Shown here: piece by piece, positions 1 to 64,000 of the stretch
How the letters are laid out: every line of letters begins with the position of its first letter
Numbering within the stretch: position 1 is the stretch's first letter
Source of the DNA: a virus
Lineage: Duplodnaviria; Heunggongvirae; Uroviricota; Caudoviricetes
Length of the DNA: 64,000 bases
IMG/VR virus record: IMGVR_UViG_3300021963_000033
Strand: one strand, 5' to 3'
Notes under the pieces: generated by a model
What the model was told of the DNA's origin: nothing
Database searches by the model: none
Seen by the model: only the letters and a program-made list of their open reading frames with translations
Program-made: the position numbers and the translations under genes

Positions 1-145
1 TTGCCAGAGGACTTCCACCTGCAGTGGTTCCATCATGAACAACTATTGTATCTTTTGTTGTGTCGACAGTAACTTCGCCGTTAGCACCCGTAAAGGCAGA
101 GTGCTGAACAGTAGTTCCTCTTCTAAGTTGTAAAATCGTTGCCAT
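1..145 (-). CDS. Mtd_N-like (major tropism determinant N-terminal) fibre-associated protein, 5' part only (runs off window)
   Basis: My translation from ATG at 145 is MATILQLRRGTTVQHSAFTGANGEVTVDTTKDTIVVHDGTTAGGSPLA, which has the LRRG...GE.TVDT....VHDG.T.GG pattern. Not in the ORF track. Confidence 0.8.
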   Translation of the reverse strand, partial: MATILQLRRGTTVQHSAFTGANGEVTVDTTKDTIVVHDGTTAGGSPLA

Positions 146-169
146 TTTTATCTCCTAATCCCACTCTAT

Positions 170-373
170 TTAGTTGTATGTTCCACCATCGAGAATGGCA
201 CCGTCTTGGATATTTTCAAGTGAGTTCTTCATCAATTCGTGACCGCCAGTTGTAGAACCGTCGTGGACTCTTACTGACCAGTTGGTTGTGTCGACTGTAA
301 GTTCTGCCTCTGCGCCAATGAATGCTTGGTGCTGAAGGGAACTACCTCTTCTAAGTTTTACTCTGGCTGCCAT
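170..373 (-). CDS. small Mtd_N-like protein ending in DGGTYN
   Basis: KLRRG...AELTVDTTNWSVRVHDGSTTGG has the same pattern as the adjacent gene. Confidence 0.75.
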   Translation of the reverse strand: MAARVKLRRGSSLQHQAFIGAEAELTVDTTNWSVRVHDGSTTGGHELMKNSLENIQDGAILDGGTYN

Positions 374-375
374 GA

Positions 376-726
376 TTATAGACTCCCGTAATCAATTGAG
401 TTATATTCATAAACCGAATCTGTGATCAGTCCGTAATCTAAATCTGCATTTTGATTGAGGCGAACGATTGCTACACCAGGAGTTGTGTCAGTATCAACTC
501 TGAAGTCTCCGAAGATAGTGTCTGCAAATGAGATCGTCGCCACTGACGTGGTATTCGTTCCATCATTTACTTCAACACCACCGAGACTTACGACCGTGCC
601 ATCAGTTTTTTTCGAGAAGATTCTTTGATCTTCTAAATTTATCGCCAATTCTCCAACTGCAAGATCTGCTGCACTTGGTTCTGCGCCTTGGGTTTCACTT
701 CGTTTTACCTGGACTATTGTCGACAT
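376..726 (-). CDS. small fibre-associated protein (hyaluronidase/fibre N-terminal-like domain)
   Basis: IVQVKRS...PSAADLAVGELAINLEDQRIFSK is a recurrent phage fibre N-terminal motif and is paralogous to the N-terminus of 1074..2729. Confidence 0.65.
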   Translation of the reverse strand: MSTIVQVKRSETQGAEPSAADLAVGELAINLEDQRIFSKKTDGTVVSLGGVEVNDGTNTTSVATISFADTIFGDFRVDTDTTPGVAIVRLNQNADLDYGLITDSVYEYNSIDYGSL

Positions 727-1015
727 CTAAATTTCCTTCTGGATTCTGCTCAACCTCGTCAAGGACATATGGTTCATTGGTCTCATCTGCATATGTATAG
801 TCAGACTTCAACTTACCGTCTAAACCCATGTAATCCGATTTTGGAACAGGAACGCTTTGAATGTTTTCTAATACTTGAATCTTTTGCATCAACTCATTGG
901 CATTTTCGTTTGCCATCGTGAGTTGTGTGTTTAACATGATGTTATCAAGCGTTAAAGCTTTCAATCGTTCTGCAAGATTAGCAATATACGAGTTAATAAA
1001 TTTTGTTTGGTCCAT
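695..1015 (-). CDS. hypothetical coiled-coil protein
   Basis: Start moved to MDQTKFIN (ATG 1015, GGAGA SD upstream). Heptad-like N-terminal half. Confidence 0.6.
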   Translation of the reverse strand: MDQTKFINSYIANLAERLKALTLDNIMLNTQLTMANENANELMQKIQVLENIQSVPVPKSDYMGLDGKLKSDYTYADETNEPYVLDEVEQNPEGNLDVDNSPGKTK

Positions 1016-1033
1016 TATGTATCTCCAAGAATT

Positions 1034-1061
1034 ATGGGGGGAAGAAAATCCCTCCCCCCAT
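1034..1061 (-). terminator. GC-rich hairpin, probable intrinsic terminator
   Basis: ATGGGGGGA / TCCCCCCAT 9-bp inverted repeat just after the stop of 1074..2729. The U-tract is weak. Confidence 0.55.
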
Positions 1062-1073
1062 TTCATTTATTTA

Positions 1074-2729
1074 TTAGTATGTACCACCGTCGATATTACC
1101 GAACGCTGGAGCATTGCCTGAACCATTTGATGTCAGGACTTGACCTGCAGTTCCAACAGCAGTTGCTTGGATAGCAGAAGTACCGCCACCGAACAGAACG
1201 CCGTTAGCAGTCAACGACTGAGCGCCAGTACCACCATCTGAAACACCGATTGCCGCTGATAGACCAGAAACTGTTCCACCCGAGAGCGAACCTTCAAGGT
1301 TAGCAACAAGAGTAGCAACCGTGTATCCAGTTCCTGCTACGTTAACAGTTGTTGTTGGTGCAACTTCTAGATCGCGGAAGAGTTTCCACTTGTTGTCAGT
1401 AGCATCACGGAATAGACCAGCATATAGATCCTTCGAACCTGAAGTGTCATACATACCGAACAGACCGATGTCAACCGCATCAGTTGCGTCGTTGTCGTTA
1501 CCAACAAAGACCATTGGATCGGTTACTGAGATAGTTGTCGAGTTAACTGTAGTAGTTGTACCCGCGACTGTTAGGTTACCAGAGATAGTAACGTTTTCGG
1601 CAGTAAGGTCATCCGAATTCAATGTACCGGTTACAGTAACATCATTGAAGGTAACGTCGGCAGTTGTCGAAACGTCCTGACCGATTGCGATTGTTACTTC
1701 ACCGTTAGAAACCGAAGTCGCAACGCCTGTTCCGCCTGAGAAAGTTAGTGTTTCTTCAAGAAGATTGATGGAATCAGTACCTGTGTCACCAGCAACCGAA
1801 AGATCTGTCGAGACAGATACTTCACCAGCAGCAGTCAAACGACCTTGTGCATCAACTGTGAAAGTTGGAATTGCAGAAGCTGAACCGTACGAACCAGCAG
1901 TTACCGCTGTGTTGTCAAGATCGATAGTTCCGTTAGCATAAGATAGACCTACGCCGCCTGATACATAACCGTCAACTGCGTCTTCTACGCGACCAGTTGT
2001 AAAGTATAGGTTTGAACCCTCGGCAAGATCGCCAGTATCGTGGTTCGAAAGTGACGAAACAGTACCAGTTACATCACCAGTAAGGTCGGCATTAACTGAA
2101 TTAAACGTAACGTTTGCGGTTGTTCCAACGTCTTGACCGATGCTGATCTCGCCGTTCGAGTAAGAAACGCCTGTGCCACCCGAAAGGTGATTGTCAACGC
2201 GAGCAGTTGTGAAATAAAGATTGCTTGAACCTTCAGCAAGATCATCGGTATCGAACTGAGAAATTGTCATGTTCGCATCGTTATACGAAATTACACCAGT
2301 TACTGGGTCATACGAGATATCGCCAGTTGCGCTGATTGCGTTTCTTGCTCTTGTATCTGTGTAGTAAAGGTTTGTACCTTCAGCAAGATCGCCTGTGTCA
2401 TGGTTGCTGATGTCAGAAACTTGACCAGTTACGTCACCAACGAGATCTGCGGTAACAGTTCCTGCTGCGAAGTTACCTGAAGCATCACGCTTTACGATTG
2501 TCGAAGCAGTGTTTGCATTTGTGGCACCATCAACAGCAGCGGTATATTTCTTACCACCGATTGCGTCGATTGTTGCACCACCCGAAGAGTTTACAGATTC
2601 GATGTATAGAACACCAGATGCACCATTAGCGGAAGCATCTTGTGCATATGCCATTTCACCGACTAATAGATCGCTCGCTGATGGAGCAGCCGAACCTGCA
2701 CTTCTTTTAATTTGAATAATTGTTGACAT
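1074..2729 (-). CDS. tail fibre-like structural protein
   Basis: Fibre N-terminal motif (IQIKRS...GEMAY), Gly/Thr-rich beta repeats, three DTxDLAEGxxNLY(Y/F)T repeats and a C-terminal IDGGTY. Confidence 0.75.
   Translation of the reverse strand: MSTIIQIKRSAGSAAPSASDLLVGEMAYAQDASANGASGVLYIESVNSSGGATIDAIGGKKYTAAVDGATNANTASTIVKRDASGNFAAGTVTADLVGDVTGQVSDISNHDTGDLAEGTNLYYTDTRARNAISATGDISYDPVTGVISYNDANMTISQFDTDDLAEGSSNLYFTTARVDNHLSGGTGVSYSNGEISIGQDVGTTANVTFNSVNADLTGDVTGTVSSLSNHDTGDLAEGSNLYFTTGRVEDAVDGYVSGGVGLSYANGTIDLDNTAVTAGSYGSASAIPTFTVDAQGRLTAAGEVSVSTDLSVAGDTGTDSINLLEETLTFSGGTGVATSVSNGEVTIAIGQDVSTTADVTFNDVTVTGTLNSDDLTAENVTISGNLTVAGTTTTVNSTTISVTDPMVFVGNDNDATDAVDIGLFGMYDTSGSKDLYAGLFRDATDNKWKLFRDLEVAPTTTVNVAGTGYTVATLVANLEGSLSGGTVSGLSAAIGVSDGGTGAQSLTANGVLFGGGTSAIQATAVGTAGQVLTSNGSGNAPAFGNIDGGTY
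2000..2405 (-). repeat. three intragenic (H/F)DT(G/D)DLAEG-x1-2-NLY(Y/F)T protein repeats
   Basis: NHDTGDLAEGTNLYYT, QFDTDDLAEGSSNLYFT and NHDTGDLAEGSNLYFT in the 551-aa ORF. Boundaries approximate. Confidence 0.8.
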
Positions 2730-2762
2730 TTAAGATCATTCCTTCTTTTGGTTGTCTTTGGT

Positions 2763-2978
2763 TTAATACGTTCCACCGTCTATATTATCTAATCTCACTT
2801 CGGTTGCAGGATTTACTGCCTCCCATTTTTTAGTAGTAGTATTGTAGATTAGCGTGTATCCATCTTCGATACCATCTAGGTCCACGTCTGCCAGCGTCGC
2901 AACTTTAGTTTGCGTCCGTTTGCTCACTATATTTGTATTTATATTATTTGGATTTCCTACGGTAACTCTAAGTGCCAT
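2763..2978 (-). CDS. small fibre-associated protein ending IDGGTY
   Basis: LADVDLDGIEDGYTLIYNTTTKKWEA is a fibre-type repeat. The C-terminus is shared with its neighbours. Confidence 0.65.
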   Translation of the reverse strand: MALRVTVGNPNNINTNIVSKRTQTKVATLADVDLDGIEDGYTLIYNTTTKKWEAVNPATEVRLDNIDGGTY

Positions 2979-3307
2979 TATCTTGTCACTCCTGGACTGA
3001 CTACGACGATTCCTTCTAGGACTCGCAGAGTTTCATCAACACTGGTAATTTCAATATCATATACATATCTACCTGCTCTAATCGCATGTGTTTGTTCTGC
3101 AGTCATTGATATGGTTACTTCGCCATCCAGCGGCGAAGTAATCTCTGCAGTAAAATCTATAGCAGTATTAGTGTAATAAGATTTGCGCATTTGCGCTGCT
3201 GCTGTGTATGCAGTAAGATCTTTAGGATCTCCGTTCTGATCACCTATCCCGAGCGGAAAAGAAAATGTAGTTCCCTGATCAATAAAAATATTTTGAACTT
3301 GTGCCAT
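2978..3307 (-). CDS. BppU-N/LtfC-like Ig-fold virion structural protein
   Basis: IDQGTTF...DLTAYTAAAQMRKSY...GRYVYDIEI...RVLEGIVVVSPGVTR is typical of T4-like fibre modules. Confidence 0.75.
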   Translation of the reverse strand: MAQVQNIFIDQGTTFSFPLGIGDQNGDPKDLTAYTAAAQMRKSYYTNTAIDFTAEITSPLDGEVTISMTAEQTHAIRAGRYVYDIEITSVDETLRVLEGIVVVSPGVTR

Positions 3308-3317
3308 CAGAAACCCT

Positions 3318-3342
3318 TATAAATTATACGTGAATATTTATA
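3318..3342. promoter_or_regulatory. divergent T4-type late promoters
   Basis: Exact TATAAATA on the minus strand at 3335-3342 (toward fibre genes) and near-consensus TATAAATT on the plus strand at 3318-3325 (toward glycosyltransferases). Confidence 0.6.
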
Positions 3343-3356
3343 ACAATGAGAATACT

Positions 3357-4034
3357 ATGAAATCCATTTTAATGCTAAAATACGGAAAAAAATATTCCGC
3401 TATAGATGTAAATAGAATAGTAAATGATACTGGTAGGAAGTATACCTACGTTTGTTTTACCGACGACCCAACAGATTTAGATCCGATTGTTGTTGCTTGT
3501 CCGTTACCAGATGACGTAGAAGGTCATTGGTATAAGGTTTGGATGTTCAGTCAACGAGGGTTTGGTGACGTTCTTTATCTAGATCTAGATATTCGCATTC
3601 AAAATAATATTGATCATCTATGGAAATACCTTGACAATCATCCGACAATAGCGTATACTTATTGGAAGAATAAAGAGTTTCCTGATCATGTCGGAGACAC
3701 TCATGGTATGCGCTATTTGAGCAACTACAACTCAAGTGTAATGATGTGGAAAGATGGGACGGTTCAACATATATGGGAACACTTCGAACAAAACTCTGAT
3801 TACTACATGGTTAAATACTTTGGTGATGATAGATTTTTGTGGCACGAAGATTTTAGATTTAATTACTTTCCGAAAGGTGAGATATATTCGTTCGTATATG
3901 GTGCAGACTATTATGGTATAGATGATCACAATGAATCCTTCTGGTATAGACCAGAATATACCATAGCATTATTAAATGGGTTAGACCAGTTTCCTGGAGC
4001 AGATAAAGAGTATGATCAATTTCGTATGCATTAA
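3357..4034 (+). CDS. GT-A fold glycosyltransferase-like protein, paralogue 1
   Basis: KYGKKYS, CFTDD, YLDLDI (DxD), NSSVMMW, GDDRFLW. Start moved to MKSIL. Confidence 0.7.
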   Translation: MKSILMLKYGKKYSAIDVNRIVNDTGRKYTYVCFTDDPTDLDPIVVACPLPDDVEGHWYKVWMFSQRGFGDVLYLDLDIRIQNNIDHLWKYLDNHPTIAYTYWKNKEFPDHVGDTHGMRYLSNYNSSVMMWKDGTVQHIWEHFEQNSDYYMVKYFGDDRFLWHEDFRFNYFPKGEIYSFVYGADYYGIDDHNESFWYRPEYTIALLNGLDQFPGADKEYDQFRMH

Positions 4035-4770
4035 GTGGGGTGACAAGTATTCCGCCAAATATGTGAATAATCTTTACAACATGGTAAAGAAGAACTACGC
4101 CAACCTGTTCACATTCACTTGTTATACTGATGATGCTGATGGTTTAATTTGCGATACTGCACCTATACCAGACGATGGTATCCTACATCCCAAATATTGG
4201 TTTGGTACAGAAACCTTCTGTTTTGACCGAGCAAAGTTTTCAGTATTTAATTCACACAACTGGTTAGGTTACGAAGGAAACTGGTGTTATTTTGATCTTG
4301 ACGTGGTAATCCAAGAAGATATAACTGATGTTCTAGAACTTGCGCAAAAACCTCGTATCATTCAATGTCGATGGCAACCGCAATCACAAAAGCATGACAG
4401 ATTGTTTATTGATACTAGAGGCACCTTTTTTAATTCCAGTATGATGCTTTGGCCTGGTAAATCATGCGAGCATATCTACAATGATACCATGGAGAATTCC
4501 GAATCGATATTTAAAACTTTCTTCAAAGGAAGTGACAACTACCATTATTGGAGACAGCGAGATTTCTGGAAAGATATTCCAGGCGGATGGATCTATTCTT
4601 GGAATCGAGGAAAGCATTACCCAGATGATATTGAACGATTTAAGTTTCGATCCGATGCTAAGATTTGCTTGTTCAATACGGATAATGTTCCACATCCTTC
4701 TGCCAAAGAACAAATTAAACTATTAGAATGTGAACACGAAGACATCCTCAGATTGTGGAACTGCGAATGA
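4012..4770 (+). CDS. GT-A fold glycosyltransferase-like protein, paralogue 2
   Basis: CIKWGDKYS, CYTDD, YFDLDV, NSSMMLW, GSDNYHYW. Confidence 0.72.
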   Translation: MINFVCIKWGDKYSAKYVNNLYNMVKKNYANLFTFTCYTDDADGLICDTAPIPDDGILHPKYWFGTETFCFDRAKFSVFNSHNWLGYEGNWCYFDLDVVIQEDITDVLELAQKPRIIQCRWQPQSQKHDRLFIDTRGTFFNSSMMLWPGKSCEHIYNDTMENSESIFKTFFKGSDNYHYWRQRDFWKDIPGGWIYSWNRGKHYPDDIERFKFRSDAKICLFNTDNVPHPSAKEQIKLLECEHEDILRLWNCE

Positions 4771-5585
4771 GAGTTAATTACATCTGCTGTAAATGGGGAA
4801 CAAAGTATTCCGCTGAGTTTGTCAACCGTCTCTATCGCATGGCAAAGAAGCACACTCCAGACAATTTTGAGTTTCATTTCTATTGCTATACAGATAACAG
4901 TGATGGTTTTGATAGTGAAATTAAAGTTATCGACTTCCCAGACATTCCCGACATCCATCCGAAATACTGGTTTGGTTCCGAAGATTTCAAATATGGTATG
5001 GCACGTTGTTGGGACAGACCAAAGACCTTTATCTTCAATACACACAACTTCGCAGAAGATAAACCGACTGGCAGATTTGTATTCTTCGATCTTGACGTAA
5101 TCATTCAAAATGATTTAACGCCGATTATTACCTACGATCTAGAGAATCCTACTAAGTTTCGATCGTGGTGGCAGGATCCTCGTCCAATGAAGTCGCGCAA
5201 CTTTAAGTTATCGCATGGTGCATATACGAATGGTAGTTGCATGGTATGGTCAAATGATCAGACAGAATGTATTTGGCAGGATGTTCTAGAGCACCAAGAA
5301 CGTATTTGGTTTACGTTTACAGATGGCACAGACAACTATCACAGTTGGCGGTGGGGCGACTTCAGCAATACGCCTCTATGGAAACACTTTCCTAATACAT
5401 TTGCATACTCATATAACCGAGGTCGCGACTGGGATTCTAGAGATCTTGAAGTTGGTATATATAGAAAAGACTGTATTGTTTGCGTCTTTAACGTGGATCT
5501 ACTTCCATTTACAGACAATAGCAGAGGTAAAGTGAAACAGGAATCGCTCGTCGATCCTAATTTATTAGAGCATTGGAATGTTTGA
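4767..5585 (+). CDS. GT-A fold glycosyltransferase-like protein, paralogue 3
   Basis: CCKWGTKYS, CYTDN, FFDLDV, NGSCMVW, GTDNYHSW. ATGA overlap with the previous gene. Confidence 0.72.
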   Translation: MRVNYICCKWGTKYSAEFVNRLYRMAKKHTPDNFEFHFYCYTDNSDGFDSEIKVIDFPDIPDIHPKYWFGSEDFKYGMARCWDRPKTFIFNTHNFAEDKPTGRFVFFDLDVIIQNDLTPIITYDLENPTKFRSWWQDPRPMKSRNFKLSHGAYTNGSCMVWSNDQTECIWQDVLEHQERIWFTFTDGTDNYHSWRWGDFSNTPLWKHFPNTFAYSYNRGRDWDSRDLEVGIYRKDCIVCVFNVDLLPFTDNSRGKVKQESLVDPNLLEHWNV

Positions 5586-6268
5586 TGATTAATATTTACA
5601 CAGTGAAGTGGGGATTCAAATATAGTGTTGACCATGTTAATAAAATACTCGAGCAATGCAGAGAACACATAACATCTGATTTCAATTTTTACTGCTTGAC
5701 TGAACACACAATTGGTTTACATTCTGACGTTATTGTAATTCCCTTCCCAGAAGATAACTACTATGAAAAATGGTGGAATAAATTATACTTATTCGATAAG
5801 CAAGTTGTATCTCAGCATGGAGAAAAACTATTTCTGGATCTAGATATAGTTATTCAAAACAATATCGATTGCATTGTAGACCACGATCCAGAAGATAGAT
5901 TGACATTTGTTCGCACCCACTGGCACAACATGAAGAAAATGAAACGCGATACGCAAGATATTCCTCGCGCATATACCGAACTAAATTCTAGCGTGTTAAG
6001 ATGGAATGACAGATTAGATGTTGATAAGATTACCAAGTTTGTCACAGATTATCCTGATCAAATGTTTTTTCATTATCGGGGTCTTGATAATCTTTTCGGA
6101 CATCAGCGCGACCGCTTATTGAAAATTGATTTTTTCCCATCTGGTTGGGTGTATAGTTACAACTACGGATATATGTGGCCAGTCGATACTAGAGAACAAA
6201 TTATCCGACCCGAACCACTAATTTGCCTATATGATTCTATGGAAAGACCACAAGATGTTAAATTATAA
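5585..6268 (+). CDS. GT-A fold glycosyltransferase-like protein, paralogue 4
   Basis: VKWGFKYS, CLTE, WWNKLYLF, FLDLDI, NSSVLRW, GLDNLF. TGATG overlap. Confidence 0.72.
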   Translation: MINIYTVKWGFKYSVDHVNKILEQCREHITSDFNFYCLTEHTIGLHSDVIVIPFPEDNYYEKWWNKLYLFDKQVVSQHGEKLFLDLDIVIQNNIDCIVDHDPEDRLTFVRTHWHNMKKMKRDTQDIPRAYTELNSSVLRWNDRLDVDKITKFVTDYPDQMFFHYRGLDNLFGHQRDRLLKIDFFPSGWVYSYNYGYMWPVDTREQIIRPEPLICLYDSMERPQDVKL

Positions 6269-6911
6269 TTACCTAAACAACTATCGCTTCTGGGGCGAAG
6301 GATTAGACAAGATCAACCACGAACTACCATGGAAGCATGAAGATTTTCGTAAATCGTTGAATCCCAATACGATGGACGCTGCTATTTGGTTGGTAGAAGA
6401 ACTACTGAAAGTAGAAGATATCCCAGAAGAATTGAATATTACAATTTTGAATTCGTGGTTGGGATTTCCCCTAGTACCATTACTCTGTGAAAATTTAAAT
6501 GTCAAAAAGATTAATTTGATCGACATTGATAAAGATGCCTTAGAACTATCGAAAGTGTTCAATCGTTATTATATTGACAATGGCATCGAGATGGATCATA
6601 TCAACTGGGATGTTCCCTTTGCATATCATGATATAAATGCAATAAATACTGATATGGTAATTTCTATTAGTTGTGAATCTATGTACCCATTGAAAAAAAT
6701 GACTACTGCAAATAAAGATTGCATCTTTGCGTGTCAGTCATCCAATGTTTTCAGAGAGATGTATGGTATTAATTGTGTTCCAACTATTGGGGAACATGTT
6801 AACAATGTTGGAGTTACCAATGTTTTATATGATGGTTCAATTAAACAGTCATATTACAGTTGGGATGGTAAGGTCGAGTTTGATCGTTTTATGGTAATCG
6901 GGAAGAAGTAA
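6255..6911 (+). CDS. class I SAM-dependent methyltransferase-like protein
   Basis: ITILNSWLG / INLIDID / MVISISCE Rossmann-type motifs. Paralogous to 50994..51578. Confidence 0.5.
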   Translation: MLNYNYLNNYRFWGEGLDKINHELPWKHEDFRKSLNPNTMDAAIWLVEELLKVEDIPEELNITILNSWLGFPLVPLLCENLNVKKINLIDIDKDALELSKVFNRYYIDNGIEMDHINWDVPFAYHDINAINTDMVISISCESMYPLKKMTTANKDCIFACQSSNVFREMYGINCVPTIGEHVNNVGVTNVLYDGSIKQSYYSWDGKVEFDRFMVIGKK

Positions 6912-6912
6912 C

Positions 6913-7647
6913 ATGGCAAGAGCAAGAGTCGTAGCACCACCACCACAAGATTATATTCCAGAACCTCTGGTAAATACCGTGGTTGTTGAACAGGAATCGC
7001 TAATCATTGAGGAAAGTATTCCTGAAGTATCGATTTGGGAAGATGGTAATTATGAAGAAGAAACCATCTCTGACCCATCGCCCGAAGAAATCGAGCAAGA
7101 ACGACTTGCGCAAGAGAAACATAATCAATTACAACAAAAGAAGTTAGAAGAGCAACAACTAGCGAAAGATGCAGAAGAAGCACTCGCCAAGGCAAAAGAG
7201 ATTATAGCAAATCCGCCTGTTGTAATTGAGACTGTAATAGAAACTGTCGTGGAGACAGTACATGTTCAGGATCCAGAAATCCTCAAAGAAATAGAAAATC
7301 TGCGCAAAGAAAATGAACAATTGTTGCAGATGAAACAAGCAATTGAAAAAACCAAAGAAGAAAAAATTCTTGCTGCCAGAAATAAAATGACTGAGCAAAA
7401 AGGCAATCAATTAAATTTGGTTACGCAGAGAAAACCTTCTTTGATGAATAGATTTAAAAATTATCTTCGCGCACGTCGAATAAAAAAAGCGACAGTCTCC
7501 ATCACAGGCAATAAAAACTATGAGACCGCCATAATTGAACGAGCAAAAATGGCGGTCCCTAAAATATTAGATGACATGGAAAAAATTCACGAGGAGTTGG
7601 TTATCTTTGAAGAACTTCTGGCAAAATATTTAGCACAGAAAAAGTAA
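6913..7647 (+). CDS. hypothetical acidic coiled-coil protein
   Basis: Long E/Q/K-rich ORF that continues the operon. No family recognised. Confidence 0.6.
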   Translation: MARARVVAPPPQDYIPEPLVNTVVVEQESLIIEESIPEVSIWEDGNYEEETISDPSPEEIEQERLAQEKHNQLQQKKLEEQQLAKDAEEALAKAKEIIANPPVVIETVIETVVETVHVQDPEILKEIENLRKENEQLLQMKQAIEKTKEEKILAARNKMTEQKGNQLNLVTQRKPSLMNRFKNYLRARRIKKATVSITGNKNYETAIIERAKMAVPKILDDMEKIHEELVIFEELLAKYLAQKK

Positions 7648-8325
7648 TCAACCGAAGTGCGACGCATCTTCACCCGAGATATCTTCGATCATTGACCGCC
7701 AGATTTCTAGATGAGGCACAACATAACCTAGTGTCAGTCTCTTGGCAGAGTTACCACAGCAGTGATAGACAATTTTATTGGGATCGCTGCGATCGCCAAA
7801 ATATCCAACCTTACATGACCACCCAACAGGGTCGACCATAGTTACGATTTCTTTTGTGACTGGATCTAAGTAGCGAAAGTATCCACCATTTTCTTCGGCA
7901 TTATATGTTATAAGAATATTATAACCCGATGCATTCCAGTTGGTATGCCAACCCATGAAACCATCTTCAGGATAGTAAGTAAACACCGCATTGTTTCTTG
8001 CACCAAGATAACTGATCAGTTCTCTATTAGTTTCTTGTTGCCTTCTGCCATACTCAGATGGAAACCATGATTGTCCATGCGCCTGTGACATGTCAGTACA
8101 CCATGCAACATCAGGGAATCCAACATGCTTTTCACCTTTACCTACGATGTGGTTCAGATATTGCTCGTCGGTAGCAGTGTCAACTGTTAATCCGCCTCGA
8201 CGTTTTTCCTGCATGTCTTGTGGACCCAGAACAAGATGCTGATCATTTTGAGCGAAGAACCATTTTGTGAATGGATCTAGAATATCGCTTAGTTCTTTAG
8301 AAACTGATTTTGTAAATTGTAGCAT
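7648..8325 (-). CDS. 2OG-Fe(II) oxygenase/cupin-like protein
   Basis: FMGWHTN...YHC...RLTLGY double-stranded beta-helix pattern, with HxN rather than HxD. Confidence 0.5.
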   Translation of the reverse strand: MLQFTKSVSKELSDILDPFTKWFFAQNDQHLVLGPQDMQEKRRGGLTVDTATDEQYLNHIVGKGEKHVGFPDVAWCTDMSQAHGQSWFPSEYGRRQQETNRELISYLGARNNAVFTYYPEDGFMGWHTNWNASGYNILITYNAEENGGYFRYLDPVTKEIVTMVDPVGWSCKVGYFGDRSDPNKIVYHCCGNSAKRLTLGYVVPHLEIWRSMIEDISGEDASHFG

Positions 8326-8336
8326 GCGTGTCCTGT

Positions 8337-9032
8337 TTAACTTAGTAAAGAATGCGGAATTGTGTAATGATAAATCACTACTGGTTGACCTTGTAATTCT
8401 TCTTTTTTATATCCGGAAACAAAGTTCCACCTAGCATCTGGATCAGGGAATCTGGCAGTCTTGACACCAAAATCGTAATGATTCAAAAGTCTCCACATTG
8501 TGAATGTGTCCCACTGTAGTGCAGATTCGGGATAATGTTTGCGATCCCATCCTGGTTTATTCTGCTCCCAATACTCACCATACCATGCACGCATGAGGTT
8601 TAATGTTTGTTCATTATTTCGATAGACGAACAACCCGCAGTGCTCAGTCATTTCTTCCGTATCAGATAACTTAGTCAGTGCTGCGTTATATGGACGATTG
8701 GCAGTAAACAATACATCTACATCTTCAGGTATCTGATCAAAGATCTTAGTTATGTCTTCGTGTTCAACTTCCGTATCACAATCCATGTAAACTGTCAGAT
8801 CGTATGGAGTTTGATCAAGCGCCCAAAGTTTTGCTCGCTTGTCCCGTGGTACGTTTTCAGTAATTACTGTATCAAAAATTTCATGATCATCTGGTTGAAC
8901 CCATTCCTCGTGCGTGAAGAATGTTATTTTTGCATCAGGATAGAAATCGCGTAGAGATATAGCGGAATTTCTCGCCGCCCTGTAGTAACCTTTTCTTACT
9001 GTTGCTACGTAGAGGAAACCATTATTCTGCAT
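8337..9032 (-). CDS. GT8-like/nucleotide-diphospho-sugar transferase
   Basis: GFLYVAT, KLWALDQTPYDLTVYMDCDT (DxD), WDTFTMW, WNF, IYHY. Start moved to MQNNG. Confidence 0.7.
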   Translation of the reverse strand: MQNNGFLYVATVRKGYYRAARNSAISLRDFYPDAKITFFTHEEWVQPDDHEIFDTVITENVPRDKRAKLWALDQTPYDLTVYMDCDTEVEHEDITKIFDQIPEDVDVLFTANRPYNAALTKLSDTEEMTEHCGLFVYRNNEQTLNLMRAWYGEYWEQNKPGWDRKHYPESALQWDTFTMWRLLNHYDFGVKTARFPDPDARWNFVSGYKKEELQGQPVVIYHYTIPHSLLS

Positions 9033-9477
9033 CGACTGCTTCTTGAACAATAGCAGCATTCGCTTCTTCTTGTTGCAGAAGAATAACCGTATAAGCAGTA
9101 ACTTCCATGATGTTCTTTGCTTTACGAATCTTAGATTTCAACTCGCGATTCTTTGAAGACTTAATTAGATCGATCTCGAACGCATCTAGTTTAGCAGCAA
9201 ACAGTTGCTCTTGCTGCATACGAGTCTTGTCAACCTTCTGGCGTTCAATGTTATGCTTAATATGTTGATTGCGGTCATCAAAACGCTTCTGGGTATTCGC
9301 ATCAATCTGCTCGATACTATACTTCTTCATCAACTCATCAAAGTCGCGATTAGTTCCGTCGTTCATAATCGATGCAGTCGCTCGTTTACCCGTGTCAGGA
9401 TAAACGAACTCTGCGATGACATGTTGTTTTTCTTTATTCGCCCAGTAAGGATTTTCAATAGTGCGTGTGGTAGTCAT
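9022..9477 (-). CDS. hypothetical protein (possible fibre chaperone)
   Basis: Clean ORF with GGAG SD directly downstream of the repeat fibres. Function inferred from position only. Confidence 0.55.
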   Translation of the reverse strand: MTTTRTIENPYWANKEKQHVIAEFVYPDTGKRATASIMNDGTNRDFDELMKKYSIEQIDANTQKRFDDRNQHIKHNIERQKVDKTRMQQEQLFAAKLDAFEIDLIKSSKNRELKSKIRKAKNIMEVTAYTVILLQQEEANAAIVQEAVDAE

Positions 9478-9512
9478 TCAAATCTCCATTAAAAAATAAT
9501 TTCTCAATATTA

Positions 9513-9541
9513 TATATACGCTACTTTACTCAAGAAGTCAA
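9513..9541 (-). promoter_or_regulatory. sigma70-like promoter
   Basis: TTGACT-17 bp-TATATA upstream of the 9477/9032/8325 genes. Confidence 0.55.
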
Positions 9542-9546
9542 GGTTT

Positions 9547-11415
9547 TTATACAGTGCGAACCCAAAGTTTTATTGTCGATACAGTTTCTTTGGTTGCAAT
9601 CACTGTTGCACCAGAGAAGTTGCTTGAATACGTTCCACTAAAGTTGCTGGCATAGTTACCAGTATAGTTTCTAGAACCTGAATAGTAACCAGTGTAGTTA
9701 CCTGTAAAGTATCCAGTATAGTTACCAGTGTAGGTTGCAGTTCCTGCATAGTAACCAGTGTAGTTACCTGTAAAGTATCCAGTATAGTTACCAGTGTAGG
9801 TTGCAGTTCCTGCGTAATTGCCAGAGAAATAACCAGTATATGTGCCTGAATATGTTCCAGTATATGTTGCTGGACCGACATAATTGCCTGTAAAGTATCC
9901 CAGATATGTGCCGAGATATGTACCAGCATAGTTACCTACATAGTTTCTAGATCCTGAGAAGAATCCAGTATATGTTCCGAGGTAGTTACCTGCATAGTTA
10001 CCAGTATAGTTTCTCGAACCGCTATACGTTCCGAGATAATTCCCGCTGAAACTACCAAGATAATTTCCTGTGAAGTTGCTCGAATAAGTTCCGAGATAGT
10101 TACCTGCGAAATTTCCACCAACGAAACCACCAAAGAATCGTGTATATGTTCCTAGGTAGTTACCAGAGAAGTTACCGAGATATGTTCCGGAGAAGTTGCG
10201 CGAATAAGTTCCGAGATAGTTACCTGCGTAGTTACCTGCATAGTTTCTCGAACCAGAATATGTTCCTAGATAGTTTCCGCTGAAGTTACCTGCGTAGTTA
10301 CCTGCATAGTTTCTCGAACCAGCATAAAAACCAGTATAATTACCACTGAAGTTGCTTGCATATGTTCCAGAATAACCAGCAGTTCCTACAAAGTTACCGA
10401 CATAGTTTCCACTGAAACCTCCCGAGTAAGTTCCGGAATAGTTTGCTGGTCCGACATATCCGCCGCTGAAATTATTTGCATATGCCCCAGAGTAATTTCC
10501 TGTGTAGTTTGCTGGTCCAACATAACCGCCGCTGAACGTATTTGCAAAGTTACCCTGGAAGTTTCCAGCATAGTTTGCAGTATAGTTTCTTGAACCTGAA
10601 AAGTTGCCGAGATAGTTACCAGAGAAGTTACCTAGATAGTTCTGTGGTGTTACTTGCTCTCGGGTATCAGCAAACTCATTACCCATTTCAACCCAAGTGC
10701 CGCTTCCTGGTGCTGTAGATTGAACCTTATATGTGCCGATTCCAGTGTCAATGATTCTGTTTCTGAAACTCGGAAGCATCTGTAGAATTTCAGAAGATGA
10801 CATTTCCTTGACATCTTTGGTATCAATAAGTTTTAGTGGTCTGAGATTGGAGTCTGCTAGTGAAGATGCAGCAGTTTTCTGCCATAGATATGTTACTGTG
10901 TTACCGCCATTGGCAACATCAGTTAATGTGTATCGAGCAACCCATGTTCCGCCTGATGGCGCTGTTGGTTGGAGGCGATATTGTCCTGCAGCATATGAAG
11001 ACTCAGTGATCATTGCATTAATTGCGTAGTCTAGAATTTCGGTATCAATTTGACCATCAGTCATTTCTTTGATGCCATCGTCATATTTCAACGGACGATT
11101 GGTAATATTTTCCGTCGCAGCAGCAGTAACCTGTTTAGCGGTATATGTGACAGTGTCAACCGCGCCAGTTGCTGGGTGAGTTCCTGTTGCTTCTTGGCGA
11201 TCGGTGTCAACGAATGTTCCGATAGAAGTACCAGAACCGCTGTTGTTTGTCGTGATATTAATTTCAGCGGTACCAGTACCATCTGAGTTTGCACCAAAGG
11301 AAACTGTCAGAGTTTGCGCAATATAATTCTTTACTTCATCTGCAGACATCTGCTGCAGACCCTGCCAGTTCGCAGCAGAAACTGGTGTTGCTGATGATTT
11401 GTTTCTTAAAACCAT
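9547..11415 (-). CDS. Tyr/Gly/Asn tetrapeptide-repeat fibre protein B
   Basis: N-terminal domain paralogous to 11418..13505, about 350 aa of x(Y/F)xG repeats, C-terminus ATKETVSTIKLWVRTV. Start moved to MVLRNK. Confidence 0.75.
   Translation of the reverse strand: MVLRNKSSATPVSAANWQGLQQMSADEVKNYIAQTLTVSFGANSDGTGTAEINITTNNSGSGTSIGTFVDTDRQEATGTHPATGAVDTVTYTAKQVTAAATENITNRPLKYDDGIKEMTDGQIDTEILDYAINAMITESSYAAGQYRLQPTAPSGGTWVARYTLTDVANGGNTVTYLWQKTAASSLADSNLRPLKLIDTKDVKEMSSSEILQMLPSFRNRIIDTGIGTYKVQSTAPGSGTWVEMGNEFADTREQVTPQNYLGNFSGNYLGNFSGSRNYTANYAGNFQGNFANTFSGGYVGPANYTGNYSGAYANNFSGGYVGPANYSGTYSGGFSGNYVGNFVGTAGYSGTYASNFSGNYTGFYAGSRNYAGNYAGNFSGNYLGTYSGSRNYAGNYAGNYLGTYSRNFSGTYLGNFSGNYLGTYTRFFGGFVGGNFAGNYLGTYSSNFTGNYLGSFSGNYLGTYSGSRNYTGNYAGNYLGTYTGFFSGSRNYVGNYAGTYLGTYLGYFTGNYVGPATYTGTYSGTYTGYFSGNYAGTATYTGNYTGYFTGNYTGYYAGTATYTGNYTGYFTGNYTGYYSGSRNYTGNYASNFSGTYSSNFSGATVIATKETVSTIKLWVRTV
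9683..9813. repeat. 66-bp-period tandem duplication (22-aa unit)
   Basis: 9683-9747 is identical to 9749-9813 by eye. Confidence 0.8.
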
Positions 11416-11417
11416 GT

Positions 11418-13505
11418 TTATGCTGTCCTTACCCACAATTTAACAGATGAAACTGTTTCTTTGGTTGCTTGTATTGTTGCGCCGGAATATGTTCCTGTAA
11501 AGTTATTTATATAAGAACCAGAATAAGTTCCGGAGTAGTTCGTAGTTCCAGTGTAATACCCAGTATATGCTGTTCCTACGCCCGCGAAATATCCTGTGTA
11601 ATAACCTGTGTAGTTTGTGATACCAGTATAGTTTCCAGTATAGTTTGGACCTGGAGTTGGTGATCCAGGAATTACACCAGCATAAAATCCAGTATAGTTA
11701 GTTGGAGTTGGTGATCCAGGAATTACACCAGCATAAAATCCAGTATAAGAACCACTGTAGTTACTACCTGGAGTTGGTGCACCAGAAAAATACCCAGCGT
11801 AAGTTCCCGAGTAATATACTAGACCACTATATCCTGGACCTTCATAGTTACCAGTATAGTTTCTAGATCCAGAATAAAATGCTGGTCCAGAATAGTTTGT
11901 TAGTCCTGTGAAATAACCGATATAACTCGCAGGTCCTGTGTAAAACCCAGTATAGTTTGGCCCAGCAGGTGCCGGCCCAAGATAACCACCAGTATAAGGT
12001 GTTGGTGTTGGTCCAGTGTAACTAGAATAAAATCCAGTGTAGAATGCTGGTTGCGGTGTTGGACTTAGATATTCGCCAGTATAAGCATCTCCAGGTTCTC
12101 CAGGTGCTAGAGGTGGACCTTCATAGTATCCAGTAAAATACTGCTGCACTGGAGTGCCTTGATAAGATCCCTGATAGTTCGTTAATCCGCCTGGAACAAT
12201 TCCCTCATAATATCCTGTGAAGTATTGGAATGTTCCTGGTTCAACACCACTAGCATACTCGCCGCTATATGATTGAGTTCCAGTAAAGAACCCAGCAAAG
12301 TTATTTTCTGTTGGACCAAGGTAGTTTACAGGCGCGCCAGCATAAGTGCCAGCATAGTTTCTGGAACCTGAATAGAACCCGCTGAAGAAACTTGGTGACC
12401 CGTCTGTATAATATCCCGTAAAGTATCCTGTATAACTTGGTGCCGGAGAAGGCGATCCAGCATAAAAACCAGCATAGTTACCAGTATAGTTCGTTGGAGT
12501 CGGCGATCCAGGAATTACACCAGCATAGTTACCAGTATAGTTCGTTGGAGTCGGCGATCCAGGAATTAAACCAGAATAGTTTCCAGTATAATTAACTGGT
12601 GATTGATAATTTCCAGTAAAGTTACTACTGTAATTTCCTGACACAGAATACGGTGCAGAATATGTAACTGGACCAGCATAGTTACCACTATAATTACCAG
12701 TAAAGTTTCCGCTGTAATTACCAGCATAGTTCTGTGGTGTTACTTCTTCACGAGTATCCGTGAATGTGTTTCCTGTTTGAATCCAAGTGCCGCCACTAGG
12801 CGCATCCGTTTGGATTTTATATGTTCCAATACCCGTTTCAATAATTCTATTTCTGAAGACTGGAAGCATCTGTTCGATTTCTGCTTCAGTCATCTGCTTA
12901 CAGTTACCACCATTAAAAACTCTTAGTGGCGTATAATCTACTGTTGGCGCTGAAGATGCAACTGTTTTCTGCCACAGATATGTTACAGTGTTTCCACCTT
13001 GCGCTGTATCTGTTATTGTATATCTTGCAACCCAAGTTCCGCCCGATGGAGCAGTTGCTTGTAGTTTATATTGACCAGCAGTATATGATGAATCTGCAAC
13101 CATTGCATCAATACAGAGATCCATTGTGCTATCAATGTCACTGTCTGACATTTCTTCTAGACGAGAATCCCATGCAAGTGGTCGGTTGGTAATATTTTCA
13201 GTCGCCGAAGCAGTAACTTGCTTAACATAATATGTTGTTGTAGAAACTGAACCAGTAGCAGGGTGTGCCCCGATAGATTCAGTTCTGTTGGTGTCAACAA
13301 AAGTTCCGATTGACGTACCAGAACCTGAGTTATTTGTAGTAATGTTGATTTCAGCGGTTCCAGTACCATCTGTTACTGCAGCAAATTTTTCTGTGATTAC
13401 ATTGGCAATATAATTTTTTACCTCTGCATCGGTCATGGTCTGCAAACCGCTGATGTTTGCAGAAGTGATTGGGGACCCTGTTGCCTTGACCTTTAGAGGA
13501 TTCAT
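11418..13505 (-). CDS. Tyr/Gly/Pro-repeat fibre protein A
   Basis: Same N- and C-terminal domains as fibre B. Central x(Y/F)xG repeats are interrupted by GSPTP/PAP motifs. Confidence 0.75.
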   Translation of the reverse strand: MNPLKVKATGSPITSANISGLQTMTDAEVKNYIANVITEKFAAVTDGTGTAEINITTNNSGSGTSIGTFVDTNRTESIGAHPATGSVSTTTYYVKQVTASATENITNRPLAWDSRLEEMSDSDIDSTMDLCIDAMVADSSYTAGQYKLQATAPSGGTWVARYTITDTAQGGNTVTYLWQKTVASSAPTVDYTPLRVFNGGNCKQMTEAEIEQMLPVFRNRIIETGIGTYKIQTDAPSGGTWIQTGNTFTDTREEVTPQNYAGNYSGNFTGNYSGNYAGPVTYSAPYSVSGNYSSNFTGNYQSPVNYTGNYSGLIPGSPTPTNYTGNYAGVIPGSPTPTNYTGNYAGFYAGSPSPAPSYTGYFTGYYTDGSPSFFSGFYSGSRNYAGTYAGAPVNYLGPTENNFAGFFTGTQSYSGEYASGVEPGTFQYFTGYYEGIVPGGLTNYQGSYQGTPVQQYFTGYYEGPPLAPGEPGDAYTGEYLSPTPQPAFYTGFYSSYTGPTPTPYTGGYLGPAPAGPNYTGFYTGPASYIGYFTGLTNYSGPAFYSGSRNYTGNYEGPGYSGLVYYSGTYAGYFSGAPTPGSNYSGSYTGFYAGVIPGSPTPTNYTGFYAGVIPGSPTPGPNYTGNYTGITNYTGYYTGYFAGVGTAYTGYYTGTTNYSGTYSGSYINNFTGTYSGATIQATKETVSSVKLWVRTA
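11652..11747. repeat. 51-bp-period tandem duplication (17-aa unit FYAGVIPGSPTP)
   Basis: A 45-bp identical block occurs at 11652 and 11703. Confidence 0.75.
12469..12590. repeat. 51-bp-period tandem duplication (17-aa unit NYTGNYxGxIPGSPTPT)
   Basis: Near-identical blocks starting at 12481 and 12532. Confidence 0.75.
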
Positions 13506-13507
13506 TA

Positions 13508-13990
13508 TTAATTCAGCCTGTTACCGCTTGTGTCATAAACAATGAGATTTGTTACACGATACCAATCTTGCGTATCTTGTGCAACCAATTCCACCGATGA
13601 GTATGGTGCTAGATTGACACCAACATTGACAGTTCCACCGTCAATAACATCTGAGGTATTTGGATACACAACAATAGTAACTGCTGTAGTGTTGATAATC
13701 TTGATAGTCAACCCAGCGGCAGCAGTCGGGAGTTTTACGCCCTGATTTGCTGTTGCTGTTGTGATCATGTTTACAGTTTTTGTCAGCGCAGTCGCGTCAC
13801 CTTGAGTAGTTCCTGCTGCTGTGACTGTTCCTGCGACCGATTTGGTAAGAGTTCCAGTAAGTGTGAGATCTGCAAAAGAAGGACTGGCACCAGATTCATA
13901 CTTATCTGAATTCAAATTGCTGAAGTTATCATCAACTTCAGTATTCGTCAGCGGAGTCCCCTTTACAGATCTAAGGGTAAGTGTGCTCAT
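13508..13990 (-). CDS. virion structural/fibre-anchoring protein
   Basis: MSTLTLRSVKGTPLTNTEVDDNFSNLN is a conserved T4-like fibre N-terminal motif. Confidence 0.7.
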   Translation of the reverse strand: MSTLTLRSVKGTPLTNTEVDDNFSNLNSDKYESGASPSFADLTLTGTLTKSVAGTVTAAGTTQGDATALTKTVNMITTATANQGVKLPTAAAGLTIKIINTTAVTIVVYPNTSDVIDGGTVNVGVNLAPYSSVELVAQDTQDWYRVTNLIVYDTSGNRLN

Positions 13991-13995
13991 GCTTT

Positions 13996-14214
13996 TTATC
14001 CTTGTTTCTGTAGAATTTGTGTTAGTAAGTTTTTAATTTCAATCATTTCATTCTTAAGATTATTTATATCGTCTCCATATGTTTCGATTTGCTTCATATG
14101 TTGTTTACGAGACTTATATGCATGCAGAGCAGGCAGGTCATTCGAAAGTATTGCCTTCGAATGACCATCACGTTCATACTTTGTTGTATCAGTTAATTTA
14201 ATTCTAGTGGTCAT
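13996..14214 (-). CDS. conserved small T4-like hypothetical protein
   Basis: YERDGHSKAILSND...DDINNLKNEMIEIKNLL. This gene typically follows the VrlC-like gene. Confidence 0.7.
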   Translation of the reverse strand: MTTRIKLTDTTKYERDGHSKAILSNDLPALHAYKSRKQHMKQIETYGDDINNLKNEMIEIKNLLTQILQKQG

Positions 14215-14215
14215 G

Positions 14216-17200
14216 TTATACCTGTAACGCAATCGCTCTTAGTTCTCTTACGCGAGGAACAACAGAACTATTTGACGAGAGAGGAACAACCTTCACTGCG
14301 AAAGATTTATACCCGCTGAAAGTAGCACTTCCAATCGTGTATTCTAAGACACCAGCGTTTTTGTTTGCAGTAGGAATTGTGTACTCATACTCAACAAACC
14401 CAGATTTTGCTGCACTGTCAAGAGGAGAATTGGTTAAATCCAATTCAATCCAATCAAGATCATCAAAGTTTGATGCATCGGTTGCGTTTTGGAATCTACC
14501 ATAAACTTTCACGTCACATCCTGTTGGAATTTTATTGCTCAGATAAACCTTCAAATCTTCTGCGTCTTGACCATCGTCAAGAACTACGCGACGAGAGATA
14601 TACTTCGATGCAGCCAAACCATTGTTTCCATCTTCATTTGTATTGACATTGTTAATGTCATTGGCAATAGCAATAATTGAACATTTTCTTGTATCAATAA
14701 CAGGCGAAACAGTTGATGTTTGAGTCATCATTCCTGCTCTTACAGTCAGAGATTTGTCGCCGCCGAGATCTGCTTGTTCATTCGAATATGAGTAAACTTG
14801 TGCCTCATATGACAATTCATGTTCTTGACCGAAGTTAATGCCCTCGAAGGAAGTTCCGCCAGCACCTGCACCAGTTGCGGTAGGAGCAACGGACCAAGAA
14901 ATTGTGGCAGGAGTATGATCAATACAACCCATGTTCGTTTCTAGCACATTTAGTTGCTTGTTTTCAATTTCAGTAACTTCTGCATAAGTGGTTCCATTAC
15001 CAACGATGTCATTAGCAGTAAACGATCCAGAATTAACCAATAACTTACCAACATTATAGAGAGAATCATATTGCTTCACAAACGCTCTGTTGAGCGTAAC
15101 AGTAACTACAGCACTGGATCCACCACCGCTCGAGATTGTCAGAGTTGGATTGCCTGTATAACCTGCTCCTGGATTTGTAACGACTACATCAGTTACTGCG
15201 CCACCGGAAATTGTTACATCAACTGTGGCATTCGTTGTCGCTCCACCGCCTGATAGGGTGTGGGCAATAGTTCCATTCGTATAACCACTTCCTGGATTCG
15301 AGATATTAAACGAGAACCCATGAACAGTATCACCTGCTTCAAAATTACCATCGGAGAACGAATCAAACTTGAGGAAGTCAACGTCCATGTTCTTCATGAC
15401 AAGCGAACCAACAGTATTGATTGCAAAGTCAGCGCGACGCAGAGTAAACTTAATATCTTCTTTCTGCCATGCTGTCCACGATCTATTGTTCGCAGAAGTA
15501 AACAGAACACCAATATGTGGTTGCTCCGAGATTCTGTTTTCGGTTCCTAGTTCGTTTTCACCAAGTTCCGACACCCAGATATTATAATCTGGATTGTTAC
15601 CTGCAGGAAGAAGAACGAAACAGTACTCTGTATTATTTTGCAGATATACTGGCGATGGGAATGTGAAAGTTGTTGCCGTCGCAGCGGTTTCGCTGACATT
15701 AACAGCGGCAGGATTTAGTGTTACTTCACCAAACGGAATTACCTTGTTACCTGGATAACCATTAACAACTTCGCGAATCTGTAAAGTGATTGGTGCGCTC
15801 GATGATTTAGTTCTGAAGTAAATATCAAGGTTAGTAACATAACATCCAAACGGCATACCTTCAACATAGAAAGTTTGTGCGATAGGATCTCTACCTGCAG
15901 GCGGACGCGCACAAGGATTTACTGTGTTACATCCTGCAGGAACAGTTACTGTTTCAATACTTCCATTGACAAGTCCGCCGAACCCACCAAGACCACCAAT
16001 TACAACTTCCGATTCTTCCCAGCAGGTTGTTACTGGTTCACATGGATTTGAAGTTGGAGTGTCAGCGATAGGCACTACAACAGGAGTTGGATCAACAGGA
16101 GGATCGCCCGAAACAAGCGGAGGATCCTGAATGATATTTGTAATATTTGTTTCATTGATAACTGTTGTGTTGGTAACAGTATTATCGATGTTTGTGATAT
16201 TGTTGACTGTAGTAAACGTATTATTTACTGTCGTTTGAACAACACCAACAGTTCTATCGGCAATTCTATTTTCTGTTCTTTCAGTTTCGAATACTGATCT
16301 AGAATCAGATGTTGAATTCAATTCTATATTAGCGACTCTGGTCGAAATAACTGTATCTTGAACGTTTTGTGAAAGTCCATTCGCAGACCAAGTTTTAGTG
16401 GACGCTGTAGTAATGAATGCATCACGGTTGAATTGGTCGTCGCATAGACGGAAGTTCTTATCACCTGTTCTGAATGTTCCTGCTGGAATTCTAAACTGAC
16501 CAACACAAACACCTTGTGCATTTGTGATTAGTGGGTCGCCATAATTACCATCGGCATACGATGAATATGCAGCAGGATCTGTTGGTTTAACATCAGTCGC
16601 TGGGTCGAAGTCTAGTGGACGACAATGATCAGCAACACCAACACCATCAAAGAACGGGAATACGCGAGTATTCGGTTTCAATCTTTGCGCAATGAATGTG
16701 ACAGTAACTGAGCGCATGAACGGAATGATCGAAGTATTCGTTACTCGAGCACCAGTTCGCTGAGTCTGTGTTTCTGGAGTAACAGACAGCGAAACACCCT
16801 GTCGAGTTTGGCGCTGTTCAATTGTAGTCGTGACAACTTGTGTCTGTTGCTGTAAGAACGTATCACCACGTAACGTAGTATTACCTGCTACAGTTTCTGA
16901 CGACTGACCGACTGCAGTTCTACCAGTTACTACATCTTGCCAGTCACCCCATTGAGTTCCCCAAGCATCTGTCATGGTTTCCCATGCATCATAGTTTCCG
17001 TCGAAGTTTACGCTAACATCTGGTTGTTGTGCGGTATCCGTCCAGTTATCGACTGGTGGATCTAGTTCCATATTTCCGATGTAATTGAATAGTAATTCGC
17101 CGACGCAATTTCTTGGTTTGGAGGCAAAAGGGTTAGATGTCATGTCAATATTGACATACGGGAGAGTGATTAGATCTCCTGTTTTGTAGACATTTGTTGA

Positions 17201-20200
17201 ATTTGCATAATCAAACGCGAGGTCAATATTTTCTAGATAGAAGAAAGGACGCATCTCTTTCTTCGATGGATCGATAGAGATGTGATATGCAGAATCGAAG
17301 ACGTTACCAACGTTATGACCTGTGAACGCATCAACAAGAATACCATTCTTAAATCTGTCAAGACCTGCACCATCAGGAATAGAAAGATCGCTTGCTGCCT
17401 TTTCAAGCAGAGATAGCGAAGTATAGTATTCAAGGCGGTTAATGCGTTGCTCGAGGACACCAATATCGCGCATGGTGTAACGACGATTGTCGATGGTGCG
17501 GAATGATACGCCATAGTCTGGACGATTTACGCTCTTAGCGACATTCGGAGCAAGCGATGGATATGGAGGAATGCTGATTATTGCCAACGACATCGCATTT
17601 TCAGGTTCTGCTGGCGTCAACGGTGCGAGTGAAGGAGTTCCGTAGATAGAACTGAAGATACCCTCGGAGTCGATGATCAGTCTGTCTGTTCTGCCGAGAT
17701 AATATTCCAGATCCGTTGTGAATTGTTCAGTTGGAACAGGGTTCGTGATACCAACTGATGGAGCAGAGATAGAAGCACCTTCACTTGGATTGGTTGTAGC
17801 ACTAGCGACAGTCGTAGAGTTCGCAGCAGAATCTGTGAAACGAACACGGAAATCTAAGGTATCGCGAAGATCAAATGATTCACCAGTAATCGGTGAATTG
17901 TAAACAGGAATATCCTGAGTTTTAATTGTCGCAGCAGTCGCACCAGTGTCATCGATTGGATACGAGTCTACTGTGAAGAAAGTTCCGTCCGCAGAAGCAC
18001 CGTCATGGGTGTAGTAGTCCAACTTGACAACAAGTTTCTTGTCGACAAGAGATGGAGCAGATGGTTTCTTAATGATTTTAGCATTACGATATTCGTTATC
18101 GCGTTGACCACTATCAAGAGTAAACGAAGACGCGATGTCCGTTGCATTATTCGCTGCTATCGCAATTGCTATATCAGTATCACTGGTAGTATATGGGAAG
18201 GTGTAAATATTCTTAATTCTATAGACATCCGAGAGACCAAGCGAATACGTACCACCACTTGTTGATGGGTGAGTATTTGTATTGATGACTACATAACGGT
18301 CCTCGCGAAGAACCTTGGTAATCGGTTGAGCGTTTGCCGATTGAACATTTACATAGAGTTTAACTTGTTTTGGTGCCGAAGTAACTGCTCCTGTAAGATC
18401 GATCGTGATAGATTGCGCCGAGTTCTTTGTAAACGTCGCACCCGTAAGATCAATATTAGACCCGATTGGTTTTGGATTCGAATCGATTGTTGCTGCTTCT
18501 TTCAGTACCATAGTGAAATTATTGTTTTTTATGGTAGAAGTAAACGCATCATACGGGAAGGTCTCGTCACCACTCAGAGTGATAGTAACTTGACCTGACG
18601 CATTAAGTTCCCCGTCGAATTCTTTTGTATAGATAAACGAGTTATCATATACATTATTCGGTGCAATAGTTTTCGTTGCACGAGCAGGAATTCTGTAGAG
18701 TGATTTGTTGAAACTTGTTTCTTGAAGAACTGCATTGCTGTTTACGTCAAGAACAACATCAGCATGTCCATCAGCGGCAGCATCATTATAGAAGATACCG
18801 CGAACATCTTTGAAATCGCCGCTTGACATTGTGATATCATAGAGATATAAACGATATTCTGCCGCAGCAGCGCCTGCGGTTCCAGACTCATACACAATTT
18901 GTCTTACGCGAGCAGTACCAACTTCTGAACCTGGAGCAGATGTGGCAGAGAATGTTGTCGCAGTTACTGCACCTGCCGCTGCGCCACGGAGACTTACGCG
19001 ATCGCCACCATTAAGATCCCAAAGACCGCAGAATTCATTGACTAGAATGTAGTTACCATATGCAGTGCTGATAGGAATTTCTTGTTGGTTGACTGTTGTA
19101 AGACCCTTTGGAACTACGACATATTCTGTTTGGAAAGTTTCGTGTTCGAAGCCGCGTACATATGCCTTACCTGCTTCGAGTCCGATAGCAAGAAGATCTT
19201 TGCTACCACCACGCTCTGGATCGACAGTGTTTAATTCGCGTAAACCATTATTCCCGTCAACATTGAGATGTTCTTTGATCAGAACAGGGAATTGTCTTAC
19301 TGCATAGTTGCCCGATTCGTCATATGTGCGTCTTGCCATGTTTTTGCCAAGTTCACCATAGATATTTGCAGTATATGTTCTTTGAATTTCGCCGTTTACG
19401 ATATCGACAAGTTGACTGAATGTTGCAGGAAGAGTTTCTTCTGGACCATACTTAACAAGTGTGGTCGAAACTTGGTATCTATCTGCACCTGGAGCAGCAT
19501 AGTTGAAAGATCCTTGTGCAGGATCCAGCAAAGTTTGATCATCTTCAGATGAAACAGTATTTTCTACGATCTGAAATCCAACTTTTACGGTTGGTAGATT
19601 TGAATACTTAGAAAGTATGATTGTTTGTGCTGTATGGTTTACAAACTTTCCATCAATATACACAATACCATCATCGACTGTTAATGCTGAAGCAATCCCC
19701 CAATAACTGTTGATTGGTTCTGCTTCGTCGTATGTATTGTCAACAACAAATGTATCACCATTTCTACCCGAATCAGTAGATGATACAGTTAGTGTTTCAC
19801 CGCCCTCAAAGTGAACAGCAGTTGATGAACCATCACCGCTAGTATAACGGAGATATAGAGTCTTCAAATTTGGCAGTTCTGCTTCAGTACCAGTTGCGGT
19901 ATCAATGATTACTGCAGTAATTCCTGTTGTGCCGCCTGTTACGGTGTCGCCAACATAGTCTGCTAGTGTATCATTGTCTGCGTTTGCATCTGCGATTTTA
20001 ACAAACGCTCTCTCGGAGTCTAGTTTAAATTCGCAACCTTGAACGACCGAACCATTCTTGAAAATATGGTCACCGAACTTACCAATTTGCGTTTGCAACA
20101 GAGTTTGAAGTTGCGTTAGTTCTCGTGCCTGTACTGCATATCCAGGTTTGAACAGAACTCTGTTGAAATTTTTAGTATCATCAAAGTCGTCATAGTATGG

Positions 20201-20224
20201 AGATACATTTAAATTCAGTGCCAT
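14216..20224 (-). CDS. large virion structural protein, VrlC/DUF4815-like
   Basis: NLNVSPYYDDFD...RVLFKPGYAVQARELTQLQ N-terminus, RRTYDESGNY, DPIAQTFYV and KYISRRVVL motifs. Confidence 0.85.
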   Translation of the reverse strand: MALNLNVSPYYDDFDDTKNFNRVLFKPGYAVQARELTQLQTLLQTQIGKFGDHIFKNGSVVQGCEFKLDSERAFVKIADANADNDTLADYVGDTVTGGTTGITAVIIDTATGTEAELPNLKTLYLRYTSGDGSSTAVHFEGGETLTVSSTDSGRNGDTFVVDNTYDEAEPINSYWGIASALTVDDGIVYIDGKFVNHTAQTIILSKYSNLPTVKVGFQIVENTVSSEDDQTLLDPAQGSFNYAAPGADRYQVSTTLVKYGPEETLPATFSQLVDIVNGEIQRTYTANIYGELGKNMARRTYDESGNYAVRQFPVLIKEHLNVDGNNGLRELNTVDPERGGSKDLLAIGLEAGKAYVRGFEHETFQTEYVVVPKGLTTVNQQEIPISTAYGNYILVNEFCGLWDLNGGDRVSLRGAAAGAVTATTFSATSAPGSEVGTARVRQIVYESGTAGAAAAEYRLYLYDITMSSGDFKDVRGIFYNDAAADGHADVVLDVNSNAVLQETSFNKSLYRIPARATKTIAPNNVYDNSFIYTKEFDGELNASGQVTITLSGDETFPYDAFTSTIKNNNFTMVLKEAATIDSNPKPIGSNIDLTGATFTKNSAQSITIDLTGAVTSAPKQVKLYVNVQSANAQPITKVLREDRYVVINTNTHPSTSGGTYSLGLSDVYRIKNIYTFPYTTSDTDIAIAIAANNATDIASSFTLDSGQRDNEYRNAKIIKKPSAPSLVDKKLVVKLDYYTHDGASADGTFFTVDSYPIDDTGATAATIKTQDIPVYNSPITGESFDLRDTLDFRVRFTDSAANSTTVASATTNPSEGASISAPSVGITNPVPTEQFTTDLEYYLGRTDRLIIDSEGIFSSIYGTPSLAPLTPAEPENAMSLAIISIPPYPSLAPNVAKSVNRPDYGVSFRTIDNRRYTMRDIGVLEQRINRLEYYTSLSLLEKAASDLSIPDGAGLDRFKNGILVDAFTGHNVGNVFDSAYHISIDPSKKEMRPFFYLENIDLAFDYANSTNVYKTGDLITLPYVNIDMTSNPFASKPRNCVGELLFNYIGNMELDPPVDNWTDTAQQPDVSVNFDGNYDAWETMTDAWGTQWGDWQDVVTGRTAVGQSSETVAGNTTLRGDTFLQQQTQVVTTTIEQRQTRQGVSLSVTPETQTQRTGARVTNTSIIPFMRSVTVTFIAQRLKPNTRVFPFFDGVGVADHCRPLDFDPATDVKPTDPAAYSSYADGNYGDPLITNAQGVCVGQFRIPAGTFRTGDKNFRLCDDQFNRDAFITTASTKTWSANGLSQNVQDTVISTRVANIELNSTSDSRSVFETERTENRIADRTVGVVQTTVNNTFTTVNNITNIDNTVTNTTVINETNITNIIQDPPLVSGDPPVDPTPVVVPIADTPTSNPCEPVTTCWEESEVVIGGLGGFGGLVNGSIETVTVPAGCNTVNPCARPPAGRDPIAQTFYVEGMPFGCYVTNLDIYFRTKSSSAPITLQIREVVNGYPGNKVIPFGEVTLNPAAVNVSETAATATTFTFPSPVYLQNNTEYCFVLLPAGNNPDYNIWVSELGENELGTENRISEQPHIGVLFTSANNRSWTAWQKEDIKFTLRRADFAINTVGSLVMKNMDVDFLKFDSFSDGNFEAGDTVHGFSFNISNPGSGYTNGTIAHTLSGGGATTNATVDVTISGGAVTDVVVTNPGAGYTGNPTLTISSGGGSSAVVTVTLNRAFVKQYDSLYNVGKLLVNSGSFTANDIVGNGTTYAEVTEIENKQLNVLETNMGCIDHTPATISWSVAPTATGAGAGGTSFEGINFGQEHELSYEAQVYSYSNEQADLGGDKSLTVRAGMMTQTSTVSPVIDTRKCSIIAIANDINNVNTNEDGNNGLAASKYISRRVVLDDGQDAEDLKVYLSNKIPTGCDVKVYGRFQNATDASNFDDLDWIELDLTNSPLDSAAKSGFVEYEYTIPTANKNAGVLEYTIGSATFSGYKSFAVKVVPLSSNSSVVPRVRELRAIALQV

Positions 20225-20238
20225 ATTTTATGTCTCTC

Positions 20239-21876
20239 TTAAAATTTTAGAATTGCTCTAATTTTTTCTATCTGGTCTTGTTGGCGTACGATAAATTCTC
20301 TATTGTCCAGATATATAATTTCACCAGTTGTATTATCTATTTCCGGAGTTGCTAATGCCACAGTTTCACCACTCACATCTGTATTTATTACTAAATTTGA
20401 GATCGATTGTGTAGTATTAGTCAACGTGCTTGATGTAGTAATGATAGGAATTATCGGCAAGAGATAGATACTATCATCCGTACCGTCGCCATCAGCATCA
20501 ACTTTTTGTATAACAATAAACTTACCACCGCTGTCAGTAGTAATAACATCATCTAGAGCATAGTTCTGTGGATCTAAGACTTGAATGACGTAACAACATG
20601 TTCCAGTAGTATCTTGAAAATTGTTATTACTATTGAAAATTAATGGATTTTTTATTACTCCGATTTGTCTAAAATCGTTGTTCAAGAACAAATCTGCGCT
20701 ATCGTTAGTAAGGTTTACTGAAAATCCAACATTGGTAGCAAACAATTCTTTCTGTGCATTTGCGCCATGTCCTGCCTTTGGTGATACGACTGCAACAATT
20801 TCTGCGCCCGCACCTTCAGCACCAGCAATCGTAACATCTGCAAATGTGTAACCCGAACCTCGGTTAGTTATTGTTACTGAGGTAATAGAACCATCATCGG
20901 GATTAATATCTAAAATTGCTTCTGCGCCAGATCCATCACCAACAATTGCCACTGCTGCATCACCATCAACATAATCGATACCACCAGAAACAATTTCTAG
21001 TCTATCAATCGTTCCAGGAATTGCTGCATTCTCAACATCTTCTTGGACAGTTCCGGATTCAGTTGCACCCAACGAAACGGATGCTGCTGCGCCTGAACCA
21101 CCACCACCAGAAAACGTAATATACGCAAAACTATATCCGGATCCGGATTCGGTAAGAGATATGCTAGTAACTTCTCCGCCTGAAACGGAAGCAGTCGCGA
21201 CTGCGCCTACACCATCACCATTAATGATGACAGTTGGTGCAGTTTCATATGACGATCCAGCGTCTGTGATGGTAATTGTGTCTATCTCACCATTGACGTC
21301 GAATTCAGGATCTCCTGAACCTGCAATCTTTCTAACTGGAATATATTCAGGTGTCAAGAATTTAATTTTATCTGACGCTTCAACCTTGAACATGAATTTC
21401 CAAATATATCCATCAGCAGTTTCGATTGCTGATGTTGAAGTTCCTGTTGGTTTTACTGCGCTCTCAGCACCATTATTATTGGAAATACATTTGTAAACAT
21501 GATCATCATCAGTTAAAACATAAAATTGCGCGTCTTTTAATGAAAGAGCGCCACTGCTTGCAGTATATGCATTACCATCTGCGTCCAGTTCGCCGTATTT
21601 GTCATCATACTGATCAAAGACAGTCCCAGAAACCCAATCGATTCTTGCAACCATTAGAGCAGTATCACTCGACTGGATGCGCTTTACGAACAGCATGTTT
21701 CTGCTTGATGTGTTAGCATAACGTGTAGAATCAACTGGTACTTCAGGCGATTCTTCGTCATCCCACTCAGTTGTTCTGCCTACAAAGAAATAGAAGAAGT
21801 CGTTCTCGTTGTAAATATCACGATAGAGACTTCTTGCTATTTCTGTGCGACCTGCTGATCGTAGAAGAAGTGTCAT
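20239..21876 (-). CDS. gp8: baseplate wedge subunit gp8-like
   Basis: YFFVGR..W, RIDWVSG..FDQYDD, FYVLTDDDHVYKCISNN, DGYIWKFMF, FRQIGVIKNP, GEIIYLDNR. Confidence 0.85.
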   Translation of the reverse strand: MTLLLRSAGRTEIARSLYRDIYNENDFFYFFVGRTTEWDDEESPEVPVDSTRYANTSSRNMLFVKRIQSSDTALMVARIDWVSGTVFDQYDDKYGELDADGNAYTASSGALSLKDAQFYVLTDDDHVYKCISNNNGAESAVKPTGTSTSAIETADGYIWKFMFKVEASDKIKFLTPEYIPVRKIAGSGDPEFDVNGEIDTITITDAGSSYETAPTVIINGDGVGAVATASVSGGEVTSISLTESGSGYSFAYITFSGGGGSGAAASVSLGATESGTVQEDVENAAIPGTIDRLEIVSGGIDYVDGDAAVAIVGDGSGAEAILDINPDDGSITSVTITNRGSGYTFADVTIAGAEGAGAEIVAVVSPKAGHGANAQKELFATNVGFSVNLTNDSADLFLNNDFRQIGVIKNPLIFNSNNNFQDTTGTCCYVIQVLDPQNYALDDVITTDSGGKFIVIQKVDADGDGTDDSIYLLPIIPIITTSSTLTNTTQSISNLVINTDVSGETVALATPEIDNTTGEIIYLDNREFIVRQQDQIEKIRAILKF

Positions 21877-21882
21877 GTTATA

Positions 21883-22332
21883 TTACGAGATCGTTACCGT
21901 CCAAGTGATTGTCATGCTGTCTGACGCACCCTTGTTAATGACAGCGAATTCAGTGCGGCAAAGCATTGTTCCGCTTGTTAAAGCATTGAAAATGCCTGCT
22001 TCAGTTACAGCGCCAGTTCCTGAACCTGCGCCAAACGTTGCAACATATTGAATCGCATTCGCGGTTACAGTTGTCGAAGTCAGTGCAACCCGCGCACCAA
22101 GTGGAGTTTCCAGAGCAGTATCGCCTGCTGCTGGATTTGTTGTGCCCGAACCAACTGCCATGTGCGACATCGCGCCCAGAGTAGTATCTTTCATACGCGA
22201 AGCAATATAAGCAAGACCTGCGTCAACAACAAGGTTAGGAACAGTTACTTCTTGTGTAACATTTCCTGCATTGTCGCGAAGAACGATGTTTAGTTCGCCC
22301 TTAGTACCTTTTACGTTTTCGATTAGTTTCAT
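21883..22332 (-). CDS. baseplate/tail-fibre-associated structural protein
   Basis: NLVVDAG...MAVGSG...TEAGIFNA...MLCRTEF...TITWT pattern. Confidence 0.7.
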   Translation of the reverse strand: MKLIENVKGTKGELNIVLRDNAGNVTQEVTVPNLVVDAGLAYIASRMKDTTLGAMSHMAVGSGTTNPAAGDTALETPLGARVALTSTTVTANAIQYVATFGAGSGTGAVTEAGIFNALTSGTMLCRTEFAVINKGASDSMTITWTVTIS

Positions 22333-22348
22333 TTGATTTACCTTCTTC

Positions 22349-25330
22349 TTAGTTAAAGTATGTTACTTGACCAACATAGTCCGAACCAAAGTCGCCATCA
22401 ACATAGTTTTGCGTGTTCACAATACCATCTTCGGTGACTGTTACTGTTTCGAATAGTCCTTTAAGTGTATTTATAAGCGATTGTTCAGCAGCAGCAATAG
22501 AATCTATCGTTGCAGAGTCATTCGCAACAATTAATAATTCAGTTGCACCTGCATCATCAGTTTTAACCAGATATGGAATTATACCAACTGTATCAGTTGA
22601 CGTAACAGATTCAGTCAAATATTTATACAGATGATTGGTTGACGACTCAGATGCAGATGCTGTATCTTCATCAACTTCTTCGCTATTACCTAGTGGGCGT
22701 TCTATACCAGCACTAGCGTATTCATGTGTGATCACAGATTCTGCAAACGTTCTATAATACTCTACCGTTCTGGCGAATGTATCTGACTTTGTCGCTGTAT
22801 CTGTCAGAGGTTTACTCATCACAAACGCTTGTGATTCTGTGGTTGTTGCCGCTTCAGCAATAACCTTTCCAAAATCAAATTCAGTAGTATCTGCTGCAAC
22901 ATAATTTTCATCAAAGAAATCTTCAGCGTATGGGACTTGTAAGAAAATTGTTTCTTGAAGAACCTTATCAAAATCAGTAATTGCGTTTTCGGCAGTAATT
23001 GTTGTTTCGTTTACTTCTCTGACGTATTGAACGACACGATCGAACACATCTGTTGTTTCTGTAGTATCACCTTCATCTGCATAAATGCCTACCGTAAAAT
23101 CAAGAGATACTATATCTGCTGTGGTAGCAGCATCAGTCAATACTTTGAAAACATGATTGCTATTCGCGTCTGCTACTTCTGCAGAGTCGGTAAGAACTTT
23201 AATGAAGTCTACTGCATAATAGAATGTTTCAGCAGAAAGTTCTTCAAGCACAAACTCATAGATATGCAGAGGTTGTATTGGTGTTGTAATGTATTGACTG
23301 AAGTCAACAGTCTGCTCGATGGTAAGTTCACCAAAGATAGCAGTACCTGCAGGATGCGCGGTATTCTTAACAATATCCAACCATTTATTAGATGGAACAT
23401 TTGAGCGAATTACATATGAATAGTTCTGATAATAGAAGTTATCTTGTAGTCTGTTGACGTTAGACAACATACCACGCGAGTCTTTAAATCTGCCAGTCTT
23501 GACATTCACTGCGCCTGTAGTAAATGACAGCGTAGCAGTACAACCAAGTTCCGACTCAATTATTGCAGTGAATGTTTCACGTTCAAAGTCGAACCCTGTA
23601 TCGAAAATACTTACCGCAGTCGGACAACCATCATCATCAACTGCATCTATTCTAATAGACGCTTTGTTATCTCTACCAACAAGAGTATATGGATTTAATC
23701 CAACATCAGTTTCATTGTATTTGTTTAAGAAATAATCAAGACTGTCTGGATCATAATCAATAGTATAAGAACCAACTGAACCTGTTTCGTCAATGGAGAA
23801 AATATCACCAACAGTAAATCCGCATGGTGGTGTTCCACTGCAATCGATAACATTAACCGTTTCTAGTTGGCGAACAATATAACCGTATTGCGTAACAGTC
23901 GTTCCCGAAACAATCTCAACTTTAGTTCGGATTGCTTCTGTAGAAAACGTAACAGCAGGTTCTGTTGAATATCCAGAACCACCATTGGTAATAATAACAT
24001 GGGAGATTTCACCAGTATCAGTTAATACTGTTCTTGCTACTGCGCCTTCGCCTGTCGACGAAGTAAACTGGACTGCTGGTGCCGCAAAGTATCCATTACC
24101 ACCATCAGTAACAGGTTCATAAAGTCTGTTGTTTCCTGGGTCGGCGGGTGAAATATTAATCGCCGTACCTAATGCTGCGTTGTTTGCAGTCAATGCCAAT
24201 TTTATTTCGTTGGAATTTAGTGCGATTACATAGTATATCAAATACTCTGTTAATCCACCAAGGACATGTCCTGCACCTTTGGAATATATTACAACATCGC
24301 CAGTTGAATAACCATGATCACTTATTGTGATCACATTGGTCGAATCGTTCACATCTGTCGATGAATCGAATTCAGTGTAGTCATTGCCGACGACTGCCTT
24401 TACTTGACCGCCTGCGACGAGCGCAGAAGCAACTGCACCAGCACCTGGAACTAAAATTCTTGCATTTTTTGGTAGACTTGTTACCAACTCATAAACAGCA
24501 GGGAAAACATACGCAAATTTAGTTACATTGTTTATGTTGGTTTCAACAGTTCTTTCATATGTTACAGACGAGATATTCTCATAGTATGTAATTCTGACTG
24601 ATTTACTGCTGAGATCAAACGGATTTGCTGTGATTGCTGAATCGACTGCAAGTTTTAATGTTACGTCTTCGATCCAAATACCATCAGATGCACGAAGGAT
24701 CTGTTCGGATGGATAAAAGATTTCTGTGCGTTCGTTGTATAGAATTCTAAAGAGAAGTTCTATTGCCTTCTCTGAACCTTTTGCTTCATAGAACTGCTTG
24801 ATGAATTTGATTAATCTTCTATCATCAATCTGCGCACCAAGCGGGAAGTTTTGCGCATACTGGTTCTTAAACTTAGGAATGAATGTATCAAGTGTTCTGT
24901 TGATATCAAAATTTTTCTCGTAATTGAGAAGGAAATTGTTTACCTGATTTTCTTCGTCCAGAAACTCATAATATTTTTCCAGAAACGTGATGAATACAGG
25001 ATATTCGGTACGAACAAAATCAGGAAGTTGATTTGCGATCAGATGACTTAATGATTGCTTGAACCCATTATATTCATTATCAATATACACCATGTTTGCG
25101 GTTGCTGCAGCACCAGAACCATTGCCGCCAGAAAATGTAATTGATGGCGGCGAAAGATAGTCATATCCCGCTGATGTTACTGTGATTGAAGAGACTTTTC
25201 CGCCTGCAATCGTAGCAGTAGCAGTTGCATTGCCACCAATATTAACTGTGGGTGCAGAGGTATATCCTGAACCACCATCAGTTACTGTTATACTTGCAAC
25301 CTTTTTGTAATATGATGTGGTTTCTGTCAT
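22349..25330 (-). CDS. gp7: baseplate wedge initiator gp7-like with C-terminal repeat extension
   Basis: QLPDFVRTEYPVFITFLEKYYEFL, FYEAKGSEKAIELLFRILY, LQDNFYYQNYSYVI...HPAG. Follows gp6. Confidence 0.75.
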   Translation of the reverse strand: MTETTSYYKKVASITVTDGGSGYTSAPTVNIGGNATATATIAGGKVSSITVTSAGYDYLSPPSITFSGGNGSGAAATANMVYIDNEYNGFKQSLSHLIANQLPDFVRTEYPVFITFLEKYYEFLDEENQVNNFLLNYEKNFDINRTLDTFIPKFKNQYAQNFPLGAQIDDRRLIKFIKQFYEAKGSEKAIELLFRILYNERTEIFYPSEQILRASDGIWIEDVTLKLAVDSAITANPFDLSSKSVRITYYENISSVTYERTVETNINNVTKFAYVFPAVYELVTSLPKNARILVPGAGAVASALVAGGQVKAVVGNDYTEFDSSTDVNDSTNVITISDHGYSTGDVVIYSKGAGHVLGGLTEYLIYYVIALNSNEIKLALTANNAALGTAINISPADPGNNRLYEPVTDGGNGYFAAPAVQFTSSTGEGAVARTVLTDTGEISHVIITNGGSGYSTEPAVTFSTEAIRTKVEIVSGTTVTQYGYIVRQLETVNVIDCSGTPPCGFTVGDIFSIDETGSVGSYTIDYDPDSLDYFLNKYNETDVGLNPYTLVGRDNKASIRIDAVDDDGCPTAVSIFDTGFDFERETFTAIIESELGCTATLSFTTGAVNVKTGRFKDSRGMLSNVNRLQDNFYYQNYSYVIRSNVPSNKWLDIVKNTAHPAGTAIFGELTIEQTVDFSQYITTPIQPLHIYEFVLEELSAETFYYAVDFIKVLTDSAEVADANSNHVFKVLTDAATTADIVSLDFTVGIYADEGDTTETTDVFDRVVQYVREVNETTITAENAITDFDKVLQETIFLQVPYAEDFFDENYVAADTTEFDFGKVIAEAATTTESQAFVMSKPLTDTATKSDTFARTVEYYRTFAESVITHEYASAGIERPLGNSEEVDEDTASASESSTNHLYKYLTESVTSTDTVGIIPYLVKTDDAGATELLIVANDSATIDSIAAAEQSLINTLKGLFETVTVTEDGIVNTQNYVDGDFGSDYVGQVTYFN

Positions 25331-25333
25331 CTA

Positions 25334-27220
25334 TTATTCTTGCGAATTAGCAACTGCCGTAATCGACAGACCTGCGGGAATGTTTACTGCAGAATTTGCA
25401 GCGCTCGTATCTAACGTCAACACAGTATTTCTAGCAGCATATGGGAAAACTGCTGCAGTGGATGTATCTGATGTTGATGCCAAATCCGTTGTTAGGATAT
25501 TCGGTGCATCGCCAAACGGTTCAACATAGATTCTGAGTTCTGTTTCCGAACCAGTATTGATTATGAGATCCGTTATATTGACAACGCCTGTAGTATAATC
25601 GACAGTCCCTGCATCAGAAAGGACAATAACATCATCTGATGCTCGTTTCATAACAAGAGTTCCGTTATCACCAACTGTTGCATCGTGTTGGTCAGTTATG
25701 TAAACAACGTATTCTTGTGTTCCAATAGTAGTATTGAAAGTTGTGGTCTTTAGCGTTTCAATTTCCAGCGGACCATTGAATCTGACCACATAATCTTCGG
25801 CTACTGGCGAAAATACTGGAATTCGTTTGTGCATCAGCACTTGAATACTGGCAGAGAAAATAGACTGTGTCGTTCCAACAACTGCCGACAGTAATTTAGA
25901 GTAATAAAAGTTTTTCTGTAACTTGTTGACATTGTTCGTAAAGAAACTTTGCACAACTTCTCTGACCTCAGACTCAATTCTCGAGGAGGTGAGAGATGTA
26001 ATTGTCTTATTATAATTTACTGAGATATTCAATCCGATGTATGTTTCGATCGGGTCTACGAATTCAGGTTGAATAGATACAACACTTCGCGGTCTAATAA
26101 TATCTCTGGCAATAATATCTTTATCTGCTTGGGAGACAATGGATCCTGGTAAAGGTTGAATGGATATAAAAACCTTTCCATAAATCGGTGGGTTGTTTTC
26201 TTCACCACCCCAAACAGCAATAGAATTAATATTAGCAAATCTGGATCTGATCAATGTTTCATAATCATCAGACGTAACAACACGATTCTTTGTTGCGTTG
26301 AATTTCGGAGCATTGTATCGAATGCTATCCACGCTTTCTTTTTCTCTACCGCCAGTAGCAGCAGATTCCAGATATACTGTCTTGATCTCGCCTGTTGCTG
26401 TGAATGTATTAGTTGATGAGAAGTTTGGAATTGAATTTGCTGACGTCCCGCTGCTGACAATATATTCGATAATTACAACATTTCCTACTGAAAGTTTTTT
26501 ACCTAGAATGTCATCACCGAAGCGAACTTCATAGAGACCCGATGGACCTTCCTCAACAAAAAATGCTCTAGTTTGTGAATCAACCAACATCAGATCATCA
26601 TAAAAATTCCAAACAGTCGTAGAGATTACTGCAGAAGATTCCTGCACTCTTACTCTGATTGTAGTAGTATCAATATTTTGATTCGGTAAAACAAAAGGAC
26701 CAGACTGATTTGAAGGATCGACAGTGAATGTGTTTGTTACTCGCTTCCCTTCAATTAATTCTATCGGAAAACTAAACCCAGTGTCACCATTTTGCAGAGT
26801 AACTAATCCTGAATAATAATCTTCTTTCGGATAAAAAGTATAACTGTTATTTGCTGTTTTACCAATAAATTGTGTAGTTCTCGGTAAAGTTAAACTTGTT
26901 CCGGTAAACGATTGTGGTGGTTTGACCTCAAAAATTACATCAGCAACTGCAGATTTAGTCGAGGTTGGAGTATAACCAAGGGTTTTTGCAATAGAAGTAA
27001 CAGAATTTCTTTTTACTGCGCTGTCAATAAACATTTCATTTGCTTGAAGGTGCGCAAGTGTAGCGTTATAGTGCGTATTATATGCAAGAATATCCATCAG
27101 GATCGTCAAACCAGCGCCGTCAAAGTTGTAGTCTTGGAATTCTTCCTGTGACTGCAAATACGCCTTTAGGTTTTGTTTGATTGTTTCAAAATCTAACTCA
27201 GTAACATTTAATTGCGCCAT
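25334..27220 (-). CDS. gp6: baseplate wedge subunit gp6
   Basis: TELDFETIKQNLKAYL..QEEFQDYNFDG..L..LMDILAYNTHY, RVVTSDDYETL, VWGGEENNPPIYGKVFISI. Confidence 0.92.
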   Translation of the reverse strand: MAQLNVTELDFETIKQNLKAYLQSQEEFQDYNFDGAGLTILMDILAYNTHYNATLAHLQANEMFIDSAVKRNSVTSIAKTLGYTPTSTKSAVADVIFEVKPPQSFTGTSLTLPRTTQFIGKTANNSYTFYPKEDYYSGLVTLQNGDTGFSFPIELIEGKRVTNTFTVDPSNQSGPFVLPNQNIDTTTIRVRVQESSAVISTTVWNFYDDLMLVDSQTRAFFVEEGPSGLYEVRFGDDILGKKLSVGNVVIIEYIVSSGTSANSIPNFSSTNTFTATGEIKTVYLESAATGGREKESVDSIRYNAPKFNATKNRVVTSDDYETLIRSRFANINSIAVWGGEENNPPIYGKVFISIQPLPGSIVSQADKDIIARDIIRPRSVVSIQPEFVDPIETYIGLNISVNYNKTITSLTSSRIESEVREVVQSFFTNNVNKLQKNFYYSKLLSAVVGTTQSIFSASIQVLMHKRIPVFSPVAEDYVVRFNGPLEIETLKTTTFNTTIGTQEYVVYITDQHDATVGDNGTLVMKRASDDVIVLSDAGTVDYTTGVVNITDLIINTGSETELRIYVEPFGDAPNILTTDLASTSDTSTAAVFPYAARNTVLTLDTSAANSAVNIPAGLSITAVANSQE

Positions 27221-27221
27221 C

Positions 27222-27620
27222 TTATCTGCTTCTTCTTAGAATGGTTGTGAACGAGACGGGATCCTTTACACCAACAACATAAAAATAAATTGTAATCTCA
27301 AATGCATTTTCATCATATAATGGAACCACATCAACTTGCTGTGTTCTTACTCTGGGTTCATGTTTATTGATCAATAACTCAAGACGCAATTTCAACGAAT
27401 TTGCAGTAATCATATCCACGTTATCAAATAACATACCATAGACTGGTGAACCAAGTTTTGGTTGAAATGGACGCTCATAATAGTTGGTCAGTATCAAAGT
27501 TTTCAGCGATTGCTTTACCGCATTCGCATCATACTTTTTCGTGACGTCACCCGTAATAGGGTGCGCCTGAAAGGATAAATCAATATCCGAATAGATTCTG
27601 GTTACTTGTTTTGTCGTCAT
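27222..27620 (-). CDS. gp25: baseplate wedge subunit gp25
   Basis: YSDIDLSF..HP.TGD, AVKQSLKTLILTNYYERPFQPKLGS, EPRV. Confidence 0.92.
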   Translation of the reverse strand: MTTKQVTRIYSDIDLSFQAHPITGDVTKKYDANAVKQSLKTLILTNYYERPFQPKLGSPVYGMLFDNVDMITANSLKLRLELLINKHEPRVRTQQVDVVPLYDENAFEITIYFYVVGVKDPVSFTTILRRSR

Positions 27621-27625
27621 ACCTT

Positions 27626-27633
27626 TATTTATA
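27626..27633 (-). promoter_or_regulatory. T4-type late promoter TATAAATA
   Basis: Exact consensus immediately upstream of gp25. Confidence 0.75.
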
Positions 27634-27641
27634 ATGCATTT

Positions 27642-30600
27642 TTAGAAATATTGGAATCTATATGGTGATGGTCCGAGTCTAGATGCCTTTGAAGTCTGCA
27701 CTGCAGAGAAGTGCTGCCCTCTTTGTGATCTATTATACCAGAAATAACCAATATGGACCCATGCAGTCTTGCGATTTGCGGTTTCGGCAAGAACTTGGTC
27801 GTGGGCGAATCGTTCAGAAATCCATTTGGCAATATCGACGTGTTTTCTTTTGTCGTATTTCGACCATTGAATATCAATAGCAGCGTAAGCATGTGCGCTG
27901 TTTCCATTTCCTGGTCTATACCCTGAGGTGATTATTGGACGACCGAATTCTTTAACGACAGGTTCTAAGATATTAAGCGCCAAACAGCGATAATTCTGCA
28001 CGATATCCCATGGATCCTGAGTAATACCATCTCTCGTATAAGAACTGATTCGATTACAACTACTGACTTTCTTAAAGAATGGCCTAGTAACGAAATCGTC
28101 TAGAATAAAGTTGTCCGAAAGTCTAATACCGCTAGTTGGTCTACCAGTTTTAATTAACGGTGTCAATTTCTTACCGCTAGACATTGTATCACAAGCAGGA
28201 GATGCCTTGATATTACCCGACTTAAATTCACCACCAGCATCACCTGTTCCTGTTCCTGGATCGTTTGGATTAGTAGGATCTGACCCAGATGTATCTCCGT
28301 TTGCTGCCACGCAATTTTCGTCAGAATTATCTTCTTCACCTGGAACGTCGTTGTAAGAATTGTCAGCAGCAGTACCACCGCCTACGCCGCCGCTGCTTCC
28401 GCCAACAAACTGCGAGTTACCGGAAGATGATCTGCTAATTGGTTTTTCAACTGTCTTGATAGTTGCCAGAGGAGCAGGTTCTGCGCAAACTGCTTCGGAT
28501 GCAGAAGCAGGAGCAGTAACTGTAGCAGAAGTTGGTCCAGATATCGGAAGGTCGTGAGTGCTTCCGCCATTGGTGCCAGTATCAGTTCCAGTTGCTCGCA
28601 GATTTGTGCTACCAGCATTCAATGTAGTGACATTTGCAGTCGTAACATCAAGAGTTGAAGTATCAATTGGCGAGGAAGTAACAAGTGGTGCCTTCAGACT
28701 GATATTACCTGCACCCTCGACATTAACTGCAGCATCTGATTTAATTTCAGTTGCTGCGCCCGATTTCGTTTTTATTGCAGCATCAGTACAGAGATTCATA
28801 TCACTCGTCGAGTGATTGTAGAACGAACCTGCTGATTTAATATGAGTGTCCGCCTTAGAAGTGAAATTGAGACCACCTTCTGTTGTCAAGTTAAATTTAC
28901 CAGAAGTATCTGTGGTAAAGTTACCTTTCGCATCAATATCAATATCGCCGACATTCTCAAGCGACATTATACCACCATTTCTAGCGTAAATACCTTCGCC
29001 GACTGAAAGAGAAAGTCTTCCTGCAATATTAACATCGACGTCGTTATGAAAATCCATTGAAACGCGACCATGCATTGATAGGTTGGTATCGCTCATAATA
29101 ATAACATTACAATTACCCGCAACATGAACGTTCGCCATACCCTCGATCATGATATAACCATTCTTGTCTAGAATGGTGTATCCATCGCCGACAATTTTAG
29201 TTACCTTAGTACCATCTGGACCAATCTCGTCAAAGGTTCCTGATCTGTGCGCCCAGTTTAATCTTTCCGATCCAGGCGAGTCATCGATTTCAATTGCATG
29301 ACCTGCCTCTGAACCAAATACCTTATTATATGGATATTGTGCATTATATGGTGATTGCGGTTGTGCCCATGTAGCACCATTTCTACCTGCAGTTTGGACT
29401 TCACGTTTTCTGGTCGCATTTCTTGCTGCAGGTGAAGCGCCAGCACTAAGGGATTCTTTATCGCCCGCAGGAACTTTCGGGTTGCCTGCTATTCCTGGTG
29501 AATTGATGCCTGTAGCAAGTGGGTTGGTATCTGGTTTGTTTACGCTGTCTTTTTTCGGATATACTTTATTTGGATCCTTAAATCCCTTTGTGTCATCTTC
29601 CGGAACAACGTCAGTGTTTAGAGGAACATTATTTGCTCGATAGGTATCAAGCGAGTTTGCCTCCCCGACATTTTCATCACGAGCAGCAACAGGAACTTCT
29701 GTTTTAGGAGGATCAGTGACGTCTGTCTCTTGCGTTTTTGTTTCTAGAGCAATTTTTTCTTGAGTGGTTTCTTTAGTTCGTGTTCCATCTGCACTAATAG
29801 TTTCAACAACAGTAGTCTTTGTTCCATCTGAATTTGATGTTACGGTGGTCGTAATCGTATTACCGTCAGAATCGTTTTTAGAAACGACTTCAGGTTCAGT
29901 AATATTGAGTTGCTTCTTGAGTGGAGCAACATCAGTTTCGAACGATGCTGTAAACTGCTGTTTGAAATTCAACAGAGTGTCATATTTTTCTCGAGGTCCA
30001 ACAATCTTCGCTGCTTGAATAACTTTGTCTAATTGCTTAGTCAAACTATCAAGCGAAACAGGCATGGAGGTTGCGAGTTCAACGCCAGCATAAGAAATCT
30101 TACCTGATATGTTTTGCCCAACAATTGAATATTCAACTTTAACTTTATCAACTGTAAATTCGGACGAAGTTGCTCCACCCTCAACTATTGGAAGTACGGG
30201 AATATCTGGTTTTGCAATACTTACTTTCAGAGGTGTTGTGGAAACAGAATTCCAACCAATGTCATACCAATATTTGGAAGTGATACCATTAGTGTCTTTC
30301 TTAATGATACCGTTCGCATAATTTAGTGCAGTGTCATAATTTACGCAGAGAGCGACTGCTAAAAGACCAGCAGTTACGTTTTCATCAACCTTTGGGGTAA
30401 TAACTCGAGCAGTTAAAAATAAATCGTATACGAAATTCAGATAATCAAATGCAATGGTATCTTGCATTTTACCTGATAGCAGAAAATCTGCGCCGATAGT
30501 CAATGTTTCTTTAGTTGCAATATTTTCTAATTTATTTGCAATGAAATAATACTGTGCGTTATTCTTCGCTTCAATTTTTGATTCAGCAAAATCAACCTTC

Positions 30601-30932
30601 GTCGAGAGACTTTCATATTCTTTTGCCGCTTCGAAATATGATTTTCTAGAATCAATCTTTTCTGGACCTTCTGGATGATCAACCAGTTTCTTGTTGATGC
30701 AGTCAATCGCGTCGACCGCCATCCAACCAGCGTCAACCAACTGCGATATAGTTAGTCTATATGCGCCATATTGTCCGCGATCATGAACCTTAGAAAAAAT
30801 ATCCTTGTCGCCAGGAACCGGATACTGTTCTTTAATTGCATCTTGGCAAGCAATAAAAAGTTTGGTTAATTGATCTGCAGTAAGAAGACCAATTCCCTCT
30901 TGGAATATTCCTGATGTGGTAGTGTAAGTCAT
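27642..30932 (-). CDS. gp5: gp5 C-terminal half: degenerate lysozyme-like domain, gp5 beta-helix and C-terminal M15A-type peptidase
   Basis: YPYNKVF.SEAGH.IEIDDSPG.ERL..AHRSGTF.EI.PDG (gp5 motif). C-terminal LSDNF.L..F...ITSGYR...SAH...ID...WVHIG (M15 peptidase). Confidence 0.75.
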   Translation of the reverse strand: MTYTTTSGIFQEGIGLLTADQLTKLFIACQDAIKEQYPVPGDKDIFSKVHDRGQYGAYRLTISQLVDAGWMAVDAIDCINKKLVDHPEGPEKIDSRKSYFEAAKEYESLSTKVDFAESKIEAKNNAQYYFIANKLENIATKETLTIGADFLLSGKMQDTIAFDYLNFVYDLFLTARVITPKVDENVTAGLLAVALCVNYDTALNYANGIIKKDTNGITSKYWYDIGWNSVSTTPLKVSIAKPDIPVLPIVEGGATSSEFTVDKVKVEYSIVGQNISGKISYAGVELATSMPVSLDSLTKQLDKVIQAAKIVGPREKYDTLLNFKQQFTASFETDVAPLKKQLNITEPEVVSKNDSDGNTITTTVTSNSDGTKTTVVETISADGTRTKETTQEKIALETKTQETDVTDPPKTEVPVAARDENVGEANSLDTYRANNVPLNTDVVPEDDTKGFKDPNKVYPKKDSVNKPDTNPLATGINSPGIAGNPKVPAGDKESLSAGASPAARNATRKREVQTAGRNGATWAQPQSPYNAQYPYNKVFGSEAGHAIEIDDSPGSERLNWAHRSGTFDEIGPDGTKVTKIVGDGYTILDKNGYIMIEGMANVHVAGNCNVIIMSDTNLSMHGRVSMDFHNDVDVNIAGRLSLSVGEGIYARNGGIMSLENVGDIDIDAKGNFTTDTSGKFNLTTEGGLNFTSKADTHIKSAGSFYNHSTSDMNLCTDAAIKTKSGAATEIKSDAAVNVEGAGNISLKAPLVTSSPIDTSTLDVTTANVTTLNAGSTNLRATGTDTGTNGGSTHDLPISGPTSATVTAPASASEAVCAEPAPLATIKTVEKPISRSSSGNSQFVGGSSGGVGGGTAADNSYNDVPGEEDNSDENCVAANGDTSGSDPTNPNDPGTGTGDAGGEFKSGNIKASPACDTMSSGKKLTPLIKTGRPTSGIRLSDNFILDDFVTRPFFKKVSSCNRISSYTRDGITQDPWDIVQNYRCLALNILEPVVKEFGRPIITSGYRPGNGNSAHAYAAIDIQWSKYDKRKHVDIAKWISERFAHDQVLAETANRKTAWVHIGYFWYNRSQRGQHFSAVQTSKASRLGPSPYRFQYF

Positions 30933-30940
30933 ATTTCCTC

Positions 30941-31933
30941 TTATGCCAATGCCTGATTATTAACTACTGTAGGAGCCTGTGCGATTCTAGATCCTTTGTA
31001 ATTATAAGAGAATCCTATTTGATTCGAACGAGAAGTTCTCTGAACCCTCGACCCATTTCTCTTCATCGAGGCAGCAGGTTGCGTCGTACCCAAGAAATCC
31101 GTTCTAGGTCCAACAAATTTTCTTGCTTCCTCTTGGTACTCTTTGTTTTTAAGATTTTGTGCAACTTTCAACATGTCAGATGGAGAAAATCCAGAAGCCG
31201 TTGCAGCAGAATTTGCATCCGTAATATTCGCCCAAAACTTATTTGGTTTTTGTGATTGACCTGTTTTATAATTAACTGCGTTTTTTCCGCGCTTTGGATA
31301 TGCCCAAACAGGTTCGTATTGTCCAACACCAGTTGGAGTGGTGTATAGCATTTGCCCGAGCAATCCTGCGCCGGCCGCATACTGTTTATTTCCAATTCTA
31401 TTGTATATGGTTTGTGCTACATCACATTGATCTTGCCCCTTGCCGCCGCCGATTCCAGCTTCGCATGCGACTAGAGCAACAAGAGTCCAAAACTCTTGAT
31501 TTGGTGGTCCAGAAGAAACTGGAGTGAAGTCCTCATTTTCTCCGTTGGTTGTTGCATTGTCGCCAGTAGAACCAGAACCAGAATCAGGTCCACAATCTCC
31601 TGGGCGAAGTCCGCCAGGAATGGCACCAACAGTTCCGAAAAACATTGGGTGCTGCCCGTTTTCACCATCTGCGAAAAACCCAACTACCCAAGAACCTTCC
31701 ACCGCACCCGTAGGCGACCAACCAACACCAGAAGTTCCCGCCGAGTTTGCTGGCATAATGGGAACTGCCCAAGGAAGATCATCAGATGCTAGAATTTCGC
31801 TATCATCTGTGTGATAACCCATAATGCGAACACGGCATCTACCAAGACGCAGAGGATCGTCGCGATCCTCGACTACGCCAAACCACCAATAGAAATTTGG
31901 ATTGTTGTTAGATGTAATATTGTCCATTGCCAT
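30941..31933 (-). CDS. gp5: gp5 N-terminal half: OB-fold fused to a SleB/Hydrolase_2-like domain
   Basis: WWFGVVEDRDDPLRLGRCRVRIMGYH...LPWA...WVVGFFADG (gp5 OB-fold), then LVALVACEAG...DVAQTIYNR (SleB-like). Start moved to MAMDN. Confidence 0.8.
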   Translation of the reverse strand: MAMDNITSNNNPNFYWWFGVVEDRDDPLRLGRCRVRIMGYHTDDSEILASDDLPWAVPIMPANSAGTSGVGWSPTGAVEGSWVVGFFADGENGQHPMFFGTVGAIPGGLRPGDCGPDSGSGSTGDNATTNGENEDFTPVSSGPPNQEFWTLVALVACEAGIGGGKGQDQCDVAQTIYNRIGNKQYAAGAGLLGQMLYTTPTGVGQYEPVWAYPKRGKNAVNYKTGQSQKPNKFWANITDANSAATASGFSPSDMLKVAQNLKNKEYQEEARKFVGPRTDFLGTTQPAASMKRNGSRVQRTSRSNQIGFSYNYKGSRIAQAPTVVNNQALA

Positions 31934-31934
31934 T

Positions 31935-33398
31935 TTATGCGCCTTCTTCCTCAACATCATATAGAGGTGTCGCGTAAGAATCTTTCGCAATCTCCATATG
32001 CATAGTATGTCTTAATGATGATATTTGATGATGGATTGCCGTGATCATATAGATTCCGGAAACTAATTTGTCCCAGATTTCGCTTTCGGATGATGTATTG
32101 TCTCGCTCACCGACGCTCGGGTAGTAGAAGCGAATAAGTTTACCAACTTCAGCGTCAGTTCTTCCAGGAACTGTTATCTGCATTCTCATTGTTGTGAGAT
32201 CCATAAATGTGCTGTTTCTTTGGGCAACAAATTTCTCTGGATGTAGATCAATCGAATCCTCGGTAGAATCTAGAACACCTGGATTAATTGTTGATACAAA
32301 TGATTTACCTTCTGCCGAACGAAGAACGTTGATCGGGTAAATCATATTGAATTTTTTAGTTTCATCTACTACAAACTTGTCGTCTTGTTGCTTGTATGAT
32401 TCCATGTGTTTATAATCTTTGAAACTGAAACCATGGTCGTAAACAAACGCTTCATATTTCTTCTTGATCATGTCAAACGCAAACACTTTGCTGGCAAAAT
32501 GCCCCAAATCTTGCCCCTGAATGACATCAAGATTTGTGATAAACCTAACTGCCTCTACAGTTGCAAATCCTCTACTTATTTCTTCAGCAGATTGTAATCC
32601 ATCAAGATTGGTATTATAGACATAATCAGAATATAAGTTATTCGCTTCAATTTGATATGCAACAAGTTCTTCAATTGAAGCAAAATAAAATGCCTTAGTT
32701 GTCTCAAAGAATAAGAAAGTCGGTGACTTATATGTTGCGCCGATAGATCTTTTCGCCAACCAATTCAAACACTGAATCGGGGACCACATAGGCGGAACAA
32801 ATGTTATCTGCGATTCGTGGGGAGTATCTGCAATATAAAGTTCTGTTTTTCTACCTTCTGGCGCAACAGTTTTATTGGTAAAAAATCTTGGAGTGCTGAT
32901 ATTTTCGGAGAATATTTTCTCTACGATTTCATCTGTCGTTCCGGTAAACTTCTGAGAAAGTCTTACGATATTGTCGGCAGACGCTTCAATCGAACAGAAA
33001 AACAACTGATAATATTGCTCTCTATCGTTGTTTAATTTTCTGTCTTTAACAGCATAAACAGAGAAGGATTTTTGAATTTTATTAATTAGATCCTCTCCTG
33101 TATTTCCAAATCCAGGAGTTTCGATGTCAACCGTTAAAATTTCATCGCCGATAATTGGCAAACGACCAATAAGATTTTGCGCATCTCTAATAATAATATA
33201 ACCATGAAGGGTGGGAGAAAAGATATCTTCAAAAAGATGCAATTCCATGAAGAATGGTCTTAGGTCTACGTTGCTTTCATCCGATACTGTATTCAGCACC
33301 AGTTTATTGATCAGCACATCTCCTGGTTTTTGTAAACCAATATCAGAAGTAGGTGTCGTATCGGTCTTGGTATTATTGCTTACGGGTGTGTCCGCCAT
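31935..33398 (-). CDS. baseplate hub protein (gp27/late control D-like)
   Basis: ITVPGRTDAEVGKLI...SGIYMITAIHH C-terminal hub motif. Lies between gp53 and gp5. Confidence 0.7.
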   Translation of the reverse strand: MADTPVSNNTKTDTTPTSDIGLQKPGDVLINKLVLNTVSDESNVDLRPFFMELHLFEDIFSPTLHGYIIIRDAQNLIGRLPIIGDEILTVDIETPGFGNTGEDLINKIQKSFSVYAVKDRKLNNDREQYYQLFFCSIEASADNIVRLSQKFTGTTDEIVEKIFSENISTPRFFTNKTVAPEGRKTELYIADTPHESQITFVPPMWSPIQCLNWLAKRSIGATYKSPTFLFFETTKAFYFASIEELVAYQIEANNLYSDYVYNTNLDGLQSAEEISRGFATVEAVRFITNLDVIQGQDLGHFASKVFAFDMIKKKYEAFVYDHGFSFKDYKHMESYKQQDDKFVVDETKKFNMIYPINVLRSAEGKSFVSTINPGVLDSTEDSIDLHPEKFVAQRNSTFMDLTTMRMQITVPGRTDAEVGKLIRFYYPSVGERDNTSSESEIWDKLVSGIYMITAIHHQISSLRHTMHMEIAKDSYATPLYDVEEEGA

Positions 33399-33400
33399 AA

Positions 33401-33913
33401 TTAATTGCCGCTAATGATGCTAGAATAACTGTTCACAAATTCCGTCACATATTTTGGAGATAGAATCTTAATTTCGCGTTTAGCATCATTCAATTCTTCT
33501 TCGTATTGAATGTTGGTAATTGGTTCAATTAACCCGTCTGCTAAATCTTGAGCATTTAGATCAACTATTAATTTGCTGGAGTCAGTTGTTCTATAGTGAT
33601 GTGTCTCATAGATTTGAGTTTCGCCATATTTTTTCTTAGTAAAAGCAAGAAGATCTTGATTGCTCAACGGCCACTCTTTTCTAATATCTACAATATCATT
33701 TATTACCATAATAATCCAGTGGTAATCTGGTCTTTTGTAATACTTGTCGGCAACTTGTTCTACGGTAAACCCATCAGGAATAGTTATAGTTTGCATAAAA
33801 ATGACATTGTTCTTATATTTGTTTAATGATACTCTGCGAAATATATCTGTTACTACAGTCGTACCATCGCCGAGAGTGTTAACTTGCAATTTAGGAAACA
33901 AAGAAAATAACAT
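33401..33913 (-). CDS. gp53: baseplate wedge subunit gp53
   Basis: EQVADKYYKRPDYHWIIMVINDIVD..KEWPL, YEEELNDAKREIKIL. Confidence 0.88.
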   Translation of the reverse strand: MLFSLFPKLQVNTLGDGTTVVTDIFRRVSLNKYKNNVIFMQTITIPDGFTVEQVADKYYKRPDYHWIIMVINDIVDIRKEWPLSNQDLLAFTKKKYGETQIYETHHYRTTDSSKLIVDLNAQDLADGLIEPITNIQYEEELNDAKREIKILSPKYVTEFVNSYSSIISGN

Positions 33914-33914
33914 A

Positions 33915-35198
33915 TTAGAATCCCTTCTCAATTCTTTCGGCAGTCAGGGTTTCTAGTTCTGTAAACTGCATTCTAATTGTTGCTTCTGTGGGACAACCAT
34001 TAGAGAATGTAGTAAAACCTTCCGCTCCATAGTCAACGACTATATCAGTAAGAGCACAGTTTGAGATCTTTCTGACAAATTCGTTTTCTTCCCCCATGTG
34101 ATAATAGATAATCAAAAACTCGGAAGGAAACGAAAGGAAAAGTGCATTCTGACTTCTGGTTGGATGCATGTGGCGCAGAAAAGTAGCAATTATACCATCT
34201 TTTTCTGCGTTCACACCTTTTCTACCAAAAACTTCCAACGCTTCTTCTTCATTTCTTGGAGAAAATCTATAGTCGAAACCGAACTTTCTGAAACCCATGG
34301 ATCTGAATAACTGTTCTTTGTATGGATTTTCGACTTTCTTCGAAGTTGCCTCGATTGCAGCATTAATATTATCAAACCCAGCAATCCCTGCCACCTTACC
34401 AAGTTTTCTGGCAGCATAATCTGCTAGTTCTCCACCCGAATTCAAGGCAGCACCAGCATCAAATTCACCACCTTTAGTGAACAGACTGCCTGCTGACATC
34501 TTTCCGGAAGCAACTGCGCCTACTAGTCCACCGAGATCTGCTGTTTCCCAGTTTGCACTATATCCTGAAGTAACTCTCTCAGTCACATGGAGAACAATTT
34601 CTGAATCCCCGAAGACTAATCTCTGCTCTCCCGCCAACCCTGCAGCGAGTGCACCACCAGCACCACCAATCGCGGCACCACCAACTCCTGCTAATCCAGT
34701 TTTAAACAACGAACCGATCTTAGCACCAATTGACTTGACTGGAGAAATAGGAGATGCATCTTTTGAATTTACTGCATTACCGCCATTACTTTTAAGGAGT
34801 CCGCCCAATCCACTGGCAGCACCAGCAGTAAACCCAGCGACAGCACCTGCAGTTGCAACTGCAGCAACATTATTTTCAGGGTCTGCTCTGTTCTGATCAG
34901 TTTGATCGAAAATAAATCCACCGCCAGATAACGCAGCAGTCCCATATTTACTTTTTTCTCTTACCAGTGGATAAAATACGACATAATGGGGATATTCTTC
35001 ATTACGTCCAACATCTAACGGGTATCTAAGATTGGTTAATGTGTTGTTTGTTTCTAATGGATTGGCATTAGAGTCAACAAATTGATCCCTATTAAATCTA
35101 CTGGCACCCTTTTTTGGTGGAGTGGATTGCGCACCTGTTGGAGTAGTGTTTCCTGCTGGTGGATTCTGCGCTGGTGGTGGCGGTGCTTCGGTTGCCAT
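33915..35198 (-). CDS. gp48: baseplate tail-tube cap gp48-like
   Basis: LRYPLD, NPYKEQLFRSMGFRKFGFDYRFSPRNEEEA, CALTDIVVDY, MQFTELE. Confidence 0.85.
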   Translation of the reverse strand: MATEAPPPPAQNPPAGNTTPTGAQSTPPKKGASRFNRDQFVDSNANPLETNNTLTNLRYPLDVGRNEEYPHYVVFYPLVREKSKYGTAALSGGGFIFDQTDQNRADPENNVAAVATAGAVAGFTAGAASGLGGLLKSNGGNAVNSKDASPISPVKSIGAKIGSLFKTGLAGVGGAAIGGAGGALAAGLAGEQRLVFGDSEIVLHVTERVTSGYSANWETADLGGLVGAVASGKMSAGSLFTKGGEFDAGAALNSGGELADYAARKLGKVAGIAGFDNINAAIEATSKKVENPYKEQLFRSMGFRKFGFDYRFSPRNEEEALEVFGRKGVNAEKDGIIATFLRHMHPTRSQNALFLSFPSEFLIIYYHMGEENEFVRKISNCALTDIVVDYGAEGFTTFSNGCPTEATIRMQFTELETLTAERIEKGF

Positions 35199-35202
35199 CT
35201 AG

Positions 35203-35242
35203 AATAAATATCCTATTAAGTATAGAGTTTGGACTATTTATA
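35203..35242. promoter_or_regulatory. divergent late promoters
   Basis: TATAAATA on the minus strand at 35235-35242 (toward gp48) and AATAAATA on the plus strand at 35203-35210 (toward gp4). Confidence 0.65.
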
Positions 35243-35700
35243 TGAGTTATGGCAAGGAAACTTTGAAAGGTCTGTATAAAATACAGAATCCCAAAAAATA
35301 CATTGGTAATCCGAACAATATCATTTATCGCTCCAGTTGGGAACTAAAGTTCATGAAGTGGTGCGATAATAACGACAACATATTGGAATGGGGATCTGAA
35401 GAGTTACCCATACCGTATATCTCTCCTTTAGATAATCGAGTACATAGATATTTCGTGGATTTTTATATCAAGGTTCAAGAAAAAAGTGGTGTTACAAAGA
35501 AGTATCTGGTTGAGGTAAAACCGCAGAAGTTTACTAAAGAACCCAAAGTGCCTGCTAGAAAAACAAAGAAGTTTCTACAGGAAGTTATGCAATGGGGCGT
35601 AAACCAAGCAAAGTGGAAATTTGCTACTGAATTTTGTGAAGATAGAGGATGGAAATTCATCATCCTAACCGAGAACGAGTTGGGAATCCGTAATAAATAA
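35242..35700 (+). CDS. gp4: head completion nuclease gp4 (TnsA-like)
   Basis: NPKKYIGNPNNIIYRSSWELKFMKWCD...WGSEE..IPY.SP.D...HRYFVDF, LVEVKP, NQAKW..A. Confidence 0.92.
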   Translation: MSYGKETLKGLYKIQNPKKYIGNPNNIIYRSSWELKFMKWCDNNDNILEWGSEELPIPYISPLDNRVHRYFVDFYIKVQEKSGVTKKYLVEVKPQKFTKEPKVPARKTKKFLQEVMQWGVNQAKWKFATEFCEDRGWKFIILTENELGIRNK

Positions 35701-35714
35701 GAAGGAGAATATCT

Positions 35715-35876
35715 ATGGCAAAAGCAAAATCTGGTAGCGGAAACAACAAGATTTCCTTTACTAATCAAAAGAAGGGCAAGACATCAATTGGTGGCAGTGC
35801 TTCTTCGATAAAGTTTTCAACCATGAATAAACGTAAACGTGCTAATTATAAAGCATACAGAGGACAAGGTAGATAA
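35715..35876 (+). CDS. small basic protein ending YRGQGR (53 aa)
   Basis: My translation is MAKAKSGSGNNKISFTNQKKGKTSIGGSASSIKFSTMNKRKRANYKAYRGQGR. AATAAATA at 35692-35699 and an AGGAG SD lie upstream. Not in the ORF track. Confidence 0.8.
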   Translation: MAKAKSGSGNNKISFTNQKKGKTSIGGSASSIKFSTMNKRKRANYKAYRGQGR

Positions 35877-36449
35877 TTGGCAAATCCGTTTCAGAGACTT
35901 CGCGCCCAAGCAGGAGATGGACAAAAGTCCATGGATTGGTACATGCGAAATGTGAAGAACCTCGTGGGCGCGAGGTTGTCTCAGAACAGCGTAATGAAAT
36001 CTGATATTGGCGAACTAAACTCCAGTATCGAGATCGGTTCAATGTATATGTATTTCTACGATCCAAAGTTGAAGGAAGAACTTCCTTTCTATGATACCTT
36101 TCCGTTGGTGCTGCCGTTTGGTCCAGCAAAAGGTGGATTCTATGGAATCAATTTACATTATCTACCTTACCTGTTACGAGCACAAGTTCTTGGTGAGTTG
36201 TTAGATTATAAAACAACCAAGACATATTCTGAAACAACCAAGTTGCGTATGTCATACAATCTGTTAAACAACTTGAAGAATGCGAATGAAGTCAAACCAT
36301 GTATCAAACATTATCTGACCAATCATGTTAACTCGCAATTTTTGAAAGTCAACCCTGAAGACTGGCAGGCAGCAATATTCTTACCGATCGAGAACTTTGT
36401 GGGTGCTACAAAAGAACAAGTATTCAGAGATTCTAGGAGCAAATTCTAA
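35877..36449 (+). CDS. gp2: DNA end protector protein gp2
   Basis: GSMYMYFYDPKLKEELPFYDTFPLV, GINLHYLP, KPCIKHYL, A.FLP.ENF. Confidence 0.88.
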   Translation: MANPFQRLRAQAGDGQKSMDWYMRNVKNLVGARLSQNSVMKSDIGELNSSIEIGSMYMYFYDPKLKEELPFYDTFPLVLPFGPAKGGFYGINLHYLPYLLRAQVLGELLDYKTTKTYSETTKLRMSYNLLNNLKNANEVKPCIKHYLTNHVNSQFLKVNPEDWQAAIFLPIENFVGATKEQVFRDSRSKF

Positions 36450-37027
36450 TGGTCGCAGCATACCATAATATAAACGATTTCGTATCACAAGTCAAAAAAA
36501 CAGATTTGGCGAGGTCGAATAGATTTGAAGCGATGTTTCCAGCACCGCCGATCCTTCAGGGACATTCTACAACACAAGGCGATTCGCCAAAACTAATTTC
36601 AATGATGGTGGAAGATGCCATGTTTCCTGGGATGTTAGTGGGAACCAGACCATATAGAATAAACAATTTAAATGAACAAAGAGCAAATGCTATTGATTTT
36701 GGTGGAGACTCAATCACATTTACATTTCTAGTTGACACATCATGGACAGCAAAAGATTTCTTCGGAGATTGGATGCGAGAGATAGTCGATCCGACTTCTA
36801 GGTACGTAAGATATCCAGCAGATTATTATAGTGAAATTGATTTGGTTTCTCTCAATAACGAAGATAATGTTATTGCTCAGTGGAAAATTATAGATGCATT
36901 CCCAAGATCTATTGCACCAATTACTGTTTCTTCGACTAATGCGCAAGTTCTTAGAATGCCAGTAACATTCGCATACAAACGATGGGAAGTTGTTGGAGCA
37001 TATACTCCCGCAGGTGAACGAATTTAA
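36449..37027 (+). CDS. tail tube initiator (gp54/gp19-fold)
   Basis: LARSNRFE..., FPG...T, AFPRSI..I, VTFAYKRW tube-fold motifs, located after gp2. Confidence 0.7.
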   Translation: MVAAYHNINDFVSQVKKTDLARSNRFEAMFPAPPILQGHSTTQGDSPKLISMMVEDAMFPGMLVGTRPYRINNLNEQRANAIDFGGDSITFTFLVDTSWTAKDFFGDWMREIVDPTSRYVRYPADYYSEIDLVSLNNEDNVIAQWKIIDAFPRSIAPITVSSTNAQVLRMPVTFAYKRWEVVGAYTPAGERI

Positions 37028-37042
37028 AAATTGGAGTAAATT

Positions 37043-37729
37043 ATGACATTACCTACATTATCAGTACCAACATTTGACGTTGAAGTATATTCTACAAAAC
37101 AAACAGTGAGGATGCGACCCTTTCTGGTCAAAGAAGAAAAGATTTTAATACTCGCCGCAGAGTCCAACAGTAAAGCGGATATGATTCGTGCTATGCGGCA
37201 AGTTATTGCATCATGCGCAAACAATCAAATTGATGCAGAAAATCTACCATTCTTTGATCTGCAAAATATCTTCATAAAGTTACGAGCACAGTCTATTGGA
37301 AACGAATCAGAATTTAATCTAATCTGCGGAGAATGCGGTCACAAGACTCCGACAATCTTAAACTTAGATCAGATTCAATTACAAATTACCGAAGAGCACA
37401 CACAAAAAATTCTACTAGCAGATGATATTGGTGTGATCATGAAATATCCTACTGCTGATATTCTGACGCAAGAAGATATGCCAGTGTTCGATCTAGTTGC
37501 TGCGTGCGTAGATAAAATCTTCACACAGGATGAAATACATTCTGCCGAGGAAGAGGGCCATGACGCAGTATGCAATTTCTTGGATGGATTAACGTCAGAA
37601 CAATTTGATAAGATTGCGCATTTTTTTGTGACTTCACCAAAAATTTACCACCGCATGGATTATGATTGCAGCAAGTGCGGTACAGATAATTCAGTTGTCA
37701 TCGATGGTATAGAAAATTTTTTCGGATAA
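37043..37729 (+). CDS. gp26: baseplate hub assembly protein gp26-like
   Basis: LPTL.VPTF......TKQTVRMRPFLVKEEKILILA, FDLQNIFIKLRAQSIG, two CxxC motifs, GIENFF end. Confidence 0.88.
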   Translation: MTLPTLSVPTFDVEVYSTKQTVRMRPFLVKEEKILILAAESNSKADMIRAMRQVIASCANNQIDAENLPFFDLQNIFIKLRAQSIGNESEFNLICGECGHKTPTILNLDQIQLQITEEHTQKILLADDIGVIMKYPTADILTQEDMPVFDLVAACVDKIFTQDEIHSAEEEGHDAVCNFLDGLTSEQFDKIAHFFVTSPKIYHRMDYDCSKCGTDNSVVIDGIENFFG

Positions 37730-37896
37730 CCCTTTCTCATGATAATTTGATGAATTTCTACAAGATTAACTTTATTTTGATGCATGAGCATAAATATAGT
37801 TTAACTGAATTAGAAAATATGATGCCGTGGGAAAGGGAAGTTTATATTGGAATGCTAATTACACATCTGAAAAAGAAAGCAGAGAACCAGGATTAA
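37723..37896 (+). CDS. gp51-like short ORF, probably expressed as a -1 frameshift extension of gp26
   Basis: The -1 frame reads RITLSHDNLMNFYKINFILMHEHKYSLTELENMMPWEREVYIGMLITHLKKKAENQD. The first ATG (37750) has no SD, and the T TTT TTC heptamer sits at 37717-37723. Confidence 0.7.
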   Translation, partial: RITLSHDNLMNFYKINFILMHEHKYSLTELENMMPWEREVYIGMLITHLKKKAENQD

Positions 37897-37897
37897 A

Positions 37898-39901
37898 ATG
37901 GAACAAGAACAAAAACCAATCCGCGGAGAAGGAAAAGAGCAGCAATTGAATAAAATTGCTGCTGCAGTAAACATAGGTTCTGCGGTCGAGGCAAATAAAT
38001 CCTCTACTTCTGCTATGATTGGCACGTTCGCCAAACTCTTTAATCAGAATGCATTAGAGATTATCGATAATATCGAAGACAATCAAAAAGATCTCATCAA
38101 GAATATGGTCAATGAGATCACAAAACTGCAGACTAAAAATATCTCTGAATTTGAAAAAGCAATTGCCAAAGTGGTTGCGCTATCAGAAAAACTAGTGGAA
38201 ACAGGAAATCCTGCTCAACAAAAACTAGGAGAAGCTGTCAAGGGACAGGCTCAAGAAGAATTACTCAGGGCAAAAGGTATAACTCTTTCAGGCGAAAAAG
38301 ATACCTTTCTTAACAGAATGGGTAGAGAAGTCGGAATAAAGACTGACGAAGATCCTCTCGCAGCAAAAACTGGTGGAATCGGAAAGATCGCAAAAGGATT
38401 CTTAAGCGAGGCAAAAGGCGGTTTCATGATGGGTGCTGGTCCAGAAGAAGGTGGATTTTACGATAGAGTTTTCAGAACAGATGAAACTAAACGACAGAGA
38501 GAACTTTCTCGTAATGAAGAAAGAGTCTCCAATGAAACTAACGTAAGCGCGGAAGAACTGTTTAAGAAAACAATCGAAGAAATTCTTAATCAAAAAACAG
38601 AAGAAGCAAAAAATAGCGAAACTGATTCTAATGTTAGCAATGAAAACAATGTAACTTCTACTGTTCTAGAGAAATTAAGTGATATTACAGAAGAGCAGAA
38701 GAAGATACTACAAGAAAAGGGTATCGCGCCTGCCTCGGAAAACGATATTTCGTATAGAAAAGACGGGAAGGTTTTAAGTAAAGAAGAAGTTTTTGCTGCA
38801 CTGAAAGAAAGACCAACTACCAGTAGCGAATCCCAAGAAGATGCTGCTGGTGTTTCAAAAGACGCAAAGATAGAAGCATTTACGAGAATTGCTGAATCTT
38901 CAACCATTCTCCAAGAAAATTCAGGTGAATCCTTGGACATATTTAAGAAGATGCTCGAAAAGATGGATTATCTTGCCAAGTGGTTCGAGGATAATGGTTC
39001 AACACTGCTGTCTGGTTTTAATGCTGGCGGTTCAGGGGGCGGATTACTTGATACTCTTGGTGATGCTGGTGATTTGATTGGTAATAAAGGTTTTAAAAAA
39101 CTTGGAGGGTTCGCTCGCAAAGCTGGAGGATTTCTTTCTAAGAATGTCGGTAAACTTGGTGCAGTTGCTGCTGTCGGTATGGGAGCATATCAGGGTATTA
39201 CTGGATATAATGATGCCGCTGATCAGGAAGAAGCGCAAAACGCAGATATTGAAAATAAAGTAAAAAGTGGTGAAATTACACCACAGCAAGCAAAACAACT
39301 GAAAGAAGAAAACAAAAAATCAGCAACTGTTAACAAAGGAAAGGCAGTAGGTTCCGGTGCAGGAACTGCAATCGGTGCAATTGCTGGTGGCGCACTAGGT
39401 TCTCTTCTCGGTCCAGTCGGAACAGTCGCAGGTGGTGCTGCTGGCGCATGGTTGGGCGAAAAGGCAGGCGGTTGGTTGGGTGAAAAAGCAGGTGGACTGA
39501 TCAATTACTTCAGCGGTGATGATAAAACAAAAGCAACTGCAGAAAAACCGAAAGAAGGTGTGTTTTCTAAAATCGGTAATTTCGCTAAGGATAACAAAGG
39601 AGCATTGATTGGTGCTGCATTGGGTCCAGTCGGAATGGCGGGTGGAGCATTACTAGACATGCAAAGTAAGAAAACTGCAAAACCTGAAACTGGAAAAAAT
39701 GTTGACAGTTCTATTATCGAAGCAGGAACTGAAGCAACAAGAGATAAAATGAGAATTAATGTCCCACCACCAACAGTAATTCAACAAAATACCGGAACAT
39801 CTGCAGGGGGACCAACAATAACTGCGCCAGGGGGTGTCGCAAACGTTAGAACTGACGACCCGACTTGGTTAAGATTCCAGCAAAAAAGAGCAGTGGCATA
39901 A
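37898..39901 (+). CDS. tape-measure/gp29-like protein
   Basis: Helical, low-complexity 667-aa protein with Gly/Ala hydrophobic segments (GAIAGGALGSLLGPVGTVAGGAAGAWLG), following the gp26/gp51-like genes. Confidence 0.6.
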   Translation: MEQEQKPIRGEGKEQQLNKIAAAVNIGSAVEANKSSTSAMIGTFAKLFNQNALEIIDNIEDNQKDLIKNMVNEITKLQTKNISEFEKAIAKVVALSEKLVETGNPAQQKLGEAVKGQAQEELLRAKGITLSGEKDTFLNRMGREVGIKTDEDPLAAKTGGIGKIAKGFLSEAKGGFMMGAGPEEGGFYDRVFRTDETKRQRELSRNEERVSNETNVSAEELFKKTIEEILNQKTEEAKNSETDSNVSNENNVTSTVLEKLSDITEEQKKILQEKGIAPASENDISYRKDGKVLSKEEVFAALKERPTTSSESQEDAAGVSKDAKIEAFTRIAESSTILQENSGESLDIFKKMLEKMDYLAKWFEDNGSTLLSGFNAGGSGGGLLDTLGDAGDLIGNKGFKKLGGFARKAGGFLSKNVGKLGAVAAVGMGAYQGITGYNDAADQEEAQNADIENKVKSGEITPQQAKQLKEENKKSATVNKGKAVGSGAGTAIGAIAGGALGSLLGPVGTVAGGAAGAWLGEKAGGWLGEKAGGLINYFSGDDKTKATAEKPKEGVFSKIGNFAKDNKGALIGAALGPVGMAGGALLDMQSKKTAKPETGKNVDSSIIEAGTEATRDKMRINVPPPTVIQQNTGTSAGGPTITAPGGVANVRTDDPTWLRFQQKRAVA

Positions 39902-39906
39902 TGAAA

Positions 39907-39935
39907 TGGGGGAGCGAAACGCTCCCCCAAGTTTT
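39907..39935. terminator. intrinsic terminator between convergent operons
   Basis: TGGGGGAGCG-AAA-CGCTCCCCCA followed by AGTTTTT. Confidence 0.8.
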
Positions 39936-40858
39936 TAGTCATCAGCGAGACTCGAGAAGTAACTCATCGTGTCATCGTCACTGTCTTCTTTCCAAGGTGG
40001 ACTGTCATCTGTTGCCTTGGCAGCAGGTGCATTACGCATCTTAGTTTCAACGAACAGTTCATCTTCAGCATCAAGAGGATTAACCTTCTCAGCAGTTGCC
40101 ATACGAGAACCGCCTGTGAGAACAGCATTCATCTTCGCCTTCAGTTCATCATATGACTTGAAGTTCGAAGGATCCAGGAAAGTGGCAAGCGAATGCGCAT
40201 TCTTCCAGACCTGCTCCAACTTATCTTCATCCTCATCAAGAGGTGTTGGACCATCGAATTCTGACTTATCGTAGTTACGATAACCTTCAACCTGACGAAT
40301 GCGCAACTTGAAGTTAGCACCTTCCCAAAGGTCGAATGGGTTGACTGGTTTTTCATCTTCAAAGGTTGGTTGCATCACATCCTTGATCTTGTCAAAGATT
40401 TTCTTACCATACTTATAGAGGAATACCTTACCTTCATTCTCAGGATTTGCGGGATCGCGAATCACTAGAACGTTGGAGATGTAGGAAAGACGACGCTTTT
40501 GTTTACGAGCGATTTCCTTATTCGCTTCGATACCTGAGTTCCAAAGTTCGGAATTCAGTTCGCCGACTGGATCTGGTTTATTGATTGTGGTCAACGAGTT
40601 TTCGATATACCACTTTCCAGTTGGACCCTGGAAACCATGATCAAAAACGCGAACCCAAGGAAGTTCTTCACCAGCGGGTGCAGGAAGAAAGCGAAGTACT
40701 GCTTGACCATTGCCTGCCTTGTCGACAGTTGGTTTCCAGAAGCGATCGTCGTCGCCACGCTTTTCATTTGATGGGTTTGCGATTGACTCAACTGCCTTCA
40801 TGAGTGAGTCGAAGTTTCCGCGATTCTTGCGGAGTTCTGATAGTGAATTAATTGACAT
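39935..40858 (-). CDS. gp32: single-stranded DNA-binding protein gp32
   Basis: DDRFWKPTVDKAGNG.AVLRFLPAP, HGFQGPTGKWYIENSLTT, YKYGKKIFDKI, acidic tail DDDTMSYFSSLADD. Confidence 0.95.
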   Translation of the reverse strand: MSINSLSELRKNRGNFDSLMKAVESIANPSNEKRGDDDRFWKPTVDKAGNGQAVLRFLPAPAGEELPWVRVFDHGFQGPTGKWYIENSLTTINKPDPVGELNSELWNSGIEANKEIARKQKRRLSYISNVLVIRDPANPENEGKVFLYKYGKKIFDKIKDVMQPTFEDEKPVNPFDLWEGANFKLRIRQVEGYRNYDKSEFDGPTPLDEDEDKLEQVWKNAHSLATFLDPSNFKSYDELKAKMNAVLTGGSRMATAEKVNPLDAEDELFVETKMRNAPAAKATDDSPPWKEDSDDDTMSYFSSLADD

Positions 40859-40887
40859 ATGTATTGTCCTTATATTTGCGTTGTATG

Positions 40888-41052
40888 TTAGTATTTGCGA
40901 TTTGTATCATAATCATCGTAGTCGTCATCATCATGACTACTAGAGTATTTATACAAGTTTTTACGGTGCTTATTTGTTTTGTCAACACCCTTGCGTACTT
41001 CTTTTACTCTTGGTTCAGAACCATAGTAATCTTTACTTCTTGAATTGCTCAT
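40888..41052 (-). CDS. small hypothetical protein (basic N-terminus, Asp-rich C-terminus)
   Basis: MSNSRSKDYYGSEPRVKEVRKG...HDDDDYDDYD. TAATG coupling to gp59. Confidence 0.6.
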   Translation of the reverse strand: MSNSRSKDYYGSEPRVKEVRKGVDKTNKHRKNLYKYSSSHDDDDYDDYDTNRKY

Positions 41053-41654
41053 TAACAGACCATTTGACCTTTCTCGTTGATCCATAGTTGAGAGAATTTC
41101 GCCTTATCGAAACGAACGAATGGGCGATACTTACTTATCAAAAGATTTAAATCATTCCAGATAAAATCATTCAACAATTCAGTATTTACATTATACCTGA
41201 AATCTAGTAGTTTGTCAAGTATAATAACTGTTTCTAGTGAAATTTTATTGCCCAACAACATCCTAATTACTATTGGATGTTGTTTATCATATGAAACCAG
41301 AGGGTCTTGCTCTGCCTTCTCTGCTTCTAGGAGCAAGCGACTAATATCGTCTGCGAACATGTAAGATAATCTATCTTGTCTACCTTTCCACTTTTCATAG
41401 ATGTCATCAGAATCTGCACTAAAGATGCCGCCGTTCTTATCTCCTGCTGCAAAGTTTGCAACAAAGTAGTTGATAATTTCTTGACGAGCGACGAACTTCT
41501 TCGCCAGTTTCCTGAATAGGAAAACATCTCTCCGTTTTAAGAAGGCAGATTCTGATGACTTGACAGCACCTTTAGTAACGGTGATGTCATATGTTGGAGT
41601 AGTAAAGTGTAGTTTAAGTGCCATGTAGAGGCGATAAACTTCATATGCTTCCAT
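41052..41654 (-). CDS. gp59: helicase loader gp59
   Basis: YRLYMALKLHFT...YD, F.KRRD..LF.KLAKK, YFVANF, ISLETVIILD. Confidence 0.88.
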   Translation of the reverse strand: MEAYEVYRLYMALKLHFTTPTYDITVTKGAVKSSESAFLKRRDVFLFRKLAKKFVARQEIINYFVANFAAGDKNGGIFSADSDDIYEKWKGRQDRLSYMFADDISRLLLEAEKAEQDPLVSYDKQHPIVIRMLLGNKISLETVIILDKLLDFRYNVNTELLNDFIWNDLNLLISKYRPFVRFDKAKFSQLWINEKGQMVC

Positions 41655-41923
41655 TAAAGTGGTAATTTCCCGCCAGATTTACGCTTTAGCATATTTAGTT
41701 CTTCTGCTTCTGCTCTAATCTTTTCTTTAAGGGAAGTGGTGAGTAAAACAGCAACTGACTCCATCTCAATATCTTTTTTGACACAATAGTCAAGAAGAAT
41801 ATCCAAACAGGGAATACCATTCTCGAATGATTGTTTCTCTATGAATTGAGAGAACTCAGTTGCTGAATTATACTCTTTTGTAATTAAAAATTCATTGGTT
41901 ACTTCAGAACCATCCATTACCAT
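41654..41923 (-). CDS. gp33: late transcription coactivator gp33
   Basis: FSQFIEK...LDILLDYC...IEMESVA.LL..SLKEKIRAEAEELNML. Confidence 0.88.
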   Translation of the reverse strand: MVMDGSEVTNEFLITKEYNSATEFSQFIEKQSFENGIPCLDILLDYCVKKDIEMESVAVLLTTSLKEKIRAEAEELNMLKRKSGGKLPL

Positions 41924-41934
41924 GTTCAAAGTTA

Positions 41935-42540
41935 TTATCCTGCATAAAAAATGTGATCACCGATTTTCGCAACACGCCTCAAGTTCCATCTTGGATTTAC
42001 ATAATCCGCATGGTAGAATAGCACGTTACGTCCAAGTATACCCTGATTTGCCCCAGAAAGCAATACTTTTTCAGCAACTTTTTTAGATTCTGAATATTGC
42101 TGGGCACTGCGCACGCTCTTATTACCTTCGCATACCCACGAGAACTGGCAAACACGCTTAGTTCTCTGATATACGACTGCGCATACAGACTTCGGGAATT
42201 TGGGACTTTTTACGCGATTGATAGTTACTGCAGCAACCGCCAACTTACCTTGAGTTGACTGGTTTCCTGCTTCGTAGTAAATATTGTCTGCTAGACATTT
42301 TAATTCGCGATTATTTGCTAAGTGTATATTTTGGGTTTCAATTTTTCTTAGCGCGACTTTCTTTTTTTCTTCTGCCGCATCTTCTTTAATCTCTTGGATT
42401 ACTTCTACAAAGCCGAGGGAATATTCCCTCGTATCTCTCTCGATAGCATCTTCAGCATATGAATTGATTCCATATAAACTATATACTAATACTGTAAAAA
42501 TCGAAAGAAACTTGAAAAACTTCTTGTTAAAGGAAGTCAT
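41935..42540 (-). CDS. SleB/Hydrolase_2 cell-wall hydrolase with N-terminal hydrophobic signal
   Basis: CLADNIYYEAGNQ...GKLAVAAVTINRV....FP..VC.VVYQ...CQFSW, FYHADYVNPRW, IGDHIFY. Confidence 0.9.
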   Translation of the reverse strand: MTSFNKKFFKFLSIFTVLVYSLYGINSYAEDAIERDTREYSLGFVEVIQEIKEDAAEEKKKVALRKIETQNIHLANNRELKCLADNIYYEAGNQSTQGKLAVAAVTINRVKSPKFPKSVCAVVYQRTKRVCQFSWVCEGNKSVRSAQQYSESKKVAEKVLLSGANQGILGRNVLFYHADYVNPRWNLRRVAKIGDHIFYAG

Positions 42541-42611
42541 CTTATTTCCTAATACTTGTTAAACTTGAGAGGGTATTATCCAGTGACTCCCCACACTGGT
42601 TGCCCGAAGAC

Positions 42612-42658
42612 AAAAAAACCCACTATGCGTGCTTTTTCAAGTAGAGGCGTAGTGGGTT
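42612..42658 (-). terminator. intrinsic terminator downstream of tmRNA
   Basis: AACCCACTACGC...GCATAGTGGGTT stem followed by a T7 run on the minus strand. Confidence 0.75.
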
Positions 42659-42665
42659 ATGCAAA

Positions 42666-42673
42666 TATTTATA
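42666..42673 (-). promoter_or_regulatory. late promoter TATAAATA
   Basis: Exact consensus, 7 nt upstream of the terminator hairpin. Confidence 0.6.
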
Positions 42674-42679
42674 AGCATA

Positions 42680-43086
42680 GAACCGCAGCGAAACTCGGTC
42701 CACCCGTTTAATCGAACGGTTGATAGTTTTATTCTGTTTCGAGGAAAAACTATCAAAAACCCAATGCTAGCTTAAGCAGCTAGAGCAAAGGCAACGTTAT
42801 CGTTTGCATTTACATTTAGTGGCGCTTTGCCAGTCAATCAGTCTCGGTATTCCTATTACACGAAAATCGAATTCCAAGGTCACCCCCATCATCATCCATC
42901 ACGTTAGGTATCTCCTTGCGCTAGGAGACCTTGTCACAAACCAAATTTACCGTTATGCGCACTCACGAATAAACTAGTATGCCACGGCTGCACTGAAATG
43001 CACCACCGAGGTGATGAATGATGGTGGAGGTGGGGGGAGTCGAACCCCCGTCTTTCCGCTTTTATTGTCAACTGTCATCAACTGAT
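42680..43086 (-). ncRNA. ssrA: circularly permuted (two-piece) tmRNA
   Basis: The acceptor piece ends GACGGGGGTTCGACTCCCCCCACCTCCACCA (3' end at 43022). The coding piece starts GGGGGTGACCTTGGAATTCGA at 42887. The acceptor stem GGGGGTG/CACCTCC has G3-U70. The tag frame at 42807-42772 reads ANDNVAFALAA*. Outer ends are approximate. Confidence 0.93.
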
Positions 43087-43090
43087 AATC

Positions 43091-43121
43091 TATTTATACT
43101 ATAGATTCTTTTAGAAGTCAA
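43091..43121 (-). promoter_or_regulatory. composite sigma70 and late promoter for tmRNA
   Basis: TTGACT(43121-43116)-17 bp-TATAAA, whose -10 box is part of an exact TATAAATA (43098-43091). Confidence 0.75.
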
Positions 43122-43126
43122 GTGTT

Positions 43127-43300
43127 TTATGCTTCCCACGGAAGTTTTTTTCCTACCGACCCCCATTTACCAATAGGGCAGGATGCACGATTTAGTTTAG
43201 TTTTTGCGGGCATGAGACAACCGCATTTCATGCACAGTTTTGCTTTTAAAAACTCACACTGTCTACAAATTTCCATCCGTTGTTCGGACAGTTCACTCAC
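43127..43300 (-). CDS. small Cys-rich (zinc-binding) protein
   Basis: RMEICRQCEFL...CMKCGCLMPAKTKL..ASCPIGKW. The GTG start overlaps the exonuclease stop. Confidence 0.7.
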   Translation of the reverse strand: MSELSEQRMEICRQCEFLKAKLCMKCGCLMPAKTKLNRASCPIGKWGSVGKKLPWEA

Positions 43301-43976
43301 TGGTATAATACCCATTTTCATAATAGTCGCGAGTGCGAAGAAGTTTCTTCACCCAGTCGTCGCGCTTTTCGATGAATACCTGAGGAACATCATCTTCAAC
43401 TGCGATTAGAATTACCAACCATGGAACAGGAATCCCAGTACGTTCTTCATACATGATAGCATATGCTGCCGTCTGCATGAAGTAACTCTCAATGTATGAT
43501 TTTGACTTCGGTTTATTTGAAGTCTTAAAATCGATAACAGCACGTTTACCGTTATACTCAGCAATACAGTCGACGCGACCTGCCATACGCAGATGATCAC
43601 TGTAAAGTGCAAGTTCCTGGCAATGAATGTTACTGATTGGATCTAAGATAGATTTGAATTTGTTGAACATCTCGACGTCGAGCATCGATGCTTTGACTTC
43701 ATCAATCTTGTCGCTTACGTTTTCGTTTTTGAGATACGTTTCAGTTAGTGTGTGGATCTTAGTTCCGCGAGTTGATGCTTGTCTGGAAATCTTATCCGCT
43801 TCTTCTTCGCCAACACGCTTTCGCCAAGCAGCGATAGAGTCGCGAGAAAGAACACCAAGAACGGTGGTGGCAGAGGGATATGCAGCGCCACTGGCATTTA
43901 CATAAACTCTACCACCATCTTCGCTCGTAGTTGATTGGGCAAAATCTTCATAATCATATATCGTTTCAAACATCAT
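43293..43976 (-). CDS. PD-(D/E)XK exonuclease
   Basis: YPSATTVL, RGTKIH, AGRVDCIAEY.G...VIDFKTS, YFMQTAAYA. Confidence 0.9.
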   Translation of the reverse strand: MMFETIYDYEDFAQSTTSEDGGRVYVNASGAAYPSATTVLGVLSRDSIAAWRKRVGEEEADKISRQASTRGTKIHTLTETYLKNENVSDKIDEVKASMLDVEMFNKFKSILDPISNIHCQELALYSDHLRMAGRVDCIAEYNGKRAVIDFKTSNKPKSKSYIESYFMQTAAYAIMYEERTGIPVPWLVILIAVEDDVPQVFIEKRDDWVKKLLRTRDYYENGYYTSE

Positions 43977-43982
43977 AAATCC

Positions 43983-44010
43983 ATTATACTATAATTGACA
44001 GAAAAGTCAA
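43983..44010 (-). promoter_or_regulatory. sigma70-like promoter
   Basis: TTGACT-16 bp-TATAAT upstream of the exonuclease. Confidence 0.6.
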
Positions 44011-44014
44011 GCCC

Positions 44015-44767
44015 CTAATTATGTTTTTCTTCGTATTCTAAACGAGCAAGGATATATTCCTTGACAAGTTTTGACCTAACAATATCATTCACGGAAAATT
44101 CAACCGTCTTAAATGATGGCATCATGTCAGCAATTGCGATAAACTTTTGCAACCCTGACATGTCGTTCTTTTTATTTAGGTCGGTCTGGCGGAAGTCTCC
44201 ACAGAAGATAATCTTGGAGTTCTTACCGATACGAGTCATAATAGAGTTGAGTTCCATGTCAGTCATGTTCTGACATTCGTCAACGATTATGATTGAGTTA
44301 TCAAGTGTGATACCACGCACGAACGAGGTGATTAGGAAATGAACGGTCTTTTGTTCCTGCATGCGCTGGAAGGGTTGGATGTGATTGAACAAGTCATCAC
44401 AGATCTCAACATATGGTAAAGTATAGACCTCTGTTTTTTCCTTCTCGTCACCTGGAAGGTGTCCGATATCTCTTGATGGTACTGCTGAACGCACGACAAC
44501 CACACGTTCATAGTCTGTTGTTTGATCAAGTACTTCTTCAAGTGCTTTATACATGGAAATAAAAGTTTTTCCTGTTCCTGCTACCCCATGTAGTAGCATC
44601 GCAGTGGACTGTTGGTTGTAAAGATCGAAAAAGAGTCGTTGGTTTTGTGTCTTTGGTTGAATGTGTTTTAGATCAGAATGTTTTACTTTGCACAGTTTAC
44701 TCTTTTCAATTGTTACTTTTGGTTCAGAATTCGTTACAACTTGGAGGTTGTTTTTTCTTCTTGTCAT
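44015..44767 (-). CDS. phoH: PhoH-family ATPase
   Basis: GVAGTGKT, RSAV...DIGHLPG, SFVRGITLDNSIIIVDECQN, TRIG...GDFRQTDL. Confidence 0.95.
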   Translation of the reverse strand: MTRRKNNLQVVTNSEPKVTIEKSKLCKVKHSDLKHIQPKTQNQRLFFDLYNQQSTAMLLHGVAGTGKTFISMYKALEEVLDQTTDYERVVVVRSAVPSRDIGHLPGDEKEKTEVYTLPYVEICDDLFNHIQPFQRMQEQKTVHFLITSFVRGITLDNSIIIVDECQNMTDMELNSIMTRIGKNSKIIFCGDFRQTDLNKKNDMSGLQKFIAIADMMPSFKTVEFSVNDIVRSKLVKEYILARLEYEEKHN

Positions 44768-44902
44768 AAACAGTCCTTAATCTTATCTAGAGTGAATACA
44801 AAAATGGCGACGCCACACATGGTGGAATCGCCCATTGTTACCGAGTGAGTTCGGTATCTGAAATTGGAATAGGGATTGGTTTTAAACTCATACAAGTATT
44901 TA

Positions 44903-45442
44903 TTAAACTGCGTCGCTCCACCACTCTGGAACCGGACGATTTTTCCACTTTGCCATAGTTTTTTTCGCGCCGATATAATAGTTCCGATACGAAACAACTG
45001 AGCAAGGATCTTTGTATTCATCGGGCATAGCAGGAGTCGGTTGCGTAAAATACCCCACAGGAATATTAGCAGGTGGTTTACGTAACCAGTATACTAGGCG
45101 ATCAGTCGCATGAATCTTACCATAACGGTAAGTATATTCCTGTAGGAGATCTTGCAACAAACACATCAACCAATTATAATTATTGTTAGACTGCCGAACC
45201 CAAATAGCACTAGGATGATTAATATGCGATGCCTTGTAAAGCATATTCTCCATATTATCATCGTTAAGGCGCCAACGCTTTATGCGTCGACCAGAAGATG
45301 CATCAATATACTCTTTACCATCGAGCATACGATGTGCTGTTGACAATAATTGGGCATACTCCAAAATCATTTTAACGACGTGCTTATCATTGTGATATGT
45401 AGCACAAGTTTTAACGTCGCGGTCAAGGTAAAAAATATTCAT
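44903..45442 (-). CDS. pyrimidine-dimer DNA glycosylase/endonuclease V-like
   Basis: MNIFYLD...CA.YHNDKHVVKMILEYAQLLSTAHR, HINHPSAIWVR, YRNYY...K. Confidence 0.85.
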   Translation of the reverse strand: MNIFYLDRDVKTCATYHNDKHVVKMILEYAQLLSTAHRMLDGKEYIDASSGRRIKRWRLNDDNMENMLYKASHINHPSAIWVRQSNNNYNWLMCLLQDLLQEYTYRYGKIHATDRLVYWLRKPPANIPVGYFTQPTPAMPDEYKDPCSVVSYRNYYIGAKKTMAKWKNRPVPEWWSDAV

Positions 45443-45448
45443 AATATA

Positions 45449-45736
45449 TCAGTTCTCAAGTTTAAAGGGAATTTCCTCAATCGACTTACGAATGCATTCG
45501 AGATGCGCTTTCGTAGTATTAGAAATATACTCTGAATCTAGGCAAAAGTCAATAGATTTTATAACATCAACGGGATCCATTTTGATAAGACCCTCGACTG
45601 TTATACGCTCAGAAGTTTCGCCGAATGCATTGACGCAAAAGATAACAATGTTGACATCCATGTCAGTATACAGTGGTATCCGATACAACCGCTTACTGTT
45701 AACAAACTTATCGGGAAATTTAAGTATATCCGCCAT
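45449..45736 (-). CDS. hypothetical protein
   Basis: Clean ORF with AATAAATA at 45742-45749 upstream. Confidence 0.55.
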   Translation of the reverse strand: MADILKFPDKFVNSKRLYRIPLYTDMDVNIVIFCVNAFGETSERITVEGLIKMDPVDVIKSIDFCLDSEYISNTTKAHLECIRKSIEEIPFKLEN

Positions 45737-45747
45737 GTTCTTATTTA

Positions 45748-47172
45748 TTAAAATACCTTGACATTGTATAGACCTTGGAACATTTCGGCATCTTTTTCAT
45801 TATTTACCATAGGAAATCCCTTAATGTTTAAACTAGTGTTCAGGAGCATAGGACAACCTGTTTCTTCATACCATCGTGTCAATAATTCAAACAATCCTGG
45901 ATGCTGCTGCTCGTTTACAGTTTGGACGCGAGATGTGCCATCAACGTGAATGATAGCAGGGAACTTTGTAGGAAATTTACATCTTGCAGTAAACTGCATG
46001 TAAGGGGATACTTCAACTGGCATGTCAAAATACTCTGCTGCATGTTGCTCAAGGATGACGGGTGCGAATGGTCTAAACTTTTGTCTGCGCTTAATTTCAT
46101 TTACTCTATCCTTAATGTCTAGTCTAGATGGATCAGCGAGAAGACTTCGGTTACCGAATGCTCTTGGACCAAACTCTGCCTTTCCACTAGCAACTCCAAC
46201 TATACCCTCTTTAAGCAAAGATGTCAATAGATTTTCTACAGGATATTCGGTATCAATATTTTCACCGAGATATGGACCCTGCCAGTTTAGTTTTCTGCGG
46301 TTGTTTGCAGCAATAGCACCGAGGGAACTACCTGCATCTCCTGGGTTCGGAATAATCCAGATATTATCAAAATATTTTCGAGCAATATGATTGGCAGAGC
46401 AGTTAAGCGCGCAACCCCCTGATAATACTAGATTATTTTGGAAAGTGTCTTTCATCTTTGCGCGAACGAGCAGTTTCTCGAATTCTTCCGCATAAATCTT
46501 CTGCGCTGATGCAGCAAGATCATAGTGATCAGGATCTTCTTTTTTCATCCACCACTTGCATCCACGATGCAAATTAGTTTTCTCATACAGTTCGCGCATT
46601 TCCCAATAATACTTATCAGGATCGCCATACGCTGCCATACCCATTAAGATATACTCATCTTCGTTTGGTTTTAATCCAACTCTATCTGTTATAGCAGAAT
46701 AAAATAATCCGAGAGAGTTTGGATAATCCATGCTCCACTGTTTCTTCATCTCGTTACCAGCGCACGTCCAAATTGATGCCGTGTCAAATTCGCCGATAGC
46801 ATCAATTACTAATGCAGTTGCAGTATAAAAATTAGACGTGTAATAACCAGCAGCGGCATGTGACTCGTGATGGTTCGCATATTGTATTGGTGCAGTTATA
46901 CCAAATGATTTTAGATACTTCTCGGCGCTAAACCTAGTCAATCCTTGTCCTGAAAGCAATCTGCGCATTGCGCGCAATCTTGGTTTCTCATACCAATGTA
47001 TATTTTCTGGTCTGCCAAACTTCAGGGCTGCTTCTATGAGATCTGGATTCAGATGCTTATCATTTTTAACACCGCTATATCTCTCTGCATGAGAAGCGAA
47101 AAGAATCTCTACTCCATCAACAACAGTTAATGCAGCATCATGCGCTCCTGCAGATATACCCCATTCAATCAT
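45748..47172 (-). CDS. O-carbamoyltransferase (NodU/CmcH family)
   Basis: HDAAL, HAERYS, NHHESHAAAGY, DAIGE, MGMAAYG, GGCALNC, GDAGSSLGA, EFGPRAFGNRSLLADP, FRPFAP, LLNTSLN. Start moved to MIEWG. Confidence 0.93.
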   Translation of the reverse strand: MIEWGISAGAHDAALTVVDGVEILFASHAERYSGVKNDKHLNPDLIEAALKFGRPENIHWYEKPRLRAMRRLLSGQGLTRFSAEKYLKSFGITAPIQYANHHESHAAAGYYTSNFYTATALVIDAIGEFDTASIWTCAGNEMKKQWSMDYPNSLGLFYSAITDRVGLKPNEDEYILMGMAAYGDPDKYYWEMRELYEKTNLHRGCKWWMKKEDPDHYDLAASAQKIYAEEFEKLLVRAKMKDTFQNNLVLSGGCALNCSANHIARKYFDNIWIIPNPGDAGSSLGAIAANNRRKLNWQGPYLGENIDTEYPVENLLTSLLKEGIVGVASGKAEFGPRAFGNRSLLADPSRLDIKDRVNEIKRRQKFRPFAPVILEQHAAEYFDMPVEVSPYMQFTARCKFPTKFPAIIHVDGTSRVQTVNEQQHPGLFELLTRWYEETGCPMLLNTSLNIKGFPMVNNEKDAEMFQGLYNVKVF

Positions 47173-47257
47173 AGATAAATGGATCGCTCTTTCGGATCTT
47201 ATTAATTTTCCGGCGTAACTTATACGCAGCATATAATTTGAGTATAAATTTTAACAT
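47165..47257 (-). CDS. 30-aa basic peptide ending DPFIYD
   Basis: My translation is MLKFILKLYAAYKLRRKINKIRKSDPFIYD. It fills the gap between the SGNH gene and the carbamoyltransferase and overlaps the latter's start. Not in the ORF track. Confidence 0.65.
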   Translation of the reverse strand: MLKFILKLYAAYKLRRKINKIRKSDPFIYD

Positions 47258-47268
47258 AACACGGTTCT

Positions 47269-48114
47269 TTAAATCCATTCTCTATCTGTCAATTCTTTGA
47301 TTGTTTGCACTGCATAGTTATAGTGTGGAATTTTTCCTGGATGCATTCGGTCTCGCGCAGTATTATCTCTATTTGTCATAAAAGGATTTTTCTGTGTATT
47401 ATATGGTGAATGCACTCGTAACATTCGATGTGTTAGATTATCCCATGACGAAAAAAGTACTTTAATATTTCTTTCGGCAGCAATATCCAACATATAATTA
47501 ATATTGAATGATAATTTTCGAAATTGATACGTATCTGGTAATTCTAGGAATAATTTTGCAATATTAGTGCGCAAATCAGGGATAGTCCAATCCGGAGATA
47601 CATTATGGATAATGCCTTTATCATCAACATGAAGTTCTCTGTATATCGAAGGTAATGTTACTATTGCAAGATCAATATCCACAAACTTAGTAAAAACAGA
47701 AAAAGTTCTAGTAATTCTCTCTAAACTTGCTCCGCCAAGTCCAACATTATACGCTTTACAACCTATCATAGAACGAATATTGCTAATGAATATTTCGTGT
47801 GTTTCTAATCCCTCGCCGTATGTATAACTATCACCGAAAAAACCAATTTTAGTTTTATCACATTCAGTTAAATCCCAAGTATCTCTAAATCCATAACTAT
47901 TGATATGATACTTCCAAGTATTTTCTGGCGTCAGTTTTCCCTCGTCGAACATTTTTTTTTCATAATTATTTGTGTAATTTACTTCAATCCCATCCGGATA
48001 TTGTTGAATCAAATACGAACCAAATATTTTGATATCATCAAGAGTTTCAAATGAAGTTGATGCCATAGATGAGAATGTTGATTCTACATGTTTATTATAA
48101 TCATACATCGTCAT
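47269..48114 (-). CDS. SGNH/GDSL-like hydrolase or acyltransferase
   Basis: IGFFGDSYTYGEG, YNVGLGGAS, DRMHPG (DxxH). Confidence 0.7.
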   Translation of the reverse strand: MTMYDYNKHVESTFSSMASTSFETLDDIKIFGSYLIQQYPDGIEVNYTNNYEKKMFDEGKLTPENTWKYHINSYGFRDTWDLTECDKTKIGFFGDSYTYGEGLETHEIFISNIRSMIGCKAYNVGLGGASLERITRTFSVFTKFVDIDLAIVTLPSIYRELHVDDKGIIHNVSPDWTIPDLRTNIAKLFLELPDTYQFRKLSFNINYMLDIAAERNIKVLFSSWDNLTHRMLRVHSPYNTQKNPFMTNRDNTARDRMHPGKIPHYNYAVQTIKELTDREWI

Positions 48115-49624
48115 ATTTGCCCAATGGGTCTCCAATATTGGATGAATCGGGCGTAAGGATCCACCCTTCTTCCCTTGCTATTCGCAACAAATCCTCATCA
48201 TTTATATATTGCTTTGTGCTATCACCATTGATCAAATTAGTCGCATCTTTCAATTTAGTATCTGGTAGCGTTTGATACCAGTCGCGAAGAATCTCTGGAA
48301 ATGTTTCAACAAGATTTTTGTTTCTGCGTTGATCATATTGACTGTAGAATGTTTTAAAATCGCGCCAGAGAGTGATTTTATTACTAGTTCTTCTATGCGG
48401 CGCTTCGACAATATCAAGATAATCGATCAATCGCTCGATACTTACCTTCTCGTAATCATTCCACAATGGACGATCTTTTGCTTGCTCGTACCATGTCGAT
48501 AACTTTTCGCGACAATAATTCTTGATGTGATCAGGAAGCGCAAGAGGACTTTGGAAACTGGGGAATCTCAATAAATTCAAACTCAAAGTAGGTGTTTTAG
48601 TTTGTGTCATTTCTTTTATGGAATAGATGTCATCCATAAATTCAGTAATATCAAATAAACATAAACTGTTTATGGTCATCATGATATTAAGACCTTGAAC
48701 ATTACCCTCCGCGAGAATACGAATAAGATTTTTTCTCCAAATTTCGTAATTAAACCCATCGCGAATATACTCCGCATGATGTTTGGTAGATTCACAACTG
48801 GTATAGACAGAAAAACTCTTGATGTTTTTGCTCTTAGCGATCAATCTATCAATAGTTTCATCTTTAGCAATCAAGTTGGTGTTAATAGCAAATGCCATGT
48901 CGCTATCTTGTTTCTCAAACCAATCAAGCAGTCTCCATGTTTCAGGACTCATCAACGGTTCGCCGCCAGTAATTCTCAACTCTTTTAGTGTATCGGCAAG
49001 ACCATTATCCCACCACTTCCAGAAAGCATCAATATATGGATTGGTTTCGTCTTTAGCAAATGGTTCGGTCCAAGAACCATCTTGCTCAAATGCACCTGCG
49101 CCATCTGATACAAGGTTCTGGTATGGTCCGTTCTGCTTAATATCTCTCGCCCATGAAGTAGAGAAACTGGCATTACAATATGAGCAAGCAAGATTACAAG
49201 TCCTATCAAATGCAATCTCAAAGGTTCGAAGAGATGAATCATCCTTCCAATCGCTGCTATATGCCTTTTGAAGATCGTCTTCGGTGTGAATAATAGATTT
49301 GAATACTCTGTCACTGACATTATCTCTGCCAATATCTTCAATCTTCCAACAGTACTCGCACTCAGATGGTCGATCGCCATCCTGCATCATCTTACGCATT
49401 GCTTTTTTATGCATGGTATTATGGATTGCAGAAGGATTGTTAGCAATCTCTTCAAGTGGAATCTTATGTGCGGGTGGGTGATGACAACTTGCCGTTGTTC
49501 CGCTACCTAACCAAGTGGTTGCATTATACCATTTTGCACCACAAAAACTTTTAGACTTACTATCTAATACTCTGTTGCGGTATTCCGATAATGTTTCTTC
49601 TGGTTTCTTGAACGAAGTCATCAT
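48101..49624 (-). CDS. radical SAM enzyme with N-terminal twitch/SPASM-like Cys cluster, paralogue 2
   Basis: FCGAKW...SCHHP...ECEYCWKIE, then CNLACSYC and ITGGEP. Confidence 0.88.
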   Translation of the reverse strand: MMTSFKKPEETLSEYRNRVLDSKSKSFCGAKWYNATTWLGSGTTASCHHPPAHKIPLEEIANNPSAIHNTMHKKAMRKMMQDGDRPSECEYCWKIEDIGRDNVSDRVFKSIIHTEDDLQKAYSSDWKDDSSLRTFEIAFDRTCNLACSYCNASFSTSWARDIKQNGPYQNLVSDGAGAFEQDGSWTEPFAKDETNPYIDAFWKWWDNGLADTLKELRITGGEPLMSPETWRLLDWFEKQDSDMAFAINTNLIAKDETIDRLIAKSKNIKSFSVYTSCESTKHHAEYIRDGFNYEIWRKNLIRILAEGNVQGLNIMMTINSLCLFDITEFMDDIYSIKEMTQTKTPTLSLNLLRFPSFQSPLALPDHIKNYCREKLSTWYEQAKDRPLWNDYEKVSIERLIDYLDIVEAPHRRTSNKITLWRDFKTFYSQYDQRRNKNLVETFPEILRDWYQTLPDTKLKDATNLINGDSTKQYINDEDLLRIAREEGWILTPDSSNIGDPLGKYDDV

Positions 49625-50997
49625 TCTTTCCAATCTTCAAGTAAGTTCACATACATCGGGAATGTATTACTGAAATTCTTATTTCTTCTTATGTCATATT
49701 CATTTACAAATTTGACAAAGTCGCTGCGATATTTATCTGCTGTTGGTGTGGTTCGCAGATAGTCACAGAATCTTTTAATTTGATCCCATTCTTCAAGATA
49801 TAGTCTTGCCCACTGCGATGAAGAATGATATTTCAACCAACCCTCGCAGTATTTCTCAATCTTATCTGCATACTCTATTCTGGTTTCAGTGTCGAGTAGT
49901 GTCGCCTGTAAGTATGGAGGATACCGTAAGTAGTTAACACTCAACGGAACTCTATTCTCCTCAGTGTTTTTATTGAATAGAACACGCAGATCCATGATAT
50001 GCTCGACGAATTCAGCAAAAGATGGCAAACTTAGAATATTAATAGTTGTCATGATGTTAACACGGGAATTGGTTTCTCTGAGAATACGTTCTACGTTTGC
50101 ATACCACTTCATGTAATTGATGCCATCACGAGCATACTCTGCTTGCGCGAAAGTGCTCTCTGCGCTAGTATAAATTTGAATGTCTTTGACTTTACCCTCG
50201 AGAGAGTTAATCATATCAATCAACTTGTCGACCAACTGATCAGGAATACCCAAGTTTGTATTGATACCAAGTTCTATGTCAGCAGGTGGATTTTGTTTTA
50301 TAAATTCCATCGTCTCCCAGAAATCTTTACTCATAGTGGGTTCACCACCAGTCATTCGGAAGACTTTCAGATTCTTTATTGCATCTGGAAACCACTCTTT
50401 AAATGCTTCTGAGTATGGATTATGTTCACTATTTTTATATGGGAATCTTCCGACTTGCTTCAACCATTCTAGATTGGTTGTTCCGAATTGCGTGGGATAT
50501 GGACCATTCTGTTTAACATCATCCATCCACTTACTGGAAATTTCAGGAGAACAATATGCACAGGCAAAATTACAGGCGTTAGAAAATGATACTTCAAGAT
50601 ATGTTGGATACACATTGGCATCCCATGGTGTATGCGCTATCTCACCGATTTGATCATATGACCACCACTCTGCAGTCTTGTAATGTCTATCCGAAAAATA
50701 CTCTGTATTGAGATCCTCGATTTTCCAACAATATTCGCACTCAGATGGACGCTCGCCCTCGAGCATCTTTTTACGTTGCAGTTTTTTAAACGAACTGTTG
50801 TGCAACGCATTAACATCGGTTGCAAGTTCTTCTAATGGAATTTTATGTGGAGATGGATGGTGACATGAATGGTTGTAACCATTCTGCAGATACAGGGTTG
50901 TTTGCAACCATTTTGCTGCACAGAAAGAAGGACTTATTGCATTGATAACATCACGTTTCCTGCCAAGTTCTTCTATTCGATCTTCATTCCGTATCAT
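49621..50997 (-). CDS. radical SAM enzyme with N-terminal twitch/SPASM-like Cys cluster, paralogue 1
   Basis: FCAAKW...SCHHP...ECEYCWKIE, then CNFACAYC and MTGGEP. Confidence 0.88.
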   Translation of the reverse strand: MIRNEDRIEELGRKRDVINAISPSFCAAKWLQTTLYLQNGYNHSCHHPSPHKIPLEELATDVNALHNSSFKKLQRKKMLEGERPSECEYCWKIEDLNTEYFSDRHYKTAEWWSYDQIGEIAHTPWDANVYPTYLEVSFSNACNFACAYCSPEISSKWMDDVKQNGPYPTQFGTTNLEWLKQVGRFPYKNSEHNPYSEAFKEWFPDAIKNLKVFRMTGGEPTMSKDFWETMEFIKQNPPADIELGINTNLGIPDQLVDKLIDMINSLEGKVKDIQIYTSAESTFAQAEYARDGINYMKWYANVERILRETNSRVNIMTTINILSLPSFAEFVEHIMDLRVLFNKNTEENRVPLSVNYLRYPPYLQATLLDTETRIEYADKIEKYCEGWLKYHSSSQWARLYLEEWDQIKRFCDYLRTTPTADKYRSDFVKFVNEYDIRRNKNFSNTFPMYVNLLEDWKE

Positions 50998-51578
50998 TTA
51001 TAACCAACTGCCATATATCTATAGAAATGTCCGCACTTCAACATACCAGCGTATACTGGTTCTTTGATATTGTTGATGCTCAAGAATTCCTCTAGATTAC
51101 TAGCAAGACGAACATGCTCATGATTTTCTAGATTATTTCCTTGGACGATATATTTAGTCGAACTAGGAATAGAGTTCCACCATGCATCATAAACTTCTTG
51201 TGTCACATGCTCAGTGCTGGTATTGATCACTAGATCCGGATGTGCATGATTGAGCGGCATACCATTTTGCATGTCGTGCTGACGAAATGTAATATCGTGA
51301 TAGCACTCATCGATAGCAGCAAATACCTTTTTACATTCAGGATCTGCGTCAGTGGTTAGAATTCTGGCATCAGGAAACTTATGTGCAATAAACTGCGCAA
51401 GAACTCCATACCATCCGCCGAAAATTACGATAGATCTATCCATGTGAGTTACATGTTCGAGTAACCACTTTTTGCTATCGATCTGACTGTCCCAAAAGTT
51501 CTCCGAGAATCTATATGCATTATCTGGATTATTACGGATATATTGCATCCAAAGCATTACAACATCAAAATTAACCAC
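50994..51578 (-). CDS. class I SAM-dependent methyltransferase-like protein
   Basis: FWDSQIDSKKWL, IVIFGGWYG, LTTDAD, DLVINTSTEH. Confidence 0.6.
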   Translation of the reverse strand: MVNFDVVMLWMQYIRNNPDNAYRFSENFWDSQIDSKKWLLEHVTHMDRSIVIFGGWYGVLAQFIAHKFPDARILTTDADPECKKVFAAIDECYHDITFRQHDMQNGMPLNHAHPDLVINTSTEHVTQEVYDAWWNSIPSSTKYIVQGNNLENHEHVRLASNLEEFLSINNIKEPVYAGMLKCGHFYRYMAVGYK

Positions 51579-51972
51579 GTCTCATTTTCGCAATCTCTAA
51601 AATTTGTTCATCATTGATAACAGGAACAGCATTGCTCTTATGTAGAACGCTGATGCCCTTGATTAGTGTGCCCGTATAGACCTGTTCTTTACGAGTATAG
51701 TTTACGCCGATACCAGCACCAGAAGGATACTTCTGCCGATGGTCACTGACTTCATATTTAGGGAGAGGTGTGCCACGCAATTTAGGATTATACTTACCTT
51801 GACGATAGGCGACATACTCTTCGAATGTCTTGGTCTTGCTGCCGATTCGCTTCATCTGCTTGTTGTATTCCACCCAATCCTGGGAATATCGTGCCGCGAC
51901 ACCCTTGTTAGAAGTCTTGCGCTTCTTGGTGTTAATGGTGGTGTAGGCATGTGACATAAGTTGCATAGACAT
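51571..51972 (-). CDS. conserved T4-like hypothetical protein
   Basis: C-terminal YTGTLIKGISVLHKSNAVPV...IAKMRR motif. Confidence 0.7.
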   Translation of the reverse strand: MSMQLMSHAYTTINTKKRKTSNKGVAARYSQDWVEYNKQMKRIGSKTKTFEEYVAYRQGKYNPKLRGTPLPKYEVSDHRQKYPSGAGIGVNYTRKEQVYTGTLIKGISVLHKSNAVPVINDEQILEIAKMRRG

Positions 51973-52001
51973 AACAAAATCCTTTTCAAACTCAACATAC
52001 T

Positions 52002-52073
52002 CTTATACCTTATCGAAAGGAAAATGTCAAGCTAAAAATAAGGCTTGACATTTTTTAAATTATGGAGTAGGGT
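52002..52073. promoter_or_regulatory. back-to-back sigma70-like promoters
   Basis: Minus strand: TTGACA(52030-52025)-17-TATAAG. Plus strand: TTGACA(52045-52050)-17-TAGGGT. Confidence 0.6.
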
Positions 52074-52094
52074 GGTTAATCAATAGGAGAAGAA

Positions 52095-52370
52095 ATGATG
52101 AATATTTTTTATGAAACTGGTAACGCGAAAAATAGCGATTTTAATCCGTTCACAATCCTGAAAATGAATCCTAATAGTGCTTGGGCGAATCATTCATATA
52201 ATCATTTTGTTCTGTGTCACATCTTCCGCAATTCGCCTGATCCTCGAGAGAAAATTCAAGCCGGAAAAGAAATTGAAATCGCTGAACGAAAAATGACTTT
52301 CTGGGAACGCCATCGTGAGTTTGATCGTGAGTCTGCCGAATATTATAGAAAAAAATATTACCGAATGTAA
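52095..52370 (+). CDS. small hypothetical (early) protein
   Basis: AGGAG SD. SY.HY.L...E..Q..KEI.IAERKM.FWERH pattern. Confidence 0.65.
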   Translation: MMNIFYETGNAKNSDFNPFTILKMNPNSAWANHSYNHFVLCHIFRNSPDPREKIQAGKEIEIAERKMTFWERHREFDRESAEYYRKKYYRM

Positions 52371-52378
52371 TTTGAAGC

Positions 52379-52407
52379 TTGACTTTTCCCTGAATCTAGG
52401 GTATAGT
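52379..52407 (+). promoter_or_regulatory. sigma70-like promoter
   Basis: TTGACT-17 bp-TATAGT. Confidence 0.65.
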
Positions 52408-52624
52408 GAATAATATTATGGAGGGTTTGATGGTTATCGATATTACTCGACGCGAAGAAGAATTGCTAGAACTACTCGGCGTTTCGTGGAACGGATGGCA
52501 GTATGAACAGCAAAATTTTGCTGAAATTAATTTTGAGTTGGAAGCGAATGGTGTTCCGACGTATAAATCTTTCGAGGAATACCTCGAAGGTCGTCTTAAA
52601 TATAAGCAAAGGATTGCAGCATAA
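52406..52624 (+). CDS. small hypothetical protein
   Basis: The likely start is the internal MVID after the GGAGG SD. Confidence 0.55.
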   Translation: MNNIMEGLMVIDITRREEELLELLGVSWNGWQYEQQNFAEINFELEANGVPTYKSFEEYLEGRLKYKQRIAA

Positions 52625-52839
52625 TGGTTAGTATTACGACTGAGGTCGAAGTTTACATGGACGACTTTGATGATCAAGATCTGATCGAAGAACTCGCAGA
52701 TCGAGGTTACTATGTTAGCAAGTCAAGCAGCGACATTCCTGTCGCACAGAGTCTTTATGATGCTTGGGTCTACAAGACTGGCAATTTTGAAGATCTATTT
52801 CGGCAATTTTGCCAACATACAATCGGGAGAAGTTTTTAA
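52624..52839 (+). CDS. small acidic hypothetical protein
   Basis: VEVYMDDFDDQDLIEELADRG. TAATG coupling. Confidence 0.6.
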   Translation: MVSITTEVEVYMDDFDDQDLIEELADRGYYVSKSSSDIPVAQSLYDAWVYKTGNFEDLFRQFCQHTIGRSF

Positions 52840-53009
52840 TGTCTACATCAATTCACGACCAGGAACTCGACGCGCACTTCGGTCGAGTTGAGAGCGATCT
52901 CTATTCGCTGAAGGAAGAACCAACCTCAGATACTGTGTATTTTGATTTTAGTGAACCAAATACAACTTTACTTACTTGGAAGTTGCACGATAAACTCCAT
53001 CGAAGTTAA
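52839..53009 (+). CDS. small hypothetical protein
   Basis: MSTSIHDQELDAHF with TAATG coupling. Its 3' end overlaps the convergent cyclase gene. Confidence 0.5.
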   Translation: MSTSIHDQELDAHFGRVESDLYSLKEEPTSDTVYFDFSEPNTTLLTWKLHDKLHRS

Positions 53010-55023
53010 CAGGAGGTTCGCCCTCCATGCGCTCGCGCATCATGTCATAGTAATTTACCAACTCTCCTCGCCAGCAGTCTTTTAGATCGCTGGCGATTTT
53101 TTTGGCATCTTCCCAATTACCTGCGCGATACAATTTTAAGAATTTCTCATGCAACATTTCACCAGTAACATCGCTGAATGGTAGAACAGTATAAATTGAA
53201 ACTGGTTTGGTCTTACCCTTGACTGCAAGCAGGTCGAGTTCTACTACTTGGTATACAGTCCCAACCAATTGGGCAGTTTGTGGTCCGACGACGAGTTTGA
53301 CTCCATAAGGTTTGGATTGACCTTCGAGGCGAGCAGCCAGATTAACCCCATCGCCCAAGCAAGTATAATCAAAACGCTGGTCGCTGCCCATATTACCAAC
53401 AACCACAGTGGCAGTGTTAATACCAAGACCCATACCGAAAGCTGGAATGCCTTCTGCTTTAACTTCTTCATTGAATGTCTCCAGATCCTTTAACATATCT
53501 AATGCGGTACGAACAGCATTTTTAGCATGATCAGCATCATCTAACGGTGCATTCCAGAATGCCATCTGAGCGTCGCCAATATACTTATCTAATGTGCCAT
53601 TGTTATCAATAATTCGTTTTGTCATTGCAGTCATGTATCTGTTCATAATCTTCGTCAGACCCTGAACGTCTTCGCCGTAGTGTTCGGAAATAGTAGTGAA
53701 TCCGCGAACGTCGGTGAACATAATTGATAATTCTCTAGACTCGCCGCCTAGTTGCAATAACTCAGGATTCTTCTGAAGTTTCTCAACCATGTCGGGTGAA
53801 AGATATGTGCCGAACTGCTTCTTAATTTGTTGCTTCTGAAGATATTCGCTGACATACTTAGCAGTATAGATATGAATATAGATTAGCGCAATTGCGAACA
53901 CGTTAAACGTAACATCGAGTAGAATACCCTTGCTCGCGAACAGATAAACAGGTAGATAGAAATATCCACCGAGTAAAACAGCAATATAAATTATAGAGAA
54001 ACGAAATCTAGAGAGAATGATCAATGCAAGAGCAAGACCCAGAAACGCCGCAAGATCTGCAAGTTGACCCCAAACAGGAATCGACACAGAGTCTCCATTT
54101 ATCAGAGTTTCAAGAATACTCGCCTGAAGGACGTGGGGATGTTGCGCACCTGATGGAGTCGCTACAGGGTTCGCAATACCAGCAGCAGTTACGCCAACAA
54201 TTACAATTTTCCCGTCAAGACGAGGAATATCACCACCTACTTCAACAGATGGAAATACGTAATTGGGATTAACAAACGTTCTTCCATATTCATCAGTTTT
54301 AATTGTTTCAAAAGAAGGAATTCGTAATGCTTCGACCCCAGTCTGATTTATCTTGGCTTGATACGAAGAGTCTCCTGCAATTACACGCAGCATCTCTAGA
54401 GCAAATGCGGGATAGTATTCGCCTGATGATTGAGATAGAAGAGGAACTCGCCTTACAACCCCATCACTCTCAGGTAGGGTTGATGTTATCCCAACACCGA
54501 CAGCGGATTCTTGAAGAGGTGGAATATTACTTAGAACGCATGGATATTGAGGAAGAAATTCAGTTGCTTCTCCATCGCCGACGACGGCAACGCCTGTCCT
54601 CCGAATTGTCGCACTTACCCGAGAACAAGAATCACTTACCGTCTGGCTCAGAACGACTGGATGTGATTTAAGCGTATTTACAAGACTTCCGTCAGTACCC
54701 ATCCGATCAGGTTCAGGCATAAGAATAGTAGTACCAACGATACCAGCGTTTGCCCCATAAAGATCGCTGATAATCTTAGAATGGACTTCACGTGGGAAAG
54801 GCCACTGTCCGTACTTTTCAATTGCTTTCTCCCCGATATTAGCAACTACAATTTGTTCAGATTGCGTCGGTGAACCGAGCATCAAATAATCATAAAACTT
54901 CAATCTTGTGGATTCAACCAAGTATGGGTTTGCGAGTTTTACTGTTAACAATACCGCAAAAGTAATCAGTGCCAACCAAGGTGAGAGTAGAACTTTTTTA
55001 GTTTTTTGTATAAGAGTATCCAT
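52972..55023 (-). CDS. CHASE2-domain class III adenylate cyclase (membrane-bound)
   Basis: N-terminal TM segment, GQWPFPR CHASE2 motif, three TM helices, then IMFTDVRGFTTISE, DKYIGDAQMAFWN and GDGVNLAARLEG. Confidence 0.93.
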   Translation of the reverse strand: MDTLIQKTKKVLLSPWLALITFAVLLTVKLANPYLVESTRLKFYDYLMLGSPTQSEQIVVANIGEKAIEKYGQWPFPREVHSKIISDLYGANAGIVGTTILMPEPDRMGTDGSLVNTLKSHPVVLSQTVSDSCSRVSATIRRTGVAVVGDGEATEFLPQYPCVLSNIPPLQESAVGVGITSTLPESDGVVRRVPLLSQSSGEYYPAFALEMLRVIAGDSSYQAKINQTGVEALRIPSFETIKTDEYGRTFVNPNYVFPSVEVGGDIPRLDGKIVIVGVTAAGIANPVATPSGAQHPHVLQASILETLINGDSVSIPVWGQLADLAAFLGLALALIILSRFRFSIIYIAVLLGGYFYLPVYLFASKGILLDVTFNVFAIALIYIHIYTAKYVSEYLQKQQIKKQFGTYLSPDMVEKLQKNPELLQLGGESRELSIMFTDVRGFTTISEHYGEDVQGLTKIMNRYMTAMTKRIIDNNGTLDKYIGDAQMAFWNAPLDDADHAKNAVRTALDMLKDLETFNEEVKAEGIPAFGMGLGINTATVVVGNMGSDQRFDYTCLGDGVNLAARLEGQSKPYGVKLVVGPQTAQLVGTVYQVVELDLLAVKGKTKPVSIYTVLPFSDVTGEMLHEKFLKLYRAGNWEDAKKIASDLKDCWRGELVNYYDMMRERMEGEPPVNFDGVYRATSK

Positions 55024-56452
55024 TACATGGTCCAGTCGTGCATGTTATTTCCATTTTCGCAGAGTCGGCAGCAGTCAAGTTGTTTTGTATAACAGTCACA
55101 CCAATTCCAGGACTATTTAGTAAAAGTTGAAATTGCTTCATAGAAGAACCTAATTGAGTAACCGATGCCGTTACTCCACCAAACGGTGCGCTGATATCTA
55201 GAAAATGGTTAGCAGTTCCCTGCTGTAAGGTACTGATATTATTAGCATTTCCTAAAGCATTGATAAACAACGATTTTCCTCCAGCATCTTTTTGTTGTGC
55301 CGAGATTTGATTACCAAGACCATTAGTGATAATCTCGGCGTATTTGCTACCTTGTTGTTGCGTCAATGAGACTACGTTGTTATTACCAGTAACGGAAACT
55401 TCTGCCAAGTTCTTACCAATTGGAGTTGTCGCTGTCCCTTGATTGATGGTGATACTATTGCTGTTACCATTAATCGTCATTGCTTGTGCGCCATTCACAC
55501 CACGGATTTGGTTCTGCTTAGAGAACTGTTCGATGTAAACAGAATTACTAGAACCAGTTACATTGATGTAGATAGAGTTTTGTGTAATCGCATTTGTTTG
55601 ATTAATCTTCAGCGATTGATTAGCACTAATTGTTGCCAATGGATACGTTGGAGTAGGCGGCGCTGGAGGAGGCGGTGGTGGAGCAGAAGAACCAGCATTA
55701 GGAGCAACAGGCGTAAAGGTTGCACCATTAAGCGACGTTGTTCCTTGCATCTGATCAATAAAAAGAATTGGCGACAATGCAGTATCACCAAGATTGAACG
55801 AGGCAAATCCTAGAAGATAGTTACCATCAGCAGGAACTGTGAAGACTGCGACTTGCCAACCTGTAGCACCATAAGATCCAACAGAATAATTTCCAGTTCC
55901 TTGATTGGTGAATCCTAGAAGCGCGAAGTTTTGAGTTTGTCCGTTGATTGTCGGAGTACCATTACCACCAGTGACAGTAATCATCGAACCATCATTATAC
56001 GGAACATAGTCCGTAGAAACATATTGCCATGCATACGTGTATGTAGTGCCTGCTTGGAGGAATACCGTTCTACTAATCGACGTAGCATTAGTTGGATACA
56101 TGTTGCCGTTAGAATAGATTGTATTTCTAATTGATGTAATCGTGGATCCTGTCAACCCCAAAGTCGACATGGCACTATCAAACCCAGGAGAACCACCACC
56201 TGCTTGTAATGCAACCATGTAAGAACCATATGGTGTAACAGTCCAGCACTTACCGCCACCTGGACAATAGTTAGTCATACCAGTTGTTACTTGAACGCCA
56301 GAACCACTATCGCTCCACGAAGTTCTTGCTGTAGTTGAACCGTTGCTTACTGTCCATCCTGCGTAGTTCCCGTTTTCGAAACCGTAGTTTGTGACTTGCG
56401 CAAACGCTGGTATTGTAAAGAATAGTAAGAATAGAGCGATTAGTTTTTTCAT
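54998..56452 (-). CDS. secreted protein: jelly-roll/lectin-like domain, Pro linker and curlin-like repeats
   Basis: Signal peptide MKKLIALFLLFFTIPAFA, PPPPPPAPP linker, C-terminal repeats with periodic Q and N. Confidence 0.6.
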   Translation of the reverse strand: MKKLIALFLLFFTIPAFAQVTNYGFENGNYAGWTVSNGSTTARTSWSDSGSGVQVTTGMTNYCPGGGKCWTVTPYGSYMVALQAGGGSPGFDSAMSTLGLTGSTITSIRNTIYSNGNMYPTNATSISRTVFLQAGTTYTYAWQYVSTDYVPYNDGSMITVTGGNGTPTINGQTQNFALLGFTNQGTGNYSVGSYGATGWQVAVFTVPADGNYLLGFASFNLGDTALSPILFIDQMQGTTSLNGATFTPVAPNAGSSAPPPPPPAPPTPTYPLATISANQSLKINQTNAITQNSIYINVTGSSNSVYIEQFSKQNQIRGVNGAQAMTINGNSNSITINQGTATTPIGKNLAEVSVTGNNNVVSLTQQQGSKYAEIITNGLGNQISAQQKDAGGKSLFINALGNANNISTLQQGTANHFLDISAPFGGVTASVTQLGSSMKQFQLLLNSPGIGVTVIQNNLTAADSAKMEITCTTGPCNGYSYTKN

Positions 56453-57594
56453 CTTGCACCTGTTTCTTGCATCACAGTGATATTGCCCTGTGGTCTACCA
56501 GTTCCCGATGTTGTCCACTTATCGTCCACAAAGTTGTAAAAATCTATCAGACCATTTTGAACCGATACAACTTGTGCTTCGTTACCTTTCTCCAACCAGA
56601 TAGTAACTGCCTGTTGCCTATCTTCTGACAGTCGAGTATATACCCAACCTACCTGAACGTTCTTCTTGAATGTCGGTGACACATTAGTATAGACTGTTTC
56701 TGCTGGTTTACCGCCTTCGTTAAATTCAGCGAAAACGTCTAGTAGTTCTTGAGGTGTTGCTTGACGAAGCATGGTAACCGTAACTTGTTCCGTGCTATCA
56801 TCGGTGCCTGCATCTGGATCCTTATTGTCATCCGATGCTGCTTTTGCGGGATTCGTAAATTTCTTTAAACTATCTCTAGCAAGTTGTAAGAGACTTTGAC
56901 CATCATCTGTTTCCAAAGGAACAATTTGAACGTTGTTATCTAATGTCTTAACCAAAGGATTGATCACAACAGGAGGAGCAGGAGGGGCAAAGTTGTTTTC
57001 CACAACTGTTGCTTGGAATGGTTGGTTTAAAGTAACTACACCAGATGCAGTGATAACATCAATTACACCATTAGGGCATTCGGCAGTTTGTTTTGTGATG
57101 TCTAATTCGTTATAGCATTCGGGAACCAGTACGACCGTAGAACGACCTGCCTCATCAACCGACATAACGAAGTCTGTGCCACGAACTGCGATAGTAGCAG
57201 TTGGTGTGCGAATGTTTACGCCTCGTGGGTTTGTTTTTGCGACTTTACCTGATGCGTATCTGACGGTACCAAGCGCGACCCGAAGTCCAAGTTTGCCCTT
57301 CGTCTTCCCTCCCCCATCATACACAAAGTCATCCACAAGAAGGCGAGAGTTTTCTGTAATATTGACCGTAGTTGCATCATTGAATGTAATCCTAAATCTA
57401 CCTTGGGAGTTGGTAGAAACTGTATCCATCTTTTCTACGCCAGCACCTTTAGATGCTACTGTAGTTTTGGCGCCACGCTTAATAGCACCACCTCCTCTGA
57501 AATCTGTTATCGACCCAATACCAGCAAAGGCAGGAGTCGATAACAGAAAAATCAGTAGAAGTTTAGTGACCCGATTTAATGTTAAAGACGCCAT
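56449..57594 (-). CDS. FecR-domain periplasmic protein
   Basis: Signal-like N-terminus, then RITFNDATTVNITENSRL.VDDFVYD, G.VRY.SG and TPTATIAVRGTDF. Confidence 0.85.
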   Translation of the reverse strand: MASLTLNRVTKLLLIFLLSTPAFAGIGSITDFRGGGAIKRGAKTTVASKGAGVEKMDTVSTNSQGRFRITFNDATTVNITENSRLLVDDFVYDGGGKTKGKLGLRVALGTVRYASGKVAKTNPRGVNIRTPTATIAVRGTDFVMSVDEAGRSTVVLVPECYNELDITKQTAECPNGVIDVITASGVVTLNQPFQATVVENNFAPPAPPVVINPLVKTLDNNVQIVPLETDDGQSLLQLARDSLKKFTNPAKAASDDNKDPDAGTDDSTEQVTVTMLRQATPQELLDVFAEFNEGGKPAETVYTNVSPTFKKNVQVGWVYTRLSEDRQQAVTIWLEKGNEAQVVSVQNGLIDFYNFVDDKWTTSGTGRPQGNITVMQETGAR

Positions 57595-58336
57595 TTGATC
57601 CCACACTATTAATATTGATAACAGTTTCAGATGCACCATACTGTTGTGTTGTTACAGTGTTTAGCGAACCTGTCAGGTTTACATATAGTGAGTGACCGAA
57701 TGTTCCACCGAGGTCGGTTTGTGTAATATCAAAGTCATTATAGTTGCCTGTCACCAGAATAGTTTGTGACGCATTTGGTGATAGTGCATCCATGTTTACT
57801 GTGTTATTATTACCGTTGAACTCCATCGAGTTACGGATGTTAGCGCCCGAACCACGGAAAACGAACGAGTTGTTATTGCCAGTAAACTTGGCATTCATGT
57901 CAAGTTGATTGCACGAGGAGTCAGTAACTTCAGTTCCGCAACGGATAGTAGCAGTATTCAGATCGCCGAGTTGACGAATTGTTACATTGGCAATTCCCTG
58001 CGCTCCTGTATCGGATACAACACCCATGTAAAGTTGGTTTCCATTACCTGTTTGTATTGCGATAATGCTTTGGTTATCACCACGCAGGTAAATGGGATCA
58101 ATAGCAGAACCGATGACGTTAGCAGTACCAGTTTGAACGATGTTAACATCTACGTTACCCCCTTCTTGATCGATATATACCTTATTTGTTGTTGCAACAG
58201 TATTCGCTTCTGTTTCGTTTGGCGAAGTTGTTACGATTGCTGGAGGAGTTGGTGCTGTTGGCAGCACAGTTTGTGCAATCACAGATGTTCCATAACAAAG
58301 AGCAGCGCCAACTAATAAAAACTTACTTAGTTTCAT
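57563..58336 (-). CDS. secreted curlin-like repeat protein (CsgA/CsgB-like)
   Basis: Signal peptide MKLSKFLLVGAALCYGTSVIA, repeats of the type IxQxGxxN (IVQTGTAN, AIQTGNGN, IRQLGDLN). Confidence 0.65.
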   Translation of the reverse strand: MKLSKFLLVGAALCYGTSVIAQTVLPTAPTPPAIVTTSPNETEANTVATTNKVYIDQEGGNVDVNIVQTGTANVIGSAIDPIYLRGDNQSIIAIQTGNGNQLYMGVVSDTGAQGIANVTIRQLGDLNTATIRCGTEVTDSSCNQLDMNAKFTGNNNSFVFRGSGANIRNSMEFNGNNNTVNMDALSPNASQTILVTGNYNDFDITQTDLGGTFGHSLYVNLTGSLNTVTTQQYGASETVININSVGSNGVFNIKSGH

Positions 58337-59147
58337 TTGTCGTTTCCTTTTGTTTGAATCTCCATAGATTCTTTGTTTCACCATCCTTGATCAACTCAAC
58401 AACGGCCGTTTCTATGGCAGAACGGATCGCATAACTACCTGCTTCATTACTTGTTTGTTGTCCATCAAATTCAAACGCTTTAGTCGCCATGTCGAAGAAT
58501 GTGAAAGCAGTTACCCCCTCGGAAGTAGAGAGAACAGTTTTCTCTACAGTAACCGAATTGAGAACTTCGCCGGTCTGGACAGAAACTAGACGAAGACTAA
58601 CTGTAACTTGGTCTTGTGTGTATTGTTGGTATGGACCGACGCCAAGGAATCTAGCACCAGTACCGCCAGTTTTAATGTTCGAGTTATAATCAATGATACC
58701 ACCTTCTATGATGATACCTGCAACTTTTAGCGGTGGAAGAGGTTCAGCACCTTCTCCCGAAATCTGTTCACGCATCTGACGAACAAGTTGACGTTCTTTG
58801 ATCAGGGAATCAATACCGACACGTTCAACAGGAATAAACCACTTACCATTACCTGTATCCTGTAAAGTCTTAATCAGATACGCATCTGCACCCTGGGTTA
58901 CCGCAGTCGAGAAACTTGCAAGAGTTGAAGATGGTTTACGTTGACCAGTTCTATCAGTAAATGAATACAGAGCGATAGGAATTGGTTGTCCGTCTAACTC
59001 AGGAAGATTCTTGAATAGTTTTGGATTAGCAAAACGCTTGACTTCTGCGTCATCTCTGAACAGATATGATTGGTTAGCAGTAGGATGAAGCGCGCCGACA
59101 CAACCTGAAGTTGCAAGTAAAAGCGGAAGGAGAATTAATTTTTTCAT
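58323..59147 (-). CDS. csgG: curli secretion channel CsgG-like lipoprotein
   Basis: Lipobox LATSGC, YSFTDRTGQRKP, AVTQG, WF..VER...D.L.KERQL.RQMR, EGGII.Y.SN..TGG.GARFLG.G. Confidence 0.92.
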   Translation of the reverse strand: MKKLILLPLLLATSGCVGALHPTANQSYLFRDDAEVKRFANPKLFKNLPELDGQPIPIALYSFTDRTGQRKPSSTLASFSTAVTQGADAYLIKTLQDTGNGKWFIPVERVGIDSLIKERQLVRQMREQISGEGAEPLPPLKVAGIIIEGGIIDYNSNIKTGGTGARFLGVGPYQQYTQDQVTVSLRLVSVQTGEVLNSVTVEKTVLSTSEGVTAFTFFDMATKAFEFDGQQTSNEAGSYAIRSAIETAVVELIKDGETKNLWRFKQKETTNETK

Positions 59148-59156
59148 AACGTCTCC

Positions 59157-59606
59157 TTAGAATGCAAACGTGGCAATAGGAACGACAACAACCGTAGTAT
59201 TGCCATTCTTATCAACTACTGTTAATGTAACTTCTGTTCCGGTCTTGACGTAACTTACAGAATTACCATCAAGATTAAATGTTCCAGAGGTTGCTGTTCC
59301 ACCTTCCGCGAACAGATTATTCGAAAGTTGTGTAGCAAGTTGGGCATAAACCTGTGAGGTAAACAATGCCATAAATTTAGCAAGAGGAGTATTTGCTGCC
59401 TCTGCTCTCACTAGTGCTGCTCTCGCTGCTTCTGCATCTTTAATTGCTTGTTCGCGTGAACGCTCTTGCGAGTCGATTGACTGCACATGCGAAGACCACC
59501 CATAACCAGTAAAGGAAGGCGATTTAAACTGTTGAACAATCGGGTCTGCAAATGCAGGGCTACTTAGACTTAGTAGCGCCAGGAGCATCGTCGCTCGTTT
59601 TAGCAT
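59157..59606 (-). CDS. csgF: curli assembly protein CsgF-like
   Basis: Signal peptide, then IVQQFKSPSF.G, SQVYAQLA.QL..NLF and G.F.L.G. Confidence 0.8.
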   Translation of the reverse strand: MLKRATMLLALLSLSSPAFADPIVQQFKSPSFTGYGWSSHVQSIDSQERSREQAIKDAEAARAALVRAEAANTPLAKFMALFTSQVYAQLATQLSNNLFAEGGTATSGTFNLDGNSVSYVKTGTEVTLTVVDKNGNTTVVVVPIATFAF

Positions 59607-59697
59607 CTTTCTCTTCCTTTTTGTTTTTGTTGTCAGAAGAAAAATTTAAATCAAATGTAAATACTTTGAGGATCTCAATCTTTAGGTTTAATGTCAT
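59560..59697 (-). CDS. possible small overlapping ORF (45 aa)
   Basis: MTLNLKIEILKVFTFDLNFSSDNKNKKEEKDAK... overlaps both neighbours. Confidence 0.3.
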   Translation of the reverse strand: MTLNLKIEILKVFTFDLNFSSDNKNKKEEKDAKTSDDAPGATKSK

Positions 59698-59941
59698 TGC
59701 TATGATCCTCTTTGATTTGTAATACTACACTCACCTTCTGGTTTAATCTAATTAAATCGTTGTCAAGCATACGAACACGATCGATTAGCGCGATTAAAAT
59801 TACATTAGTTTCACCGATAAGCGGCATTAGTTTATCGGTAACAAATTTATAAATGAACCAAACAAAATAACCCATACCGACAGCAGCGACAATCGGAAAT
59901 CCGTACTGTTTCACAAGTTCTGCAATCAGTTGCGGATCCAT
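59675..59941 (-). CDS. small single-TM protein (holin-like), paralogue 2
   Basis: QYGFPIVAAVGMGYFVWFIY TM segment, then LIDRVRMLDNDLIR. Confidence 0.6.
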   Translation of the reverse strand: MDPQLIAELVKQYGFPIVAAVGMGYFVWFIYKFVTDKLMPLIGETNVILIALIDRVRMLDNDLIRLNQKVSVVLQIKEDHSNDIKPKD

Positions 59942-60228
59942 TAGTCTTTCCTTGCGTCGTTCTTCCCGTCTGCTCGTGCTATTCTATCTAAGTCAGGTCT
60001 AAGACCCAATGCGGAACTAACAACTGCATCAACGCGAATAATATCATGATTCATAGTTCTCACTCGGTTATCTAACCCCATGATAATACCCTGCATTCCT
60101 TTGATTGCCTTGACGACGCTCTCGAGAATGTAGTTGATAACGAAATACACAAAAACCCCACCGAGCAACGCTGCTGCGATAGGGAATCCTACATCACCAA
60201 TAAGTTTAAAAATTACATCGTAACCCAT
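59941..60228 (-). CDS. small single-TM protein (holin-like), paralogue 1
   Basis: DVGFPIAAALLGGVFVYFVI TM segment, then LDNRVRTMNHDIIR. Confidence 0.6.
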   Translation of the reverse strand: MGYDVIFKLIGDVGFPIAAALLGGVFVYFVINYILESVVKAIKGMQGIIMGLDNRVRTMNHDIIRVDAVVSSALGLRPDLDRIARADGKNDARKD

Positions 60229-60233
60229 GCAAC

Positions 60234-60241
60234 TATTTATA
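60234..60241 (-). promoter_or_regulatory. late promoter TATAAATA
   Basis: Exact consensus 5 nt upstream of the ATG at 60228, heading the curli/cyclase operon. Confidence 0.75.
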
Positions 60242-60260
60242 AGAAGTTGCTATAATTCTG

Positions 60261-61379
60261 TTAACGAATTATTTCTATGCTGTTAATACTGTTTGCATTC
60301 CAAATTTCAAGATTATTTCGCAATCTTCCGTCTGACTTTAGATTTTCGTATCTTGAAGACGCTTTTTTCTTCCACCAGCGAATAATATTCTCAGAATAAT
60401 GCTTGTCAAAGTTTTCTTTGCTCTTGATCAACGTTTTATCGGTTCCGAGAATGTAATTTTTTGAATTTTCGTACCCATAAGTCGAAATATAAAATCTTTT
60501 TTGGGTTGTAACGTCTTTGTTCGCTTGAATTGCGTTAGAAAATGCCAAAAGTTCGCTAGAATTATGAAATTTTAGCGAATTTTTGATAATTGATGTCATT
60601 TTATTCTGCATTTTCATTTTATACGACGCAATTCCTTCCCTGGTGAACAAAGGTTCGCCATTATTCTTGCTTGCAAACCAACTCATGGTCTCCACCCAGA
60701 AATCGTCAGAAAAAGAAAGGAGAAAATTGCTTACAGTATCGCCTGTGTATCGAATAAACGGTTTTAGACCATCATATTGCGATGCTTGCTTAATGTTTCC
60801 GTATAATGATGTCGTTTCAAAGAGACAAGTTTCCATGTCATACTTCTTGTCGAACATTTCACGAAATTCATGAGATGCACACAGAAGTGATAGTAGTTTA
60901 CCGCCGAGATAATTGAATCCGAATGGTTGTGCAGGAACAATGATGAATCCCATAACCGCATGTTTGTTGAATGACCGAAGATCCGGAACTTGTCCGAACC
61001 AATCATTCCTCGGTTTGGAATTAATCAGAGGACTCGCGACTCTGCAGAAACCAACATACTTACCACTGTTCTTTTCGCGAACGATAAATTTAATTTCTTT
61101 GCCGAATGAGTTCTCGTTGCAAAAGGATGAAGTAATTTCAACCATTGTGGAGAACTCGTGCGGAGAAGTTTCGAAGATCTCGAATTCCATGTCTTCCGGA
61201 TGCATGCTGAAATCAGAGAATAACATGTTCTCTGGTTCATATCCTGGAAGTGTAAGAGGAAGATTATTTACGCGATCGAGTTTTTTCATACGCATGTGGT
61301 CGTCGATCCGATCATAATTTGACATATAATCAATAAATCGACGACCAATATACTCTGCGTCTGTTTTTTCTAGGATCAT
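60261..61379 (-). CDS. DUF4338/DruA-like (GNAT-related) putative DNA-modification protein
   Basis: GKYVGF.RV.SP.IN.KPRNDW.G, GFIIVP.QPFGFNYLGGKLL.LLC.S, ETTSLYG...SQYDG. Confidence 0.7.
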   Translation of the reverse strand: MILEKTDAEYIGRRFIDYMSNYDRIDDHMRMKKLDRVNNLPLTLPGYEPENMLFSDFSMHPEDMEFEIFETSPHEFSTMVEITSSFCNENSFGKEIKFIVREKNSGKYVGFCRVASPLINSKPRNDWFGQVPDLRSFNKHAVMGFIIVPAQPFGFNYLGGKLLSLLCASHEFREMFDKKYDMETCLFETTSLYGNIKQASQYDGLKPFIRYTGDTVSNFLLSFSDDFWVETMSWFASKNNGEPLFTREGIASYKMKMQNKMTSIIKNSLKFHNSSELLAFSNAIQANKDVTTQKRFYISTYGYENSKNYILGTDKTLIKSKENFDKHYSENIIRWWKKKASSRYENLKSDGRLRNNLEIWNANSINSIEIIR

Positions 61380-61385
61380 TATATA

Positions 61386-62195
61386 CTAAAACAGATCCGC
61401 GAGAGAAGATTCTACTTTACGATACTTCTTGTTGCGGTCATGCAGTTTCAATTCAGCATGTCCAGTAGTTTCGCGGATATACATCGTGCAAAGATCGGGG
61501 AACTCGTCCGCAATAATCTTCACGCTGTCATACACATATTCCTTGGTGCGAATATCTTGAAGACCGCCTTCTTCCTTGTAATACCGCGACTTGACCGTGT
61601 AGTTGTCAAGACGAGCAAGAACACCATTCTTGATGTACTGGCGAATAGAATATTCGTAATCTTCGCCGTGGTTAGTTACTCGAGCGAGAAAATCATCATG
61701 TTCAACAATCACACCAAACATCGAGGCAATGATATAGCAAATGTCATTGTATACTCGATCTTTCATAAAGAATGCATTCGATGCTGCGTAGATACCAAAG
61801 GTCTTGGCACCTACCTTCTCGCATTCCTCAAATCCACGAATAAAGATTTCTCGCTCGAGATCTTCAACACGACCCAACTTCTGTTCGCTGATTTTGACTT
61901 GAACTTCTTCAATGTCATCATCGAACATCATTAGTCGTGTACCTTCCGGATACCAACGCTCAATGAAGTTACGTTGCTTACCGATAGTTGGAACACCGCG
62001 AATAATCTGAATATCCTTTGCATAAGGATTTTCCTTTAACGCATTAGCATATCGGTCATATTCACCTTCATCCTGATCATTAACAAAGATCGTGATTTTA
62101 GCAGGATCGATGTTGTATGATTCAAGAACTTTCAACGTCTTATTCTGAATGGTATGTTCGCGGTGATAAGACGGAATAGCAATACTATATTCCAT
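61386..62195 (-). CDS. TET-associated (GREB1-C-like, GT2-related) glycosyltransferase
   Basis: IAIPSY.R, R.F....YP.G..LMMFDDDI, EDYEYSI..Y...G...R, GGLQ. Directly follows the TET/JBP gene. Confidence 0.8.
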   Translation of the reverse strand: MEYSIAIPSYHREHTIQNKTLKVLESYNIDPAKITIFVNDQDEGEYDRYANALKENPYAKDIQIIRGVPTIGKQRNFIERWYPEGTRLMMFDDDIEEVQVKISEQKLGRVEDLEREIFIRGFEECEKVGAKTFGIYAASNAFFMKDRVYNDICYIIASMFGVIVEHDDFLARVTNHGEDYEYSIRQYIKNGVLARLDNYTVKSRYYKEEGGLQDIRTKEYVYDSVKIIADEFPDLCTMYIRETTGHAELKLHDRNKKYRKVESSLADLF

Positions 62196-63532
62196 TAAAA
62201 TAGATCTCCAAGTGTTGATGTTGTTTGATATGCTTTAGGGTGATACTTGGCAACTGTATCTCGACCAAGTTTAGTTTCGAGGTAGTCATACCATTCTTGT
62301 TCGTCCCACATTCCTGGTGATACACCATTCCAGAGTGGACGATAATGATAGTGTTCTTTATTAGTTCTGCGGTCAATGACATATTGCTCGCGAGTCGATT
62401 CATATTCATACGACCCAAGATCTAACATGTTCTCGCGAAGATAACAAACCAACGAAATACGTTCAGCATCTGGACGAGTCAGTTTAATCTCAGTGTTACC
62501 ATGGATAATCTCGTGGTTGCTAACAAGCAACAAGTCACCAGGACGAACATTGACTGCGATACGATACTCAGGGAATACTAGATAACCACCAGTATAGTCA
62601 CCACTACCAACGACCAGAAGATTGCTGAGACCATCAGCAAAGTCACCAGCGTCGCGATGCGCTGCTGTACGGAAGGACTTGTTGACAGTGATGGTGGTGA
62701 ATACGGTATCGGGAACAACGAACTTAGAGTCGATTGTGTCGACTGCTTTCTTTTGGTTCGACCAACGTGCGGGAAGTAGTTCTTTGAAACCACGGTCCAA
62801 AGACTGTAGAAAAGGAAAGGCCAACTTAAACTTATCAAAATTGTCGCGAGTGTAAGTAGTAGCACGACCGAAAGGAATTCTAGGATATCGGTCATACCAC
62901 CCAGCAACGCCTGAGAAAACCGACTTAGCATAGTTGGTTGTTGAAATCCAAGTTTCTGCAATAGTTTTTGCTTCTTTAGCAACATCTTCTTTACTCTTTG
63001 TTTCTAAACTGTCGACCCACTTATCGAACCAACCGAAATATTCTGGATATACTTTACATACCTGACTGCGCAACCAGACAGCGCCTCGTGTCTCGTCAGC
63101 ATTAGATCGTGGTGCACCCGCATGCTTAGCACGAATTCCTTCGATACTAAGTTCGTCAATCAGTCTGCCCTTGTCAGTCATCAAGAAATCTAGAATCTCT
63201 AGTTCGTAGTCAGTTACCCAGTCGCGACCACCGCGACCTTCGACACCAAGAACTTCACCACGTGGGCCTGCTGCCATACCACGATTTTGCGATTCGGTTG
63301 CTGCTTCGCGTAGTCCAAGATATGCTTGGTCTTGTTCTTCTTGCGAGAAGAAGTTCTTACGAAACTTAAACGCAATCCGACGTTCGCTCAACTCTGTATC
63401 TAGCAGAGAATCTGACTCTTTATAACAATCTGTGTCCTCATTGATCACAGTATCAAAATGACTTTCATCAAGATACTGACCAAGAAGATGCTCACAATCA
63501 AGTTTAGATTCTGCTACAATAATTTTAACCAT
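62195..63532 (-). CDS. TET/JBP-family 2OG-Fe(II) dioxygenase
   Basis: VFTTITVNKSFRTAAHRDAGD (HxD), GGYLVFPEYRIAVNVRPGDLL, IHGNT (distal His), RISLVCYLRE (2OG-binding Arg). Confidence 0.85.
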   Translation of the reverse strand: MVKIIVAESKLDCEHLLGQYLDESHFDTVINEDTDCYKESDSLLDTELSERRIAFKFRKNFFSQEEQDQAYLGLREAATESQNRGMAAGPRGEVLGVEGRGGRDWVTDYELEILDFLMTDKGRLIDELSIEGIRAKHAGAPRSNADETRGAVWLRSQVCKVYPEYFGWFDKWVDSLETKSKEDVAKEAKTIAETWISTTNYAKSVFSGVAGWYDRYPRIPFGRATTYTRDNFDKFKLAFPFLQSLDRGFKELLPARWSNQKKAVDTIDSKFVVPDTVFTTITVNKSFRTAAHRDAGDFADGLSNLLVVGSGDYTGGYLVFPEYRIAVNVRPGDLLLVSNHEIIHGNTEIKLTRPDAERISLVCYLRENMLDLGSYEYESTREQYVIDRRTNKEHYHYRPLWNGVSPGMWDEQEWYDYLETKLGRDTVAKYHPKAYQTTSTLGDLF

Positions 63533-63595
63533 ATATTCTCCTATTAAAACCTACCTAGTATATAGACAGGTTTAACAATCACATAATAAAGAACC

Positions 63596-63624
63596 ATTAT
63601 ACTATAAACCACGTGGTTTGTCAA
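63596..63624 (-). promoter_or_regulatory. sigma70-like promoter with a palindrome in the spacer
   Basis: TTGACA-17 bp-TATAAT, with AAACCACGTGGTTT (63606-63619) in the spacer. Confidence 0.7.
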
Positions 63625-64000
63625 TGCATTTTCAACACATCGTCAAAAGAAATCGGTGTGTAGTTAATCTGCTCCACGCATACACACAGGTAACGAGGGT
63701 CGATCTCTCCATCGACCATAATCCGATTACCATGCAGGTGACCGTGGACATTACGCTTGAACCGCTCACCTACACAGTCTGGGTGAAGAGGTATATGAGA
63801 CAGGATGAACTGATCCACAAACACGCGAACGCCATGAATCTGCTCGAATCCTGCCCCATAATAGTCCTTATCCTTGTAAATGTCATGGTTTCCACGGATA
63901 AGGATTTTCCGCCCATTCAGACGCTTCACTGTTTCCAGATGGCGTCGGGCGATTACTACATCCCCAAGATGATACACTGTATCTTGCGGACGAACTGTTT
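63621..64000 (-). CDS. calcineurin-like metallophosphoesterase, 3' part only
   Basis: TVRPQDTVYHLGDV, LIRGNHD, LSHIP, NVHGHLH, CVEQ..YTP. Runs off the window. Confidence 0.88.
   Translation of the reverse strand, partial: TVRPQDTVYHLGDVVIARRHLETVKRLNGRKILIRGNHDIYKDKDYYGAGFEQIHGVRVFVDQFILSHIPLHPDCVGERFKRNVHGHLHGNRIMVDGEIDPRYLCVCVEQINYTPISFDDVLKMH

Follow-up and report, generated by a model that had tools for sequence, protein, structure and literature searches.

An out-and-back hairpin shaft proposed for a fibre protein of an uncultured aquatic T4-like phage

Fibre genes and their setting

The window analysed here (64,000 nucleotides, IMG/VR record IMGVR_UViG_3300021963_000033) comes from an uncultured T4-like aquatic myovirus. 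A GenBank search found no near-identical phage for it. PHROG profiles place baseplate wedge, hub/lysozyme, tail and tube-cap proteins at 20239-35198, while Pfam recognizes T4 Gp8 at 20239-21876 and DUF4815 in a 2002-aa protein at 14216-20224. The baseplate genes upstream of the gene studied here, fibre B, include gp6-like and gp8-like genes and the gene of the DUF4815 protein, which we infer to be VrlC from its position. Downstream of the baseplate genes, the order on the minus strand is a 160-aa ORF, paralogue A and fibre B (Table 1). In related aquatic T4-like phages, the genes that follow the VrlC baseplate gene have been described as tail fibres in a hypervariable "host recognition cluster" that is rich in glycosyltransferases (PMC7029224). 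The layout of the window matches this arrangement of VrlC followed by tail fibres. Fibre B is probably a virion fibre; its location in the virion is inferred, without virion data.

Read from the GTG at 11436, the fibre B gene encodes 629 aa. The true start is likely the ATG at 11415 (M8), because most homologues begin there, with the sequence MVLRNKSS. Searches with fibre B and paralogue A against Pfam, PHROGs and NCBIfam profiles gave no match, and phmmer and profile searches of PDB sequences gave 0 matches. In the ESM Atlas the matches were all to unnamed viral clusters.

Table 1. Coordinates of the fibre genes and of the segments recognized in fibre B. Kinks are named by dipeptide and residue number, each followed by its distance from the tip.
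Feature	Positions	Strand	Basis	Kinks and distance from tip
Fibre B gene	9547..11436	-	ORF list, translation; homologue starts at MVLRNKSS	
N-terminal base domain, aa 1-265 (predicted)	10642..11436	-	hhalign of sub-alignments; AF2 of homologue P0048	
Outward (left) arm, aa 266-437, 172 aa of x(Y/F)xG tetrads	10126..10641	-	Kink parsing	SR282 155, PA308 129, PA330 107, TA352 85, SR374 63, SR396 41
Tip/turn motif FFGG-FVGG, aa 434-441	10114..10137	-	Conserved alignment column across clade	
Return (right) arm, aa 438-609, 172 aa	9610..10125	-	Kink parsing	SR474 37, SR496 59, PA522 85, TA544 107, TA566 129, SR588 151
Conserved C-terminal strand ATVIATKETVSTIKLWVRTV, aa 610-629	9550..9609	-	hhalign to repeat-2 return strand; AF2 of P0048	
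Paralogue A, 695 aa	11418..13505	-	Base domain and C-terminal strand as in fibre B; Pro-rich inserts mirror-placed; centre GPPLAPGEPGD	

The family to which fibre B belongs is large. A word-indexed search found 945 homologues of 374-825 aa, all of them metagenomic. An exhaustive HMMER search gave 663 clusters at 50% identity, with proteins of about 230 to 4046 aa. Every relative has both the N-terminal domain and, at the C-terminus, a strand of the type ..T.(S/T)T..L(W/Y).R.A. IMG/VR added 78 further loci, and in 32 of these a B-type gene is immediately preceded by an A-type gene. No cultured phage was found to carry the family. A limited search of the literature found no description of it.

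Tetrads, kinks and arms

The central part of fibre B (344 residues, aa 266-609) is made of 79 in-phase x(Y/F)xG tetrads with the consensus (N/T)-(Y/F)-(S/T/A/L/V)-G. The first position is N in 46/79 tetrads and T in 18/79, the second is Y in 56/79 and F in 23/79, the third is S, T, A, L or V, and the fourth is G in 70/79. Only 12 amino-acid types are used in the 344 residues, and Asp, Glu, Lys, His and Cys are absent. Both Gly and the aromatic residue recur with a period of four; the criterion for a collagen-like or polyglycine-II structure, Gly at every third residue, is not met. The phase of the tetrads is shifted by twelve two-residue insertions (SR, PA or TA), six before and six after the tip. 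These kinks are spaced by 26, 22, 22, 22 and 22 residues up to the central span and by 22, 26, 22, 22 and 22 after it. The preliminary description of this DNA had reported tetrads cut by twelve kinks, usually every 22 aa but twice every 26, around a 74-aa central span with a Gly/Phe-rich tip. Parsing of the translation recovers the same kinks in the same order and with the same spacings, and it locates the tip motif between two arms of equal length. The central span measures 76 aa between the SR dipeptides, which equals 74 aa when kinks are defined as four residues.

It had also been noted that the kinks, sorted into a class R (SR) and a class A (PA or TA), read R-A-A-A-R-R / R-R-A-A-A-R and hence form a palindrome. 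The parsed kinks reproduce this order. The chance of such a palindrome with 6 R and 6 A kinks is 20/924, or 2.2%, and it is higher given the blocky order (R, AAA, RRRR, AAA, R). Because of this chance level and the blocky order, we treated the class palindrome as a lead only; taken alone, it is weak and merely suggestive evidence for a hairpin.

Firmer evidence came from the relatives. Arm length was measured between the end of the N-terminal domain and the tip motif for the left arm (L), and between the tip and the C-terminal strand for the right arm (R). Proteins and IMG/VR loci were pooled, giving 99 tip-bearing relatives with 56 distinct architectures, whose arms take 35 different lengths between 46 and 246 aa. 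L-R is 0 in 33/56 architectures and within 2 residues in 47/56; in an earlier subset, |L-R|<=3 held for 28/38 aligned homologues. The arms of the other 9/56 architectures differ by 3-23 residues, several of them by about 22, or one unit. These may be real intermediates or may reflect 66-bp repeats collapsed in short-read metagenome assemblies. Two cruder measures are given as background. A mirror shuffle test of "irregularity tracks" was positive in 94/194 relatives at p<=0.05 and is confounded by irregular centres, and a mirrored cross-correlation of residue classes gave little signal beyond SR.

The kinks themselves are complementary across the tip. In fibre B the non-SR kinks lie at 85, 107 and 129 from the tip on both arms, where they form the pairs TA/PA, PA/TA and PA/TA. 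Over all architectures there are 105 non-SR in-register pairs. Pro-x stands opposite Thr-x or Ser-x in 101 of them, 4 involve another residue, and neither Pro-Pro nor Thr-Thr occurs (0 each). When the kink partners were permuted, the maximum was 70/105 complementary pairs. The complementarity takes 13 different patterns (left/right arm, tip outward), including P/T, TP/PT, TPP/PTT, TTP/PPT, PPP/TTT, TT/PP, TTTPP/PPPTT and TTTTTPP/PPPPPTT. A plain direct duplication of the arms had been considered, on account of the PPT versus PTT order and of the six-tetrad segment that follows SR in both halves. It was ruled out since the kinks, when measured from the tip, are exactly Pro/Thr complementary. 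Patterns with an odd number of kinks, or with all Pro facing all Thr, cannot arise by duplication of one arm, and the mirrored positions therefore show genuine covariation. This supports the earlier proposal that kink i pairs with kink 13-i. Covariation alone is compatible both with pairs formed inside one chain and with pairs formed between chains.

The SR kinks follow a different rule. They face other SR kinks with a stagger that is most commonly -4 (71 cases) and otherwise within -2 to -6. In fibre B they are staggered by 4 between the arms, whereas the PA/TA kinks are level with the TA/PA kinks that face them. Because SR pairs are staggered by four, each transition of an arm from an SR level to a PA/TA level requires a 26-aa unit, and this explains why the spacing is twice 26. 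In the relatives the inter-kink distances are 6, 10, 14, 22, 26 or 50, the distance from tip to first kink reaches 61, and both arms match.

The 22-aa period of the shaft is also visible in the DNA as 66-bp tandem repeats, in the TA units at 9652-9813 (92% identical) and the PA units at 10424-10578 (78% identical). These repeats show that units are gained by local tandem duplication inside each arm. Such duplication is the mutational source of new units and not an alternative to a hairpin; selection then keeps the arms matched.

Paralogue A, to judge from its sequence, has the same mirror design as fibre B. Its inserts lie at N-anchor/C-anchor distances of 20/20, 30/30, 44/45, 54/55, 71/73, 92/94 and 121/127, and those identified include PV-TT at 20/20, IPGSPTPT at 54/55 and 71/73 and GSR at 121/127. 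The table gives the motif at its exact centre.

The base domain and its closing strand

The N-terminal base domain is a tandem array of three repeats, each about 85 aa long and formed by a helix and a beta-hairpin. Their approximate bounds are aa 16-106, 107-193 and 194-270. Sub-alignments compared by hhalign relate repeat 1 to repeat 2 (E 6e-11), repeat 2 to repeat 3 (E 3e-24) and repeat 1 to repeat 3 (E 9e-11), with probabilities of 97-99.6%. Loops of 6-11 residues connect the two strands of the hairpin in cis in repeats 1 and 2, and the 344-residue tetrad region connects the equivalent strands in repeat 3.

The second strand of repeat 3 appears to be the C-terminal strand of the protein. 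The preliminary description had proposed that this strand, shared by fibre B (ATKETVSTIKLWVRT) and paralogue A (ATKETVSSVKLWVRT), folds back onto the N-terminal domain. The translations agree on the shared strand, and the folding back is supported both by profile-profile homology and by a predicted structure. Global hhalign aligns the return strand of the repeat-2 hairpin (..tttxLWqKTa) with the C-terminal strand (..vstxxLWxRtA). Since the two are homologous, the shaft would be an insertion inside the beta-hairpin of repeat 3, which the C-terminal strand is inferred to complete. An insertion inside a beta-hairpin implies an out-and-back path of the chain. The out-and-back path proposed earlier is thus supported by strand homology in addition to the equal arms over 35 lengths.

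An AF2 monomer model of fibre B, computed with an alignment of 38 close homologues, had a pLDDT of 37 and was unusable for a fold search. A homologue with short arms, P0048 (376 aa, 46-aa arms, about 77% identical to fibre B in the aligned part), was modelled as a monomer with 95 diverse sequences and gave a pLDDT of 84.6 and a pTM of 0.78. Confidence was above 90 in the base, 96-98 in the C-terminal strand and about 50 in the shaft. In this model the C-terminal strand is confidently docked in the base domain. The DSSP strands of the model lie at mirrored positions on either side of the tip, with 5-residue breaks at the PR/TD kink pair, which is weak support at a shaft pLDDT of about 50.

Fold searches with the P0048 model gave no specific relative. 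Foldseek, as suggested in the preliminary description, returned nothing at E<=0.001 in the PDB or BFVD. The best VIA-align matches were MABP-type beta-prisms, namely MVB12B (3TOW) and the C-terminal domains of Plu-MACPF (2QP2) and Mp2Ba1 (8B6V), with Z 5.9-6.3 over 117-123 residues, below the specific level of about 8. The VIA alignments cover model residues 53-376, including the C-terminal strand, and T4 gp11 against the same model scored Z 2.1. MABP-type prisms share with the fibre B base a three-fold internal pseudo-symmetry, and a three-fold repeat within one compact beta domain is indeed what the base would have, according to hhalign (97-99.6%) and its pLDDT (>90). They differ in that the Z values are in a non-specific range, there is no sequence relation, and they have no elongated hairpin.

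The proposed shaft, its rivals and known fibres

We consider it probable that fibre B is a fibre whose shaft is an out-and-back hairpin growing from base repeat 3. The topology of the chain is well supported; the three-dimensional structure of the shaft, its oligomeric state and the aromatic stacking suggested in the preliminary description are inferred. The chain would leave the base, extend outward through 172 residues of x(Y/F)xG tetrads, turn at FFGG-FVGG and return antiparallel for another 172 residues. The final strand (...KETVSTIKLWVRT) would then re-enter the base as the second strand of the repeat-3 hairpin. Along the shaft, Pro-Ala would lie opposite Thr-Ala at the same level and Ser-Arg opposite Ser-Arg with a four-residue stagger, so that the two 26-aa units would mark the switch between the two pairing modes. 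We infer that the arms make up a two-stranded beta ribbon, extended and with bulges at periodic intervals. Because every insertion is of two residues, face parity is kept along the arm; in a beta strand, Tyr/Phe at position 2 and Gly at position 4 lie on one face, where they alternate. A long antiparallel ribbon with paired beta-bulges would be expected to behave in this way. Shaft length would be set by the number of paired units and, at about 0.33 nm per residue per arm, is inferred to be about 55 nm in fibre B. Several chains may bundle as in other fibres, and either the tip or the Tyr/Asn-rich sides may contact the host envelope.

A further claim is that this is an undescribed shaft fold: a register-locked x(Y/F)xG beta ribbon in which Pro/Thr and staggered SR bulges serve as register marks, which grows in paired units from a pseudo-threefold base hairpin and acts as a length-tunable, tip-domain-carrying stalk of aquatic T4-like phages. 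We find the case for this broader claim evenly balanced.

Tail fibres decide which hosts a phage attaches to, and almost no annotation exists for those of the abundant uncultured T4-like phages of aquatic habitats. The analysis gives this family a testable architecture of base domain, outward arm, tip, return arm and closing strand. Its sequence rules (equal arms, Pro opposite Thr, staggered SR) can be used to annotate homologues, and they could also locate the likely receptor-facing tip and flag errors in the assembly of repeats. The kink pairs would be an unusually clean case of natural covariation between the two strands of a long beta-hairpin.

Antiparallel pairing of the arms between chains would account just as well for the equal arms and the Pro/Thr complementarity. 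The chains would then be extended or domain-swapped, with each C-terminal strand completing the base of a neighbour and FFGGFVGG sitting on a two-fold centre. The AF2 model, being a monomer only, does not speak against such pairing. We nevertheless regard it as unlikely. The Gly-rich tip looks like a turn, the homologous strands of repeats 1 and 2 are joined in cis by their short loops, and phage baseplates are not known to bear a fibre with base domains at both ends. In two larger relatives, P0151 and P0159 (about 1600 aa), a non-repeat centre of about 400 aa separates two stretches of tetrads. No Pfam domain was found in these two proteins. To judge from sequence, the centre resembles a tip domain added at the turn, and a globular domain in this position fits a distal tip better than the centre of a dimer.

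It is also possible, if improbable, that the hairpin is real but compact, folding at its kinks into an accordion, a sandwich or a two-start solenoid with one rung per inter-kink segment. The breaks at the kinks of the P0048 model and the common 22-aa spacing, which resembles a solenoid rung, would suit such a fold. The model is poorly determined in just this region, with a shaft pLDDT of about 50. Moreover, the inter-kink distances vary from 6 to 61 and yet match on both arms, which argues against a rung of fixed length per segment; equal rungs are not required.

The outcome that the preliminary description had named as refuting a hairpin, a unidirectional beta-solenoid, is disfavoured. Triple beta-helix and beta-solenoid shafts of phages, such as T4 gp12 and the C-terminal VxGxxxxx repeats of T4 gp5, run in one direction with a constant rung length. 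The fibre B shaft resembles them in its short Gly-containing beta repeats, in the thin rigid rod that it would form and in its baseplate/fibre gene context, and it has a regular 22-aa super-period; as in gp5C/gp12-type spikes, the C-terminal motif could be foldon-like, a distal folding nucleus. Such shafts have no mirror-matched halves. The fibre B family has them, with variable inter-kink lengths (6-61) that match on both arms and a tip that is central in 47/56 architectures, and so it does not meet the description. A unidirectional shaft would also leave unexplained the central tip itself, the equality of the arms, the mirrored Pro/Thr complementarity, the homology of the C-terminal strand to a hairpin strand and its AF2 docking in the base. 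We consider it very improbable. Least credible of all is that the shaft is an intrinsically disordered, low-complexity Gly/Tyr/Asn region, as its 12 amino-acid types and low AF2 confidence might suggest, for disorder would not preserve arm equality, tetrad phase, two-residue insertions and complementary kinks across hundreds of relatives.

The inferred hairpin shaft has one documented precedent in the needle of T4 gp37. In the crystal structure of gp37, residues 811-881 and 1010-1026 together build collar domain D10, and the stretch between them forms the needle and tip (cited in PMC6957217). Repeat 3 of fibre B would likewise combine aa ~194-270 with aa 610-629 and have the shaft as the intervening segment, although its structure is inferred and not solved. 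That N- and C-terminal segments form one domain, as in gp37, is indicated by strand homology, AF2 and the equal arms. Both proteins would have a tip at the turn, which faces the receptor in gp37 and is inferred to do so in fibre B, and Gly is essential in both stems. They differ in chemistry and size. The gp37 needle, a homotrimer with six intertwined strands, is held by seven Fe ions on His triads (His-x-His), whereas the 344-aa shaft of fibre B has no His, and no Asp, Glu, Lys or Cys. The shaft is up to about 10x longer than the needle and consists of x(Y/F)xG tetrads with paired two-residue insertions. It would grow from a pseudo-threefold, single-chain domain, whereas the gp37 needle grows from a gp10/gp12-type collar. 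No sequence or fold match to gp37 was found by phmmer and profile searches of the PDB or by Foldseek against the PDB and BFVD, with a model that is poor in the shaft. Fibre B resembles the gp37 needle in topology and is not a member of the gp37 family. The out-and-back design has so far been documented for the gp37 needle; the repeat family of fibre B is new and unannotated, and it would be a second, chemically different case of the same principle.

The only phage match to the family in GenBank is a giant fibre-module protein (3347 aa) of C48C1 (Kyanoviridae, OQ984149), whose N-terminal domain is related at 27% identity. It is annotated as hypothetical and is far longer than fibre B. Its gene follows that of a "tail assembly chaperone" and lies within the tail-fibre block.

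Repeat arms and homologue domain additions

Tandem repeats of 66 bp are present in both arms of the fibre B shaft, the tetrad-repeat region proposed to form an out-and-back hairpin; the repeated units are TA units in the return arm and PA units in the outward arm (see the table). Units that face each other across the two arms appear to stem from duplications of different age. In two longer homologues, P0151 (1578 aa) and P0159 (1628 aa), a non-repeat region of ~400 aa is placed exactly between the two tetrad arms. This central region, for which Pfam gives no match, could be a receptor-binding head carried at the tip of the hairpin. An extra domain of ~76 aa lies between base repeats 1 and 2 in some close homologues (P0003-P0006, P0008, P0020, and P0021; columns 111-186 of homologue alignment A1), and fibre B of the window lacks it.

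The tetrad consensus of the shaft, N-(Y/F)-(S/T)-G, also constitutes an N-x-S/T sequon; the fibre B shaft holds 21 sequons, compared with 4 for the base domain. Directly downstream is a glycosyltransferase-rich block.

Positions in the window of the features discussed
Feature	Position	Strand	Detail
Tandem repeat, TA units	9652-9813		92% identical
Tandem repeat, PA units	10424-10578		78% identical
Shaft	9610-10641	(-)	
Paralogue A	11418-13505	(-)	
A-B junction	11413-11436	(-)	
Flanking ORF	13508-13990	(-)	160 aa
Flanking ORF	9022-9477	(-)	151 aa
Glycosyltransferase-rich block	~3300-9100		

Paralogue A and the gene neighborhood

The neighboring paralogue A has a mirror design as in fibre B. The distance of its Pro-rich inserts (IPGSPTPT twice, SPSPAP/APTPGS, and GSR) from the N-terminal anchor matches that of their counterparts from the C-terminal anchor, and its exact centre is GPPLAPGEPGD. 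At 20/20 PV faces TT, again placing Pro opposite Thr.

The fibre B GTG start at 11436 falls inside the last part of gene A. Most homologues start at the position corresponding to M8, whose ATG at 11415 comes two bases past the gene A stop; this suggests that genes A and B are translationally coupled. Neither of the two small ORFs that flank the A-B pair matches a family in Pfam, NCBIfam, or PHROGs; they are possible adaptor or chaperone genes. Among GenBank phages, only Phage C48C1 of the Kyanoviridae (OQ984149, record 141011-151054) carries a related N-terminal domain, which there heads a 3347-aa hypothetical protein located after a 'tail assembly chaperone'.

Follow-up and report, generated by a model that had tools for sequence, protein, structure and literature searches.

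Do T4-like phages make their hub and tape measure assembly chaperones from two genes, as T4 does, or can a single gene 26 be read in two ways? The end of gene 26 in the DNA described here raises this question. In lambda-like and many other tailed phages, the tail assembly chaperones encoded upstream of the tape measure gene are made as short and long frameshift products. Xu, Hendrix and Duda are said to have described, in 2004, a conserved -1 frameshift in tail assembly chaperone genes. As a recoding event of tailed phages it ranks with the best conserved, and T4 is named as the exception; according to a review, conservation of the G-T frameshift extends over the long-tailed phages 'except T4' (Atkins et al. 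2016, PMC5009743). T4 looked like an exception to the rule because it makes the pair from separate genes, 26 and 51. The T4 literature counts both gp26 and gp51 among the chaperones of hub assembly and states that the virion lacks gp51 (Leiman et al. 2010, PMC3004832).

The window, by which we mean the whole stretch of DNA analysed (64,000 nucleotides), comes from an uncultured T4-like water phage. The features that concern us are, in order:

36449..37027, + strand: tail-tube-family gene (gp19/gp54-like), directly 5' of gp26; phrog_45 'tail tube' at 1.7e-34, PF06841 at 2.7e-4 (below the cutoff)

37043..37729, + strand: gp26 gene, 0 frame, 228 aa, the short product; Pfam PF12322 'T4_baseplate' at 5.7e-58 over residues 9-227, phrog_150 'baseplate hub' at 1.9e-62

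37717..37723, + strand: slippery heptamer T_TTT_TTC, in gp26 phase (AAT TTT TTC)

37727..37729, + strand: 0-frame stop TAA, one codon 3' of the heptamer

37723..37896, + strand: predicted -1 frame extension, 57 codons plus a stop, a gp51-like C-terminal domain with three predicted helices; phrog_634 'baseplate hub assembly catalyst' (gp51) at 4.8e-24

37898..39901, + strand: 667-aa tape-measure-like gene; weak PHROG matches, including phrog_973 'tail length tape measure protein' at 9.8e-6

An earlier reading of the letters, called here the sequence-only reading, had proposed that gp26 ends in an in-phase heptamer T TTT TTC, that the -1 frame then stays open to a stop at 37896 and that the next ATG lies at 37898. 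All of this is borne out. In the frame of ORF 37043..37729, positions 37712-37729 read GAA AAT TTT TTC GGA TAA, and T_TTT_TTC at 37717-37723 satisfies the X_XXY_YYZ phase. Upstream, the -1 frame is limited in the window by a stop nine codons before the two FF codons; beyond them it runs FFRITLSHDNLMNFYKINF...AENQD to a stop at 37894-37896, and the next ORF begins with the ATG at 37898, 2 nt past that stop. The earliest TTG and ATG of the -1 frame are at 37747 and 37750, respectively, and no purine-rich Shine-Dalgarno sequence was found before them in CCCTTTCTCATGATAATTTG. The LSHD segment does lie 5' of the first ATG, as had been noted.

We consider it very probable that this gp26 gene is decoded in two ways by a programmed -1 frameshift and that the resulting 228-aa and 284-aa forms make up a G/GT-like pair. 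Most ribosomes would stop at the TAA at 37727 and yield the 228-aa gp26, and a fraction of them would shift one base backwards at U_UUU_UUC (37717-37723), to continue in the -1 frame to 37896. Base 37723 is then read twice, and the predicted length of the slip product, a gp26-51 fusion with the junction ...GIENFF/RITLSHDNL..., is 227 + 57 = 284 aa. The slippage would presumably be ribosomal and would proceed by tandem tRNA re-pairing on U_UUU_UUC. By analogy with lambda gpG/gpGT, the short and long forms would act together as a hub/tape-measure assembly chaperone pair, with a predicted chaperone-like N-terminal domain as their shared body and a three-helix tail added in the long form. It is from the comparative evidence that we infer the fusion protein.

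This evidence comes from 84 loci: 80 were taken from IMG/VR (gp26 identities of 31-73%), three from cyanophages, and one is that of the window itself; the gp26 identity range of the whole table is 31-100%. When 2 kb around the site was searched by blastn against 50,697 phage records, the only conserved stretch was window 37684-37851, i.e., the junction. Comparison of the gp26 3' ends indicates that the heptamer is conserved in the homologues: an in-phase T_TTT_TTN is present in 84/84 loci (72 TTC, 11 TTT and 1 TTA), and both the heptamer and the -1 ORF were found on reading the junctions of seven other GenBank phages. The seven are the Vibrio phages KVP40 and EniLVp02, phiM12 (Sinorhizobium), Pelagibacter phage Mosig, Cronobacter S13, Stenotrophomonas YB07 and Aeromonas avDM6. 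In 79 of the 84 loci a single codon separates the heptamer from the 0-frame stop; the -1 ORF is 57-68 codons long across the 84, and the -1 peptide is carried by 541 phage records (tblastn).

The codon usage at the site displays a pattern as well. The codon before the TTT of the heptamer is NNT in all 84 loci, with seven codon types that specify N, S, D, H, A or R, while the T-ending share for those same amino acids elsewhere in the same genes is 0.58. Likewise, the first Phe codon of the site is TTT in 84/84 loci vs a TTT share of 0.72 among the Phe codons elsewhere in the same genes. Even if the number of independent lineages is taken to be 20, the all-NNT outcome has a P of about 2e-5. The heptamer is more than a chance occurrence: it is in phase in 84/84 loci, and both the NNT and the TTT are invariant against backgrounds of 0.58 and 0.72.

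The coding signal changes frame at the same point. Third-position variability and codon periodicity follow the gp26 frame upstream of the site and the -1 frame from the first post-slip codon, so that in the compared loci a -1 frame coding signal is found 5' of the position of ATG 37750. Residue conservation, in the form R, I/V/L, x, L, x, H, x, x, L, starts at that same first post-slip codon and is kept across the loci; this agrees with the statement, in the sequence-only reading, that the LSHD segment is conserved in the family. Taken together, the comparative data strongly support the central proposal of that reading, a programmed -1 frameshift that fuses gp26 to a gp51-like ORF.

Two phages outside these sets depart from the pattern. 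In Salmonella phage SP1 (Ackermannviridae; L094 2560-2640) the -1 ORF is kept and the run has only 4 T (ATT TTC), and the same is found in Vibrio phage D524 (L098 2430-2500; CTT TTC), where there is also a TAATG overlap. In these two phages a single P-site slip or a coupled re-initiation may possibly replace the heptamer.

It is very improbable, in our judgement, that the gp51-like ORF is translated alone as a peptide of ~6 kDa, whether by termination-reinitiation at the gp26 stop or by initiation at a near-cognate or internal codon (TTG 37747 or ATG 37750), with the T-run being mere Phe-Phe coding. Such a peptide would fit the separate small 'gp51' annotated in several GenBank records and the TAATG or TGATG overlaps in KVP40 and EniLVp02. 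Coupled re-initiation could occur in phages of the KVP40 and P-SSM2 type, where an ATG follows the slip site within 2-3 codons (3 in P-SSM2). However, no start position is conserved, the first -1-frame ATG being 3, 9, 11, 18, 19, 32, 43 or 55 codons downstream depending on the locus. An ATG, GTG or TTG occurs 5' of the conserved R-I-x-L-x-H-x-x-L segment in only 9 of the 84 loci and is absent in the other 75, and yet this segment itself has the codon periodicity of the -1 frame. In T4, the gp51 domain never occurs apart from a PF12322 body, and in the window the absence of a Shine-Dalgarno sequence before 37747/37750 likewise argues against a separate start. Nor can Phe-Phe coding account for the wobble T before the TTT, which is invariant across six amino acids. 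T4 gp26 (208 aa), which ends in ..GLKEFFELL, keeps the FF without a T-run (spelled GAG TTC TTT, which is not slippery), and it is a natural negative control for the slip site.

Transcriptional slippage, in which RNA polymerase would add one U within the T6-T7 run so that a subset of the mRNAs carries both parts in one frame, would give the identical fused protein, and sequence comparison can only partly tell the two mechanisms apart. The T-run is homopolymeric and reaches T7 in 11 of the 84 loci; in most loci, however, it is T6 with a C behind it. The transcriptional slippage sites known from bacteria and phages generally require a run of about 8-9 or longer. The strict X_XXY_YYZ phase, wobble T included, fits tandem tRNA re-pairing, and SP1 and D524 keep the -1 ORF with a 4-T run that is too short for polymerase slippage. 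We therefore regard polymerase slippage as very improbable.

That the frame break is a homopolymer sequencing or assembly error, or a chance overlap, is already refuted as far as the compared sequences can tell: homopolymer runs are error-prone and the ENA metagenome protein P0001 joins the two domains without a change of frame, but the same frame relation recurs in 84 independent metagenome or isolate assemblies and in the seven GenBank phages, and the -1 peptide recurs in the 541 records. P0001 itself (225 aa) carries PF12322 and a gp51-like domain (PF28602) in a single frame with the junction ..REFF-L-IALSHES..., and it represents either a genuine in-frame fusion belonging to the frameshift clade or the product of a homopolymer indel.

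For a ribosomal -1 frameshift, our preferred reading, stimulatory elements around the slip site were sought. No consensus for a downstream RNA structure was obtained from 78 unique junctions (RNAalifold), the single-sequence fold of the window junction is unremarkable (z -0.79), and an Rfam search of the site gave nothing relevant (one chance sub-threshold match to Xist). No conserved upstream Shine-Dalgarno-like element was found across the compared junctions. The GAG GGA present in many loci was considered as an upstream stimulator and rejected, since it is not conserved as nucleotides; the window has GAT GGT. The sole other conserved feature at the site is the nearby 0-frame stop. Because neither a conserved stimulatory structure nor a Shine-Dalgarno-like element is present, slip efficiency may be low. 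A stimulatory element is not obligatory for this class of -1 frameshift, and none is known in lambda G/GT either. Promoter signals were also considered. The string CATAAATA at 37813-37820 resembles the core of a T4-type late promoter, and an internal late promoter there was rejected: the NATAAATA form occurs in only 33 of 78 relatives, and so the string is explained by HKY codons. No sigma-70-like promoter was found on the + strand.

How, then, are the two predicted products related to the two T4 genes? As listed above, gp26 belongs to PF12322 and the 57-residue -1 peptide matches the gp51 family phrog_634. The -1 peptide also matches the C-terminal end of phrog_150 (positions 235-278 of 282; 9e-7), which implies that some members of that family carry the segment in frame. 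T4 gp51 (249 aa) has the same two parts, i.e., a PF12322 domain at residues 1-201 (3.9e-52) followed by a C-terminal tail, and residues 201-244 of this tail align with the window -1 peptide from the predicted junction onward. An hhalign comparison of 45 of the -1 peptides with T4 gp51 gave an E of 1.5e-4. The junctions line up as ..DVF/KLLVNPDEIFTFYQIN in T4 gp51 and ..NFF/RITLSHDNLMNFYKIN in the window or, in letters, as ..DVF/KLLVNPDEIF and ..NFF/RITLSHDNLM. Because T4 gp51 consists of a PF12322 body and a tail that aligns with the -1 peptide, the predicted fusion is, judged by sequence, the orthologue of T4 gp51, and by the same token T4 genes 26 and 51 are paralogues. The description of the -1 ORF as gp51-like thus stands with respect to the relationship (phrog_634 and the alignment); the notion that gp51 is only this small piece does not, as T4 gp51 is a full gp26 paralogue plus the extension.

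The two systems are alike in that window gp26, T4 gp26 and residues 1-201 of T4 gp51 all belong to PF12322 and in that one body occurs in a short and a long form. They differ in that T4 has two diverged paralogous genes without a slippery run, whereas the window has a single gene with a predicted frameshift, placed between a tube-family gene and a tape-measure-like gene. In T4, gene 26 is next to gene 25, gene 51 heads the series 27-28-29, and the two are on opposite strands; a fusion would therefore be neither possible nor needed. Besides T4, Aeromonas ZHF and Pseudomonas PspYZU05 were found to have this arrangement in two genes. In contrast, most of the T4-like lineages sampled, including cyanophages, pelagiphages, KVP40-like vibriophages, phiM12 and Stenotrophomonas, Cronobacter and Aeromonas phages, would appear to use the slip in gene 26.

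The gene neighborhood bears on the comparison with G/GT. The order in the window, which is tube-family gene, gp26, -1 ORF and tape-measure-like gene, is the same in KVP40, phiM12 and Cronobacter S13, and the phiM12 equivalent of the 667-aa gene is annotated as having 'similarity to phage tape measure proteins'. The sequence-only reading had called this downstream gene a tape measure, and its position, its composition and the weak PHROG matches (phrog_973 in particular) are consistent with that assignment; on the other side, the 667-aa protein has no significant similarity to T4 gp29, and it has no match to phrog_1283, where T4 gp29 is placed. We would thus assign it as a tape measure only tentatively.

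The similarities to the known chaperone systems are several. Like lambda gpG/gpGT, HK97 gp13 and P2 E/E+E', the locus has a -1 slip, predicted in our case, close to the chaperone gene's 3' end, and it would have the same placement between tube and tape measure genes. P2 also uses a U-run, TTTTTTG. As in the lambda type, there would be a short form and a C-terminally extended one, with no obvious stimulatory structure at the site. One difference is that window gp26, at 228 aa, is larger than the lambda type and carries additional alpha/beta and Cys-motif regions.

The AF2 model of gp26 (pLDDT 90) consists of an N-terminal part of ~90 aa that resembles tail assembly chaperones, followed by an alpha/beta region and CxxC...CxxC motifs; AF2 also predicts three helices for the -1 extension (pLDDT 86). 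The best three of 48,161 chains in a VIA-align search with the gp26 model all cover residues 1-95, with Z values of 6.5-7.7 that are moderate and in a range called common by the tool:

3fgx (Rbstp2171): Z 7.7, 85 aligned residues, rmsd 4.0

2ob9 (HK97 gp13, a tail assembly chaperone): Z 6.7, 84 aligned residues, rmsd 4.0

3klu (YqbN): Z 6.5, 85 aligned residues, rmsd 4.1

These same three structures are named as the solved phage tail assembly chaperones (PMC9603447). The coincidence of identity among the top three fold matches is strong, and the N-terminal ~90 aa of the model superpose on HK97 gp13, YqbN and Rbstp2171 alike. Neither a Foldseek search of the gp26 model against the PDB nor a sequence-profile search of PDB sequences gave a significant match, to a chaperone or otherwise, and Pfam and profile searches found no sequence similarity of gp26 to any Phage_TAC family. 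The analogy to G/GT drawn in the sequence-only reading is supported by the gene order together with the chaperone-like fold predicted for the gp26 N-terminal domain.

In the gp26 model the two CxxC motifs, ICGECG and CSKCG, are at residues about 93-100 and 207-213. The pair suggests a putative zinc ribbon, which agrees with weak Pfam zinc-ribbon matches and with small zinc-finger structural matches to model residues ~90-227. The cysteines of the motifs are not invariant across the gp26 family.

One can go a step further and propose that gp26 and gp26-51 are the true G/GT-type chaperones of the T4-like phages, that their N-domain is homologous to HK97 gp13 and lambda gpG, and that the one-gene frameshift form, much the most common state, came first and was resolved into the paralogues 26 and 51 in T4 and its near relatives. 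On this broader proposal we are evenly divided. In a PF12322 tree, the T4-type gp26 and the T4-type gp51 N-domains are each monophyletic, and the tree gives neither the relation of these T4-type domains to the frameshift-type genes nor the ancestral state. If the proposal is true, the sole reported exception to the tail chaperone frameshift would be removed, and the long-enigmatic gp51 of T4 would gain a concrete function. The reading of gene 26 in two ways also offers a testable model for T4 hub and tape measure assembly, with gp26 in the G role and gp51 in the GT role.

A frameshift would also account for the 'short gp51' of the cyanophages. The gp51 of cyanophages and KVP40 has been described as about 20% of the length of T4 gp51, lacking the first ~200 aa and aligning to the C-terminal region (Sullivan et al. 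2010, PMC3037559). That gp51 and the -1 ORF of the window are the same ORF; the difference is that it was taken as a stand-alone reduced gene and that no frameshift was proposed. We found no published report of a 26/51 frameshift in a literature search or in GenBank records, and none of the GenBank records inspected has a joined, ribosomal-slippage CDS. In every record inspected the -1 ORF is either unannotated, as in many of them, or given an arbitrary start, and this would expose a systematic annotation error across the phage records that carry it (541 of them hold the -1 peptide). In cyanophage, Cronobacter and Aeromonas GenBank/RefSeq records (L001, L091, L092, L093, L095 and L097), for example, the gp51-like ORF is unannotated and a gap of about 160-190 nt follows gp26. 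At least one annotator already regards gp26 as a tail assembly chaperone, for in the record of Acinetobacter phage Octan (MT409116.1) the gp26 homologue is annotated as a 'tape measure protein assembly chaperone'.

Follow-up and report, generated by a model that had tools for sequence, protein, structure and literature searches.

What does a T4-like phage encode in the gap between a nuclease gene and a cell-wall hydrolase gene, and does the product work? In the stretch of viral DNA analysed here, 64,000 nucleotides long (the window), the sole gene called by ARAGORN lies in this gap, at 42681-43116 on the minus strand, and is a permuted tmRNA, a form of the RNA that releases stalled ribosomes and labels incomplete proteins for degradation. 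Two Rfam covariance models agree: tmRNA_permuted (RF04321) matches 42772-43086(-) with 86.7 bits (cut-off 47, E 3e-15) and alpha_tmRNA (RF01849) matches 42722-43125(-) with 55.7 bits (cut-off 50), for an overall extent of 42681-43125(-). The preliminary description had proposed a circularly permuted two-piece tmRNA to be checked with ARAGORN and the alpha model; both checks came out positive, the second narrowly. The matches support a complete permuted tmRNA of a T4-like phage, and the sequence comparisons described below indicate that it is a genuine and very probably functional two-piece tmRNA. A blastn search of the locus in 50,697 phage records gave no match, the DNA having diverged too far, and the comparisons were made with protein and pattern searches.

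The neighbourhood places the gene in known company. Judging by its gp32, gp59 and gp33 genes, the window is from a T4-like phage: the T4-type neighbours gp32 (39935-40858) and gp59 (41052-41654) are followed by a gp33-like late-transcription coactivator (41654-41929) and the cell-wall hydrolase (41935-42540), and beyond the tmRNA lie a PD-(D/E)XK nuclease (43293-43976) and PhoH (44015-44767). The order PhoH, nuclease, tmRNA, gp33-like, gp59, gp32 is that of Methylophilales phage Melnitz, whose record reads PhoH, nuclease, small ORFs, ssrA, gp33, gp59, gp32; the window gp32 protein is closest to those of Melnitz (56.5%) and Pelagibacter phage HTVC008M (54.7%). The IMG/VR relatives are contigs of 150-171 kb rated 92-100% complete. 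A two-piece alpha-like ssrA has been described in Melnitz, with counterparts in related pelagimyophage-like contigs (Buchholz et al., 2022; PMC9004378), in a study that tallied 53 two-piece tmRNAs across phage genomes and found 17 of 47 Melnitz-like contigs to have a permuted one (PMC9004378). Among 80 related viral contigs that we gathered through the nuclease, 29 have a permuted tmRNA just downstream of it. As a class, the phage two-piece tmRNA is thus not new (PMC9004378): because the slot is that of the Melnitz ssrA and 29 of the 80 contigs use it likewise, we count the window gene as a further member, one that adds a well-dissected example to the published class. Twelve of the 80 contigs (L044-L046, L052-L054, L056, L057, L059, L062, L063 and L068) have tRNA-Thr(UGU) downstream of the nuclease instead. 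Just upstream of the tmRNA promoter of the window is a 64-aa Cys-rich ORF (43127-43321(-); DUF6171, 34.8 bits; phrog_13558).

How far does the likeness to Melnitz go? Both are T4-like aquatic myophages with a permuted tmRNA, a tag that begins ANDN, a CTTGAC-N17-TATAAATA promoter, a long spacer with a closing stem, and the same slot between the PD-(D/E)XK nuclease and gp33/gp59/gp32. They differ in that the window tag is shorter and the window has a cell-wall hydrolase gene between tmRNA and gp33, while Melnitz has a glutamine riboswitch, an element common at the ssrA 3' end but not defining (PMC9004378); no such riboswitch was found in 42300-43400 at E values up to 10. The T loop, GGCAGUA (alpha-type) in Melnitz and UUCGACU in the window, is a further difference that bears on the subtype.

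As had been described, the gene reads back to front on the minus strand: the raw sequence has the T arm and CACCTCC-ACCA ending at 43022 and, after an intervening spacer, a 5' end GGGGGTG at 42887. The acceptor piece (about 65 nt, 43022-43086(-)) is delimited by the Rfam match, sequence and covariation, its 5' end being predicted from the promoter and from where the Rfam match begins. It holds, in transcript order, a helix A strand AUCAGU (43086-43081), a P2a strand GCGGAAA (43059-43053), the T arm with its UUCGACU loop (43049-43033), the acceptor 3' strand CACCTCC (43032-43026) and an encoded ACCA (43025-43022). The coding piece (core 42676-42887(-), G1 at 42887) opens with the acceptor 5' strand GGGGGTG (42887-42881), contains the D-loop analogue, and supplies the partners for P2a (UUUUCGU, 42866-42860, pairing with 43059-43053) and helix A (ACUGAU, 42842-42837, pairing with 43086-43081), followed by a small hairpin (42832-42820). 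In its 3' domain, the alpha-model alignment identifies a helix GAUAGUUUU/AAAACUAUC with CGAAACAGAAU in the loop (42722-42754), whose strands (42754-42746 and 42730-42722) enclose the AACAGAA loop, a conserved alpha-type 3' element; relatives carry GGCGG/CCGCC in this helix, with three compensatory pairs. Two further hairpins (42719-42704 and 42701-42680) complete the 3' domain, and where pseudoknot 1 would normally lie there is just a 4-bp hairpin.

What holds the two pieces together? The seven-pair acceptor stem between them, with the G3-U70 alanyl identity pair, is present as claimed; among 28 non-redundant phage copies, G3-U70 is invariant (28/28), the stem is paired in nearly all, and the T arm and P2a stay paired through several pair types. 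Helix A is paired in 22-26 of the 28, and its compensatory switches include C-G to A-U and G-C to U-A. The 13-bp P2 proposed earlier, CAGTTGAT(GA)CAGTT with GACTGATTGACTG, can form in this sequence, but its register is not kept in relatives: it loses 3 of 13 pairs in L016 (read from the alignment), is not kept in L013 either, and is less well kept across the 28 copies, so that we rejected it. Covariation instead supports P2a plus helix A as the pairing between the pieces. A two-strand energy fold recovers the acceptor stem, the T arm and the tag hairpin and pairs P2a elsewhere, which is why covariation was relied on for this helix. Positions 43082-43067 have two alternative pairings, an internal hairpin or a helix with 42837-42831, each with some compensatory change.

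Could such a structure be the decaying, functionless remnant of a captured bacterial ssrA? The scores are low enough to raise the question (86.7 bits on RF04321 compared with 118-171 for most bacterial alpha tmRNAs, a tally, and the only figure here, that takes in one unpublished genome, G051), and a tmRNA is present in only some relatives, the 29 of 80. Yet dozens of phages show compensatory covariation, keep G3-U70 without exception and retain both an intact tag and a conserved promoter, which speaks against a remnant. Moreover, no sampled bacterial tmRNA exceeds 48% identity to the mature window tmRNA, against 62-97% for the phage copies, values that argue for long residence under selection. 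Decay is therefore disfavoured as extremely improbable; on these identities, the gene is a long-term phage resident and says little about the present host.

The tag frame GCA..TAA (42772-42807(-), found by ARAGORN and Rfam) encodes ANDNVAFALAA* from 42807 to 42772, as previously read; it is preceded by a conserved GUAAAU, and its stop codon sits in the loop of a P5-like hairpin (42767-42783(-), from fold and sequence). Tags differ among the phage relatives, and nearly all end in ..ALAA, LAA, MAA or VA. A search for ANDNxAFALAA* found it in the genomes of 32 species, every one carrying the label Alphaproteobacteria or unclassified Pseudomonadota, with Sphingomonadales, Rhodospirillales and Micavibrio among them; 27 of the 32 have ANDNEAFALAA, one residue away from the window tag, and none of the 32 has V at position 5. 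The comparison with sphingomonad tags thus stands in so far as Sphingomonadales have ANDNEAFALAA, but other Alphaproteobacteria have it too, hence it is unspecific.

An intact tag also bears on whether the RNA tags at all. It might instead bind host SmpB or ribosomes as a decoy and block host trans-translation. There is a precedent in mycobacteriophage DS6A, which encodes little beyond the tRNA-like domain; a molecule of this kind is an inhibitor of tmRNA, possibly because it titrates SmpB (PMC4131195; PMC11915505), and the tRNA-like domain of the window gene does depart from the alpha type. However, the phage family has kept the tag frame with its GUAAAU context, the hairpin around the stop codon and the ALAA ending, none of which a pure decoy would need; this leaves the alternative with little probability next to a functional, tagging tmRNA.

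If the tag and the 3' domain look alphaproteobacterial, is the whole molecule? Bacterial alpha two-piece tmRNAs (RF01849), of which that of Caulobacter is an example (Keiler et al., 2000, as cited in PMC9004378), share with the window gene the permuted order, G3-U70, an ANDN...ALAA tag and the 3' helix with the AACAGAA loop; the window differs in its reduced pseudoknot 1 region, in being phage-borne and in having no smpB. The assignment to the alphaproteobacterial type accordingly holds in part: the RF01849 score exceeds the cut-off, and the tag and the AACAGAA loop fit, but the score is marginal and the T loop atypical. On RF01849, bacterial alpha tmRNAs reach 188-231 bits, Melnitz 106.7 and the window 55.7. 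A near-identical copy of the window tmRNA scores 57.2 bits with the alpha, 45.3 with the beta (cut-off 84) and 22.7 with the cyano model, making alpha the best subtype model. The weak alpha score arises because the tRNA-like domain departs from the alpha type: in place of the alpha-type T loop GGCRGNN (found in 68/68 parsed bacterial alpha tmRNAs) and the AGGAUCGAC D-loop analogue, the window tmRNA has an ordinary tRNA-kind T loop, UUCGACU, and a longer D-loop analogue, UUGGAAUUCGAU. Subtype models can evidently mislead where the tRNA-like domain has been remodelled.

The change of T loop can be followed within one syntenic phage lineage, from GGCAGUA (Melnitz, L009) through UGCAACU (L005, L013, L016) to UUCGACU in the window clade, a stepwise series that amounts to a natural experiment on what SmpB and the ribosome demand of the tRNA-like domain. 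A canonical UUCGA-type T loop is shared with beta-type tmRNAs (RF01850; phage contigs L025 and L089), and the T arm and acceptor 3' strand of the window are identical to those of L089; unlike the beta type, the window has an alpha-like tag and 3' domain. These two phage copies, with beta-model scores of 156 bits (L025) and 131 bits (L089), served as the beta references, and no beta_tmRNA match above the cut-off was found in 151 sampled Pseudomonadota genomes. Beta-type two-piece tmRNAs occur in the related phages L025 and L026 (4262-4644 and 3658-4040, respectively), L089 and L095, with the tags ANDSQFALAA and ANSDSFRLVA among them; those of L025 and L026 occupy the same slot as the window gene, next to a nuclease 50% identical to that of the window.

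Who, then, is the host? The preliminary description had taken the tmRNA to point to an alphaproteobacterium, and this did not survive comparison: Melnitz has an alpha-type ssrA and infects OM43, which is not an alphaproteobacterium (PMC9004378), and relatives carry beta-type tmRNAs in the same slot. Because of both facts, the host is, on sequence grounds, not inferable from the window tmRNA; more generally, neither the subtype nor the tag of a phage tmRNA identifies the host. The lack of SmpB in the window, also proposed earlier, was borne out by a search of all six frames, and SmpB is likewise absent from relatives rated 92% and 100% complete. Phage tmRNAs without a phage smpB are known from the mycobacteriophage Bxz1 group, Bacillus phage G and DS6A (PMC4131195); these, in contrast to the window gene, are one-piece and unpermuted, belong to unrelated phages with unrelated hosts, and in DS6A lack a tag (PMC4131195). 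Taken together, phage two-piece tmRNAs suggest that large aquatic phages run their own ribosome rescue and tagging through host SmpB. In the relatives G001, G002 and G003 there is an ORF of 211-230 aa from the Clp protease family (PF00574, 42-50 bits; G001:C1:123352-123768, G002:C1:80964-81380, G003:C1:5017-5430), of which we found no homologue in the window.

When would the gene be expressed? The composite promoter lies exactly where it had been placed: a -35-like hexamer TTGACT (43116-43121(-), read from the sequence) is followed after 17 nt by TATAAATA (43091-43098(-)), which is both -10-like and an exact T4-type late-promoter motif. Among aligned relatives covering the region, Melnitz included, CTTGAC[T/A] is kept in 20 of 20 while the flanks vary, and TATAAATA is kept in most relatives. 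All 12 copies of TATAAATA in the window are on the minus strand (4.4 expected), an excess consistent with T4-type late promoters; the TTGAC plus TATAAATA composite is expected 0.26 times. Expression throughout infection, as the preliminary description had it, is at most suggested by the conserved promoter motifs. A second exact TATAAATA (42666-42673(-)) lies in the tmRNA 3' trailer, upstream of the cell-wall hydrolase gene, and its TAAATA core is retained in relatives; it directly precedes a terminator-like hairpin and the hydrolase gene. This hairpin (42612-42658(-)), a 9-bp stem followed by U7 (-15 kcal/mol, z -3.1) whose stem covaries among relatives, is likely where the primary transcript ends.

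A functional phage-encoded two-piece tmRNA (ssrA) is the best explanation of the locus, and one in which we have high confidence. Counting against it are scores that are low for a tmRNA, the reduced pseudoknot 1 region and the competing pairings within part of the acceptor piece. Observed directly are the gene anatomy, its conservation and covariation among phages, a gene order shared with Melnitz and the absence of smpB from the phage; we further infer the transcription limits, processing, charging, tagging and benefit to the phage as follows. A single transcript would probably start near 43086 and end at the hairpin and U-run near 42612. The RNase P of the host would generate the 5' end at G1 (42887), and the encoded CCA (43022) would be where 3' trimming halts. 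With the 134-nt spacer gone, an acceptor RNA of about 65 nt would remain, paired with a coding RNA of no less than 210 nt through the 7-bp acceptor stem, P2a and helix A. Charging through G3-U70 would fall to the alanyl-tRNA synthetase of the host, and delivery to stalled ribosomes to its SmpB and EF-Tu. Translation, restarting at GCA (42807), would append ANDNVAFALAA, and the ALAA terminus would mark the product for host proteases.

But is the spacer, presumably cut out and discarded, mere filler? At 134 nt (42888-43021(-)) it falls within the range of phage spacers (3-159 nt) and outside that of bacterial ones (2-83 nt). It folds into an 11-bp closing stem with three inner hairpins (-44.7 kcal/mol, z -2.7) and has no credible ORF, the longest being 19 codons with no ribosome-binding site. 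Between close relatives, the acceptor and coding pieces are 95-100% identical while the spacers are unrelated: compared with the spacers of near-identical tmRNAs, that of the window shows similarity no higher than shuffled sequence, and in L090 the acceptor piece is 100% and the coding piece 98% identical to the window, with unrelated spacers. Homologues were found elsewhere, in six other contigs: L129 (1501-1632(-)), L130 (10399-10533(-)), L132 (2137-2268(+)), L133 (11978-12110(-)), L131 (338-456(+)) and L084 (8879-9014(-)). Five aligned copies give 42 consensus pairs, 8 of them with compensatory changes, by which the spacer is a conserved structured RNA family of about 134 nt. A "throw-away" spacer, in other words, can itself be a conserved RNA.

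Where do the copies reside? All intact ones are flanked by an encoded ACCA end on one side and a G1 start on the other (in L131 just the ACCA side remains), two of them in tmRNAs (the window and L133, the latter with the tag ANDNESIALAA) and four in back-to-front tRNA-like genes. In these four, L129 (about 1470-1710(-)), L130 (about 10340-10620(-)), L132 (about 2060-2330(+)) and L084 (about 8840-9090(-)), a tRNA-type 3' half with T arm and ACCA comes first, then the spacer, then a 5' half with D arm; the outer ends are held together by a conserved stem between leader and trailer, AGGCTGT.. / ..ACAGCC. ARAGORN and Rfam miss all four genes as they stand, with no YrlA match among the Rfam results at these loci; when the halves are rejoined in silico, ARAGORN calls tRNA-Pro(UGG) for L129 and L132. 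In L129, L130 and L084 the permuted gene adjoins a DUF2828/DUF7788 gene; the DUF2828 protein had no match in a sequence search against solved structures.

These observations invite the converse reading, that the locus is foremost a processing scaffold in which tRNA-type cuts at CCA and G1 release the spacer as a small RNA that is the selected product in this phage. The conserved fold with compensatory changes, the recurrence of the same element at the CCA/G1 junction of other tRNA-like genes and the small ORFs carried by related spacers all speak for it. Nevertheless, conservation of the mature tmRNA parts extends far beyond that of any single spacer, and in close relatives the spacer is 3 nt long (L011, L012) or unrelated, which makes it look like an add-on, not the reason for the gene. 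We consider the scaffold improbable as the explanation of the locus, and note that it is compatible with the tmRNA reading.

Returning to the functional tmRNA, we can ask how such an add-on came to sit where it does. Tentatively, and with more doubt than belief, we suggest that the CCA/G1 junction of back-to-front tRNA-like genes in aquatic phages is a portable slot, the spacer being a mobile, structured module that is released by tRNA processing and has moved between a tmRNA gene and DUF2828/DUF7788-linked permuted tRNA-like genes; exchange with such neighbours could explain the ordinary tRNA-type T loop as well. In L084, the tRNA-like RNA and DUF2828 module lies between a window-like tmRNA and the hydrolase gene, with gp59 downstream; in the window, the interval between tmRNA and hydrolase is almost empty (about 70 nt). 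The L084 region (5115-12156) also places a tRNA(CUA) with the permuted tRNA-like RNA and the DUF2828 gene between tmRNA and hydrolase/gp59. Such CUA-anticodon tRNAs, of the amber suppressor type, are found in L129 (2842-2918(-)), L130 (12768-12844(-)) and L084 (10961-11039(-)), and L129 has a gene resembling tRNA-Gly(UCC) in which extra segments lie on either side of the acceptor strands (1730-1815(-)).

Some spacers have coding potential of their own. The 134-nt spacers of four near-identical tmRNAs contain a 58-codon Cys-rich ORF (CxC...CCxxC; L008:3719-3895, L090:2181-2357(-), L082:2281-2457, L094:11529-11705) that reaches into the coding piece at its 5' end; L090, L082 and L094 have a ribosome-binding site ahead of this ORF, and L008 has none. 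A BFD-like 2Fe-2S domain was considered for its product and rejected, as no Pfam family matched. Differences between the copies are mostly synonymous, by a hand count from the alignment. The ssrA spacer of Melnitz (L001, about 6332-6510) likewise contains an unannotated ORF, of about 54 codons (MFKWLSKTRL..), with GGAGAA upstream.
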